Shown here: positions 1-64,000 of the stretch, one piece after another | Numbering within the stretch: the first letter of the stretch is position 1 | How the letters are laid out: each line of letters starts with the position of its first letter | Assembly: GCA_964234715.1 (NCBI GenBank) | Contig: OZ174275.1 | DNA length: 64,000 bases | Source of the DNA: Podarcis melisellensis | Taxonomy: Eukaryota | Reading direction: 5' to 3' (one strand) | Translations under genes and position numbers: made by a program | The notes under the pieces: generated by a model | Seen by the model: only the letters and a program-made list of their open reading frames with translations | What the model was told of the DNA's origin: nothing | The model's database searches: none

Positions 1-601
1 TCTTACTTCACTAATCTCTCTCACTTATTGGACCTGTTGGGCAACCGCATTTCTCCAAATGAGCTCTGTTAAGTGTTATTTCCAAACAGTCATATACCTG
101 GTGCTCTGTACTCTTGCAGGTGGCTAACATTCTTGTCAATTTTTACTTCTACACCAGGGAGAGGAAATTATTTTCAGCCAGGGAGCTGTCTTCCTTTCTA
201 TTCAACCTTCCAGGGGCCACATAGGAATTTTATTGTTTGTATAGCAGGCTAGTTTCACACCCTTCTTCATTTAGGCAAAAAGTATTAACAGAGTGAAACA
301 ACAGATATATTCAACCCGTGTCTTTGCTTCCCCGTTACACAATAGGTAGTACATTTAGTTGTGTTTAGAAATACCAGCTTAGGTTCTAACTAAGAATCCT
401 CTGGGAGGAGCATGCTGTGAGTGGAATTTTACTAATGAGATGTTCTTGCCTGTGTAAGGAGGTGGGAGGCTGCATTTTTTTCCCAGTCTTTGTCTCTGCC
501 TGCCCCCCGGCAGCCCCTTTGCCCATCAGATCTGGAGGGTTGAGAGACCCAGAAGGCTCTGCTTGGGTCAACCATTTAATTACATGCCTCTCTTTCCTCA
601 G

Positions 602-1818
602 GAGGTGTACCAACCTGACACACAGACACTGCAGCACAGAGAACAACTGCGCCTGATCTATCAGAAGCAGCAGGAGAAAGGAGGCATCATTGACCCTGAA
701 GCAGAAAGAAATCGCTACTTCATCAGCCTACAAAAGGTTAGTGCAGGGAGCAGGAGTACAAAGAGGATAACTGTCATAGGGAAAGAATGAAACAATGGAG
801 GTAGCAAACTTTACTTGCTGAGACATCCTGTCTTGTAGCAAAAGAGAGAGCTTTAATATTTGCATCCTAGGCAATTCTTTTAAAGTGCTGATGACACTTG
901 TTGCTGGCAAGTTTGCAAGTTACTATAGGGAAAGATTTAAGCAGCAAAGGCTGGGGAAGACAGATGGGGTGACATCAATATATTAATTCCTGTGGGATCT
1001 TTGCCACTCAGACTGAGAATCAAGCCTGCTGGGTTTATGCATTTTCTGCCCTTCATTTTGGTTTCTATCATTTTTAGCCCCCAGATACCACTGAACATGA
1101 ACAAGTAGCCATCTCAGAAAATGTTCTGGATACTGACAAGGAACTGAGGCCATCCGTAGGCTCAGAACATACCCAAGGAACTGCAGAGGCTGCTGTTCCA
1201 GTGAGGAATGAACCTGAAAAACCAGAGAGACCGCCTGTCCCTTTGCATTTCCATAGCAAGAGAGAGAGGACTCGAGAGGAGAAACCATCTATACAAGGCC
1301 CTGGCTGGCAGCTGCGCTACAAGTCACTGGAGACACCAGCAGAAACTCATTGTCTTCTCACTGTTGAGGGGAAATCCAGAACCTTCAGTAGAAGACCCAA
1401 CTGGAGAAAGGAGAGGGGACAGCGAAGCTGTGGGAGGTACAATCAAGACTTCTCAAAATCTTGCAGCAGAGACCAAGTGTCTTCACTGGTGGAGAAAAAA
1501 GAGCTGTGCACCAGAGGAATCTCACCAACCAAAGAGGGAATGTATTTGAGAGAGGAGAAAAATGTTGTGGGGAAATGGACGCAGGAGCAGAAAAGTCAAG
1601 CCCATGACAGTGAGGAAGTAAACTTGGAGGTTAGCCATAATGAGCTCAGGGGGTCGGCCAAGTGGCAGGGTCGCCGTGGGATGCAGGATTGTAGGCAGTG
1701 GGAAAAGACCAAGGGCAGAGAACATGGATCTTATATTAAAGTGCCAAGAGGCCGAGGACGCACCACATTGAACTCAAGGAGAGAGCTGCAGAGCCAAGAG
1801 ACTGAGGATGGCTCCTAG
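602..1818 (+). CDS. RNF25: E3 ubiquitin ligase RNF25 (AO7), 3' part only: last two coding exons 602-736 and 1078-1818
   Basis: Exon 602-736 (cag|...|gt) encodes EVYQPD...QKQQEKGGIIDPEAERNRYFISLQK, matching the RNF25 GGIIDxEAERNRYFISLQ motif. The last exon starts after tttttag at 1077, is in frame, and ends WQG..DC..WE..KGR...PRGRG...EDGS* like human RNF25. Synteny with BCS1L/ZNF142/PLCD4 agrees. Confidence 0.93.
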
Positions 1819-2028
1819 CAGGCAGGAGTTGAGGCTTGAGGGGCTTTTTCTAGGGGTGAACACTGGTGATTTTGTTGTGCTGTCAACCATTGGCCTGGAT
1901 TGTAAGGAAAAGCAGATCTGTCTTGAAATTCTCCTCTCAGCCATGGGCAGTTTATGTCTTGCAGAGTAGGGGTATATTGTCCTCAGAGATCAGAATTACT
2001 GTCTGTGGACTGTAGTAAATAACTGAAT

Positions 2029-2034
2029 AATAAA
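2029..2034 (+). terminator. Probable RNF25 polyadenylation signal (AATAAA)
   Basis: AATAAA about 210 nt after the RNF25 stop codon. Confidence 0.55.
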
Positions 2035-3890
2035 TGGTAGCCAAATGCTATTGCCCATGGGTAAACTGTAGGATCTTACACTGAATCAGCGCTGTGTAGA
2101 GGACTGTTTGAGGCTGAATCACTGAACTAAAAGCCAAGCTTGAAAAATAACTATTAAGTAACCCTGTTCTAAAATAGGTGCTAAAAATAGAAGGACCATA
2201 AGGGAGTACAGGTCTCCTTGTTTACTGTCCAGAACTATGGAGAGGACTTGCCATTAATAGTGTCACTATTTTTAGACATGCCTTATTGATGGTATTGGTA
2301 CATGTGAAAAGAGTGGACTTTAATCAACATTGAATTGGCGGCTGTTGACCACAGAGGGTGCTTTAAGCCCCCCAAATGTGGCCAGACTGAATGTTGGGGT
2401 CTCCCACTGCCTCATTGTAATTGGCTAATGTTCAGTAGTGATTGACCTTGAAGTGCAAACATCAAACATGCCTATTCTAAAGGGCCTTTAAATTATAAGA
2501 AGTCCAACTCCTCACTCACCCGGTAGTTGGATTTGGAGCTAGTATTGGCATCAAAGGTTTCAGCTCCAGGTACACCAAGGCTGTTGTCTTTGCCTATTTT
2601 CACAAATGTAATATCCTGCAATGGTTTACTAACTGCAATCCTGTCCAGAGTTCACGTGACTTATGTTTTAGATCTTATCATCTTTGATTCTAGCCAAATT
2701 TGGTTTTGTTGGGGTGAGAAATCTCTCGTGCTCAACTGTCTTTCTCCTCCTAACCTTATGGCTGTGTGTATGTTCATTCACCCACACACCATTCAAGAAC
2801 AGCTCTACTCTCCATTTGGGAGGGTAATACCAATGTACCTACCTATTTTTAGGCTACACAGTCCCTGTCATCTCCCTCAGCAAAATGCAGCCTTGTCTTT
2901 ATGGGTATTTCTGCTCAGAGGAGGAGTCTGTAGCAATATGGAGTACATGTGGCCACTATGCAAACATTTTGAGCAGACTTTCCTCCACTTGTATTTCTAT
3001 TTTTTCACATATTTATGGCCTTCCTCCCCCCACAACAAATTTTACCCTAGGGTGTGTGAAAGTTCCCAAGCTGCTTAGATTCCTTATATGACTGCAAAAT
3101 GTCCCCCACCCCTCCCCAAGTGAAGCTTTGCCAGACTTCATAATTTTCCTTTTCTGCTTAGCCACAGTAACATTGTAGATGTGTGACAACTTTACAGAGC
3201 ACAGTGGCCAAAATGACCTTACAATAGAAATGTGACTGATTTTAAACCAGTTCATGCTAGAGGCTAAAGGATGTCATTACTCATTTGCATGCATGCACAT
3301 ATACCAGTTTGAGCAGTTCTGCCTATTAAAAGGATTGATGTGAGATTGATTTACCTCCCTGCACTGTGGTGAGGTGTAATTTGTGGTGATGTGATGCAAA
3401 ACAGGAGTATTAAAAGCAATTTGAGTAAACCAATCTATGACTTTTTCATGGATAAAGAACATAGCTGCTGCTGTGCTGCATGTGATGAGACCATTCAACA
3501 ATATTACCTCCCTGCCTCTTTTTAGATGGTTTCTAACCTATGACCCAAGTAGTTTAAGACTTCTTAGCTAAAATGAAGTACTTTTTGATTATAAATGAAA
3601 AACAATCGGGTTCTAATTTGGACATCTTTCTGTTGGATTCACATTTTCTTTTTCTTTTCTTTTTTTGTAAACTATTCTTCTAAGGAGAAAGGCTGCTTCA
3701 TTTTGCACCACTTGAAACTTCTGAACAATAATGAATGGAGCCTACATAGAATACAAAACATGGGTAACACAATATCTAGATCCTGATTGGCTTTTCTGGA
3801 CAGGGTTATAATACAGACATAGGTCCAGGTCCAGGAATACCTAAAAGCTATACATCTTAGGAACTTGGGTCATAAAAACTGACCTAAAGG

Positions 3891-3969
3891 CACTTTGCTA
3901 ATTGGTGAGCAAAGTGCATATAGCTAATTGCTGACACTTTGCTAATTGGTGAGCAAAGTGCATATAGCT
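3891..3969. repeat. Direct duplication of a 35-bp unit, each copy containing a hairpin
   Basis: cactttgctaattggtgagcaaagtgcatatagct occurs at 3891-3925 and 3935-3969. Each copy has the inverted repeat cactttgct/agcaaagtg around an 8-nt loop. Confidence 0.9.
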
Positions 3970-4374
3970 CCTGTAGTGTGCATTAGGTAAAAAAAGAAAG
4001 AGAAGGTAAGAGCTGGATGACAGGCTACTTTATTAGAGTACACAAACTGTTCATTTGAGTTTGGATGGATTATTTCAGATTACCTGTTAAACTAAGCAGT
4101 CTTCCTGATTTGCTTGAACCAAACATATGCAGATATACAATGTCTGACTCTGTCCTATTGAGCAGCCATCTTGATCTGAAGGGAGGTTATACAATGATGA
4201 ACACTCATCCTGATGTGTGGAGGTTATATATATTTCCATCTATATATTTTTCTGTCTTTTATACTACACTTTTTCATGCAGTTCCCCAATTGCAAAGAGT
4301 CTGGTTTTTAAAAGTGGATTTTGTTACAGCAAAGCACTTATTCCACTTGAATTGTATAGACTTATTTTTCTGAT

Positions 4375-4718
4375 TGTGGGACGCGGGTGGCGCTGTGGGT
4401 TAAACCACAGAGCCTAGGACTTGCCAATCAGAAGGTCGGCGGTTCGAATCCCCGCGACAGGGTGAGCTCCCATTGCTCGGTCCCTGCTCCTGCCAACCTA
4501 GCAGTTGAAAGCACGTCAAAGTGCAAGTAGATAAATAGGTACTGCTCTGGTGGGAAGGTAAACGGTGTTTCCTTGCACCGCTCTGGTTTGCCAGAAGCAG
4601 CTTAGTCATGACCTGGAAGCTATACGCTGGCTCCCTCGGCCAATAAAGCGAGATGAGCACCGCAACCCCAGAGTCGGTCACGACTGGATCAAATGGTCAG
4701 GGGTCTCTTTACCTTTAC
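4375..4718 (+). mobile_element. Full-length Sauria SINE (Squam1-type)
   Basis: tRNA-like head gggacgcgggtggcgctgtgggttaaacc...ggttcgaatccc, conserved body, (ACCTTT)n tail, and a 12-bp TSD tatttttctgat at 4363-4374 and 4719-4730. Confidence 0.92.
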
Positions 4719-5722
4719 TATTTTTCTGATATGCAACTGAATCCCTTCGAAATATGTAATGGGACGGTGCCATGTGGGAGGTATGGTAGAAGAGAGATGA
4801 ACATGCTCAAAACTGGAACAGGAGCCAAACATCAGACAAGTAGGAAGGGATGAGACTGGGAAATAAAGGGACAAGAGGAGCAATGGAGTGAGGGTACCAT
4901 GTTGTAGGACTGAAGGTGAACAAAATACTGTTTGCCCCATTTGCTCTCTAGGACTCTTGAGATCCTTAAAAAATATTCATCACTATTAACAAGTGTTTGA
5001 TTATAGGGCATACACAGCGTACTCATGGAGGAAACAGCTGCTGCTTTTTCTTTCATTCTGACACCCTTGGTGAATGGCTGTGCCTCCTTGAGTAGGTCTC
5101 AAGGCATCTGGATCTGTGCTGTTGATCACATCCTCTGCTTGACACTTTCCCCTATTGTTTTGCTGCCTCCTGATTGTTCTGCCTTCCTTTTTACCAACTG
5201 CTCTCGATCCTTTAAGGACTTTAGCCCTCATTTCATAAACCCACCCCATTTTCTTCCATCTTGTCCACATCCAGCAATTTCTTTTATAAAATCTCTGAAG
5301 TGCAGGATCTGTTTCTTCCTGAACCTTCCTAGCCTTTCCCATGCTTTCGCCTATTTGTCTGCGATATATTAGAGTTACTGTCCCACCCTGGGTTAAAACT
5401 AATACCTCAAGTATCTTCTCTCTCCACCCCACCCCCCAATGTATGAAAGAACAATTCCCCCCTTCCATGTTTTGCTGTTGTAACATTGGCAAGAAGAGCA
5501 AGTGCTGTTTCACACCTGCGTGTTGCTATAAATAGAAGTGGAACCACCCGCCTCAAGGAGAACACTCAATGGCACTAACAGTACGTCCTAACCCAGCCTG
5601 CATGGAGAACCTCATTGTAACCATTAACTCAGATCAAACAGACTTGGGAATCGTTAGAGATCTGGCAGTGCTGTTATGACATACGTAGCTTACTGCGCGT
5701 GCACACATATATATGTGGTTAT

Positions 5723-5781
5723 TTGTTGTTGTTTAGTCGTGTCTGACTCTTCGTGACCCCATGGACCAGAGCACGCCAGGG
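5723..5781 (-). mobile_element. BovB (RTE) LINE 3' end fragment
   Basis: Minus strand reads ...cctggcgtgctctggtccatggggtcacgaagagtcagacacgactaaacaacaacaa, the typical BovB 3' terminus with a (CAA)n tail. Confidence 0.75.
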
Positions 5782-6775
5782 ACTCCTGTCTTCCACTGCC
5801 TAAACTCGACACAAGTATTTCCAAGGTGGGAAGAGTGAGTGTGTACATTGATGTTTGGATGATGGGCACCATTTTGAATGAAAATAGTGAACCAAGACAT
5901 TATTTTGGTGTTACTTTGCCCATTTTTGGCACAGGCTCAGTCATCTGTCGAGATCATAACGAAACATTGCACAAGGGTTCCCAAGATGGGGGCAGCAATC
6001 TTTGGCAATGTTTGGATGCTGGATGCCAAGCCTGTGCAGAGCTTGTCTTGAGACCCATGGCAGAAGTCCCCTGTTGACTGGGAGGAATGGGGTATTATTG
6101 GCATGACAGTCCAGCAAACCCCTGCCCCGTCCCCCAGCTGGCTTAGCCCTCTGAGGCCCGGGGCAGGTATGCCTGGCTCCCCCCACTCTACAAAGGCTTC
6201 CTGGTGACCATCTTGAATCATGATGGCAGACCAAAACATGACTTTGGCATGACTTCACCCAATTTTTGGTGTGACATGTCTAAACTCACAAATTACACTA
6301 TCTGTTTAAAAATGACAACAACAACAGGTTCCTAAAAATTCCCAGGCAGTGCCAGGCACCCCCTGCTAATAAAAGTGGGGGAACCATCTTAGTGATATTT
6401 TATATTAAATCCTGATGGGATTCTGATGCTGATGTACTGGGGATGCTGTGAAAATTATTCTGTGCATGAAATGAGGAACACTTACCGGTACCTGTGATTC
6501 CTGCATAGCAGGGGTGGAATAAATGAGCTTTGGAATCCCTTCCGAGTCTACAATTCTACGATCCCACAATAAACACCCATCTGGAAGCACCCCAAAAACC
6601 CAAGACGTACGAGAAAACAAATGATTATTTCCCTTTGGCTTTGACACATCAAGCAGGGTTTGAAATGCAATAATTCCTACTTGGAAATAATTTATACAGT
6701 GGTATAAAGAGGCATGACATGGGTCTGGAGATTCTTGCATTTCATTCAATATTGTGAAACAATGTTTTTGTTCAG

Positions 6776-6811
6776 GAATCACATGAGACGCAACCAGAAC
6801 TTAGTACTAAA
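6776..6811 (+). CDS. Candidate 36-nt phase 0-0 micro-exon of the olfactomedin-like gene (ESHETQPELSTK)
   Basis: tgtttttgttcag acceptor and aaa|gtgagt donor. The frame is open and phase-compatible with the 7604 exon. No homology support. Confidence 0.4.
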
Positions 6812-7110
6812 GTGAGTTACTTAAGCTGCATACAGTATATACCTTTAAAGCATATTCTGCTTCTGGGCACTGTCCTTTACTCCTTGCAGAGTTACGATTC
6901 CCAGCAACCCTTAAAAAACTGCAGTATCTAGAATTCTTTGACGGAAAGAATGTGCTTTGAATATAAAAGTGTAGTGGATATACTCCAGTGGGAAGGGAAG
7001 GGCAGGAGAGTAGAGTGTGAAGGGATCATGGTTTAGCACCAGCAAGCGTAAATTGAAAGGAGTGGATTGAGGCTGTAGGAGAGCAATCAGCTCATAGGCC
7101 AAACAAACTA

Positions 7111-7351
7111 CAGTGGTACCTCAGGTTAAGTATTTAATTCATTCCGGAGGTCCATACTTAACCTGAAACTGTTCTTAACCTGAAACACCACTTTAGCTAA
7201 CGGGGCCTCCCGCTGCTGCCGCGCCGCCGGAGCACGATTCTGTTCTCATCCTGAAGCAAAGTTCTTAACCTGAAGCACTATTTCTGGGTTAGCGGAGTCT
7301 GTAACCTGAAGTGTTTGCAACCTGAAGCGTATGTAACCCGAGGTACCATTG
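7111..7351. mobile_element. Tc1/mariner-pogo (Tigger-like) MITE
   Basis: TIRs cagtggtacctc...gaggtaccattg flanked by TA on both sides, with internal aacctgaa repeats. Confidence 0.85.
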
Positions 7352-9455
7352 TAGAAGCTTTATTCTTTCAAATGGTAACTACCTAGACTCAGTACAATCT
7401 GTTGGAAGAGACTTTGCCCAAAAAACACGATGTAGAAGGCTCAGTCTAGTGCTGAATGGGGAGCATTTGCTGGCTAAAGGATGTGGTGGGGAGGTTGCTG
7501 TTCTCAGGAAGCTATCCTGACCTTAGCTGACTATCAGGTTATGAGAAAGGGCTAAATCAAGCGATGAAGCATCCCATTTGCCTTTCTGCATCCATCATCC
7601 CAGGTTGCTGCAGATCAGATCATCTTCCACGATGGACCAATAGCAAGTGATGACGAAAACTATAAATGTATCTGCAGCATAGAGCTCCCCGACACTACTT
7701 TTCCTTCACATCTGATGATTATCCTGGAAAACGCTTATAAGAACCTGAGTACTATTTATGAAGAAGAAGTGAGCAAGGTAAGGGGGCACACTTCGGCACA
7801 TAGACAGCATGCCAAATATTTATTCCCTGCCTTGAATCACTAATGCTGTCTAGTTCTGACTGTTTCCAGCAGCTGAACAATATAACACAACACAATCAGT
7901 GACTACAGTATCATATGAGCACTGATCCAGAGCATATTTTCTACAGCGTTTATATTTGCTTACATGTAAGATTGGCTTGCTAAGAAATTGAACTGCCTCC
8001 TTCTCATATGAATTATTACAAGTCCGGCTGATGAAGAATTGATCAAGATTGGCTGATGAAGCATTGAATGAAACAGATTGGTTATCCGGAAACTCTGTTC
8101 TGGAGATATTTGATGACAGATTATGTATATATCAAACTTTTGAATTATTCTACCGCGACTGGTGAAGAAGATTTAGAGACTTTGGTTGTAATTTCTGATC
8201 ATTTGTATTAGTCTATAAATAGTGTTTAGTGCCATTGTTATTGGCCATCATCCTGTGTTATGTTGTTCAGCTTGTCTATATTGCAACACAGGGGTCTGTT
8301 TACGGATTACTGTTTCCAGCAGCTGGCAACACTACACAGGGGAATGGTACTGGCGGGGGGCGGGGGCGTGTGTGTGACAGAATGTGGCTCACAGATCTTT
8401 CAAGGCATGTTAACCCTTCCTCCAAAGCACTGTTATTGGATAGCCCTGGTAAAATAGTCCACCACCACCCACTATAAACTAAATTTGTCAGTCACAGAAG
8501 TGCTCCGAGTTCTCCCGTCTCCACAGCCCAATGTTTGTGAAAGTGCAAAGTTGAAGTCTACTCATTGTCTGGATACACCTTCAAAACTGAGTGATAAAAT
8601 AATGGTTGTTCCAGAGAAAAGGACAAGCATGGAAGCAACAATTGTAATGAAATGGTTGTTCATGATTTGTGGAAAGATGTTTTCAGTATCCTGCTAAGTG
8701 TGTGTCCTGCAAATTTCTCTAGGCTATGAAACTCCAGACAGACTTGGCATCATTTAATGGTACCTTGGAGAAATTAACCGCAACAGTGCGTCTGGTTGAG
8801 ATGGAAGGTATCAAGGATGAAGAAACTTATCAAGACCTCCTAGAAAAAATTAATCATACGAAGCGATGGGCTCGGGATCTGACTAATGCTCTAAGTGCAA
8901 CTGGTGTGGGCATTACATGTTTAACCGAACAGGTAGGTACAAAATGTTTGGGAGCACAGCAGTTTGAATTGTGCTTGCACATTGTACTGAATACACCAAA
9001 GGTGGTGCTCCTGTTTGAGAGGATTCAAACCTGCTTTAGAAAGGGCATTTGGGGGACTGTTTGGGGCTCTTCAAGGAAACTTTAAAAATATTTCTGTGCA
9101 ATGCTGAGTCCTCCATGGCTAGAGAGCTGCTTCAGGGAGCAGGAAAACATGGGATGAGAATTTTGCCTATTTTAATGCTTACCACTAGCATAAAGAGGTT
9201 ATTCCTTCCTTACCTCTCCTCGTTATTTTTTTTTAAAAAACAGACACTTTCAACATTCCATGGCTCATGGACCTACTGTAATTAAGAATGTTGTGAGCAA
9301 AGGCAAAAACCTCTGCTCCGAGGCATGTAAGATGGAGCCAAGCATCATTTTCATCAGGGAATTGGGGACTGGTAGTCCTACTAATTTTTCCCAGCCATTC
9401 AGAAGCCTTGGAGAAGATTCAGCTATTAAGAACAATCAGTCAATGTCTCTGGGTC

Positions 9456-9517
9456 ATAGAATTATAGAGTTGGAAGGGACCGCAAAAGTCATTTAGTCCA
9501 ACTTCCTGCAATGCAGG
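9456..9517 (-). mobile_element. CR1 LINE 3' end fragment
   Basis: catagaattatagagttggaagggacc...tagtccaac...gcaatgcagga is the reverse complement of a CR1 3' terminus with the (ATTCTATG)-like tail. Confidence 0.6.
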
Positions 9518-9835
9518 ATCTACTACCACAACACACAGGGAGACGCTGCAGTAGAAAATTGCTTGGGGCTGTTCAATTAAACATGTGCTAATATGTTTCA
9601 GGTCTCCAATGTCTCCAGTATTGTGTGGGAACTAGAAAAGTTTGACGAGAACAATGTGTTGTTGACACATAGGGAAATAGCCACTCTCAAGAAACAACTG
9701 GCCGATTGCGAAGACTCTGTTACAAATCCCAATTCTGGCGTCTCTCCCTCTGGAAACGGGACTCCAGAGTTTGGTGAGTCCTACCGTGTGATTGTGGGCT
9801 GGAACCTCTCCTTACATTGGTTTGTCTATAAGCTA

Positions 9836-9878
9836 CATTATCATCACCATCATTATCATCACCATTATCACCGTCACC
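9836..9878. repeat. Imperfect (CAT/CAC)n microsatellite
   Basis: cattatcatcaccatcattatcatcaccattatcaccgtcacc. Confidence 0.85.
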
Positions 9879-12328
9879 AGAATTAATATTTGTTGCTTTT
9901 TTCATAAAAGTGACGGAAAGCAGCTTGCGCTGTAAAAACCACCATTAAAAACAAATCTAAGAAAAAGAATAACATCACGGCATAAAATGCTCATTGTATA
10001 TAAAAGAGCAGATCCAAGTCAATCTGCCCCACTAAAAATGTGAGTGGAAGAAGACACCCCAAACATAGTTAAGTACTCTCCCAAATGAAGGGCCAAAAGC
10101 CTAGGAGAATAAAAAAAATGTTTTTGCCTGGGACCTAAAAGCAGATAACGCAACCAGGCATGCCTCCCTAGGGAAAGCACTCTACAAACAGGGAGCCACC
10201 ATTGAGAAGGCTTGCTTCAGTCTGGTCACCCCACAAACTTAACCCAGCTTCTTCTCACAACTAGCACATCCTCAGCGAGCTATTTGAGGCACCACCTGAC
10301 CCAGGAAAATTTTGCCGTCTTTTTAGCTTTGAGCTCTTTCACTAGATCAGTTCTCAGCCTGTACCAGTAGAGGTCAGGGTAAAAGGAATTTCCTAATAAT
10401 TACTGGATTACCTCCCACTTAATAGTTCTTTATATTATAAAAAGGCCTGCAGAGCCCTTCTGGTGCCACAGAGTCCCCCCGCCATTTGACATTAGACTTG
10501 AAAGAAGCATTCTGTTGCACTTACTAATAGAATGTAGCATGTGCTTGTGCTTAGTGCTCACAGCAGTTCTCAGGTTTGCAAATGATCCCAAAAGGGATGA
10601 TGACCACTTGCTTTAGTGAGAATTTTGGAAGGCAAACATGTAATGAACAGCTGATCAATGACAGTACAGAGGAGGAATTGGGAAGCATTATGCAGAGAAA
10701 ACACAGCAGGGCAGAGGAGTCTGGGTTGGGGGCCTGACCCGTTTTCTAAATGCAGTGGGATAAAACTTGGCAGAGCTTTTGAAACAAGCAGAATGCCTAA
10801 CATGGTCACAGAAAACAAAGATGATTTAGTTACTTATCTTGTAAAATTTATGCACCTCTTGATTGTTAAAAAAACACACAAACAACCTCAGAGCAGTTTG
10901 AAGGCGGAGAAAAACTTGTCAAGAGGAGCCACAAACAAAAGTAATTCCCTTTCTATTCCCTGGCAGGTAACTGCGACAACAAGGTGTTGATAAACGTTAG
11001 AAAGCCACTTATAGTGAAACTCAACTGGCGAGGTTTAAGCTACAAATTCGGAGCTCGGGGAAAGGACTTTGCTGTTGGAAACAAGAATCCTGACGCATAC
11101 TGGGTTGTCCCTCTCAACACAGACGAGCGTTTGTTGGAAACCTACCGCATCTACAACTCCTATTCCGACCTGCTGCTCTACAAAAACCAAATAGAGAAAA
11201 GCCTTTCTCAATTTGTTGGGTTCACCTGGAACTACACTAACTGTGGGCAGGGAAGCGGAACTATTTTGTACAACGGCAGCTTCTATTACAACTGCTACAA
11301 CTCCAGGAACCTGTGCAGGCTGGATGTGGCAACCAGTAAGGTCCACCGCAAGGCGGAATCAATTGGCAGGAATCAATTGGCAAGACTTTTGATTTCTCCG
11401 GGGATGAGAATGGACTGTGGCTCATTTACTCCATGGAAAAAAACAAGGGGAAAATAATGATTGGGCAGCTGGATCCCAATACTCTGACAATAGTCAAGTC
11501 ATGGCAAACCTCACTGTACAAGCCTAAGGCAACCAGCACCTTCATGATCTGTGGGGGTGATGTATGCCTTGATGCGGGTGACTGAACACAACGAGAAGAT
11601 CTTTTACAAATATGACACTAACACAGCCATAGAAGGCTCTATGGACATCATCCTGGAAAAGCTCACAGGCACACCGCAAAGCATAAGCTACAACCCCAAT
11701 GACCACAAGCTATACATGTACAATGATGGCTACCTGGTCAGTTATGATGTGATATTCCGACGCGTACCCCTGTTCCAAAAGAGGAGCGTGCTCAGTGTGA
11801 AAGAGCCAGATACTTTTGCGATGGTCGATAAAAACCACTTCAGCTCACGAGACTTTGCCATTGCCTGAAAGAGAAACAAGGCCAGGCACGCACAACATTT
11901 ACCTATTGGCAAATACATATTTTAAATGGTAAAAGTCTTGATTGTAAGGCCAGCAGATAGATTCTATCTTTAAAGGGTATAATTAAACAAGCCCTTTTCT
12001 TCACAGTGCAGTCAAGTGTCTACCTGTGTGAAGAGAACATGTCACAGGGTTGGCTGCTCTCACCATTGAACCTCCACTGCCTTTCCCTCGCACCAAATGA
12101 TTCTGGCAGTAACAGGATTAGGGCTTTGGTGTGGAATCTGCTATAGATCGTGCCACTGAGTAACTAGGAGTTCATAAACAGCAGACATACACCCTGAAAT
12201 CACCTTGCGTGTGTTGTGTTTGTGTGTGTCTGTCCCCTCCGGCTAGTTATGACACCTTTTGGGCCTCTCCTCAGGTGTTAACATTTGCCATCTGGAGGAC
12301 ATAAGTTCCACAACACCTGAGCTTCACA

Positions 12329-12334
12329 TTTATT
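12329..12334 (-). terminator. Candidate BCS1L polyadenylation signal
   Basis: AATAAA on the minus strand about 200 nt past the stop. A second copy lies at 12377-12382. Confidence 0.45.
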
Positions 12335-12531
12335 CATTTTCAAGAGTTGCATTGTAGGAGTTATGTTGGGTTGCTCTTTATTTTCTTTACAAAATGGTGG
12401 CCTCACTGAGGTGGACATGTGGATGGCATCACCCTCATGATTATCTCGTCCCACCTAAACAAATCCATGCATGCAAACAACCCTTTTCCTGGGGAAGCCA
12501 TATGCAAAGCGGTCTCGGGGTTTGTTCAACG

Positions 12532-14196
12532 TCAGGATATAAGAGCTTGCACGTTCTTAAGGGCTGCGTCCGGATCCGCCTTGTGTAGCATGAAGTGGCC
12601 TTGGACTTGCGCGGCACTGATCCGATCAGAGGCAGACACGGCCTGTTTGGCAAACTCCTCGGCCGCAGCTGCTGGCTGGTCTGGGTAGAACCTCTGGAAC
12701 ATGCGCCCGAGCTGCCACTCTGAGCAGTACCCCACGTACTGCTTCAGGTCCACCCGGCCAGGGCGAACTAGGGCTGGATCGAGCCTGCAGGGAAAGAGGA
12801 GAAGAAAAATGAGGCTCAGCAAATGCTCAGGTGGGAAATATGGTTCTCTATGCTCCTCTCACTTGGGGTATCATCTCCTTGTTCTCTCTCCAACCCCAAG
12901 AAGATACAGGGCTAGGGGAATCTGCTCTCCCCTTTATTTTTTTGAGCTACTCTCTAAAAGAATATAGAGTAACAGTGCCTTGTAATTTAACTACACCCAC
13001 GTCTTGCTGCACTCACCCATCATGCTCCTCTTTCTCCATACCTGCCAAGTTACCCATCCCCTCCTACAATCTCAGAGGAGCCTGCATGGAACCAGGAACA
13101 GTAAACAAGGACAGAACCAGATCTTCAGCTTCTGTGTTAAATGCTGCAAACCAGCATGACCAAAGGAGGCAGAAGCCCATATGTATATATACCCCAGACC
13201 ACTCCCTAGCAAGCATGACCCCAGCGTTACCCAAAGCCTTACCCAGCCAGTTTTAACTGGCTGACCCTGTCTGCTGAGCATTTGCTCTTCTACCCTGCAC
13301 ACGACTCCTTCAGCACCAGGCTTACATGGCTGGCAGAGTCCTATGCTTGTGGGAGAGGATGTGTCACAGGTCTTGGAGACTACAAGAGCCCCAAGATAAG
13401 ATTCTCTTCCGTCTTCTCCTATAGTATCATCTTCTGGAACAGGAAGTGTGTCTTCATTCCTGCTGCCTTCCTCCTTTTTATACTTAAAATAGTTACCAGC
13501 TGGTCCCCAGAAAGGCAGATTTTGCCTCATAAAGACAGCACTTCCAAGGGGTGAGACACAAACTGCTCTCCTCTGTTACTCACTGCAATCTCCTTCTTGA
13601 CTGAGTTATAAGGAAGCTCATGGAGTTGCCTTGTGTGAGCTAGGGATGGACGGATCAGTTTATTTGGGGTCCATGTCCAAAGTGTTACAGGTGTTAAGTC
13701 TGCTCTGTTGCTTTTCCACTTTAAGATCTGTATTTTTTTAATTTAAAAAATCCATACAAAAATTCGTATTTAAAAATGCATTTTATTATAAATGCATATT
13801 TAAATAGTATTTATCAGGGTATGCATCTCTAAATGCATTTCCTACTAAAAAATAAATAAAAATCTTAATGCATTTTGGGAACCAAGGACTGTATTGCAAA
13901 ATTTGGAGGAGTGGGGAAGCTTAAGGATAATTGTGAATTCGTTTGGGAGGTACAAATTTGGCTAGCTTGCTTGAAAATGCAGACAAAACAAAACTCTCCT
14001 CCACCCCTAGCTTGTCTTCACCTCAAAAACACCAATGGAGACATCTTAGGCACTGTGTTACTTGAGGAATCCTTGGTCCCACCAAGGGAAGTGAACCCTT
14101 TGGATTGAAGTGGTCTACCACCAAAGGGACTCCATTTGCAGCCTTCCTCCCAGCCACTGAGAGGTGAAGTAGGCTGATTTGCTGGAATACTGGTCC

Positions 14197-14235
<39 letters not shown>

Positions 14236-17200
14236 CTGTTTCCCTGGCAAAACAACAGTCCTGCTTCTGTCTGCGTTTGGGCTACCGAGGGATTCAAAAA
14301 TCTGCCTCAGGGGATACCTAGCTTCTCCTCGTGGCATGCTTTGGCACCGAATGTGAGAGGGTTGAGTAGAATGGGTTGGGTGAGGTTATCATGGTGTTAG
14401 TGTCCTCACCACATGCCGGCTGGTGGTTTCAATGCGTCACCAGTGTAGTACTTCATGTTGTGAGGGGAAGGTGATGAAGGAATTTCTCTATGGGACTGTC
14501 AGTTGTTGCTACATCGTCTCCTTCCCCTCCCCCTTTCCCCTTCCTACTTCTGTTACAACAGTTTTGATTTAGCTGCTAGAGAAATGTAGAATCCTAAACC
14601 ACTGTAGACTCCAGCCTCTCAGCCACTACCTTCCTTGGGTGCCATTAAATGATCATTCCCAAGCAAAAGGTTATCTTCTGCAGCTAACAACCTCTCTATC
14701 TGCCCCCATTTTCTGTGCAATGCTTCTGACCTGTCCACATAATTGGTGGTCATGAATACGATCCTTGCTTCGGAGGAAGCCACACCATCCAATGCGTTGA
14801 GAAGGCCACTGAAAGTCAGGCGTCCCATGCCTTGGTATGCGCTGGGGTCTGGAGGGAAACACAGAGGCACAGAGACAGCTCAGAGGGAGACACTATAGGT
14901 ACAGTTGTGACCAAGGGCTGCCCAAATTCTGTCTAGGTTTATAGCCTTCCAGGGGAAGGGCAACAATCCCACTGTTGTGGTCTTATGTTACAGTAGTACT
15001 AGTTTTATGCTGCCTGCCTGATGTGCAGTGGTTTGCGAAATGTTCCTGACACACTGCTGTCCAAATAGATACATGAAGGGGTCAGAGAAAATCATGCCAC
15101 CTGGTGGCAAAATGCAAGTCGATAGAAAGCAGGACGATAAACAGTCAGGAGCCTATGTCAAAAGAAGGCTGGCAAAAAGAAGTGCCTCTAGGATCTCTGC
15201 TGGCGAATCTCTTCCACAATGCAAAAGATGTAAACCTGTCCCCAAGCGCCTGTCTTGTTTCAAGTCTCTCTTTGTATATGGATAACTGATTTGGAATAGG
15301 TGTCACATTAAAGCCTGCAGATAATTATTTATCATTATATTTATTCAATCTATTGGTAGCTTGCTACGTAAAAAGTATCGAAGTAACTCACAAAATTTTA
15401 AAGACATAAAGCAAAAAAAAAACTCAATAAGAAGAGAGCAATACGTTGCAATTAAAAAGAAACTGTACAAAAATCCAGAGAACAGACACAGTAAAGCAGC
15501 AGGGGGGAAAACTTGGCAACAAAGCATATCATCCAGCAAATCATCACCATCTGTCAAATACCTGAGTTAAGTTTTTACCTGGTGCCAAAAGAATTTTAAT
15601 GATGGCCCCAGGAGGACCCCACTGTGAAGAGCATTCCACAAGTGGGGAGCCCTGACTGGAACACCCTCTTCCTTGTCACCACACTCCAGACCTCCCTCAG
15701 AGTGGGCATTAGTAGGAGGATAAAAAATCGAAGGGTCTGGGTAGGTTCGTAAGGGAAGACATTTTCCAAAAGACATTGGTGTCCTGAGTCATTGACCCCT
15801 CTTTGTCAGCCACCAGGTCACCAACCCGAATCCCATTGCAAAGTGCAGCTTGGAGGAAGGAGCTACTATTCAGCTCTCATTCCCCCCACTCTGAATGAAC
15901 AATTAGCTTGGGAAAGTTGCTGCGGTGCAGCACTTAATCAGGATGCCTCCACAGAGTTACAACACAGGGGTGATGAACGCTTGGTCCCAGCTCAGTCAGA
16001 GGCAGCAGAAAAGGGCAGCCTGGAACAAAAGAGTGGGGAGGCGCCATCTGCCTGTCACTCACTTTCGGCAGCAAGATCCCGGCTGACGAAAGCAGCGTCC
16101 ACGTCCTCCAGGAGGATGATGCTCTGTTGAGGAGCTACGCTCAGGAGGTGGTTAAGACGATCGTCAGAGAGGCTGCGATCGCTCAGGCTCAGGAGACAGA
16201 TGCTGTACTGAAGTTCTCCAGCAAGGGCTGTGCTGTGATAGACAAAGGACAATGTTTCCACTGAAGAAAACTATGACAACACCTTGTGCAAAGGTGTAAG
16301 CTGTAGGGAGTGATTCCTGACCAGGAGCTACACAAGGTGCCCAGGGAGGTACCCTTAGAGACTGTATCCATGGTCAACAACTTTGAGAAAAGGGATTTGG
16401 GGGGGGGGAGGAAAGCTGAGGACATGGTACTCACATGAAACTGCTCTTTCCACAACCTGGGGGCCCGTACAGCAGGTATCCTCTCCGATAGGGGATTCCT
16501 ACAGACAAAGAGGCTAGTCAAAAGGCAGAAAACTCAGCCTATTCCAACTACTTATGAAATCTGAGCTACCATCATCACACCCGAGAATAAGAATGAGCTG
16601 ATCGATGATTCCTTGAGCTCACTCCATAGTGGCCAATTCCAGCTGCTGATAAAGAAATATATTGCACAGGGCTCTGACAGAGTACCCAATTTCCTGCCAT
16701 CCTAAAGGTTTAGGGCACCCTGAACAAAAGCACTACTTTAACCAACTTGGCAAACAGTTGATACAAAATATTGTGGCAAATGCCAGAAACTTAGTGAACG
16801 TTTGGTTTATCAGTACTTGGCTGTGCAGAGACTAGCCAGGACAGTCTCTCTCGTAGAAAGTAAGGGATAGTTCCTAATTCTCAAGGATTGGGACTATGCA
16901 GGGGCTGTTGTAGAGACTGCAATGAGGTAAGAAGAGGCTTCCCGCTGCACTCATAAGAAGAGAGAGGCATCATCACAGTTGGGAGTCCAAAGCAGGAAGA
17001 AGGCGCAAACAGTTTGGAAATGACAGGGATGCAGAAGGCAGCAGAGATGCCTTTGTGCGCAATAGCAGAGGGCATTGTGAATGATAATCTGGGCTAAATA
17101 ATGGGATACGCTGGCTCCATAAGTGGCATCCCACCTGCCTTAATTTAGCTCATAAAGGAAAAGCTCAGGTTGTGAGGGTATCTGAATGTCACTCCCTGAA

Positions 17201-18880
17201 AAGTAAACTCACCTCGATCAATGTACCACTTGGGGTTACCAGTGAACTCTTTCACATCCTGCACAATTCTCTCGGACACTCCTTTCTCAAGCACTACAGA
17301 GGTGAGCGGACGCCGACGTCGTGGGAAACCAAATGGCCGCCATTCAGCCCCCATGGCTGTGTACATCACCGTCTTTCCTTCTTGCTGCCTCAGAGCCAAT
17401 TCTTTGGCTGCAGAGAAAGGAACAAAGCTGAGGAAAGGAAACTGGTTAGAGAGCCAGTGTGGTGTAGTGGTTAAGAGTCTCGTAATCTGGGGAACCGGGT
17501 TCGCGTCTCCGCTCCTCCACATGCAGCTGCTGGGTGACCTTGGGCCAGTCATACTTCTTTGAAGACTCTCAGCCCCACTCACCTCACAGAGTGTTTGTTG
17601 TGGGGGAGGAAGGGAAAGGAGAATGTTAGCCGCTTTGAGACTCCTTCGGGTAGTGATAAAGCGGGATATCAAATCCAAACTCTTCTAACTGCACATCTGG
17701 ATACAGATGGGAAAGAGGTAGAGGGAAATCGCCTGTCTGCTAAATATAACAAAGAAGCAAGGAAGCATCACCAAAGAGAATGTGTCAATTTGGAGGATAG
17801 CCCCAGCTCTAAGTAGGGGTACTTAAGGAACTGGAGTTCTGTGAACTCTGATGCAGAGTGATATAATTTGTACCTCCTGGAATCAGGTGCAGAACAGAAC
17901 ATAACTAGCCATCAGACTTTGGCCTTCTCTAAATTTTGAAATACAGTTTTCAGTTCAAAAAATGCCCAAAGGCATGCAAAATGCATAATTTGGAATAAAA
18001 TACATTTAGAAATCCATACAATGAGCTACAATCATAGCTACTTCATAAAAATATATTTAGGTATGTATTTGAACATGATTTTTTGCATATATTTTTTTTA
18101 AATTGCAGATTAATGCAGAAACAGGATGGAATGGACTTACTAAAGAACACATGTAAAATAAACCTGGGCCCAGAAATAGACTGATCTATTCATCCCTAGT
18201 GCCAACATCATCATTAAATGTATTACCCACCCTTGCCAGCAGGCACCACTCCAAACAAGGAGAGCTATTGTACCTTCCTGCAGGATGTTGAAGAAAACTT
18301 CTCGGTTGCTACCGATTGCTGTGAAGGTGACAGATTCCCAGGGGGTGCCCGTATGCAGGTCAATCATTTGTTTCTCCCGGTTTCGTTCAATGCGGATCCA
18401 CTTCCTTTTATACCTGGAAGCAGAACAGGGAACATGTGAACAGGAACTGGTGGTGGGGAGACAACTGGATGAGCAAGCGTGCAATATTCATGACCACCAC
18501 TTCCTTATTAGCCTTGCAATACTTCTGCCCATCCCAAAGACCTTCCATGGCCTCACTTACCAAATGAAATGGTTCCCAGGGCTGGGGATAAAGTCAAACT
18601 TGGTACTGATACGGCCACTCTCATGCTGCAGGTATGAGGTCTCCACGCTCAGGTGCTGGGTGTGCTTTGCATGGTGAGAGATCCAGCTCAGCAGCCAGTG
18701 ATAACTCTTGTCCTTGCTTGGCACCTCTAGGGTGATCATACAATGCCGCCTGAAAGCCACCAAGCCAAGCTGTGCCCCTTTACGGGCCAGGGCCAAGGCT
18801 GTACCTACACCCACCAGGCCAAAGCCTGCTCCGAAGTATGGATTGTCCTTCAGGGCCGAGACAAAGTCAGAAAAGGGCAT
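12532..18880 (-). CDS. BCS1L: Mitochondrial chaperone BCS1 (AAA ATPase, complex III Rieske protein insertion), 419 aa. Exons 18880-18561, 18413-18274, 17407-17213, 16498-16435, 16232-16063, 14848-14731, 12784-12532
   Basis: Starts [26 protein letters not shown]. Contains Walker A GPPGCGKS, Walker B IILLEDVD and SRH MTTN...[12 protein letters not shown]. All introns are GT-AG. Exon lengths 320+140+195+64+170+118+253=1260 nt. Confidence 0.98.
14200..14233. repeat. (GT)n microsatellite
   Basis: About 17 GT units in the last BCS1L intron. Confidence 0.95.
17451..17686 (+). mobile_element. tRNA-derived SINE (Squam3-type), antisense inside a BCS1L intron
   Basis: A-box gtggtgtagtggttaagag, B-box-like gggttcgcgtctcc, body ctgggtgaccttgggccagtc, and tail aaatccaaactcttct. 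Confidence 0.8.
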
Positions 18881-19071
18881 TGTTGTGGGTGGGGAAATAA
18901 CTCCAGTGCTAAAGAGCTATTCCTAGCTGCATTTCTTCTACACACCACAACAACACATGGAGAGGAAGAGAAAAAAACAACAAATTAATTATGAAGATAT
19001 GGGTGGCAAGTATATTGGTCACCTAAATGCTTCTTCCAGAAGACGAGCTTTATTGACAAATTCTCTTTAAC

Positions 19072-19205
19072 CTGGGTGTGAGGAACTTTGACCCTCCAGA
19101 TGTTGCTGAACTACAACTCCTTCCCTGGCCATTGGCTATGCTTGCCGGGGCTGATGGGAGTTGTAGTTCAGCAACATCTGGAGAGCCAAAGTCTCACCAC
19201 ACCTG
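19072..19205. mobile_element. Palindromic hAT-type MITE (degenerate copy of the 21223 family)
   Basis: ctccagatgttgctgaactacaactcc...gggagttgtagttcagcaacatctggag inverted arms. Ends approximate. Confidence 0.7.
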
Positions 19206-19853
19206 CTTTAGCCTCTTCCATGCTACCTTATTTTAGCAAAATAAATACCCTGGCAGATCCCTCCCCACTGGAAAACCAGAATACAAGTAATTATGCATAC
19301 ATACTCACAAATTCAGCTTCCCTCTCTATAGTAGTTTGAAAGATTGCAAAGCAAGGCTGCCACCATTTTGGCTTGTGTAAAGAAAACTGGATATTCCCTA
19401 GCTTGCATTTGTCGGTGTAATCTGGAAAAATTGGTGAAATTGCACTCTGTGCTTGGGCCGTGTCTTCAGCAGCCCATTCCCCATGCTGTTAAGTTAGTAC
19501 ACCGGCTTCACTGGGTGGCTTAAAATAGTCGAAGGCTAAATGCCTGGAGCGTCACTCATCCATCTTCTCTTTCTCTAATGTGTGCAGAGATGGGTATAAA
19601 GCCAAGGCTGCAGCAGCATCGGCAGGAGCATGAGGTATTCACTGAGAAGAGGTTTTGCTCGGTGCAAGGTGCCAGCAGAGAAGCTGAAGGTTACATGCTG
19701 TGTGGTTCCCTATAGCCTGCTGAGCTTGTTAGGATTCTTGCTCCGTGCTTGCAATCATGGGATTGTTTTATGTTACATGACGGTGTATGTTTTCATTCCA
19801 CAGTGTGGGAAGTGGCGGAGACGGAGCTAGTATGGTAAAGTTTTACTTCTAAT

Positions 19854-20094
19854 TAGTCAAACCTTGGTTGTCAAACATAATCCATTCTGGAAGACCGTTC
19901 AACTTCCGAAATGTTTGATAACCGAGGTGTGGCTACCGATTGGTTGCAAGAGCTTCTTGCACTCAAGTGGAAGCTGTGTCAGACGTTTGGGTTCCAAAAA
20001 ACATTCGAAAACCGGAACATTTACTTTCAGGTTTTCAGCATTTGGAAGCCAAAGCATATGGTAACGGAGGTGTTTGGGAACCAAGATTTGACTG
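19854..20094. mobile_element. Tigger/pogo-like MITE
   Basis: TIRs agtcaaaccttggtt...aaccaagatttgactg followed by TA. Internal sequence resembles the 44336 element. Confidence 0.7.
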
Positions 20095-20879
20095 TATAGT
20101 AGAATAGTTCATGATGTACCAGCATCTCTTAAAAGTTTATGTAGCTAGGGTGTTTATGCTTATCTTAAACACAATAAACACTTTATACTTTGAATTGAAC
20201 TGAATGGGGAAGGAGTCTTCTTAACCAGGAATTCTATCTGCTTTCTCCACATCATGCATAATTTTATATAACATGTTCCCCTTTACCTGTTTTTTTCCTG
20301 AACTAACGTCCCCACCCCCACCATTGTAGCTCTTTATCATAGGGAAGTTGCTCAATTTGGACTGCCCTTTTCTAGCTCAAATGCTTAGGCATGCCCAATG
20401 AAGTTTTTGATTTCTTGGGCAGACCCCCTCCCCATGCCACCACAATCAAATTTTGAAAGGTCACTCAAAAGTAGCTTGTTGTGTGGCCCAGAAAGCTAGA
20501 GAAACATAACTCGGCAACTAGTTACTCCGCCAAATACATGGGGGCCGAATAGTAAATCAATCATGTTTTGCAGCTCATATTCACTTTGAATTTCTTCTGA
20601 GTTAGCATTTTGTCTGCTCTGTGGAGCTTGCTGTTTATTTCCAATAGCATTGGTGGAAAGTAGAAACTGAACTGATGCTCTCTGAAAAATTTCATTACTT
20701 GTGTGTGTGTTTTTTGGAAAGTCAGCCACAGCCCAAATGTTGGTTGCTGCTCTGGAAACATCTGCCTACCACGACTAGAGATAGGAAAATTTATAATACT
20801 TTTCTCCACACTTTTAAAAGGGGTGCGATGCTGAGGAGGAAACCTCTCTATGTGGTTAAGTCCCATTGAGTCCAATGGA

Positions 20880-22200
20880 ACTGACTCCCGGCTGAAATGA
20901 TGCAGGGTCTCAGGCTCAATTTCCTGTCTCGAAAGGAGAATCGTCTGAACCCGCCGCCCTTTTCTCTTGCAGCACTTAATCGCCCCCATAGCATCAAGAA
21001 GGTCCTTTCCTTCGTGCCCCCTTCCACACGCCCGGCATAAAGGAACAACACCCGCAGAGTGGAACACGCTCTCCACGCATTAAAGACCTCACCTCCGGGT
21101 AGCGCCTCTCTTGCCTTGCTTTTCTCTATGGTTCTTTGACCGGAAACAATTATTTTCTCTACTCTATCGTCCCCCTAGATATAGAGATATGAAAAGAGTT
21201 ACAGTAAACTTATACTGTAAATCAGTGTTTCCCAACCTTGTGCCTCCAGCTGTTTTTGAACTACAATTCCCATCATCCCTGACCACTGGTCTTGCTAGCT
21301 AGGGATGATGGGAGTTGTAGGCCAAAAACATCTGGAGGCCCAAGGTTGGGAAACACTGCTGTAAATGTATAAACTTATAAATGTATATTAGCATAAATAT
21401 CTTTTGATGATGATTCCCTACAAATGCATAATGACAGTCGTTTTGGCATATTCGGGGTGAATCCTCTATCTTGCAGTAGGGACAAGAATTCGATCCTAAA
21501 TCAGAAGTTACAATAAGGGTAGTGTGCAATTCTCACTTTTTTCTATCTCTACCTTAACCCCCAGCTTCAGAAGGCGGAAGTTGGACCGAAGTCGGCATTT
21601 CCTGTGCTTATATGTGACAGCAGAGCGGACGCGTTTTCCGGCACTCTATGGTCCCTGAGGGAGCGTTACGTGTCTATATTTTTTCCTTCGCGGTCACGCC
21701 AACCCAACCATTTGCCTGCCTGCCTGGGTTCTGGACTTGCGAGGTGAAGATTAACCCCTGGAAAGCTTCCCTTTATGGTGCCGCCTTTGGTCCTGGAACA
21801 TCAGTCAGCAGTTACCATAGAGTTGCGGGGTGGGAGCGGGCTCTGGGCGGCACAAAGCGGGGAGGGGGGATGAGTCTCGTTCTTCCTGGGGGGGGGGGGG
21901 AGAAGTGAAAGGAAGAGCTTTTGTTTTGTTTTAAGTGGGATGGGGCTGTGGGGCTCCTCGTTGGCCTAGGAAGGCGGTGGACAAGCAAACCAAAGAGGGA
22001 AAGGGAAGGAGGTGCCCGGTGGTGAGTTGACTTGGGTGGGCCCTCCAAGACTCTCACGGCATAGCTGTCAACTTTTCCCTTTTCTTGCGAGGAATCCTAT
22101 TCGGAATAAGGGAATTTCCCTTAAAAAAAGAAAAACGTTGACAGCTATGTCTCACAGGGGCGCAAGGAAGGCAAAAGGTGCTCCCAGAAACTCATTGGCC
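20880..22200. promoter_or_regulatory. BCS1L/ZNF142 bidirectional CpG-rich promoter region
   Basis: Lies between divergent genes with locally CpG-rich segments. ETS/GABP-type sites: ccggaa (21140), ggcggaagt (21573-21581), ttccgg (~21636). Candidate first-exon donors on - (21092) and + (21744 or 22022). Confidence 0.75.
21223..21358. mobile_element. hAT MITE, 136 bp, with perfect 8-bp TSD
   Basis: 18-bp TIRs cagtgtttcccaaccttg/caaggttgggaaacactg. TSD ctgtaaat at 21215-21222 and 21359-21366. Confidence 0.93.
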
Positions 22201-22395
22201 CCCTAATGCTGTTGTATGTGTGCTTTGTAATGGGGTTGGGGCAGGCGGGTCATGGCCTGAAAAGGAAGGGCCCCCCACAGGGCTAAGCTGAGCCCTGGAG
22301 TTGGTTACTGGCCATTCTGCCTCAGGCATCCTCGTTCATCCTTTCCCTTAAAATATCCGTATTTTTCTCTCTCTTTCTCTTCCCTTGCACTTCAG

Positions 22396-22483
22396 AGAGC
22401 AGTAAAGATGGCCCACGCCTGGCACTGGGAGCCTGAACGGCTGCAGAAGAAGCCCACCAGGAGGAGGAGAGGAAACCGGGTGT
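22396..22483 (+). other. Probable 5'UTR exon of ZNF142 containing a uORF start
   Basis: Long polypyrimidine tract plus cag at 22393-22395, gtaagt donor at 22484, and aagATGg at 22408. Confidence 0.55.
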
Positions 22484-22619
22484 GTAAGTTCAGCCTCATT
22501 GTTTTAAAGCCTGCTTCACCACCCAGTCAGGTGGCTAGATTCCTGCAGGGCTGCTTTACCCCAGCTAGTTGGGATCACTTGCCAGCTGCTATCCAAAAAC
22601 ATGCAGGAGAGGGGATATG

Positions 22620-22895
22620 GTAAGATGTGTATAAAACGATGCATGGTGTAGAGAAGGCAAACAGAACCATGTTTTTCTCCTTCTCTCCTAATAATATTGG
22701 AGGCTGGGGTCATCTAACGGAACTGAAGGATAGGAGATTCAGGATATATAGAAGGAAGGACTTCTTTATACAGTGTGTAATTAAGGTATGAAACTCACTG
22801 CCACAATATGTAGTGGTAGCCAGTAGCTCGTGTTACTTTAAAAAGGGAGCTAGACAAATTCACAGGCAATAAGGCTATTAGTGGCTTCTAGGTGT
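22620..22895 (+). mobile_element. Degenerate CR1 LINE 3' fragment
   Basis: aggagattcagga...aaactcactgccacaa...tttaaaaagggagctagacaaattc...ggctatt resembles the CR1 ORF2 C-terminus and 3'UTR. Ends approximate. Confidence 0.6.
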
Positions 22896-24254
22896 GATGG
22901 CTATATTCTGCTTCTAGGTTCAGGGATATCATGTTTCTAAATACCGTTTACAGGGGAACAACAGTGGGCGAAAGTTTGGCAGAAGCTGACAGGACTTTTA
23001 ATTCTAAATGGGCAGTGCCCTTCATTTTTTCTGGAAGTTTTGTTAATCATAGAAATAACTATATCATCAAGCATACATGGCACTTGCATATCTAGCACGC
23101 TGTTACTTATGTTAATTTGGTCTGGAATCTTTCCTCTAAACAGTCTTGGGCATGATTATCTGCAGATGCATGCCAAAATGATTAGGTAACATATTTGTGA
23201 GTTTTACTGTGTGCCAGTAGGCAGTTCTGTGTGCTGTTCTTACAGGAAGCAAATTCAAACCCCCAAAATGTATGTCCCAGTGTGAGTCTAATCCTGGAAA
23301 TTAGCTTTTCATCTAGTTACAACTGCCTATCTCTGAGCTACGTTTATCTGGAATGAATGCAGTGGAGTTCAGCTGTATGTGAAACTATTACCAAGGTGTT
23401 TAGACTCCAAGATTTGAAGAAAGAAATCTGGAGAGAGTGTTCCTATTGATTAAATTACTGGGCTTTACACAGGAAGAATTAACATACCTTTACCAGCTAG
23501 AGTGAAAAAGAACAGCTTGGTATTATATATATAATCTAGTACAGGAAGAAGTCTGCAGGATTGTAGTGTTGGGCTCTGCTGTGTTGCTAAAGCAGAACAT
23601 TCTGCATATTGGTTCTGGGATGTAATATGTTTTGCAGTAATGGAGATGCTTTGAACTGAGCTAATAGAAGACAGTGGACTGTGCTGGCCAGTGGAAGTAG
23701 ACTGGCAAAACCTCTTCAGGCTGTGAGGGTAGGCTGCAAATAACCCAATAAATTGCTATCTTATCTAATGGTAGAGCAAGCCCCATTAGGTTTTGACAGC
23801 CTAGATGCAGTGATAAAGACTATCAAAGTGTTTTCAGCTCTAAATTCTTCAGCAGTTTGCCTTAAGCCTCCATACAGTTGGTTTTAGTCTATTCCAGACT
23901 TGATTGTAAAAACCACTGACATAGCTGCATAAACTTTCATCTTTCCTCTGTGCTTCTCTTCTCCAGGAAAGTAAATCTGTGAATGTCCTGAATTTTCCCA
24001 TCCTGAACCAAATACTGTCCTGTTGAGCTTTCTGCTTAAGCAGACATAGTTGCCAACTCCAATAGCTGCCTAATACTAACAAAGCTAACAGTTAATATTG
24101 GGCATTACAAAACCACTCCATACTCATTTATTTTGAAAAACTTAATCCATGGTTGCTTCTCTTCAGGAAAGCAATGGTACCATTTTCTTGCTATGTTTTT
24201 AACAGGAGCTGTACCCCACTTTATGTCATGGTGCAAGGCTACACTGAGGAGTGA

Positions 24255-27200
24255 ATGACAATGAGCACGGGAGCAGTTACAACGGAACCTGTGGGAGGAG
24301 ACAAGATGAACGCACTATGCCAGGAGCTCTTGCTACCCGGCTCAACAGATGCAGGAAATGAGAACAACCATAGCATCTCCAGTGAGAACTTAGTGGTGGG
24401 ACAAAGCTTGCTTTTAACAGAGGCTTCTGTGGTAGGAACAGAAACTGCTGGTGTTGAAATATTTGTAGAAGCCGTGACTAGCAGCATGTCCCTCAGCAAT
24501 CCTGGCAGCACTACAGGTATGTTGTGCCCTGATGGGTCTTCGTAACCATGTAAGAATGAACCACTTTGTCACTGTCATCTTTTAGTGTGAGTGGTTTCTG
24601 TCATGTAGCATTTGTATTCTAAAGGAGCATCAGAAAGAAGCCTTAGGATCTTAGGTCTGGTACAAAAGGCCAAGAGACCTGTGAAAGAGTAGTCTGGCTT
24701 TTCTGCACCTGATGCTGTTTTCTGTAATTGTAAGTTGCTTTGATACATTTTAAGTAGTCAGCAGCGAATAAATGCAAGAAAAATGAGGGTAAAGTTTGTA
24801 CATCTGTTATCTGGGAGAAGGAATATCTGCCACATTCTGTTATCTGCTCTAGGAATTGGAGAGAATGGAGATTGTGTTCTGATCGGGGTTCCAGGGTCCT
24901 TGTTATTATCAATTGTCCAGCAAGTCACCAAGATAAGCTATGACTGTGGCTAGATTTGCTTGAGGTACTGTGAGCAGCTGAGATGGAAAAGGTGCAAGGT
25001 GTATTTGCCTAATAGGAGGAGGCAGGGATTTATTTTAACTGTATCTGATGGGATATTGCTGAGCTTGCAATAGGCATGAAGCTTACTGTGGATCTGTTTG
25101 CTGCACCTTCATAAGGCTGCTTATGGGAGCTACCTTTCAATGTCATGGTGATAAATATTGGACTAATGCCGTGGAATATAAGGACCAGAGGCCTTACTAT
25201 GTTCTTTGAGGTCTACAGTTTTGCCTGCGGTGCCTCTGCCATACTCAGTACAAATGACTGAACTATCTTTAGGACTAATAAGCTAATGTCTTTATTAGGG
25301 CAAAGGGGCTGATACCGTGTGCCTCAACATCATCCTCTGCCTCCATCTCTTTTAGCAGTGCTGAGGAGCATGAGGGGTATAGGATATGGGAGATGGGAGA
25401 GTGCCTTGGAGGACATCAAGAGCATAGGATTTGCAGGGTACCATATTTACAGCAAAGTAGGGTAGGATGTTTAATGAAGGAGAAGACACCACTTACAGGG
25501 ATGTTTAGGTGGTGGCATGTGGGAAGGGGGTTAGGTGTTAAGGAGTTGGAAGCTTACAAGGGAGTGATTGGCATCAGTGATCTTGCAAAGGAATTTGAGA
25601 GGCAAGATTCATATAGGTGGTACACACTGAGACAGGATAGTAAGGGACACTTTGAAAATTAAGCAGTGGTCCTACCATTGCCCTCCTTCAAATCAAACTG
25701 GTGATCTTTTCCTGTGAAAATGTTTGGGTGTGGTTCTAAACACCTGAAGCATGGAGAGTCCCCCCCCAACCCATTTGAATTGAATCCTGTGTTCTGATAA
25801 CAGTTCTTATAGGTGACTCTCCACCTATATGCTGATGGCTGTGACAGAGCTTTGGAGAATCCTTGTCTGTAAGCTGACACAGTTTTTAGTAATTTTTGCC
25901 TTGGACGAGATTTGAACTGAGGCATGAGGAAGATTTTTTTCTACCTTATTTTCAGCTTTTTTTAAAATATCTCCTTACAGAGGTCTTGGTTAAAGTTGTG
26001 GAGCTCTATTTCTGCGAACGGTGTGGGCAGAGCTTCTCTGACCCTGGCCTGCTTTCCCAGCATCAGTGCATTGAGCTTCCCAGAGGACAACTTGCAAGCA
26101 TCCCTCAGCTCCAAGAGCTACCACTGGGCCTTACAAGCCAGAGCCTGGCTGTCTCTGGAGAGCAGTCGACAGTCTATGAGGCACAAGCGCAGGGCTTGCT
26201 GGATAGAAGCAGGCAGGACCCTGAATTCTGTACCGATCCCCTCTTGTGCCCTGTTTGTCAGGTGGAGTTTGCCTTGCCCACTGAGCTGAAGGAGCATTTC
26301 AGGGACCACCAAAAACCTACGGGTCCCCAAGTGTGCTTTGAAGAAGGCTGTCATTTCAGCTCGGAGGATCGCAAGCAACTCCGGGGGCACCTGCGGCACG
26401 TCCACCAGGTGTGCCCAGTCACCTGCACCTACCGTGGCTGCTCGCTCTTATTCCGAAGCCGAGAGGACATGGACCTTCACCGCAGAAGCCACTTCCCGTT
26501 TCACTGTAGGCACTGTGACTTCATCAGCGGCAACACCAAGCAGTTTGGGCAGCACCGACACAGCCATCTGCAGGAGGCCACACAGCAGGATGTGGAGGCA
26601 GCGCTGGAGACGGGAGCAGTCGCTGAGAGCACTGAGCACAGCTTCACTGCCATAGTGGGGAAGCGGCTCACCCATCATCTGCTTCTAACAACAGGTACTT
26701 GGGGCTGAGGAAGAGGCTAGGGTGGGCAGAAGGGGGAATGCTTGGGAGCGATGCCAGCCACCTACTTCTTAAAAACCCCACTGGATCCTAGGGGTCTCTT
26801 AACTCACTTTTGTGACAGCTTCCACTTCACTCAGAGACAACGCCATAGGCAGAGGTAAAGGGGTGAAGCTCCATTAGTCAGCCGGCTTTGTGGAATGATA
26901 TTGTTTGTGGATGTGGAAAATTATAGCATGAAAAGATGGTGGTAGATTCTGAATGGTGAACCATGGCAGGGAAAGGGATTTGAAATGGTGGGAAAGTTGG
27001 GGGAATGCAGTAGCTGAGAGCAGCTCTCCCTTTGAAAATGCCCAAAGTTTAATCCTCCTGTCTGTCAAACCATGAAAGTCTTATTTCCACTTTTTATGTG
27101 TCTTAATTTTAACCCTCTTTTCTAGTTCCTGTTCTACTTCCCTTTGCCTGGTTCTCAATATGCATTTATTTGCATGTTATCATTTGCTCATCTCAAGCCT

Positions 27201-30200
27201 TTTCTCTATAAAAAAATGGAGTCCCTGGTTTATATTTCATTTTCTTTCCAAGGAAGGGAAGAACCACTAAGCAAGGCTGAGAATTGCTTGGAAGTTCAGA
27301 GTGGTTGGGATGTGACTGAAATGGAGCCTGGCCTGGGGGCACATGTTGGTAGCAGTCATGTGCCTCCTGAGGACTCAGGACCCAAGGAAGACACAGGGGA
27401 TGAATTTCAGGAGGAGGAGGAGGAGGAGGTGGTGGTGGAGAAGGAGAGCTTTGAGAAGAAAGCATCTTCTAAAAGAACAAAGGCTCAGCTGATCAAAGGT
27501 AGAGACTTGCATTAATTTGCGAGCAGTACAGTTTCTGGCATTTCTTAGAAAAGCTTTGCCAAACAGCAAATGCACTGGCATATTACAGCATGCCCTATAT
27601 TTGAAGAGGGTCTCCCTGCCTGAACTGGTTGTTTTCTTTCCTGAGTTCAGAGGCAAACTACTTCACACATTACTTCCCACTTCTGCTTGGAAATCTATTT
27701 GTGGTGCTTTCTTTTCTTTGGAATGGGGCGGAGCATTGAATGCAATGGCTGTTCTCCAGTGGGTGCTAACTGATTCCCAATTATCCCTAAATCTCCTGAG
27801 CTACTAGAAGCTCTTAAGCATAGGGTGGGGTTTTTAGATAAATTTTATATCTGTAAAAAGAACCCTCTATTGTTATAGGCCATTGCAATAATTTTTTATT
27901 GTAGGGTAGAGAGATTGCAGTTCGGAGCAACTGTTATTGCTAGAGATGAGAGGCAGGCAAAATAGACTTCTGGAGCATGACCAAGGGCCCTTTTATTCAT
28001 AACTCTGCACTTAAGGCATGCTTCTCTCATTGCAGAAGGTGCGGTTGAGGACTCCAAATACTTGTTCAAGACCCACATGTGTCCGGAGTGCAAGCGTTGC
28101 TTCAAGAAGCGGACTCACCTGGTGGAACACCTTCACCTCCACTTCCCTGACCCCAGGCTGCAGTGCCCAAACTGCCAGAAGTTCTTCACCAGCAAGAGCA
28201 AGCTGAAGATCCACATGATGCGTGAGAACGGGGAGAAGGCCCATCGCTGCCCGCTGTGCCACTACAGCTCTGTAGAGAAGAATGCCCTCAACAGGCACAT
28301 GGCCAGCATGCATGAGGACATCTCCAACTTCTACTCGGACGTCTACTCCTGTCCTGTGTGCAAGGAGACGTTCAAGCTTAGCCATGCCCTCAAGGAGCAC
28401 CTGAAGACCCACAAGGCAGAGCCCAAGCAGCTGAGCTGCTTCCAGGCCGACTGCAGCTACTGCACCGAGGACCGCAAGGACTTCCTGCGGCATGTCAGGG
28501 AGGCGCACTACATCAAAGCGGTGGAGTGCAAGTACTATGCCTGCTCCCTGCTCTTCCCCACCGCGGAGGTCATGGAAGCGCATCGCAAGACGCACTACGC
28601 CTTCCACTGCCAGCAGTGCGACTTCATCTGCTCCAACAAGCACGTCTTCCGCAAGCATAAGAAGCAAGGCCACCCGGGGAGCGAGCAGCTCCAGTGCAGC
28701 TTCTGCCCCTTTGCCACATTCAACTCTGTGGAATTCCACGACCACGTGGGCAAGATGCACGCCAGCGAGAAGATCCACAAGTGCACCGAGTGCAACTTCG
28801 CCACGGCACACAAGAGGGTCCTCATCCGCCACATGCTGCTCCACACAGGCAAGTTTGCTTCCCTGCATGGGGACTCCTAGGGAAGCTCTGGAACATGTCA
28901 GCTTAGGTTAGACTTATTCTTCCTGTACAAAATCCTGGCCTTCTGGGGCCAGGTTCTGCCCCACACCTCGTGTTGAAAGACCTAGATTCTGTACTGGAAA
29001 GGGATTGAGATTCTTTAGTAAAATTTAGGCATATTTGCCAGATTTCCGAACTTTAGTCTGATAACAGAATTTCAGTTCTGGTTATAGAGTTCAACAGTCT
29101 TCAGTAGAAAGTTAGATTCCCTGACTAGACTTTTGTTGGAGTTTGCAATTTTTGGCAGCCCATTCCCTATTTTAGTTGCAATTTCCCACCAGCCTTTCCT
29201 TTTCCCAGCTAGCAGCCTTGGATGCAGCTAGGCGAAGGCGCTTAGAGCACTGTTGCATTTACCTCCCCACCCCAACCTCCCAGCAAGCCCCTCCAGATCA
29301 GGAAGGTCTGGCAAGCAAAGGGCAGAAACGCGGAGAAGGACTTTCCAGTTTGTGGCCCTGCGTGGCGAAGGCACTTGCAGTGCCATGGTGATGCAGCGGC
29401 CAAGCAGCCCTAGTTTTTCTCCCCGCTTTGGAGTGAGAAAGAGGCAGGGATTGCTGCTTAGCCAATGGGATCATTGCCACTCACCTCTACACTTGCACTG
29501 TGGGAAGGCATGCTTGTTGCTTGTTAACGCTTACTTGAGGGCAGTGCCACACATGGTTAAAACCTGGGCGGCATCCATATGCAGTGACAGTAAAGCAATA
29601 TGCTGTGGGAAGGAAGTGCTACCATTTATTTTGGGGTTTTTTGTGGGGCCGGGCAGAGGGGCACTGCAGGCAGGACTGTCAATCTACAGCTTCCAGTTTG
29701 CTCTGTGACTTTAGGAGAGAAACCTCACAAATGCCAGCTGTGCGACTTCACTTGCCGAGACGTGAGCTACCTTTCCAAGCATATGCTGACCCACTCTGAT
29801 GACAAAAACTACATGTGCACCGAGTGTGGCTATGTGACAAAGTGGAAGCACTACCTGAATGTTCACATGCGGAAGCACACAGGAGATCTGAGGTACTGAG
29901 AGACCCCCTTCCCCTTCCCCTGGCTTGTTTCCTGTATCAGGAAGTAATCCGTATGCAGAGCTGAGACTTTTCTCCTTCCACGGTCTTGACCCACTCTTGT
30001 TTTGTGTGCAACCAGGTATCAGTGTAACCAGTGTTCCTACCGCTGCCACCGGGCCGACCAGCTGAGCAGCCACAAGCTGCGCCACCAGGGCAAGTCCTTG
30101 ATCTGCGAGGTGTGTGGCTTTGCTTGCAAGCGCAAGTATGAGCTGCAGAAGCACATGCAGGCGAAACACTCCCAGAACTACCAGTCTCCCGTCTTCCAGT

Positions 30201-33200
30201 GTCAGTACTGCAGCTACCAGACCAAATACAAGCAAGCCCTGCTCAACCACGAGAACTGCAAGCACACCAAGCAGAGGGAGTTCCGTTGTGCCCTGTGCCC
30301 TTACCGCACCTTCAGCAATACCAGCCTTTTCTTCCACAAGCGCAAGGTCCACGGCTATGTGCCTGGTGACAAGGGCTGGCAGGAGAACTATGCCAGCAAG
30401 GAGCTGGAGGTCACCTCGACGGAGGTGCTGCTCAGTTACAACCTGGCCATGACCCTCCATGCTGAGCCCAGCCCCTCCCTCCCCAGGAGGCATGACAAAA
30501 CCAAGGCCCTTATTTCAGAGGTCCAGGAGGAGGATGGCCCCCAGGAGACTTTCATCATGTCTCTCTTTGGGAGTGAAGGCAATGCTGAGACCGGGAGAGA
30601 GGAAGTGGTGGGAGAGCAAGACCATAGTAAGACAGATGCAGCCCCTTCAGAGGAACTCTCAACCAAAGCCTTTCCGAAGGGCTCAGGGGAATCGGGCAGT
30701 ATTGGGAAGCCCCTTCCGACTTGCACACTGCATCTGGAGACCCTGTGCAGCTCTGATCCAGAGCAGCTGGTTGAGGAGATGCCCGCAGCAATGCCAGACA
30801 GTGGGGTGGCCCAGAATTGTAAGGAGGTGGAATCGGCCTATGAAGCATTAGGTTCCAAGGACTCCCTCCTCCTGGAGGACAGCGAATCTGCTCTTGACGA
30901 CATCCCTGACTTTGAGGAGGAGGCAGAGGTCCATGAGGATAGAGAGATGGAGCTGGAGAAAGGTGCTGGGTCAAGGACTGTTGAAGAGAACAAAAAAGAT
31001 GCTCAGCAGGATCTGGGGGACAGAAAGGGTGATGGGCGGGACTCTGAACTTCAGCAGGCACCACCCAGCCCTGAGCAGGGATTGGGGTGCAAAGAACCCA
31101 GTATACAGGAAGCTTTGCCAAATGGGTCAAAGCAAGATTCTCTTCAACCTGTTACTGGCCACGAGACTCTCCTTGCCCCAGAAGATATGCTTCCTCCCTC
31201 TGAAGAAGGCTCCGATTCAGAATCTGTGCTGAAAGCTCTAAGGAGGCAGGACAAGGAGCAAGCGGAAACCCTGGTCCTGGAAGGCAGGGTGCAGATGTTG
31301 GTGGTTCAGTCCGAGAGCCGCGTCTTCAAGTGCGAAAAATGCTCTTACATCACCAGGAAGGAGAAATCAATGCTGGTGCACTGCAAAGCTGGCTGTCAGG
31401 GCAGGAAATGCCCCTTGGTGTGCCAGGAGTGTGGGGCCATTTTCAAGCAGCAGAGAGGCCTGAATACTCACCTCCTTAAGAAATGTCCGGCCCTCGTGAA
31501 GAAGACTGTCGGGAAAGCAGCCTGCTTAGACCAGCCTGCTGCAGTACAGCCCAATGGCAAGAGCCTAGAAATAGCGGAGGCTAAGAAGAATGGGACAGGA
31601 GCCCCGGATGAGGAGGTGAGCAAGCTTCAAAAGCCTTCCTGGGATGCAGAACCGAGGCCTGTGAATGCTGAGTCTACAGCCGCTGTCCTTCCCAACAAAC
31701 AGCCCTTGGCCATCAGCTTGCAAGAGAAGCCATCTCAGGATGTCCCTGAAACCATGGTAGAAGAACAGTTGCCAGGAGCTACCGCTGACACAGCTAGCTA
31801 TCCCTTGGAGAAATACTATGTGGAGCAGAGCAAGTTCCACTGCAAAGCCTGTTCTTTTGCCTGTTCGCGGGTGTCCACCATCCGCTCTCACGTAGAGGAC
31901 GGCTGCCGTGGCTCAGAGCAGTTCTGCTGCCCGTTGTGCTCTAAGCCGTTCCATTCCAAGAGGGCCGTTAAGATCCACCAGTTGGAGGGGCACGTTGAAG
32001 CTCATTCCACCCAGCTGCTAGAAAGGACCAAGCGCACAGCAGACTCAGAGGGCGGAGATCAGCAAGCAAATGGACAAATCATCTGTAAGGAGATGGGTCG
32101 GGCCAATGAGCCAGCGGGAGCAAGCTCTCCCCGCCCTGTGGCCACACACAAGAAGCGGCACTTCTCCTGCCCCTCCTGCCCCTTCACGTGCCACCAGGAG
32201 CGTGCCCTGAAGACCCACAAGAAGCGGGGCTGCCTGAAGCTGGGCGAGTTCCGCTGCACGCTGTGCCCCTTCACCTCCAAGGCTGCGGCAGCTCTCCGAC
32301 TGCACCGCAAACTCCACCGCAAGTACTACAGCAGCCGGCCGCAGCTGGCCTGCCGCCAGTGCGACTTCACCTGCAAACAGGTTCGCTGCCTGCGCCAGCA
32401 CGTGCGCATCAAGCACGAGGGCGAGAAGCCCCACAAGTGCCCTTACTGCGAGTTCAGCACCACCCGGCGCTACCGGCTGGATGCGCACCAGTCCTTGCAC
32501 ACGGGCGTGGGCCGCATCGCCTGCCCCACCTGCGGCCAGACTTTCGGCACCAACTCCAAGCTGCGCATCCACCGCCTGCGGGTCCACGAGAAGAAGCCCA
32601 CCCACTTCTGCCCGCTCTGCGACTACAGCGGCTACATCCAGAACGACATCACCCGCCACGTCAACAGCTGCCACCAGGGGGAGCTGAACTTTGCCTGCGC
32701 CCACTGCCAGGCCCGCTTCAGCTCGGAGACGGCCCTCAAGCAGCATGCCCTGCGCCAGCACGAGGAGAAGGTCTCCTACGCCTGCCCTCGCTGCGCCTTC
32801 GTCTGCCACAGCGAGGCCACCCTCAAGTGCCATGTCCAGAAGCAGCACCCGCACCTGGAGTGCACCACCTGCAAGGCCACGCTGGCCACCCGCGAGGAAC
32901 TGGAGGAGCACAAGAAGCTGCACTTCAGCCACCGCTGCGACATCTGCAGCTACGCGGCCAAGGAGCGGCAGCAGCTGGTGAGCCACTACTTGGAGGCCCA
33001 TGAGCCCCCCGCGGCCAGCGAGAGGCCGCTCAGGTGCTCCTTCTGCGACTTCGGCTGCTGCCACCAGCTGGTCCTGGACCACCACGTGAAGGGCCACGGT
33101 GGCACCCGCATCTACAAGTGCTCCGACTGCGAGTACGCCACCAAGAACAAGCAGAAGATCACGTGGCACATCCGCATCCACACCGGGGAGAAGCCTTACA

Positions 33201-35351
33201 AGTGCCACCTGTGCCAGTACGCCTGCGCTGATCCTTCGCGCCTCAAGGTGAGAGCCGTCCATCCTCGGGATGATGGTTAATAATGATTGCCTTGCCTGAT
33301 TTGTCCACTCCCTGCCCAATATGTACCTATCTGTTTTCCCTTTCGGAGGGACTTAACTTTAGCTTCATTTGTTCTGGTTTTAACTTCCTGTTATAAGGTT
33401 TAATTGCCACCAGTGGAGGCAAAACCTACCCAGTAATTGTCTAATACGATGACCTTTCAGTGACAGACCATATGAAACATCTGTTGCGATCTGGGGTTTT
33501 TTTTCAGCCCAGCTAGACTGGCGGCTTCCAGTCTGTGATTCTGATCCCTTCCTCCTCTCTTGAAATCGTACAACTCTGTCTTATGCTTCAGTTAGTCTTG
33601 CCCCTCTCCTGCATGCATTTTAAAAGGTGGAAATGAAAAACAAAAACATAAACAAAACTAAGGAGTGCCTCAGATGCGATGTGTTAAGTCTGGCCTTTGT
33701 TACTGTGACTTTTCAGTGCCTTACTCTCCGTAGTATTCCCTCTCTGTCCTCATGCAAGAGGACTATCATCCAGGTTGCCTGCTAGGACCACTGATCCACT
33801 GGGTGAATTATTTTTTTCTTTATTCAGTTTATCTCCTGCCCTTCCTCCCAAAGGAGCCCAGGGTACCTGTTGATACATTTGCTTCACTGTTTAGTCTTCC
33901 TTGTTTCCTGGGTTCATAATAATGTTCCAGTCAAGTAACTGGATTAAACCACTTGTGAGGTTGGTATCCCACATGTGTGACCCCCCCCCCCGGTTTGTCT
34001 CCCTCTCTCTGCCCAGTATCACATGCGCATACACAAGGAGGAGAGGAAGTACCTTTGCCCAGAATGCGGCTACAAGTGCAAGTGGGTGAATCAACTGAAG
34101 TACCACATGACAAAGCATACAGGCAAGTGCTTCACTGGAATATGGAGGTCTGGGAACTCAGGAGCTAGAAAGGGCAGCCTCTGTTCCTCTTGGGGGGATA
34201 AAGCCTTGCAGGGCCATGTGTTTTGTTCACATGATGTGAAGAGCAGAACCTCTTGTAGCCTTCCAAAAGCTGTATGCAGAGGCAAACAGTTGGCATGGTC
34301 CAGATTTGATAGAGATTTCTTTCATCACAATTGGACTTATGAGAGTAGGCATGGTGATCTGTAGATTCTTGAAGAAATGTGGCAACAGTCTGTTCTGTGA
34401 AGAACTAGACAGAATATTGTCCCATGTGAGATGGTGCTGGTCCACCAGTGCATCTGTTTTGGGTGGGGATATCAGAGTAAAGAACTGACTGTAGCTTTTG
34501 GAAGTGTTGGTACGCATCAATTTTTGAAATATGTATCTCACCGCAGGCATGCCTTACATGCTAACAACCGCTTATTTCCATTTGAGAGCATTTCTGCCTG
34601 GTAGCATTTGGGTTGCTGAAAGAGTTTTCATTAGAATTTGGGGTATTTTTGTAGCCATAGTTCAAGGCCAACATATGAGGCTGCAGTACTGGGTGGAGAT
34701 TTGGGGACACTCCTTTTGCCAGGGCATGCACCTTCCTGCAGAACATGGATGAGCGGCAATGTTGAGCAGTGTTGAGGTGGAAGACACATGGGCTGTGGCT
34801 TGGTTTTGATGGTCTGGCATCTCCCACCTGCTTCCAGTGTGTTGCTCTGTGCTTTCTACACAGGGATCAAGCCATATCGGTGTGACGAGTGCGAGTACTG
34901 CACCAACCGTGCCGATGCCCTGCGCATCCACAAGGAGACGCGCCACCGCGAGGCCCGCTCTTTCATCTGCGAGCAGTGCGGGAAGGCCTTTAAGACTCGC
35001 TTCCTCCTCAAGACGCACCTGAAGAAGCACAGCGAGGAAAAGCCATACGTCTGCAACGTCTGCTACCGGGGTTTCCGGTGGGCAGCCGGCTTGCGGCATC
35101 ACTATCTGACGCACACCAACGAGCACCCTTTCTTCTGCCGCTACTGCAGCTACAAAGCCAAGCAGAAGTTCCAAGTGATCAAGCATCTGCAGAGGCACCA
35201 CCCTGAGCAGGGCGGGACGGAGGGGGATCTCAGCAAAGGGGTGGGCAAGGACCCTAGTACACTTCCTGTCCACCTACATGATGCTCAGCTGGAGATTCCC
35301 CCCTCCAAGCACCCAGAGGTGATTGAGGCCCAGGTGTCACCGCATGGCTAA
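24255..35351 (+). CDS. ZNF142: C2H2 zinc finger protein 142, ~2012 aa. Exons 24255-24516, 25981-26694, 27253-27498, 28036-28848, 29715-29892, 30016-33247, 34017-34122, 34864-35351
   Basis: N-terminal LCQELLLP...EIFVEAV, EVLVKVVELYFCERC, THMCPECKRCFKKRTHLVEHLHLHFPDP, ETLVLEGRVQMLVVQ and many C2H2 fingers match ZNF142. Exon phases are consistent (total 6039 nt). Two donors are GC (28849, 34123). Position head-to-head with BCS1L agrees with human synteny. Confidence 0.95.
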
Positions 35352-37639
35352 GTCAAAACTGGGGGGAAATGGACTTTGCACATTGAGACGACACTTTGCT
35401 GTGGTTTCCATGAACTGGAAGTGGGTGGAAGCCCTCAGCCTGGAAGCACAAGATGTGCCCATCCAAGCTGTTTCAAGCCCGCTAGGGCAAACACTGGCCT
35501 CTCTAGGTCAGGCGTACGCCATTGTGTATGTTTTATAGTCATATCTGTACATGGGATGTAAAATATGTGACTGTATAAAAGGGATCTCCAGCTTTCTTTG
35601 CAATTTTCATGGTGTTGAATTCTTTGCTTTGCCCAATAGGGCAGTCAAGGTGAAGGGTGAGTGCTGGGAGAATCAATACTTTATAGAAGTTGGGAGGGAG
35701 GATGGAGCCTGGCTTCTGAAGAAGGGTCTTGGTATGAGAATAGTTACTCATAAGGTCCCATGTTTTCTAATAAGTCTGCACTATTGGGAAATGGTCTTCC
35801 CTGCTGAAAGTTGCATCCAAGGACCTCAGGACAGAGCTTTGTGATGCACAAAGTACATTTTTGTGCTACCAGCCTTCTGCCTGATGCATTTAAAAATGAA
35901 GTTACTCCTTTCCTATCCACCTGGACTTAACCATCCAGGAGTCCTTTACCTTTACCATTTTTTACCCCAGACATTTGTGTTACTGTGGAATGATGTTCAT
36001 TTTAATCAGACAGTGCTAATTTGCAAGAGCTGCTTTCTGCTTGCAGGAATTTCAAAATTAGCATGGAAGGTCTTGTACATACTTATTGCCGGTGGCTTTA
36101 GTGGGAGAGGCTTGGCATTTTCTTCATTTCCTCTAGGAAGTGCAGGGACACATGTCAATCTTACTTGGAAGTAATCAGTTTGTTCCAGCTTGCAAATGAT
36201 GAGAGCATTTGATAAAGCCTCTTTATGACGGGCCAGGAGCACTTAGCAGGTTGCTGTCTTGGAAACCCTTGTGACAAAGTGAGTTTATAGCTGCACTTAA
36301 TTGATTTTTGACATCGTAGTACTGTGCCGCAAGCCTTTCTGGGCAGCTTTACTACACTAAGCCTTGCCTTTCAGGTTCACGTACTTTCCACCCCTTCAGT
36401 GTTTCCTATGAGGATTGTTCATGACGTGTGCGTTCGCTTTTACTGAAAGGCAAGTTAGGTGCTGATGCTGCATAACACTGAGAGTTGTAAAAATTTTGAG
36501 CAATAAGGTCATGGCATACTTGTCCAGTTTTTAAATTTCATGTGTGTTTACTAACTCTAGTGTCCACTGCGATATGCACAGATCAGACACTCGCCCATCC
36601 TTTATTTCCCCATAAATGATGTGTTTGAGACCAGAAATATTCATTCTGGGCAACAGAACTGGCACCAGAACCTGGAGTCATCCTTTGCCTCCTAGTTTGA
36701 GCTGCTACTCCAAGAGCTGTGTTTTGAGTGTGAGTGTGTGATGCACAAAAAGAGAGGCTCCCTCTTGTCCCTGTATATGCATAGGGTTGCTGTGAATGAA
36801 AGATGTCCTCTTCTTTGGAAACTCAGCTAAGCTCAGTATTCCTCTTTTTATGGTAAACTTCAGGGGTTTTTGTTTCCTCTTTTTCTGTAGCCCACAACAT
36901 TTACGAAAGGCTTTGCAGCTTTGATTATGTCATGGAATGGGTGTCTTCTAACAGAAAATTGAGTAGGTACTGCCATTTCTTAAGAATTGCAAATTTAAGG
37001 TTGATTTCTACTGCTGTGGTAGTCTTAAACATTGCTTTTTTGTTCCTATATGCTCATGGGAAATGGGATGCTGGACAACATAGGACTTTTTTGCTTCTTT
37101 TCTATAGCTCTTCATTTCCCCTATGTTTTAATCTTTATTCCCAACCTTCAATTAGCCAAAATCTAAATTGTGCAATGAAACGAAGCCATGAAAATGTGCA
37201 TAAATTACCCCATGGCAGAATTGTATGTCTCCTCAGCTCCCCACTTTGCAGTGTTTGAAACTCCCAGCATTCTAGGCACATTTTGCAACAGGGAATTTCA
37301 GACCATTTTTAACTTGTCTTTTTATTATTTTGATAAAACCAATTTGCATATGTAGGGTCTCAGCCCTTTACAAAGGAGGCAGTATTTGGGAAGTAAATGA
37401 CATTCCATGCATTGCTATAGATATTTTTAGACATATATTGCATCTGTAAACATACCTGAGTTAAACAAAGATGTACAAGTAGGAGGGTTGTGGCTAGGGA
37501 ACAAGACAAGCTGACTGGATGCATAGGCATGCTGTAAACAGGCAAGCTAGCTTGCAGGTAACTGTGTCACATCCATCACAGCCAAAGTGCTGTTTCCACA
37601 TGAATTAGGTTTCTGTTCTGTGAGACTCTAGCCCAAGGG

Positions 37640-37920
37640 CAGCCAACATGGCACTTTCCAGATATAGTTGAACAACATCTTCCATCATCATCATCAGATA
37701 GCATATTCAGTGACTAGGTATGCTAGGAGTTGGGAGTCCAGCATTGAGGGCATCATGCTGACTATCCCTGGCAAAGTCCAACTGGCCTCCAGTGGGGTGC
37801 AGACAGGGTGTACTTCAAATGATGAGGGACTACAACTCCCATCTTCCCTGGTCAACCTGGCTAATGGTAAAGGATAATGGGAGTTGTAGTTCAGCAGCCA
37901 CCACATTGGCTGCCTCACTG
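37640..37920. mobile_element. Two adjacent degenerate hAT-type MITEs of the ACTACAACTCCCA family
   Basis: gactacaactcccatc...tgggagttgtagttc inverted arms at ~37829-37892, and a more decayed copy at ~37640-37770. Ends approximate. Confidence 0.55.
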
Positions 37921-38249
37921 CTCTAGCCCATTTAGACTTAAGATGGAGGCAGCTTTTATAGTATCAAATTCCTCTTCTCTTGGCTACCTTAGAGTTGCGG
38001 TGAGTTATCCTGTCTTTTGATTTTTCAGCCAGCAGGCCTCTGTAGTTCTATCTGCTATTTCTGCTTCCCAGCAAAAATCATTCCACACAAAAGGGTTGCC
38101 TCTCAGAGGCAGAAGCCTTTGGCTGCTATGTGGAAGTTGTACATGCACTATTTTGTGTGACTGGATAATTTAACAACTGAAATTGCTAGAGCACAAAAGC
38201 ACTGGAGTATACCTACTGCGAGACCAGACTAAATGGTAAGGAGCTGAGC

Positions 38250-39200
38250 CATGGTTATAGGGGCAAGCAACCTTGTTGTTTTGCCTTGGTAATGGACTGG
38301 ATGAGAGCAAACAAACTGAAGCTTAATCCACCTAAGACTGAAGCACTGTTAGTGGGTGATTCCCTAGACCGGATGGATGGGAGGTTCTTGATGGGGTTAC
38401 ACTCCCTCTGAAGGAGCAGATACATAGCTTGGGGGTACTTCAGGGTCCTTTGCTGTCGCTTGAGGCTCAGGTGGCCTGAGCAACCCAGAATGCCTTCCAT
38501 CAGCTTTGGCTGATGGCCCTACCCCTGTGCCCCTATCTGGGCAGGGATAGCCTAACTTCTGTCATCTATGCTCTGATAACCTATAGGTTAGTTTATTGCA
38601 ACGCATTATATGTAGGGCTGCCTCTGAAGATGGTTCGGAAACTTTAGCTGGTGCAGAATTTGGCAGCCAGGTTGCCCACTGGGCCGAAACAGGTTGAGCA
38701 TATTACATCAATCCTGGCTTGACTGCACTGGCTGCCAATTAGTTTCCAGGCCCAATTCTAAGTGCTGGTTTTGACCTATAAAGCCCTAAACAGCTGAAGA
38801 CTGCAATACCTCAAGAACTGCCCCTCCCCACATGAACCTACCCAAACAATGTGATCATAATCTGAGGCCTTCCTTTGTGTGCCTCCACAAGAGGTCAATG
38901 GGGTGTCAACATAAGAACAGGCGTTTTCTGTGGTGGCTCCCTGTTTGTGAAATGCTCTCCCCAGGGAAGGCCACCTGGAACCTAGGTGCCAGGTGAAAAC
39001 ATTTCTCTTCAACCAGGCATTCAAGTGATTAACATTCTGTAGCCTTTTAAATGTATTTGTGGGAGGGGAATTAATGGTTTGCTTTTGTTTACGTTTTATT
39101 ATGCAGTTTGTATTCTCATTTTGTATTTTTCTATTGTGAACTGCCCTGGGATTTTTGGATGAAGGGCGGGATACGAAACTAATTAATAATAACAGTAATA
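38250..39200 (+). mobile_element. L2/CR1-clade LINE, 5'-truncated and decayed
   Basis: tggatgagagcaaacaaactgaagcttaatccacctaagactgaa translates WMRANKLKLNPPKTE, a typical L2-clade RT C-terminal motif. HITSILAxLHWLP lies downstream. 3' tail gaagggcgggata...aataataa. Confidence 0.8.
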
Positions 39201-41008
39201 AGAATTGTGCCACTGGGTACATTTTTTGAGGAAGTGTTGCGGGTACCAGTCACAAAATGGCTGCTGTAGGAATGTGGCATAACAGAAAATGACTACCACA
39301 TGACTAAGAGAACAGACAAGGAGGACCACAAATGGTACAGATAGCCCAGCCCCCCCCCAATCATTAGGGGGAGGAGGACACCAAAAGCATGTACAATCCT
39401 GGTATCTAATGAAATAGGGTTGAACAAGAAGCTCAAACAGTCTCTTGCACATTATGGATTTTTGAGATGTTTGCTGAGACCTTTTTTTGAGCACCATAGG
39501 AACTAGTTGATGCACTGTCACCTGTGGGTTCTGTGTTGGTGACCATTGTTCTCATCACATTTTTGTGGAGCTAGCATCTTAATTGCATCAGAAAAAAGGT
39601 GTTATGTTTATGGAGGATTTGAGAATACCAAGGCATTCCTGCTGTGGAAGAATTCTTACTGAGGAGTCAGTTGTATGAATATTGTTAGTGCTGATGCAGA
39701 AAAAGACAAGCTCGTCTATAAGAATCTTATCACTTCCTACTTGGAGTTGATTTAGAGGATGATTTGAGTCTAGCCAACATCTTTCTATATAAAGGCAGAA
39801 TTAGACTGTCAGAGCTCCTTGGCCAACACATACTTGACAGGAAGCCAATGGTTATTGAGCTGAGAAAAGGAGTTGTTGGCATTCCTTCTATCTTTATGGC
39901 AGTCTTCAAGGAATCAGTGGGATAAGTCCTTTCTACTCTTTCCCTGAGGGCTGATAATCATAGGCACACACTGTACATCATTTGATGGCTTCTACCTAGC
40001 TGTGCAAACTGCCTCCATTGGAAAGTATTGTCAGCGGCTCTGTGGAAGGCTTTCCATGTGCGATGTCAGTTTCCCAGATGCATGTTGTCAAATGTTTGCT
40101 AAGCGATGCAACATCCATATATACAAGCACCCTATTAGCTGCTAACTGGGTGGTGGTAACGGGAGGGCTACAGCTAGGAGATGAGGAAGGGAAAATCTTG
40201 CAGTATCTCAGTACCATTCAGATTGGGCAAGGGGAATAAATAGAGCAGGGCTTCCCCTTTCTCATTCAGTCTGCAAGGAAAAAGAGCAGGTGGTCCAACA
40301 GCTTAGCTTCTTCCTGTCTCTTTTGCTCAGTTAGAAAGAGATGCTGCCACAAGAGTCAACACCGGAATCCTTTCTCGCTTCTCTCGGTTATTGCCAAATC
40401 TTGTCAGGAGCATCCAGGAAAAGCTTGATCAGCCACCTTCTGATGCTACTTTAAAGGTGGCTAGCAGACTGGACCTACTTCTGGGCCCAGATCAGGAGAG
40501 TTGCCCTTGAAGACAGGTGGAAAAACAAAGCCCTTTGGAAAGACTTGATGGTTGGCTGACGTTATTGAAAGAAATTCACTCTTCCTTTTGAATATCGTTA
40601 AGTCTGCTTTGGGGTAGGTCCCATTCGCGGCTGCAGTAGCCTATCCTACCCTTTTTGCACAACGGAGGTAGATTTTAAAACTGAACCATACAACTGGACA
40701 GATATAGTTGGAGGGTTTGGGAACTGTGCAAATCACAATAGTTTAAATTCTTTCTTTAAAAAAATAGCAGCAAAATGATACAAAACTGTTGGGTTGGGTT
40801 TTTGTTTTGAAAAAATAATAATAATATATATATATAGTAGTGCAAAGTAACTTTTCAGTCCAGTGCTGTGTAGGAACAAGAGAGGCAGGCAGATGGAGTG
40901 GGGTATGGCATCCATTCTTAAGACAACTCTTGTCCCCTCCCCTCCCCCCACATTCTCCAACCTAAATGGGGCAGAGAGGGAAGAGCTGTATTTGGAGACA
41001 CAGTTGCT

Positions 41009-44000
41009 TTAGTCACTCTCTGTTGACAACTCCCTGATTCGGATATGGACAAATAGGGAGGCTGGTGGGATCCCCGTCCCATCCTTGGAAAGAAGGTGGA
41101 TGTGGCGGTATCCTGCATGGGAGACAAAAAAATAAAGAGCCACGCACAGTGTTTGAAGCTGCCTTGTGTTGAGTTAGGCCAAGGGTAACCAACCATGTTC
41201 TTGGGCTCCAGCTGCCATTAGCCCCAGCCAGCATGGCCAATGGCCAGGGATTGTGGGAACTGTACTTCAACAACACCTGTAGAGTCCCATGCTTGCTATC
41301 CCTGAGTTAAACTACTGGTCCATCCAGCCCAACTCTGCCTACTATAACCAGCAGAGCCCTGGTGGGATCCTAAAAAAACACACAAACCAGCGCTCATCTG
41401 CATGCATAGCCTGTGCTCTCCTGCTGAGCTCTAGATAATGATACAGGCAGGGATATGGGCGTAGCAAAGGGGGGGTCGGGGGGGCAGCCACTGCCCCCCA
41501 ATCCACAAAAAAATATTGAAAAGCATTGAAAGTACTTAGTTGATTGAGGTTCCTGGCTACACCCATGGGCAGAGAGCACATTTGTCTCTAGAGTCAGCTT
41601 TTCCTGGCTGTCTCTCGAATTTCCTCTGAATGGTTACAAATTCTGGGTTTCTCTCATTCTTTGAGTAGATTTGAAGTTTTATATATTCTGCTTGCCCTGC
41701 AGCAGATGCAGTATTCTAGCACCAATACAGGGCACAGTATTTCTCTTCTCCACTAGATGGAGGCAACATGAGCTTCCTCCCTCCCCCTACAAAAAATAAA
41801 AATAAATGTATGTACACAGGATGGGAATGCAAAACTCTGCAGTGTGATCTAGGAGCAGTTACAAGTATGGTAATAAGTAATCCAAATACTAAGAAAGCGA
41901 ATCCATTGATTCTGAGGATGGAATCATACATAGTTGTCCCCCTTCCCGCCATCCTGCAAAGTGAGTTGTACTTCTCATGGGGGAGAGTTAATTTGTGGGT
42001 TGTGATAAACGTCAGGCCTGCTTTAGGATTAAAAGTAAAAAAAAAAAGAATTCAGGGAGCAGCTGTATAGGTTTAAAAGGGCAGCAGCTTTAACTGCATC
42101 TCAATCAAACTGATTGATTGAATCCAGACTTACAATGCACTCCTAATTCCACTTACCTGGGTAAGCCTCACTGAACTCAGTGGGATTTACTTCTGAGAAG
42201 GGCCCTGGTAGTCATTAAGGGCTCCTCCACTTGTCTTGTGCCTGGAAAATGGGTCCAAGCAGCTATTCCTTTGCCCCACTGCTTTCCCCTGGAAAACCTG
42301 CTCTTTACTGCTGAATTGGGACAAATGGCAATTCAACAAAAACCTGATTGCTGTTTGGTTCCATTTAGCAGTAAACCACAGGTTTCTCCAGGGGAAAGTG
42401 GCAGGGCAAACGGAGGTGTGGATGAGCCCGGAGTCTGGATCTCATCCTATGTACTTTTGTGTCGTGCTGTGGTCATAATATCCATGTGCTGATTTACTGA
42501 GTTGTTACAGTCTCTGTTGAAGGGGATAACTTAGTCTGCCTTCCTACACAAATAACTGTCTCTGGCTAACCTTGACTGACCTGCCAGGGATGCATTCGTC
42601 TCCTGATCTTGGTAGCAAACTGGTACAAGATATTCATACCTCACAGGGCTAAGAGGGAGATGCTCACCTGCTTTGACACTAGTAAGAGGTAGAGTATACT
42701 GTCCCACAAAGTCATTCCGAGATGCCTTGTCATAATCCTCCACCACAAAGCGCAGAAGTGCCAGCTCTGGTACCCAAACCTGGAACTGAAAGGCCTCATT
42801 CCATTGTGGGTTAAAACCTATCCAGGGATATTAAAGCGAAAAGAGGGCGTTGCCACATCACGTGATCTGTATGTGTGTCCCAGCCCCTCTCCACCTTCAC
42901 CTCCATAAAATCTCACACATCTTCCCTCTGCATTGCTGCTTCTGAGATTCCTAAACTGCTCTGGTCAGTTTATTGTCTAACCTCAAAAACACCTGCCCTC
43001 TTTGCATCACTTTTCTACCACTCTGAATGGTCCAACTGGGCTTTTAGCGTTTTCAATGTCCCAGGAAAAAAGAGAGAAGATGCCTTTAAGTGGGAAACCA
43101 ATGTCCCCACTGTGGAAGGACATGTGGATCCAGAATTGGTCTCCACAGTCACTTACGGACTCATTGTTAAAACTATGTTTATGGAAGACAATCTTACTCA
43201 GCTACGAGTGGTTGCCAAAGAAGAAGGAAGAAGTTATGCATATACTATTGTGGGACCTTGGTGGAGAATTTACCTTTTTGCAAAGTTCAACTTCCTTTTC
43301 AAAATGACTATGCAAATTTCTAGCCTGCCAGGGTGCAGAGGAAAATATGAAAATGTAATGGAGAATGGACACATGTTAGTCATGAGGTGAAGCTTCACTT
43401 ACGTCAATGGGACAAATCGGCTGCAACTCATTTTATTTGTTTTATTTTAATGTATTTATGGGCTGCTCTTTAGGTAAGACATTTCATATTGGCTAAAATA
43501 ATAAATACAATACATAAGAACATCAGCACATACAAATCCACTGTTTTCAAAGAGGCTTAGTCATACAACTAACATTTGCTGGATTGTGCCCAGTGTGGTA
43601 GGCCACAGACATGGAAACCCAAGGCTTCCAAAGGTGGCTCATATGCCCTACACATGAGTTATTTGCTGCTTTGGGATTCCAAGTCCCCCTAATAAATCCT
43701 TCCCCTGTTATCTGTTTCCACCTCTGCTGCTTCCTTGTACTTCACCACCCCAGGTCTTACCAAAAACAAAAACAAAAATATCACAATTTAAAATCATGTC
43801 TGATATGCCTAGCATTTTAAGGACATTCATTCCTATGGAAGAGTTTGGTTTTTTAAAATGTAGAATCTGAGTTCCCTTGGCACAGATAACACCAGGATAT
43901 TCATTCATTCATCCTTAAGTAATTAAGAATGAGGGGTATTCATGTTGACACATGCATGAGGTCCACGTAAAACCCCATATCAGCAGTTCTTTACAATGAC

Positions 44001-47000
44001 CAAGAGAATTGCCTCACCGTTATCATCAATATATTTGGTTTCCTGCTTGGCACAATCAGCAGGGATCCCATGAATCTCCACTCGCACTAGTGGATCGATG
44101 ATGGAGCCTTCTTTGCTGTTGGGCATCTTGGGGAGTTGCTGCCCACTAATGATCTGGAAGAGAAGATTATGGTGAGCATAGAAAGGCAGTCAAGTCCACA
44201 TGTGCAAACAGCAATGTGTCAGCAGCTGCACCCTGCAACTCACGCAGCTCAAAACAGTGACAAAGGAAGTTGGTCACTATGGCATATAAGCCCAAAGACA
44301 CAAAGGACTTGCAACAACACTCTGCCTGCTTGATACAGTGGTACCTCGGTTTTTGAATGTAATCTGCTCCAGAAGACTGTTCAAGTTCCGAAATGTTCAA
44401 AAACCAAAAACTCAAAACGGAAGCCTCAAAATGGAAAACTCAATTGGGAAAACTCAAAACGGAAGCTGTGTGGCATGTTCGACTTCCAAAAAGTGCTCAA
44501 AAACCGAAGCATTTACTTCTGGGTTTACGGCGTTTGAAAACCAAAACGTTCGTCAAGGAGACGTTCGAAAACTGAGGTACCACTTTATCCCAAACTCAGC
44601 TTTCCCAACAGAAGTTGATTTTTGACTCAACCAGGTATGGGGAAACTTTGGCCCTCCAGATATGGCTGACCTACAACTCTCATCAGCCCCAAGAAGCATG
44701 GCCAGTGGCCATGTTAGTTCAGCAACGTGAGAGTCAAATATCCCCCACATCTGCAGTAGGATGGTAGCACTGAGTAGCTATTAAAAGATAGCAGGGTAGA
44801 TAAAGCCTCTCTCTAGGTCGGACAGAAATTTTCCAAGATGGGGGCCACATTCTCTCATGGACATCTGGAAGCTTCTTATTCCAATAAGTTATTCTCTAAA
44901 ATCCCAAAAGCCCTGTTAGGTTAAGGTATGGGCAACAAACTCACACAGTACCTTAATGGCTATGTTCAGGGGGCTACCATTCTCCCTGCTTTGGGGGTTC
45001 TCAGGACTGAAGGCTGTCTCTGGGTCTTTCATGAAGCTCGGCTTTAACACGTAGCCACAGCGGCCATTTTTACTGAAAAGCCCATCGCACAAGTCCATCT
45101 CTGTACCAGCCGTTTGAAAATTCAAGGCCACTGAGAGGAGGAGGAGGAGGAGACAGGAATCTTTCAGACCAGCAGCAATTGGAGGCAAATGAGAGAGCAG
45201 TCTTCTAGCTTCTTCCATGCAAGGCATCTTAGAAATACAAATTAAAGCCCAAACTGCACATTGTGGAGAGAGGGCCATCAACCCACATCTCCCTAATAAT
45301 GGGGATAAAACACATGACATATCATCAGTGGCGTAGCGTGGGTTGTCAGCACCCGGGGCAAGGCAAGTAATTTGTGCCCCCTAACCCGTGGATTTGCGCC
45401 CCCTAACCCGTCGATTTGTGCCCCCTAACCCTAACCCCCAGATGTTGCGCCCAGTGCGGCCGGCCCCCCCTGCACCCCCCACGCCACGCCACTGCATATC
45501 ATTGTCTTAGTGTTTCCCTCCCCACACCCACTTTCACTGGCTGCTGCTTATCCCATTTCTGGATCTCTATCTTCCCTCAGTTCCTGCCATTCAAATCTGC
45601 ATTTGCAAGCTTGAAGAAAGCTGAGGAAACCAACATTCAGAAGAGTTGGGGGAAAAACCCTTTCCCCATATAAGAACAGCCATGCTGTAAAGCCCAGTTT
45701 TGACCGCTAAGGCTTGGCAATAGCAGAACAAATAACAACTATTTATATAAAGCACCACTTTGAACACTCTGAAGCACACTGCATATTTATTTTACATCTT
45801 GCCTTTCTGCCATCATAGAAGCCAGGATGGCATACATATGGCTCCTAGACAGTCACCCCCAGACCTGCAGTGTTGTAACCTTATGTGCCTTCAGATGCTG
45901 GGATCAGGTTTACTTACAATATCCAAGGTTGGAACAGCTTGCTACTTCAGCAAAGTTCGCTGAGACACAAATGCAGGAGGGAATTTCCAGGAAAGGATCA
46001 GTGTAGTAGGAGTGGTTAACCCTTCCCTAGATTGCCATCTTGCCAAAAATACTCCCTGGCATATGACAACTTGTCCCCCTCCCAGAAAGCAGGATTCTGA
46101 GACTAGGCAAATGAAGGGGAGGCAGCATTTGTGGGAATAAGTGAATAAATAGAGCCCTGCTGGCTCAAACCAAAAGCCTGTTTAGTCAGCCTCCTGTTTC
46201 CCACAATGGTCAATCAGATGTGCAAGTGTGAGCTCTCTTTCTCTCTGTGTCTCCCTCTCATTCCCCAGTGACTGCTAGTCAGAGGAAAGCTGCTGCTGAT
46301 TCTCAGGTAGCAGTCAGACATTATGACTCATAGCCATCAATAGCCTTATCCCCCAGCAGTTTGTCTAATCTCCCTTTCAAAAGCCATCTAAAGGCCCATC
46401 TGCACTTAAAGCAGTAGTCCTGGCTTCCCACACACACAATCCTGCAGTCTGTTCAAGGTGCCAAGAGATGCTAGGAGAATCTATTCCCCTCACAATCCCC
46501 AAAGTTCCTGGGGAAGAGGGTCTGATGGTTAGACCACTCTGGGAGCTGCAGCTCTGAAAAAACACACACAAGGGTGACTTCCTCACCCACCCACCCCTTC
46601 AATCCTTCTGGGGCTGGCATACCCAGCTGGCACCCCACATTCCACATCGCCTGGGGGTTGTAATTGGAGGAGTCCGTCCGCAGACCGCTGGGGAAGATGC
46701 GTGTCAGCTGCCAGGCATTATGGCGGATGAAGTCATTTCCTGCAGGAGGTAGTTAGCACACCAAAAGTTTAGAAATCTGGTATTTGGGGAACCCCCTCTC
46801 CAGTTATTAGTGCTTGGAGAATGTGATCCTCTGCAACTAAGTGGGGTGTGTGTGTCAGAGAAACAGTTTGCATCCAGTTTACCTAAAATGTAGACAGAGA
46901 ATGTGGAATTTCTAGCTGGTTAGTTGGAATTAGGGTGCGTACCCCACCCTAATGCGTGTGTAGGTCTTCACAAACTGCTTTCTGGGAATTTGATGCAGAA

Positions 47001-50000
47001 TTAGAGTGCTTTGCTGCCTGCTTACAAGAGGTTGTTTGCTTCCACTATGCTGTGCTGGTATGTTCTCTGACCCAAAGGAAACTGAATCAGGGAGGGCTGC
47101 CTCTGACTTTCTGACTGCTTGGCAATATGGGGCAAATCATTAACATCTTAGTGTATGTTGGGGAGGAGTCAGAGGAGTCAGGGGCCCGTCAATGCACATT
47201 CCTAATGTCTTGCCTGCTGGCTGCCTCCATCCCCAGTTTCTCACCAGCCTCTCGGATGAGCTTGCGGGCCTTGGATTCAGCAAAGGAGGACATCTCATAA
47301 GACTTGTAGTGGCTGCGGGAGTGCTGGAAGCTGTGAAAGGGCACGCTCTTGCAGTAGACAATGCAGTCAGAAAGCTCCTGGGAGAGGGACTGTTTGGCCT
47401 TCTGCAAAGAACGTGAGACCAACTTGTAAATGATGACCATGTGTACTGCAGACACGGGAGTAAGATTGAGTCCCACACCTGCTAAAAATAGAATCAAAAT
47501 ATCAGGCTTTGTGGGGGGAAGGCTCCTTTTGCCTTTAACTGGTGAGGGGCAGGTAGAGTTTTGGCCCCGGGAACTTTACCTGTCTTTTGTTAGGAGGAGT
47601 CATACCTCAGCAGGGAGCCTATGGGCTTTGCATCCCTGGCATTTCCAATTTTTAAAAAGACTAATTTAAAACCCTGCCTGGGAGCTTGGAGAGAGCTGCT
47701 AGTCAGAGAACCCAACCGACCAGTGGTTTGACTCACATACAAAGGCAGCTTCACATATTCCTGCAATAGGAGAAGAGCCCCCTTTTGCTCCTGAGAAAGA
47801 GCCACCAACTCCAAATGATTCAAAGGCTGTAGTGCAGTGTAAGAAAGTTTGCTTTCTCTCCACATCAGGGTTTCCGGGTTTCCCAGTAGAATCAATGTAG
47901 CTCACGTTCTATCAAAAACTAACCTATATGTGTGTATTGTCATCAGTCACTCCTGCTTTTGAGGGCAGGTACCTCCCACCTGTCGGTATCTGGCAGGTGA
48001 GGTTCAAGTGCATATTGCTCTACCACACTAGTGCAACAATTTTTTAAAGCAAACAAACCCCAGACTTTTAGCAGTTGGGGAAATGATGGGGAAATGCATT
48101 GAAATTGAGGGATGAGCAAACGATTAATGGGAAGATGTATCAACACTTGGCTGGTAAATTGTTGCATAATCTCCCCACAAAGACATTATAATGAATGCTC
48201 ATAAAGACCTTCTCTTTCTTCTTGTCTTCATTGCGCAGGACTTCTTCCTCTGCCTCTGGTCCCTCTTCCTCCTCCTCCTCCTCTTCCCGCTCAGGCGGCT
48301 CATCCAGATGCCCATTCAAATAATCCTCCAGGTGTCCAATCTTCTTCCCTTTCAGGATGATCTTGCCCTTCAGTTCCTGCATGAGGACACAGGGTGGGTC
48401 ATATCAGGGCAGACATGGTGGTGCTTTGAGTTCAGGCAATGGGGAAGGGCCTCTAGCAACACCAGCTCAGCCAGGCTGTCCTGTAAAACTCTGCCTTGCT
48501 CCACAAGTATGACAGCCTCTTAAATATGCTCACAGCAAACATCCTGCTCAATTAAAGGTCCCCCGATGTCCTTTTACTCAATCTTTCACCATGATTTTAA
48601 CAAAGTGTCCCCAATACTTCTCCCTCCAGTACCTCTGCTCCTCCAGTGCAACTGCTCCTTTCTGCCTCTAATATTGTTCTTGAAGTTCCCCTTAGTGGTT
48701 CTGACAAAAAATGCTTTAATTCCCACAATAGCTACTTTGGAACCCCCTCCAGTCCCTTCATCTGCCTTAACCTTCACCCCTCACCTCTGGCTCCTCCCCT
48801 TCCTATGGCCACCATTTTAATACTTCAGACTAATACGTAAAAGAATTTGGGTCACCTGAGTGTTAACATAACAGTCCTAGGATTGCAATCAAGCTCTGTA
48901 AGCCCAGGTTAAGGAAAGACAATTGACAACACCATGTCCCCACCTCTGGTGAAGGCAACTGCACTGGGACACGTCCATCTATGGTGGTGGTGAGAAGCTG
49001 CTCTCCCAGAATCCCCTTCAGCTGTTGGGCCATGATGTCCTGCTGCTCTATGCTGCAGTGGTTCTCAAGAGACAGGATGATGGGGTATTTAGAAGCCTGG
49101 GAGAAGGGAGACATAAGAAGTTAGAGGCAGTAATAGCCCTAAAGTGTGGAAGGTTGAAGGTTGAGTCTGGTGACATAAAGAGGGGAATGGAGCTGTTTGA
49201 GGGATAACGAGCCACCTTAAACTCAGGATTCCTAGAGACCAGACAAGTAGGATAGAGGGAAATGAAGCCACTGCTGAGATGTGGAACCACAGCCATTGGA
49301 AACAACAAGAAGGAAAGATGGTGTGCCCTATTTAAATCTAAAAAAGGGAGGGGTTTGGGGACAACTGGAACTAAAATTAGGCTCTCACAACTTTGATGTT
49401 CCGTCTGGAGGATGGAAGAATTTAATCAAAAGCAACACCTTGAATTTGGCTGGATAACCAATCAGCAGCCTTCACAATTCCACCCTACTGACCCCATCCC
49501 TTGTGGCAGAAAAGTCCAACCTACCCGGAAGGCATATTTATCGAGGGTTGTCACAACTTCCCGGAAGGGGATCTTAGAGGTGAAGGTATGGCCGTGGTAG
49601 ACAATGGGCTCCCCATTAGGTCCGTCCCAACAGTCTACCTCTAGGCACCGGCAGCCCCGCTTCAGAGCCCTGCAGAGGAAAAGGAGGCAATTCACGAGCC
49701 CTTCCTAGCCTCTCGGTTTGTGAGCAGCACCCTTTGCTGCTAGCTTGAAACATGGGGGTGGGGGAATCACTTTTTACAATGCCAAATCCTTTGAGGCAAA
49801 AAGGCTCTCAGGTCATACTTTGCCTGTGATTGCCTGAAACCAGCAATGGTTGCACCAGGCATTTCCCCACTTTGGGGGCATTCAAGCTCAGTGCTTGAAT
49901 ATTAAACTGGAGGGGGTGAAGACTGAGGTAATATAAAAGGAGAGGTTTGAGTGGGTCCCTGAGATACAGGGTGAGATCCCAGCTTCCTTCCACCTTCATC

Positions 50001-53000
50001 ACTGAAATGACAGGTGCACACACCAGCAAATCAAAGAATATCAAATGCTGGGTCACCTACTAGTTTTCCCTTCTCACCAGGGTTCAGCTGGGGTAGTGTT
50101 TGTTTTTTTAAGTGCTGCATGAATTTTCATGCATTTTATCCTTTTATTAATCACCTTATTATTTCAAAATGGGGACTTCTGAAACACAAAACTGCTCCAG
50201 GGATTGAAGGGTCTTGGCAACATTACAGCAATGGGTGCAGAAGCCAGTCAGCACTATATTCTACTTGAAACTTGTGGAACCATTTTTCAGAGGAAATAAT
50301 AAGTAGCATTTCCAGCTCAGCCCCTCCACTCTGTACACATTACATCCGTCTTCACTCTAATATTGTGGATAACATGAAAATGTGGGTGCCTTTTTGTGAG
50401 CCCATAATTCACACTTTTCAAAACAATACACAAACTGAAACATAGTACTTCTTTGAAATTCACATATCTCTGAATTTTGCAGTGCAGTTCTCCAACCATG
50501 TAATGTGTACAAAAATGTAAAGTAAGCATAAAAACGCATATGTTCATGAAAATAGCACACCAAGATGCATTATAGTAAGGAAAGTTGCTTTGCAAAAAGT
50601 TAGATTAGGCAAAATTGTATACAAAATGTATATTGGAAGAAATCATCACTAAAATGCTGATAGATTTTCATGAAGACACTTAAAAAACAAACAAATGCAA
50701 ACTGATGTGGAAATATGATATGGAACTGAACTTTAAAAAGAGGAATTGGGAGAAATTGACAGATCTATGCATGAGGTCCACCAGTGTGTGAAGCAATTCC
50801 AGTCAATGTTTTATAAAAAGCTGAGGAGATCTGGGGCCTAGGCCTTGAGATGCAGATTTCTGGTAGGCTTTTCATGTATTTGAGTTTGCTTAACATCTAT
50901 TTGAGTTTGCTCTATATCAAGTGGTTTGGTCACCAAGCTTTGTGTAAAGAGCACATCTTACAGAAGTCATAATTGTGAAAGGTATCTTGTGAGTGGCTTT
51001 GTTATGGAAGTGAGTCAACTGCCTTTCGATTGCGATCACCTGATATATCCCTCCACGCTGCTTTGTCCTCTCAGCTGGTCCTCCATCAGGTATGTGTTGT
51101 GGGAGGAGGAGATAAAGTAATGGCAGAGGGGCTGAGACATATCCTGAAAGACCGTCCTGTGCTCAGGGTTGAAAATGGAGCCATCGGGTGAGCAGAGATA
51201 CATGAGGAACCCATCAATGCTCAGAATGTGGCGAGCCTTGGCTGTGGGAAGAGAGAGCCAGTTGGAGAACAATACTGAGGAGGAATTAGCCTCTGAAAAA
51301 AACAAAAGACACTGAACTGGACAAAGCCCGTGAAAGGGGAGCCTTTGGAGTGCTGGGGGAAAGCATCAGTTTCTATGGCAATAGGTGTCATGAAACTGAT
51401 TCAGGTGGTGATAAGTGCTTTGTGGAGATCTAGTGGGACAAGAGAGACACACAGATACCCTCTCCCCCTCAATGCCTGGGAGCTCCTATTCTGAGAGAGG
51501 ATTTGGCACTATTCGAGGGCCAACCTGTGCTGGCACTTGTCCAGGTTGTGGGCCCGCCAGCTCTCCCCCCTCCTCCACCCCCACCCCGCCAACCTGTCTC
51601 AGACGGCTCATATCTGTCAATCATCTCCATGGCGAGCTCATCAATGCCAGCCCCCTCCATCTGATCCTGTTGCAAGAAGTCCACAAACTCCAACAGTGTC
51701 AGCTTTTTGCCATCCTCGGAGTACTCCTGGAACAACTCGAGCACCTCGTCCCGCTGAGTCAGTGCTTTGTAGAAGAGCACAAACTCCTCCCCCTCCAGTG
51801 TACCTGTCTCTGATTTGTCGGCCATCTGCAAGGAATGGAAGGGTCTCTGACCAAGGGGGTCCTTTGTGCAGAAAGGAGAACATTGCAGTAAAAGCAATGG
51901 GGTGAGGCAGAGCCAGCCAGTATGAGGCCGTCTAGATGGCTTGGACTACAACTCCAACCTGTCAGCTTGGCCAGTGGTTGAAGGATGGTGATGGGAGTTT
52001 GTAGTCTGAACATCTGGAGGATACCACATTGGCTACACAGAGCATACAGGATCAGAGGTTTACTCATGAGGATTCTTGAGATACACCGCTGCTGCTGCTG
52101 CTGCTGCTGCTACAGCACTAAATGTGCCCTAGCTGATGCACAGTACATCATAGCCATGTGGTCCTTGCCCAAGGAGCTTTAAACTACCATAAAATGACTA
52201 GATGGAGGCAGGAGTAATAAAGGGTCAGGGATTAAATGAAGAGTGTGGGTAGGATGGGGGGCAGCTTCTGGATCTGGGATGATCCACCACTGCTCTTGCC
52301 AGTGTCTATTGTCAGCCCCCACTGGGATCAACATGATAGAGATACTTGAGGATGCCATAAGATGTCTCTGCAGGTGACCTGCAGTGATTTCTGTACTATA
52401 TCACTGAATTTGACTAGACAACAGACAACACACAGAGATGGGCAAGGAGCCACAGCCAGGTGGATGATGCTTTGACGGAGAGATATAATGACACTGGACA
52501 ACAGAATAGCCAGGTGGGGGGCACAGTGTGTAAGCAAAGAAAAACAGAAGTGAATATATGTGCACTAGAGTGTATCATGGGTGGAAATGAGGTGCTGTAG
52601 TCTTTTGAAGAGCAAGCTCAGGGATTTCCCTATGCAACCCAGTACCGTATCTTCCCCACCAAAGCACCCAAATTTACTTGGAAGAGCCGGAAGGCATGGT
52701 CTTCATTCATAGCCACGTTCATCATCCTGAGCAAATGCTGCACCTCCTTGAAATTCATACGTCCATCCTTGTCCTTATCAGCTTTCATGAACCAGTCACA
52801 GATCCATGTGCAGCCCAAGACATGGGTCAAGGAAAACAGTCTCATAGTGGCCGAGCAAAGCTAAGTCTTCAAAACTAGCCATAGCGCAAAAGAACACTCT
52901 AGTGTTGCTCAGCCAAGATGCTTCAAGAAACGTGTGTGTGGACTCCTCATCAGCCTAATCCCTAGAATTTGGCAACTATTAACAGTTGTATCTTGTTTAA

Positions 53001-56000
53001 TTTTCATAAGACTAAGCCCTTCATTCAAAATGTTACCTATTTATTGGCCAATTCATTTATGTATTATTCTCCATTTAAAATCACAAAGTAGTTCACAGCA
53101 GAAATCAATAAAATACTACAACTTGCACCACCTTCCCCCCCCATACATTCTATTCAGAATCTGTTATTTGCAGTTTTGCATGACTTCAAGTATGAATCAT
53201 GGGTCGTATCTCCAGCATAGGAGAACAAATACAAAGTTGAGCGCTTGAGGTTAGCTTTTACAGGCATGGAAATGGACAGTCAATAATTCAACATAAGGAT
53301 ATTGATCCATCTTCTCCTTCTGGTCCATGTTAGTGACAATCTCCACAAGGCGCCGCAGGCCTTGGATCCAGCACTGAGCTTCCTCCGCTGAGCTGGCAAT
53401 TAGGTCTAGATTGTTACGGCGTCCATGGAAGACGACCGTGAAGCAGCAATCGGCTGGGAACTCCTCCGCTAGACTTTGCAGGACCTCTGACTGGTGTCCC
53501 TCACGCACAGTCTCCACATCACTCACTGAGACTTGGGAGAGAGGGATAACAGCCAAGAAACATCAGCCTTCATGCAAAGATTAGAGCTTAAGGTACAAAT
53601 TTAGACCGTTGCTTCTTAGGTTGGGCCCCACACGAAACAGCATCGGCATAATTACCTAGCATTTATCTATTCACATATTCAGCTTCTTTAATCTGTCTGT
53701 CTATTCACCCAACTCTTTACTAGAGGTTCTATCCAAAGCAGCACTACATGAAGATGCCATCAGCACAAGGATTTCAGCTTGTGCAGTGGAACCCTCTCCA
53801 CTTCTTCTCCCCCTGTGCATGCTCCCTAAATACGTTCTAGGGGTTTCCCCCAACCCTCTGGAACTTATTTTGTGGGGTGCAGGACCCACATTGGGGGAGC
53901 AATGGGGTGTGTCCTGATGCACAAGTGGAAATCCTAGCACTGATGAGATGCGGTAATGGGCTTAACCATCCAGGGGTCCTTTATCTTTACCTTTACCTTA
54001 GTTGAACAACCCCGTAAGAGCATAGAAATCTGCCTTATACTGAGTCAGATCATTGATCCATTTAGGCCTGTATTGCCTATATTGGCTCGCCAGGATTTCA
54101 GACGGAGTCTTTCCCAGTCCAGTTTAGAGATGCTGGGGATTGACCCTAGGATTTTCTGTGTCAAAGGCAGATTTTTCTGAACTACAAGCCCTTCCTATCC
54201 TGTCCTGAGCTACTGTGCTGTCACAGAGTTTTGACCTCCGCAGATCACAGGGGAAGAGATGGAAAAAGCATTTTATTGGATCAATTAATGTTGGGACATA
54301 ATGTACATCCAGCATAAACTGATGGCGGAAGACATCTCAAAGGCAGTTGTGGGCAAGATAGTTTCACCCAGTGGACCATTAGCCTGGAGAAGTTCCAGCA
54401 GCAGGGTGAGCATTCACAGAATCTCCAAGAGAAAATTAAACATCTCTGTGGATGACAGAATGAAAACATCCAGTACTAGAACAGATTATGCAATAGACAG
54501 AGGGAAGATGCACAACTTCCAGCACTCAAGATGAATCCAAATAAAGTATATTCTCTTCCAGCCAAACATATTTTAGTGACCAAGGTGGCAAATCTAAATT
54601 GCACCACATGCATAAAAACTTAAATTAAATTAGCTGGCAATTTGATGTTCAATACCTGCTGCCTGAGGTCATCACCTCACTTATCTTTGTGACAGGATCA
54701 GTCCCGCTTCAAGTGTCACCATATATGAAAGTCAGGCTCAGTACACCATGCCCAGTGCTCTTTTAATTTTTAGATAGGCACATCTAAAATGCCCCTTGCA
54801 AGACATTCAGAACATAACATGCACATATGCAGGTGCACACAAACATTTCCCTTTGTAGTACACATTGTGATGATCTGTTGCTGGATATCAGATGATGACA
54901 GGGATTTGCAAGTAAGTATTGGCAACAGCTGGATGGAGAAGAAGTGTGTGTACTTTTGTGTGTGTGTGTGTGTGCACGCGCGCGCACGCGCACACACACA
55001 CACACGAAAGAAAGAGAAGTCATATTAGATGTCAGACATGACTTGCAGTTTTAATAAGTACATAAGCAGCAGTATGTTGAACCAAAGGTAAAATGTTCTG
55101 GAAGGCATGCAAACACCATCTTGGTAGTTGAGATAACCCTAAACTAATTGGTAGTTGTTGCAAGAATGAGCTCATGTGTGTTTACATCCACTTGCTCTGA
55201 TGTATACTAAGTGGCTTGCGTTGATGCTATGCTTATCTGTGAACCTTGGGACGCTGGGCTCTAGCCCCTGAGAGGGGAGAAGCCTTGGATAGCTGCCACC
55301 CATGGCCTCACTGGCCAGGTGTGATGGGAGCTTCTGGGTAAACTGATGTATTTTGTTTTCTACATAAAGGATGTCTACATGTTTGCTTGGGTGCGGACAA
55401 GCCATCGCCTTGCTGCAGTGTCCATCCTGCAACTGTAAAGGCTGGGAGACCTGGCAGGCTGATTTGCTGTAAGTCTACACCTTCTTTTAATAAAGCACTA
55501 GAATTGATTACTCTGGCATTTTTTGACATCCTTCTTTGCTATCCCTGCAACCAACCACTCCCACAAGCTTTTCTTTTGGCTGGTGGATCAGGACAAGCAG
55601 TTCTCGCCAAGAGATTGAAGGTGGGCCTGAGGGTCAGATCCAATTGTATTGTTCCCAGAACATCCTGTTGGCACCCCATGACATCAAGAATCAGAGCTTT
55701 TACACCCCAGTCTGAAATTCAATCTAAATTTGCATCTAAATTAGCATTTATGTTATGGGCCTGTTCCCTGAATCTCTTAAATACCTAGCGGTACTCCTGT
55801 TCCCTGGTGGAAGTCTGCTGCAACCCAGCACTTTTTAAAAATCAAGCTAAGTAGTCTTTTGGCTTGGAATTGTGTGATTTTTGCATTCTGATCTCTTCCA
55901 ATGACTGGTGTTGCCAGACTGTCATTAAACAGTTTCATGTGGGGTCTTCTGCAATCTGGACATGCTCCAACCCTTAAGAAATGATCCCCACATTGTGCTA

Positions 56001-57466
56001 TATGCTTGCCTGAAAGTGCAAACTCAAAGACAAGGTGACATGGAAACCAGCCTGGCTAACCACCATTCAGAGCAGGGAGTGGAACTCACAGGCAGACTTG
56101 GCTTTGCCAGACATCTTGGATTTGTACCAGACGGTCATGCAGTCATCCTGCAGCATGAAGAACCGGGGTTTCTTCCAGTTCTTGGACTTCACCTTGCGCA
56201 TCATTGTCCCCTGTTGCATCTGCTCCAGGTTCTCATCCAGCTGAAGGCCTGAGCAGGAGATTGAGGGGACTGCATTTCACATCAGAGAGTGAGTGAGAGC
56301 CACTGCCCACCCAGGATGGGGAACACAAGGAATATTTGTTTGTGTTTAAGTGTACAGATAAGGAACAGAAACTGACCCTATAGAGATGGAATTCAAGATA
56401 GAAAGACCCAGCTTCTGGAGGAAACATTATGCTCTGAAGGAAACAGCCATTCCATAACCTCCTTCTAAGCAGCCTACCCCAACCTGGTTCCCTTTGGTTG
56501 TTGTTAGACTACAATTCCCATCATCCCTGTCCATTGGAGGTGGAGTCCAACAAGATCTAGAAGGCACCAGCTTGGGAAATGCTGCTGTAGGGCAAACATA
56601 TTGATTCTACATTCAGATCTCCTTTTTGCTTCCAGCAGCAGTAGTCACAACCTGCCAGGTCCCCTATATTTCTCCCTTGGACCTAGAGGGTGTGTGGGAT
56701 GTATTATTACTAGAGCAGTCAAGTACAACATTTTCCTTTTGTCTAGAATGGACACAATGAGGGATGTGGCTCCAGACAGGGAGGACTTCCTGTCATACCT
56801 GCTCTGGAGCTTCCTCCCCCTGTGTGTGACCAGGTAGATGGGCGTGAGTGACCCTAGCTGAGCAGATCAAAGGGCTGGTCATGCAACCATCTCACTCTTA
56901 CGCTCTTACTCTTGCTGGCTCTTAGCCAGCACATGGCTCAACCCACATAGGATGGAGCCCACAAGCAGAAAGTCTAAGATGTAGCTCAGACTTCTTTTCA
57001 CTGTAACCACAGGACAAAGCCTGCCTTCAGATTACTGCTGTGAACTGAATGTGAGTAAAACTTTATTCTTACTTTTAATGAAGACTCTGTTGTGTTATTA
57101 TTATTTTAAAAGGGAAATAAAGGGGAAACTTACCAGGAACAATCCAGACTGAACAAGCCAGACTGGATTGCTTAATTAAAGAATTCTAACGAATCATCAA
57201 GGTATGTTGCTCTGCTGTTTACTCACTAGCGTGAGTGAGGAGGGATAATATCAAAACAATATATTCTCTCCTACCTTCCTTAGCATTCCCACAGGGAGAG
57301 GATGAGCAAGTGAGCAAGCACCACTGATGGCTGCAAGGGCTGTCACTGGGGGAAGATCTGCAGATGGCATCTTGCCGAAGGCCACCCAAAACCTGGAGGT
57401 AGCAATCTAGAGGTTCCCTGGAGACTCAGGAGAATACTCACGGACGCTGTAGAGAACTGAAGTCAT
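41009..57466 (-). CDS. PLCD4: Phospholipase C delta-4, 761 aa. Exons 57466-57442, 56248-56090, 53531-53303, 52807-52678, 51825-51594, 51241-51040, 49669-49525, 49096-48944, 48376-48209, 47401-47245, 46739-46623, 45130-44952, 44153-44018, 42817-42668, 41112-41009
   Basis: PH domain ([11 protein letters not shown]), EF hands ([24 protein letters not shown]), X box ([33 protein letters not shown]), Y box ([23 protein letters not shown]) and C2 ([16 protein letters not shown]). Exons sum to 2286 nt in frame. Synteny with ZNF142 agrees. Confidence 0.96.
41454..41568. mobile_element. Short hAT-like MITE
   Basis: Imperfect TIRs atgggcgtagc...gctacacccat with an internal G/C-run hairpin. Confidence 0.55.
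44336..44585. mobile_element. Tigger/pogo-like MITE
   Basis: TA-cagtggtacctcgg...ctgaggtaccact(t)-TA, the same TIR type as 7111-7351. Confidence 0.82.
45326..45494. mobile_element. hAT MITE with 8-bp TSD and internal CCCTAA-containing tandem repeats
   Basis: TIRs cagtggcgtagcgtgg/ccacgccacgccactg. TSD catatcat at 45318-45325 and 45495-45502. Confidence 0.92.
46150..46392 (-). mobile_element. Degenerate CR1 3' fragment
   Basis: tagccatcaatagccttatcc...tttgtctaatctccctttcaaaagccatc is the reverse complement of the same CR1 end seen at ~22840-22890. Ends approximate. Confidence 0.55.
52089..52110. repeat. (CTG)7 microsatellite
   Basis: Intronic CTG run in PLCD4. Confidence 0.9.
52808..53302 (-). 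other. U12-type (minor spliceosome) AT-AC intron in PLCD4
   Basis: 5' splice site ATATCCTT, branch site TTCCTTGAC (52834-52826), 3' splice site AC. Joins CA|A to give ...MDQ-WIC... in frame. Confidence 0.93.
54957..55005. repeat. Compound (TG)n-(CG)n-(CA)n microsatellite
   Basis: tgtgtg...gcacgcgcgcgcacgcgcacacacaca. Confidence 0.9.
56470..56584. mobile_element. Degenerate hAT-type MITE (ACTACAATTCCCA family)
   Basis: cagcctaccccaacctgg...gactacaattcccatcatccc...ccagcttgggaaatgctg. Confidence 0.6.
56693..57293. mobile_element. Probable solo LTR (~600 bp)
   Basis: Termini TGTGGGA...TCCCACA (TG...CA, 7-bp inverted), flanks gggtg/gggag (5-bp TSD with one mismatch), and internal AGTAAA/AATAAA signals. 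Confidence 0.6.
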
Positions 57467-58736
57467 GGTTCTTCTTCCCGTGGGTTGGCACAACAATCAC
57501 CTAGAACACAAGAGGGTCAATTGGTTTCAGAATTGCCATATCCTGTAATTTGACCTAGCACAGTATCTGATTTATTTTCTGATGTTTTGCATAAGCAATT
57601 CTAGTCCCACAATCATACAGAAGTGCCTTTTTATCCTTAATCGCCTTATCAGTCCTTTGATAGAAGTCACAAAAATATCTAAAGGTCAAGAAATTATATC
57701 TGGTAAACAAAAGGAGGGGTATTTGTTGCTGCTGCTAGGATTTATTTCCACAACCTCTTAGCATTACCATTAGCAGTGATAAAAATATATATTCTCTCTT
57801 CATAGCACTTCAGGAAAATATCAGAATAAGCACCCTCATTTTGACGCAGTTTTCTCTCAGACATGGAGCCGCTGCGTACTTATCTGTGTGGTTCCACATA
57901 TGTTTTCATACTTGCAATGATGTATCTTTTAGAAAATTTCCATTAAATTTCATGGTACATCCTGGTTGATCCGTCTTAATGCTCAATGTAATACAAAAAA
58001 ATCTGGGATAATGATTTCTTAGGTTTGTCCACTAAGACTTGTTCTAACTGGATCAGTGATCAAAGGTTTCTTTACTTTGCTAACCCATTAATACAAAAAG
58101 TGCCTGGTTTCAAAATACTGGGAGAGGGAGAGAGAGTGACAGGCCAAAGCACCAGCAGTGACCAACCAGATGCCTATATTGGAAGCCCACAAGCAGGAAC
58201 TTCCCCTCCACCCACCAAGTTTTTATTAGGACTGCAGCACACAAAGAGAGAAGGTTTAACCTTTTCCTCCACAGCTACAATTTGAATTAAAATAGCCCCC
58301 AACCACAGCAATTAGCTTTTTTGGGGGGTGGAATTTGTTTCACTGGGCAACTTCTGTCTGGATCTCAGCTGGGAAACAAAACCAGCTCTCTTTCAATGCA
58401 GAAAACCTTCCCAACCCTATCAGATAGAGATTTTTACTTGCCACTGGCCACTAGATGAATAGCCTGCTTTTAACATCTGTCGTTTTAAAAATGGGCAGCA
58501 CATTTACCTATTTAACCCCCTTCAAACTCCAAAGCAATGTAGAGAAGGAGAAGGCTATTCTTTTTACAAAGGCTTTCTTTTTTGCAAATTTCAAACAGGT
58601 GGCTATGCTAGTATGAGGGCAGCAAAATAAGAGTCTTGCGGCAGCTTTAAAACTAACACATCTATAATGGCATAAGCTCTTGTGGACCACAGTTTACTTC
58701 CATCACATGCATCCATGAAAGCTCATGCCATAACTC

Positions 58737-58737
58737 T

Positions 58738-58801
<64 letters not shown>

Positions 58802-58803
58802 TC
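58737..58803. repeat. (TTTC)n microsatellite
   Basis: About 16 tetranucleotide units. Confidence 0.95.
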
Positions 58804-61001
58804 CTCTGTCTCTGTCTCTATCTCTGTCTCAAAAAATGCACTTCTCAGTCCCCAAAGCGACAGAATGTTCCAGGACAGTCTTTCATGGGGTCTGTTTCCT
58901 TGTGAGGAGTGAATAACTGGAGGCACAAAAAACCCAAAATGCTAATTTAAAAGTACAGCAGGACAATTGGCAAACATGCAAGGAATACTAATTCCCAAAA
59001 CAGCACCAGTCCACCAAAGCAACAGCATCTGCCCAAAATTACTCCATAACAGCCAGTGGCAAAATCCTTTTTCTCTTGCTAAATACAAAGCTGATTTTTT
59101 TCTCCAGGCCCTACAGAGCAAAACATAACCCAAATCCCTGTAGCTGGAAGTAGTCACCAACCATGGAGGGCCATTGAAGTAAGTGCTTTCCGCCATCAAG
59201 CACTACAACAGCCTGGAGTGGAAAAAAACACCAGTTATGCATATGTAAAGAGTTCATTTGAGAGGCTGAAAGGTACTTCAAACAAAGGATAGTGTCTAGA
59301 GAGGGCACACATTTGAGCAATCTTAACAGTTGCCTGGGATGTAGGGAAGGAGATGATCCAAGGAATACACGAAAGCAAATTTTCCATCAAAACAGTGATC
59401 TGGGAAAACCAAATGCTTTACCCTGGAGTTGGGGATGGAAAGAAAATAAAATTCTTCAGCTGCTGAATAGACAACAGAGAGCAATTGGAAAGGATCTCAA
59501 TCATGGCAGAAAGCTCTGGTTATTTGCTTTTCCTATATAATTTGGCAAAGTGCATGTCCAATCATTCCAATAATGTACCACTTCATTAAATTAGACTGAG
59601 GAACAGGCTTCCTGCAGTATCTTTCATTAAGGTAATCAAGGAACTGCAGCATCAAAAAGACTAGCTGTGTTAGTTTGGTAGAGCACAAACAGCAAAGTGT
59701 TTTTTGGCGCCTTCAAGGCTTTTGACTCCTTTTGGATCCTTCAAGGCTTTTACTAGCTTTTGTGCACCAGAGTCTGCTTTTGTCAGAAGCCTGAAGGGTA
59801 ATCCTGAGACGTAAGACCACCCTGAGACCTCTGGAACTGCCCTGAGACCTCTAGGTATAGGGCGGTATATAAATTCAATAAATCATCATCATCCCGAATT
59901 AGCAAGCGTACTCTGGGACGAAGAGATGTACAGGAGTGAGTTCAGACAGAAGTGAAATGCAAAAAGAACAGGCAGTAATGTTTACCTGAAAGCAAGATAG
60001 TTACAGTGTCCAATTAACAAGGCAGTACTGGTAGTAAGACTAATGTTTTGTCATTGATAAGCTAATGAACCCATGTAGTGTGATGTCAAAACAAAATCAA
60101 GCCTACAATCTGGATTCAAGCCGCACATGGCTTGAATTAATTGCCTGATAAATTGTAATTCAGCAGTTTCCTGGCAGAATTTCGTTTTGAAGTCCATGTT
60201 CATACTTTATCCCAGCTTGATGCCACTTTTGCTTATTATTGGCATTTCAGGAAAGGATGAGAAGTGGGCAGGGGACTGCGTCTCTGGAAATAAATTTGAC
60301 CCTTGGTGGTGACCCCTCTTTAAATGCTGAACCTTTCTCCTCCTAATGTACCTCGGAGGGTTTTTTTGTATCCTCTCAAAAATGGGCTCTTAGGCAAACA
60401 AGGTGCACTGGGGTATCAAAATTATGGGTGTGTGTTTAATGGAACGAAGCAGCTGACTTCTGGGAAGAGGTAAAAGTCTGTAGAACATGCAGTCCTTTCC
60501 CCTGCATGACGGTGAAAGGCAAGTGCAATGCTTTGCCATGAGAAATCATCATCTCCATGCATAAACTCATTCTTTCCCATTGCAAAGCCAATCTGTCTTC
60601 CCCAAGGAGATGGCTATCCAGAGAGAAAGGACAGAAAAGGATATGAACCTTGAAGAAAGCCCCTGAACATGCGATCTTTGTGCAATGTGACAGCTGTGAG
60701 CTGACGCTGACCTTGAAACAGCTCAAGCAACAAATTATAGACCACGTCAGGAATTGCAAGTAGCACCCTAGGAGCACACTGGCCAGCAAAAGTAGGTTAA
60801 ATTAATGTTAGTTTCTCTTGTTATTTTCCCATGCCTTGTCCAAGGTGCTTTGTAATCATTACTCTTAATAATTTACATAGCATTTTTCATGTACAAAAGG
60901 GTGCCACAGTATTTTAAATTTATTGGTTCTCTCCTCCCCCAGTAATTTGAACCTGATAATAATGATAATAAGAGGTATTATCTGAAAGAGCATCCCACCT
61001 A

Positions 61002-61142
61002 NNNNNNNNNNNNNNNNNNNNNNNNNNNNNNNNNNNNNNNNNNNNNNNNNNNNNNNNNNNNNNNNNNNNNNNNNNNNNNNNNNNNNNNNNNNNNNNNNNN
61101 NNNNNNNNNNNNNNNNNNNNNNNNNNNNNNNNNNNNNNNNNN
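61002..61142. other. Assembly gap (141 N)
   Basis: Run of N. Confidence 1.
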
Positions 61143-61144
61143 TG

Positions 61145-61350
61145 AGAACTAGTGGGGTATAGTGGTTACAGTCTGAGATTTATGTGGCAGAAACGTGAGT
61201 CGAAATCAGTGCTCAGCCATAAAGCTTACCGGGTGACCTCGGTCTAATCTGTCTCTCAGCCTAGCCTAAGCTCACAAGGTTGTTGTGAGAATAAATGTGG
61301 TTTGGGGTGAGGGGAGAGAGAGCAATGTATACTGCCTCTTAGCTCTTTGA
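61145..61350 (+). mobile_element. Old tRNA-derived SINE (Squam3/MIR-like)
   Basis: gtggggtatagtggtta A-box, gggtgacctcgg and tctctcagccta...ctcacaaggttgttgtgag core similar to the 17451 element. Confidence 0.55.
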
Positions 61351-64000
61351 AGGAAGGAAATAATGTTTAAAATCTGATATGTAGAACCCATTTACACACA
61401 CTCCTTTTTCAAAATCACTTCTCTTTGATAGGGAAAAGGTTTCCCACCATGTGCTAAGCCAGGGTAGCCAATGTGATACCCCTCCAGGTGTTATCAAACC
61501 ACAACTCCCACTATCTCTATCCTTCGGCCAGACTGGCTGAGGCTTATGGAAACTGTAGTCCCCAACACCTAGAAAGCACCACACCTAACAGCATCAACAT
61601 CTGCAGAGCATATCACTGTTCTAAAGGCTTCCATTGGTAACACGTAACAGACAGGATGATACTTTTAAGGAACCAGGATACCTGTGCCACTATTCAGCTT
61701 TTCTTACCAATCTGGCTAGATGTAGCCTCATGCAGAAGACTCATACAGTAGATTGTTCACCCTCTCTCTCTCTTTTGGAAAGCAAATAAAATAAAACTTA
61801 AGAACAGGCACACAAAGGGTTACAGGTCCAGATGGAAGGGAGAGAGTTCTGTTGCAAATGACATCACAGAGAATGGCACAGGGATGTCCATCACACTCAC
61901 ATAGCAACATTCCACGCAGCAATAGCATCAGACATGCTATCAGAGTTTGAGAGGGATAACCAGGTACACACCGCACTGAGCTCCTTGGAGAAGAGGTATA
62001 GCTGTAATAATAAATGCACTGCATTTTCTCAGGCACAAAGCAGCACACTTCAGATGCTCAGAAAAACAATGTAACACCACAACACAAGCACTACCTTTAG
62101 GGCAGATATGTAGATTGTGTGCTAGATTTGGGAAGCACATATCTTATACTGCATAAAAATGATTGTGCAGAAGATCTTGAGGAATAAGTATTTCCTCCAA
62201 AGCCACTGCACAAGTCTGTGTCTAAGGTGGGTTCCAGGATTCAGCACTCTGCATAAAAGTGCGAAGGAGCCCCACTTTTGCTATATTCATTCTTCGATTG
62301 TGACCTCTGGAAATTGTCACACTGTGGTGTTGCTTTCCTCCAGAAGAAATAGCCTTGCTTGAAAAACCTATTGGGTTGAATACAAGTTACCTTATTTGGA
62401 AATAATGGCTCCTGTGCAGCAAAGGTTAGCCCGGACCAAATCTTGTTGGAGTCAATGAAATAAGTTAAGCCTAGCTCTGTACCTGGAATACTGGGATGTC
62501 TACAGGTATATGCATAGTCATCAGTGTTCAAGGATAGAAACCTCCACCCGAATTATGCATCGGAAAATGCCTTTGCACCCTGCTACCCATGGCAAGCAAA
62601 CTTTGATTCAGCAAAAGCTCAGAATACCTTCCTCCCCCCCCCTCCCTCTGTCCCAATAAATGTTCTTCCTTAGATGATCAAACCTTTAAGAGTTTTCTCC
62701 TCTAAGCTGTCAGTGTCTAGATTCAGGTTGCTCCATGCTATTTACGTCAATATCCTCCTCTCTTTATAATAAACCACATATTCTTCAAATCCAACATCAG
62801 GTTTATTGCTAACTCACCCTTGTATAAGTTGTCCCATGGCATGCTGTGACTCAAACTAGCTAAAAACCCAAACATGTGTTCCGGCTGTGCACATGTAATC
62901 ACAGACATGTATGGACGAGGACATGCAGTAACAATCCTGGTTTATACCACAGTTTATTTCACACTCTCATCAGTAATGGATATTCCTAGGATCTGGACCT
63001 CAGTTGCCTGTGATCTGGAAGTGATTGATGAAAATGGAATTCTATTACAGCCCAGAGCTGATAAACATTTCATCTGCAGTACTCAGAATAATAGCCATGA
63101 GAGGATTCCAAAACCGTAATGCTCCTGGCAAGACTATGTATATGCTGAGCTTCTTGGCTAGTAGCCATTTGATAACCGTATGTTCTTTACATTCATCTGG
63201 TCTGGGGGGATTTAACCTTGCAATCACCAATGGACTTTGCCATTACTGTAAATGTCATTACAACAACTGTTAAGAGGCTTCTAAGGACAAATGTTTTAGT
63301 TGCTTAAACCCTGCATCTTATCATCACGCACCACACCATTTGTAAAGGAACAAGGTTGCTACAGATGGAAGAATATTCAGGAAAATCCTATGGGCTTTTT
63401 AAAAATCAAAGGGATCTGTTGTCCCTCTTAAAAACAAAAAATCTGATCCAGCAAGTGAGTGAGTGCTTCCTTCCACCACCAAATGTTTCTCAGGCTTACA
63501 CTTGTATTCGTTTAATTGTGAAATGAATGTGTTAAATCCATGAAAAGCACATTCATTTAAGCTACATTTCATTATCATGTTGTTTTTTAAGTGGATACAT
63601 TTGCAACTCTCTCACACCACAATCCTGTAAGACATTTGGGATTTAAGCATAACGGCACTCTCGCTCCACAGCAGATCTGTAGAATGTTGCTGTGTGCTTT
63701 CATCTGTTTTCAGATTATTACTGGTTTTTATTTTTACTTTGTTTTAAATAGTTTCATGCTTTGCATTGATAATTTTAATGTTTTATTTGCTTTGTAAACT
63801 GCTTTGAGGTTTGTTTGTTTTTACAATCAATCAGTGTATATATTTTATGAAATGAATGAATAAACTCTCTCTGAATATCAGCCATATATAAAAATGTATG
63901 GTTATTAAGATCCACCACCAGACCCACTGCTACTGTGTTTACTGGAGTAATAGGGCTCCCGTGCCTTTAACAGTTGTTTGGATAAATGGATTTTACTATC

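Follow-up and report, generated by a model that had tools for sequence, protein, structure and literature searches.

The olfactomedin-type coding sequence between RNF25 and BCS1L in the genome of the wall lizard Podarcis melisellensis raises the question of whether it represents an additional functional gene and how it is related to OLFM4. The window analyzed here comprises 64,000 nucleotides of contig OZ174275.1 (assembly GCA_964234715.1). In the original prediction, made from the letters alone, the sequence was considered an extra, unnoticed paralog, possibly encoding a secreted mucus or gland glycoprotein. According to our results, the locus is very probably orthologous to an olfactomedin-like gene of squamates and present as a unitary pseudogene in the P. 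melisellensis genome.

The gene order RNF25 (+), OLF (+), BCS1L (-) was read directly from the window, in which the olfactomedin sequence is bordered by the following features:

1201-1818, + strand: last coding stretch of RNF25, an open frame with its stop at 1816-1818
12532-18880, - strand: BCS1L, recognized by Pfam BCS1_N and AAA_lid_BCS1 on its exon ORFs, tail to tail with the olfactomedin gene

In the alignment, the end of RNF25 at 1818 coincides with the end of the annotated RWD/zf-RING gene in P. muralis and P. raffonei, and BCS1L is annotated in the orthologous lizard loci as a 419-aa gene. Positions 1-4374 of the window share 95-96% identity with the P. muralis (L002) and P. raffonei (L003) loci, and the RNF25-OLF-BCS1L interval is collinear with both species at 94-96% DNA identity. 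The gene tables of these two species list the same order, and the adjacency of the olfactomedin gene to BCS1L is kept in Lacerta agilis, Zootoca, and Phrynocephalus. The tail-to-tail position characterizing the squamate ortholog group was found in these five lizard loci and in the collinear DNA.

The gene had not gone unnoticed. At the corresponding position, P. muralis and P. raffonei already have RefSeq models, and in approximately 20 squamates the ortholog carries the annotation ‘olfactomedin-like’ or ‘olfactomedin’, for example, XP_077779540.1 (P. muralis), XP_053231030.1 (P. raffonei), XP_034966191.1 (Zootoca vivipara), and XP_078243210.1 (‘olfactomedin’, Pogona vitticeps). In the tree, the pieces encoded in the window are placed inside the lacertid ortholog group with 100% support. 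The locus is an already annotated, uncharacterised squamate gene. The possibility, raised beforehand, that it is a characterised gene across sauropsids holds only in part: it is annotated, by prediction and in squamates only, and a search of the literature on olfactomedin in lizards and reptiles returned nothing on the RNF25-BCS1L olfactomedin gene. The notion of an invisible extra olfactomedin is thus corrected, since annotation pipelines already call the gene in about 20 lizards, and in the P. melisellensis genome it is most probably dead.

The squamate gene is an old OLFM4 paralog located downstream of RNF25 and tail to tail with BCS1L; where it is intact (Zootoca, agamids, anguimorphs, geckos, skinks, and Anolis), it is composed of five exons. 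In its predicted product, the signal peptide is followed by a CXC oligomerisation motif, then by a helical stalk, and finally by the OLF propeller at the C-terminus; by homology to frog olfactomedin and OLFM4, it should be a secreted, disulfide-linked, and N-glycosylated extracellular protein. The window copy is orthologous to these RefSeq genes and has the five-exon layout in common with them. The coding sequence was found to be spread over four exons bounded by AG and GT, an arrangement that four lacertid orthologs conserve; the first three of these exons are intact:

7604-7777, + strand: exon 2 (VAADQ...CIC-SIELPDTTFP...NLS), phase 0/0, 91.5% identity to the P. muralis model (P0066)
8723-8932, + strand: exon 3, helical region with NGT and NHT, 93% identity to the same model
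9602-9773, + strand: exon 4, helical region with NVS and NGT, ending in phase 1, 96.6% identity to the same model

The true start of exon 3 is 8723, and the ORF start of 8726 given previously lies 3 nt inside it. Overall, protein identity of exons 2-4 to the P. muralis ortholog amounts to 91-97%. The CIC-SIELPDTTFP motif (CIC at 7667-7675), the motifs CICSIELPDTTFP and YYNCYNSRNLCR, and all seven predicted N-glycosylation sequons (NLS, NGT, NHT, NVS, NGT, NYT, and NGS) are present in the translations; together with the helical region, a putative coiled coil, they correspond to the architecture of the OLFM4 subfamily. The prediction that four exons rebuild an OLFM4-type protein stands for the exons, splice sites, and motifs but not for the protein: the reading frame is broken, and the signal-peptide exon is gone.

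Upstream of exon 2, comparison with other lacertids revealed three features:

6393-6425, no strand assigned: junction of a deletion of approximately 2.1 kb removing the canonical promoter and exon 1, which encodes the signal peptide, from comparison with Zootoca
6783-6811, + strand: cryptic alternative first exon of 29 nt (MRRNQNLVL plus 2 nt) with donor GTGAGT
7110-7353, no strand assigned: Podarcis-specific repeat insertion in intron 1, positions 7109 and 7354 being adjacent in L. agilis and Zootoca

The window lacks a counterpart of the Zootoca segment L005:8372-10447, in which the TATA box and exon 1 (10001-10039) lie; both elements are conserved across Zootoca, L. agilis, and the agamid Phrynocephalus. 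Neither the canonical exon 1 nor its TATA box has a match at any of the three Podarcis loci (the window, P. muralis, and P. raffonei), and no signal-peptide exon was found anywhere within the 64 kb. Zootoca, L. agilis, and the agamids keep the signal-peptide exon, whereas the window and the two other Podarcis loci are devoid of it. The deletion junction of P. muralis is the same as that in the window; in P. raffonei, exon 1 is also gone, with other breakpoints indicating a separate deletion. The cryptic exon starts at the ATG closest to the previously proposed start at 6776 and is used by the P. muralis model XP_077779540.1, where it is spliced to the acceptor at 7569/7570. The N-terminus of that model is MRRNQNLVLNIPFAFLHPSSQVAAD, of which residues 1-9 and 10-79 were mapped on the P. 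muralis locus; judged by its sequence, the cryptic-exon N-terminus does not resemble a typical signal peptide. A further candidate signal peptide at 5878 (MKIVNQDIILVLLCPFLAQA) was rejected as exon 1, because the sequence around it derives from repeats and offers no usable splice donor.

The most extensive damage was found in the propeller exon, in which lesions were called against four lacertid orthologs in a DNA alignment:

10967-11868, + strand: exon 5, OLF beta-propeller, split over three frames, original stop at 11866-11868 (Pfam, translations, and four-lacertid alignment)
11056-11058, + strand: W>R, codon CGG in GAWGKD, the residue being W in 99.6% of 261 family proteins
11355-11382, + strand: lesion 1, exact 14-nt tandem duplication (GGAATCAATTGGCA twice; TRF and alignment)
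11387-11390, + strand: lesion 2, a run of four T versus three in 4/4 orthologs (+1)
11455-11460, + strand: two consecutive stops, TAA TGA, in frame 1 as entered from exon 4
11553-11557, + strand: lesion 3, a run of five G versus four in 4/4 orthologs (+1)

Three pieces of exon 5 match the Pfam OLF profile PF02191 with 58.7, 73.4, and 66.1 bits (cut-off 23.9 bits), covering profile positions 1-103, 124-179, and 179-246 in successive frames, positions 104-123 being missing. Instead of one continuous frame for the domain of about 250 residues, the exon is read in frame 1 to approximately 11354, in frame 2 for ‘GINWQDF’, in frame 3 from 11391 to 11552, and in frame 1 again from 11554. At lesion 1, the first 14-nt copy replaces 40 nt of the orthologs coding for VEDAVFNNWYSYS (net -26 nt), and among the residues lost are A, N, S, and Y at positions that 91-95% of the 261 family proteins conserve. 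Frame 1 resumes at lesion 3, because the three lesions sum to -24, a net loss of 8 codons across the exon that is absent from the RefSeq genes of other squamates. A micro-intron over lesion 1 (GTAAGG at approximately 11339) was rejected, because its length of about 40 nt is too short. In a PDB sequence search, the C-terminal OLF piece matched only the distant OLF domains of myocilin and noelin, and the N-terminal piece had no match at E ≤ 0.001; this confirms the fold family and nothing further.

Disabling changes were also detected in the sister species. In P. muralis, a 362-bp SINE resides within the propeller exon, and no GT-AG pair splices it out; in P. raffonei, the Trp of DENGLW is changed to Cys (W>C), and the reading frame ends six codons too soon. 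The tandem sister olfactomedin gene of other lizards is absent from 3/3 Podarcis loci. Decay of the olfactomedin-like gene is a genus-wide process in Podarcis that is still under way.

We interpret the window copy as most probably dead: the promoter and signal-peptide exon are deleted, and the propeller exon carries a complex indel of -26 nt as well as two +1 insertions, with in-frame stops as a result, in addition to the replacement of a near-invariant Trp. With exon 1 deleted and three frame lesions in the propeller, this copy cannot make a secreted OLF glycoprotein; the mucus or gland function originally suggested is not supported for the P. melisellensis genome. Some points run counter to pseudogenization, namely that exons 2-4 show no damage, nor do their splice sites, that a total of -24, a multiple of three, is unusual for random decay, and that full-length RefSeq models of sister species, possibly resting on transcripts, start at the cryptic first exon, which is open in the window too. 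The same points, together with the +1 nature of lesions 2 and 3, both of which lie in short homopolymers and could be assembly or haplotype artefacts, would fit a gene that is intact in the animal and expressed from the cryptic exon at 6783, the lesions being assembly errors or one null haplotype. We regard this as unlikely, since the replacement of 40 nt by 14 nt is atypical for a sequencing error, and even if the three lesions were undone, the promoter and signal-peptide exon would be absent. Moreover, the assembly is not error-prone as judged by the adjoining 3.8 kb, which contain a single window-specific 1-bp indel, no more than in other species, and neither the W>R change at such a conserved residue nor the independent disabling changes in the sister species are accounted for.

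It is very doubtful that the locus encodes a shortened, non- or weakly secreted product with a new role, running from cryptic exon 1 through the CXC motif and the helical stalk into a partial propeller that ends at 11455. The frame is indeed open from 6783 via exons 2-4 into exon 5 up to 11457, and the splice sites of exons 2-4 are conserved, but the five-bladed propeller would be cut after approximately 40% of the domain and would not be expected to fold, and the N-terminus MRRNQNLVLNIPFAFLHP lacks the uninterrupted hydrophobic core of MFGLLLCLAVAYL in Zootoca. Furthermore, substitutions on the window branch look neutral (approximate dN/dS of 0.95, and 1.35 for pooled Podarcis, not below neutral). 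As a test of pseudogenization, dN/dS did not discriminate and was discarded: relaxed constraint is not confined to the disabled copies, because the value is about 1.1 for the intact Zootoca gene, and Podarcis did not differ from the pooled non-Podarcis branches (Fisher p = 0.28).

That the locus is the species’ only OLFM4 in a new position, as its architecture and 40-45% identity to OLFM4-family proteins might suggest, can practically be dismissed, since Podarcis has a separate annotated OLFM4 (P0253) grouping with bird, turtle, crocodilian, and mammal OLFM4, and a clade of the squamate olfactomedin-like genes with amniote OLFM4 was rejected in an AU test (p = 0.0012). In trees that were unrooted or midpoint-rooted and composed of OLFM4-family sequences only, the squamate clade fell outside the OLFM4-proper clade reaching from sharks to amniotes (OLFM4 clade support 100/98). 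The non-OLFM4 assignment follows from this placement and from the presence of OLFM4 proper in Podarcis, where a further OLFM4-like gene (P0042) also occurs, both being on other chromosomes. The original description as an intron-containing paralog distinct from OLFM4 was thus corroborated. OLFM4 (GW112/hGC-1) belongs to the same subfamily and has the same architecture at about 40% identity, but the lizard gene belongs to a separate, older lineage, OLFM4 proper forming a clade that extends from sharks to mammals.

Within amniotes, we found annotated genes of this old non-OLFM4 olfactomedin lineage exclusively in squamates other than snakes. It is conceivable, though slightly less likely than not, that the squamate tandem pair at RNF25-BCS1L predates the shark-tetrapod OLFM4 split, has no annotated member in birds, turtles, crocodilians, mammals, or snakes, and is being lost in full by Podarcis, with one gene gone and the other carrying independent lesions in three species. 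If so, wall lizards would amount to a series of natural knock-outs of a gene whose role is uncharacterised, perhaps in chemosensory mucus. The residual value of the locus is evolutionary, given its decay in wall lizards by independent deletions, SINE insertion, and frameshifts; Podarcis versus Zootoca or Lacerta is a ready comparison for finding the function of the protein, and Podarcis RefSeq models that read through disabling lesions are flagged.

Bullfrog olfactomedin is a glycoprotein of the olfactory mucus (Anholt 2014, review, PMC4206993). Like the lizard gene, bullfrog olfactomedin and Xenopus tiarin feature an N-terminal CXC, several sequons, and a C-terminal OLF domain. The NCBI label ‘olfactomedin-like’ presumably reflects frog olfactomedin as the best curated match. 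The squamate clade adjoins an amphibian ‘olfactomedin-like’ clade in the unrooted tree, but this adjacency is weakly supported (85/75), so that one-to-one orthology between squamate and frog genes is at most tentative. Xenopus tiarin groups with another amphibian clade. Unlike at the five lizard loci, BCS1L is not next to the frog genes examined, nor within 10 kb at any of four amphibian loci, and RNF25 was likewise not found in these flanks, nor was either gene in the 10-kb flanks of the gecko locus. The squamate olfactomedin-like lineage evolves fast.

The 64,000-nt stretch has a GC content of 40-57%, as in vertebrate DNA, and is collinear with the corresponding regions of Podarcis muralis and P. 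raffonei (94-96% identity), the identity to Lacerta agilis and Zootoca vivipara being 90-92%; we read these values as those of a further Podarcis species or a very near relative. Mapping of RNF25, the exons of the olfactomedin-family (OLF) gene and BCS1L (see below) established that the order RNF25, OLF, BCS1L put forward in the original prediction is real; in human, RNF25 and BCS1L are presumably direct neighbours.

Features mapped in the window
1818, + strand: 3' end of the RNF25 coding sequence (placed by aligning two Podarcis genomes in which the RWD/RING gene is annotated)
7604-7777, + strand: OLF gene exon 2, AG/GT boundaries conserved
8723-8932, + strand: OLF gene exon 3, AG/GT boundaries conserved
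9602-9773, + strand: OLF gene exon 4, AG/GT boundaries conserved
10967-11868, + strand: OLF gene exon 5, AG/GT boundaries conserved
12532-18880, - strand: BCS1L (Pfam BCS1_N and AAA_lid_BCS1)
25896-30500, + strand: multi-C2H2 zinc-finger gene, head to head with BCS1L, where ZNF142 is expected

A GC-rich stretch (53-57%) at 28-34 kb surrounds the zinc-finger gene, and a CAT/CAC microsatellite in intron 4 (9836-9879) gives rise to a spurious His-rich ORF.

The predicted four exons, motifs and seven sequons (NLS, NGT, NHT, NVS, NGT, NYT, and NGS) could all be read in the translations: exon 2 encodes VAADQ...CICSIELPDTTFP, exons 3 and 4 a helical stretch, and exon 5 carries YYNCYNSRNLCR. The exons do not, as had been proposed, rebuild a protein, since the OLF domain is split over different frames of the last exon, frame 1 of which runs into the stops TAA TGA at 11455-11460. 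Alignment of exon 5 with the orthologous exons of P. raffonei, P. muralis, L. agilis, and Z. vivipara revealed three lesions specific to the window copy.

OLF domain pieces and window-specific lesions in exon 5
OLF piece 1: profile positions 1-103, frame 1 (Pfam)
OLF piece 2: profile positions 124-179, frame 3 (Pfam)
OLF piece 3: profile positions 179-246, frame 1 again (Pfam)
11355-11382, + strand: lesion 1, exact 14-nt tandem duplication (alignment, TRF)
11387-11390, + strand: lesion 2, T4 run versus T3 in the orthologs (alignment)
11553-11557, + strand: lesion 3, G5 run versus G4 in the orthologs (alignment)

In lesion 1, the first 14-nt copy replaces 40 nt coding for VEDAVFNNWYSYS in the orthologs (net -26 nt), and some of the residues lost are 91-95% conserved across 261 family proteins. 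The three lesions sum to -24, so that the original frame is regained for the last 104 codons, with approximately 57 codons between them out of frame. Moreover, the Trp of GAWGKD, present in 99.6% of the 261 proteins, is R in the window. Regarding an assembly artefact, the adjacent 3.8 kb contain one window-specific 1-bp indel among four indel events in total, with no excess over the other species; the assembly is thus not indel-prone, and the replacement of 40 nt by 14 nt is atypical of sequencing error.

The Zootoca protein begins with MFGLLLCLAVAYL|VAADQ. Both its 39-nt exon 1 and the TATA-like box lying 50 nt before it are conserved in L. agilis and the agamid Phrynocephalus. Neither the whole window nor the loci of P. 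muralis and P. raffonei gave a match to this exon. One deletion junction (window 6393-6425), common to the window and P. muralis, removes positions 8372-10447 of the Zootoca locus (L005), whereas P. raffonei retains part of this segment but lacks L005:8956 to about 11280. The differing breakpoints indicate two independent deletions, exon 1 being lost in each. RefSeq Podarcis models begin at other, non-homologous exons; the P. muralis start MRRNQNLVL has its counterpart at window 6783-6811, joined by splicing to 7570, a frame also open in the window and, as read from the sequence, devoid of a clean hydrophobic core.

A 362-bp tRNA-like SINE (L002:15771-16132, P. muralis locus; target-site duplication about 12 nt) lies within exon 5 of P. 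muralis, and the RefSeq protein XP_077779540.1 reads across it. When 60-nt joins around the SINE were checked for the RefSeq residues, no GT-AG pair fitted its removal to yield this protein. The window contains a copy of this SINE on its minus strand (4378-4716; about 77% identity). In P. raffonei, the invariant DENGLW carries a W>C change and the reading frame stops six codons prematurely. Approximate dN/dS values were 0.95 for the window branch, which has 18 non-synonymous and 5 synonymous changes, and 1.35 for pooled Podarcis; this measure adds little on decay because Zootoca also reached about 1.1 and the difference was not significant. Altogether, we consider it likely that the OLF gene of the window is a pseudogene.

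For similarity searches and alignments, exons and exon-5 frame pieces were queried one by one and treated as separate rows. In a whole-library search, the first OLF piece matched a 511-aa Phrynocephalus protein (73% identity) and a P. muralis fragment (92%). The best 120 matches of a word search with the Phrynocephalus protein as query included 'olfactomedin-like' or 'olfactomedin' proteins of approximately 20 squamates, namely agamids, iguanids, anguimorphs, an amphisbaenian, lacertids, skinks, cordylids, and geckos, followed by proteins of amphibians and sharks, none above 48% identity. Turtles, crocodilians, birds, mammals and, likewise, tuatara were missing among the best 120 matches, as were snakes, for which numerous annotated genomes exist; a loss of the gene in Serpentes is possible. 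According to the gene tables, the order is RNF25-OLF-BCS1L in both Podarcis species and OLF-OLF-BCS1L in L. agilis, Zootoca, and Phrynocephalus. The tandem paralog directly upstream (550-615 aa; L004:1-3994, L005:1-5849, and L001:1-1592, respectively) has orthologs in gecko (P0003) and Anolis (P0161). None of the three Podarcis loci, the window included, retains any trace of it.

Podarcis possesses a separately annotated OLFM4 (P0253). In two unrooted trees, the squamate clade (BCS1L-linked gene and tandem sister) was separate from OLFM4 proper, the latter comprising rays/sharks, lungfish, amphibians, and amniotes. The support values for these two clades were 100 and 98 (SH-aLRT) in the quick tree (71 rows), and 100/99 and 100/98 in the careful tree (49 rows). 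A clade of squamate genes and amniote OLFM4, a group chosen after the first tree, was rejected by the AU test (delta lnL 66, p = 0.0012). The squamate clade stands next to an amphibian 'olfactomedin-like' clade at a support of only 85/75 in the unrooted tree. Separate clades, AU test and amphibian adjacency together support in outline the suggested non-OLFM4, frog-olfactomedin-like lineage. A third OLFM4-subfamily gene, 'olfactomedin-4-like' P0042, belongs to a squamate-only long-branch clade inside OLFM4 proper; in P. raffonei it lies on another chromosome (L006:10001-15472) between two olfactory-receptor genes (7tm_4) of a receptor cluster.

No paper on the squamate OLF gene in lizards was found in the literature. 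Judging from its architecture and its homology with frog olfactomedin and OLFM4 (review PMC4206993), the intact protein is probably secreted and N-glycosylated; the CXC motif and the helical stalk probably join it into disulfide-linked multimers, and it would probably present OLF propellers in extracellular matrix or mucus.

The frog relatives in Dendropsophus (L010) and Spea (L011) also form tandem OLF arrays. Their neighbours are an SPRY/AAA_33 gene and a receptor kinase gene with Ig/fn3 domains, and not BCS1L.
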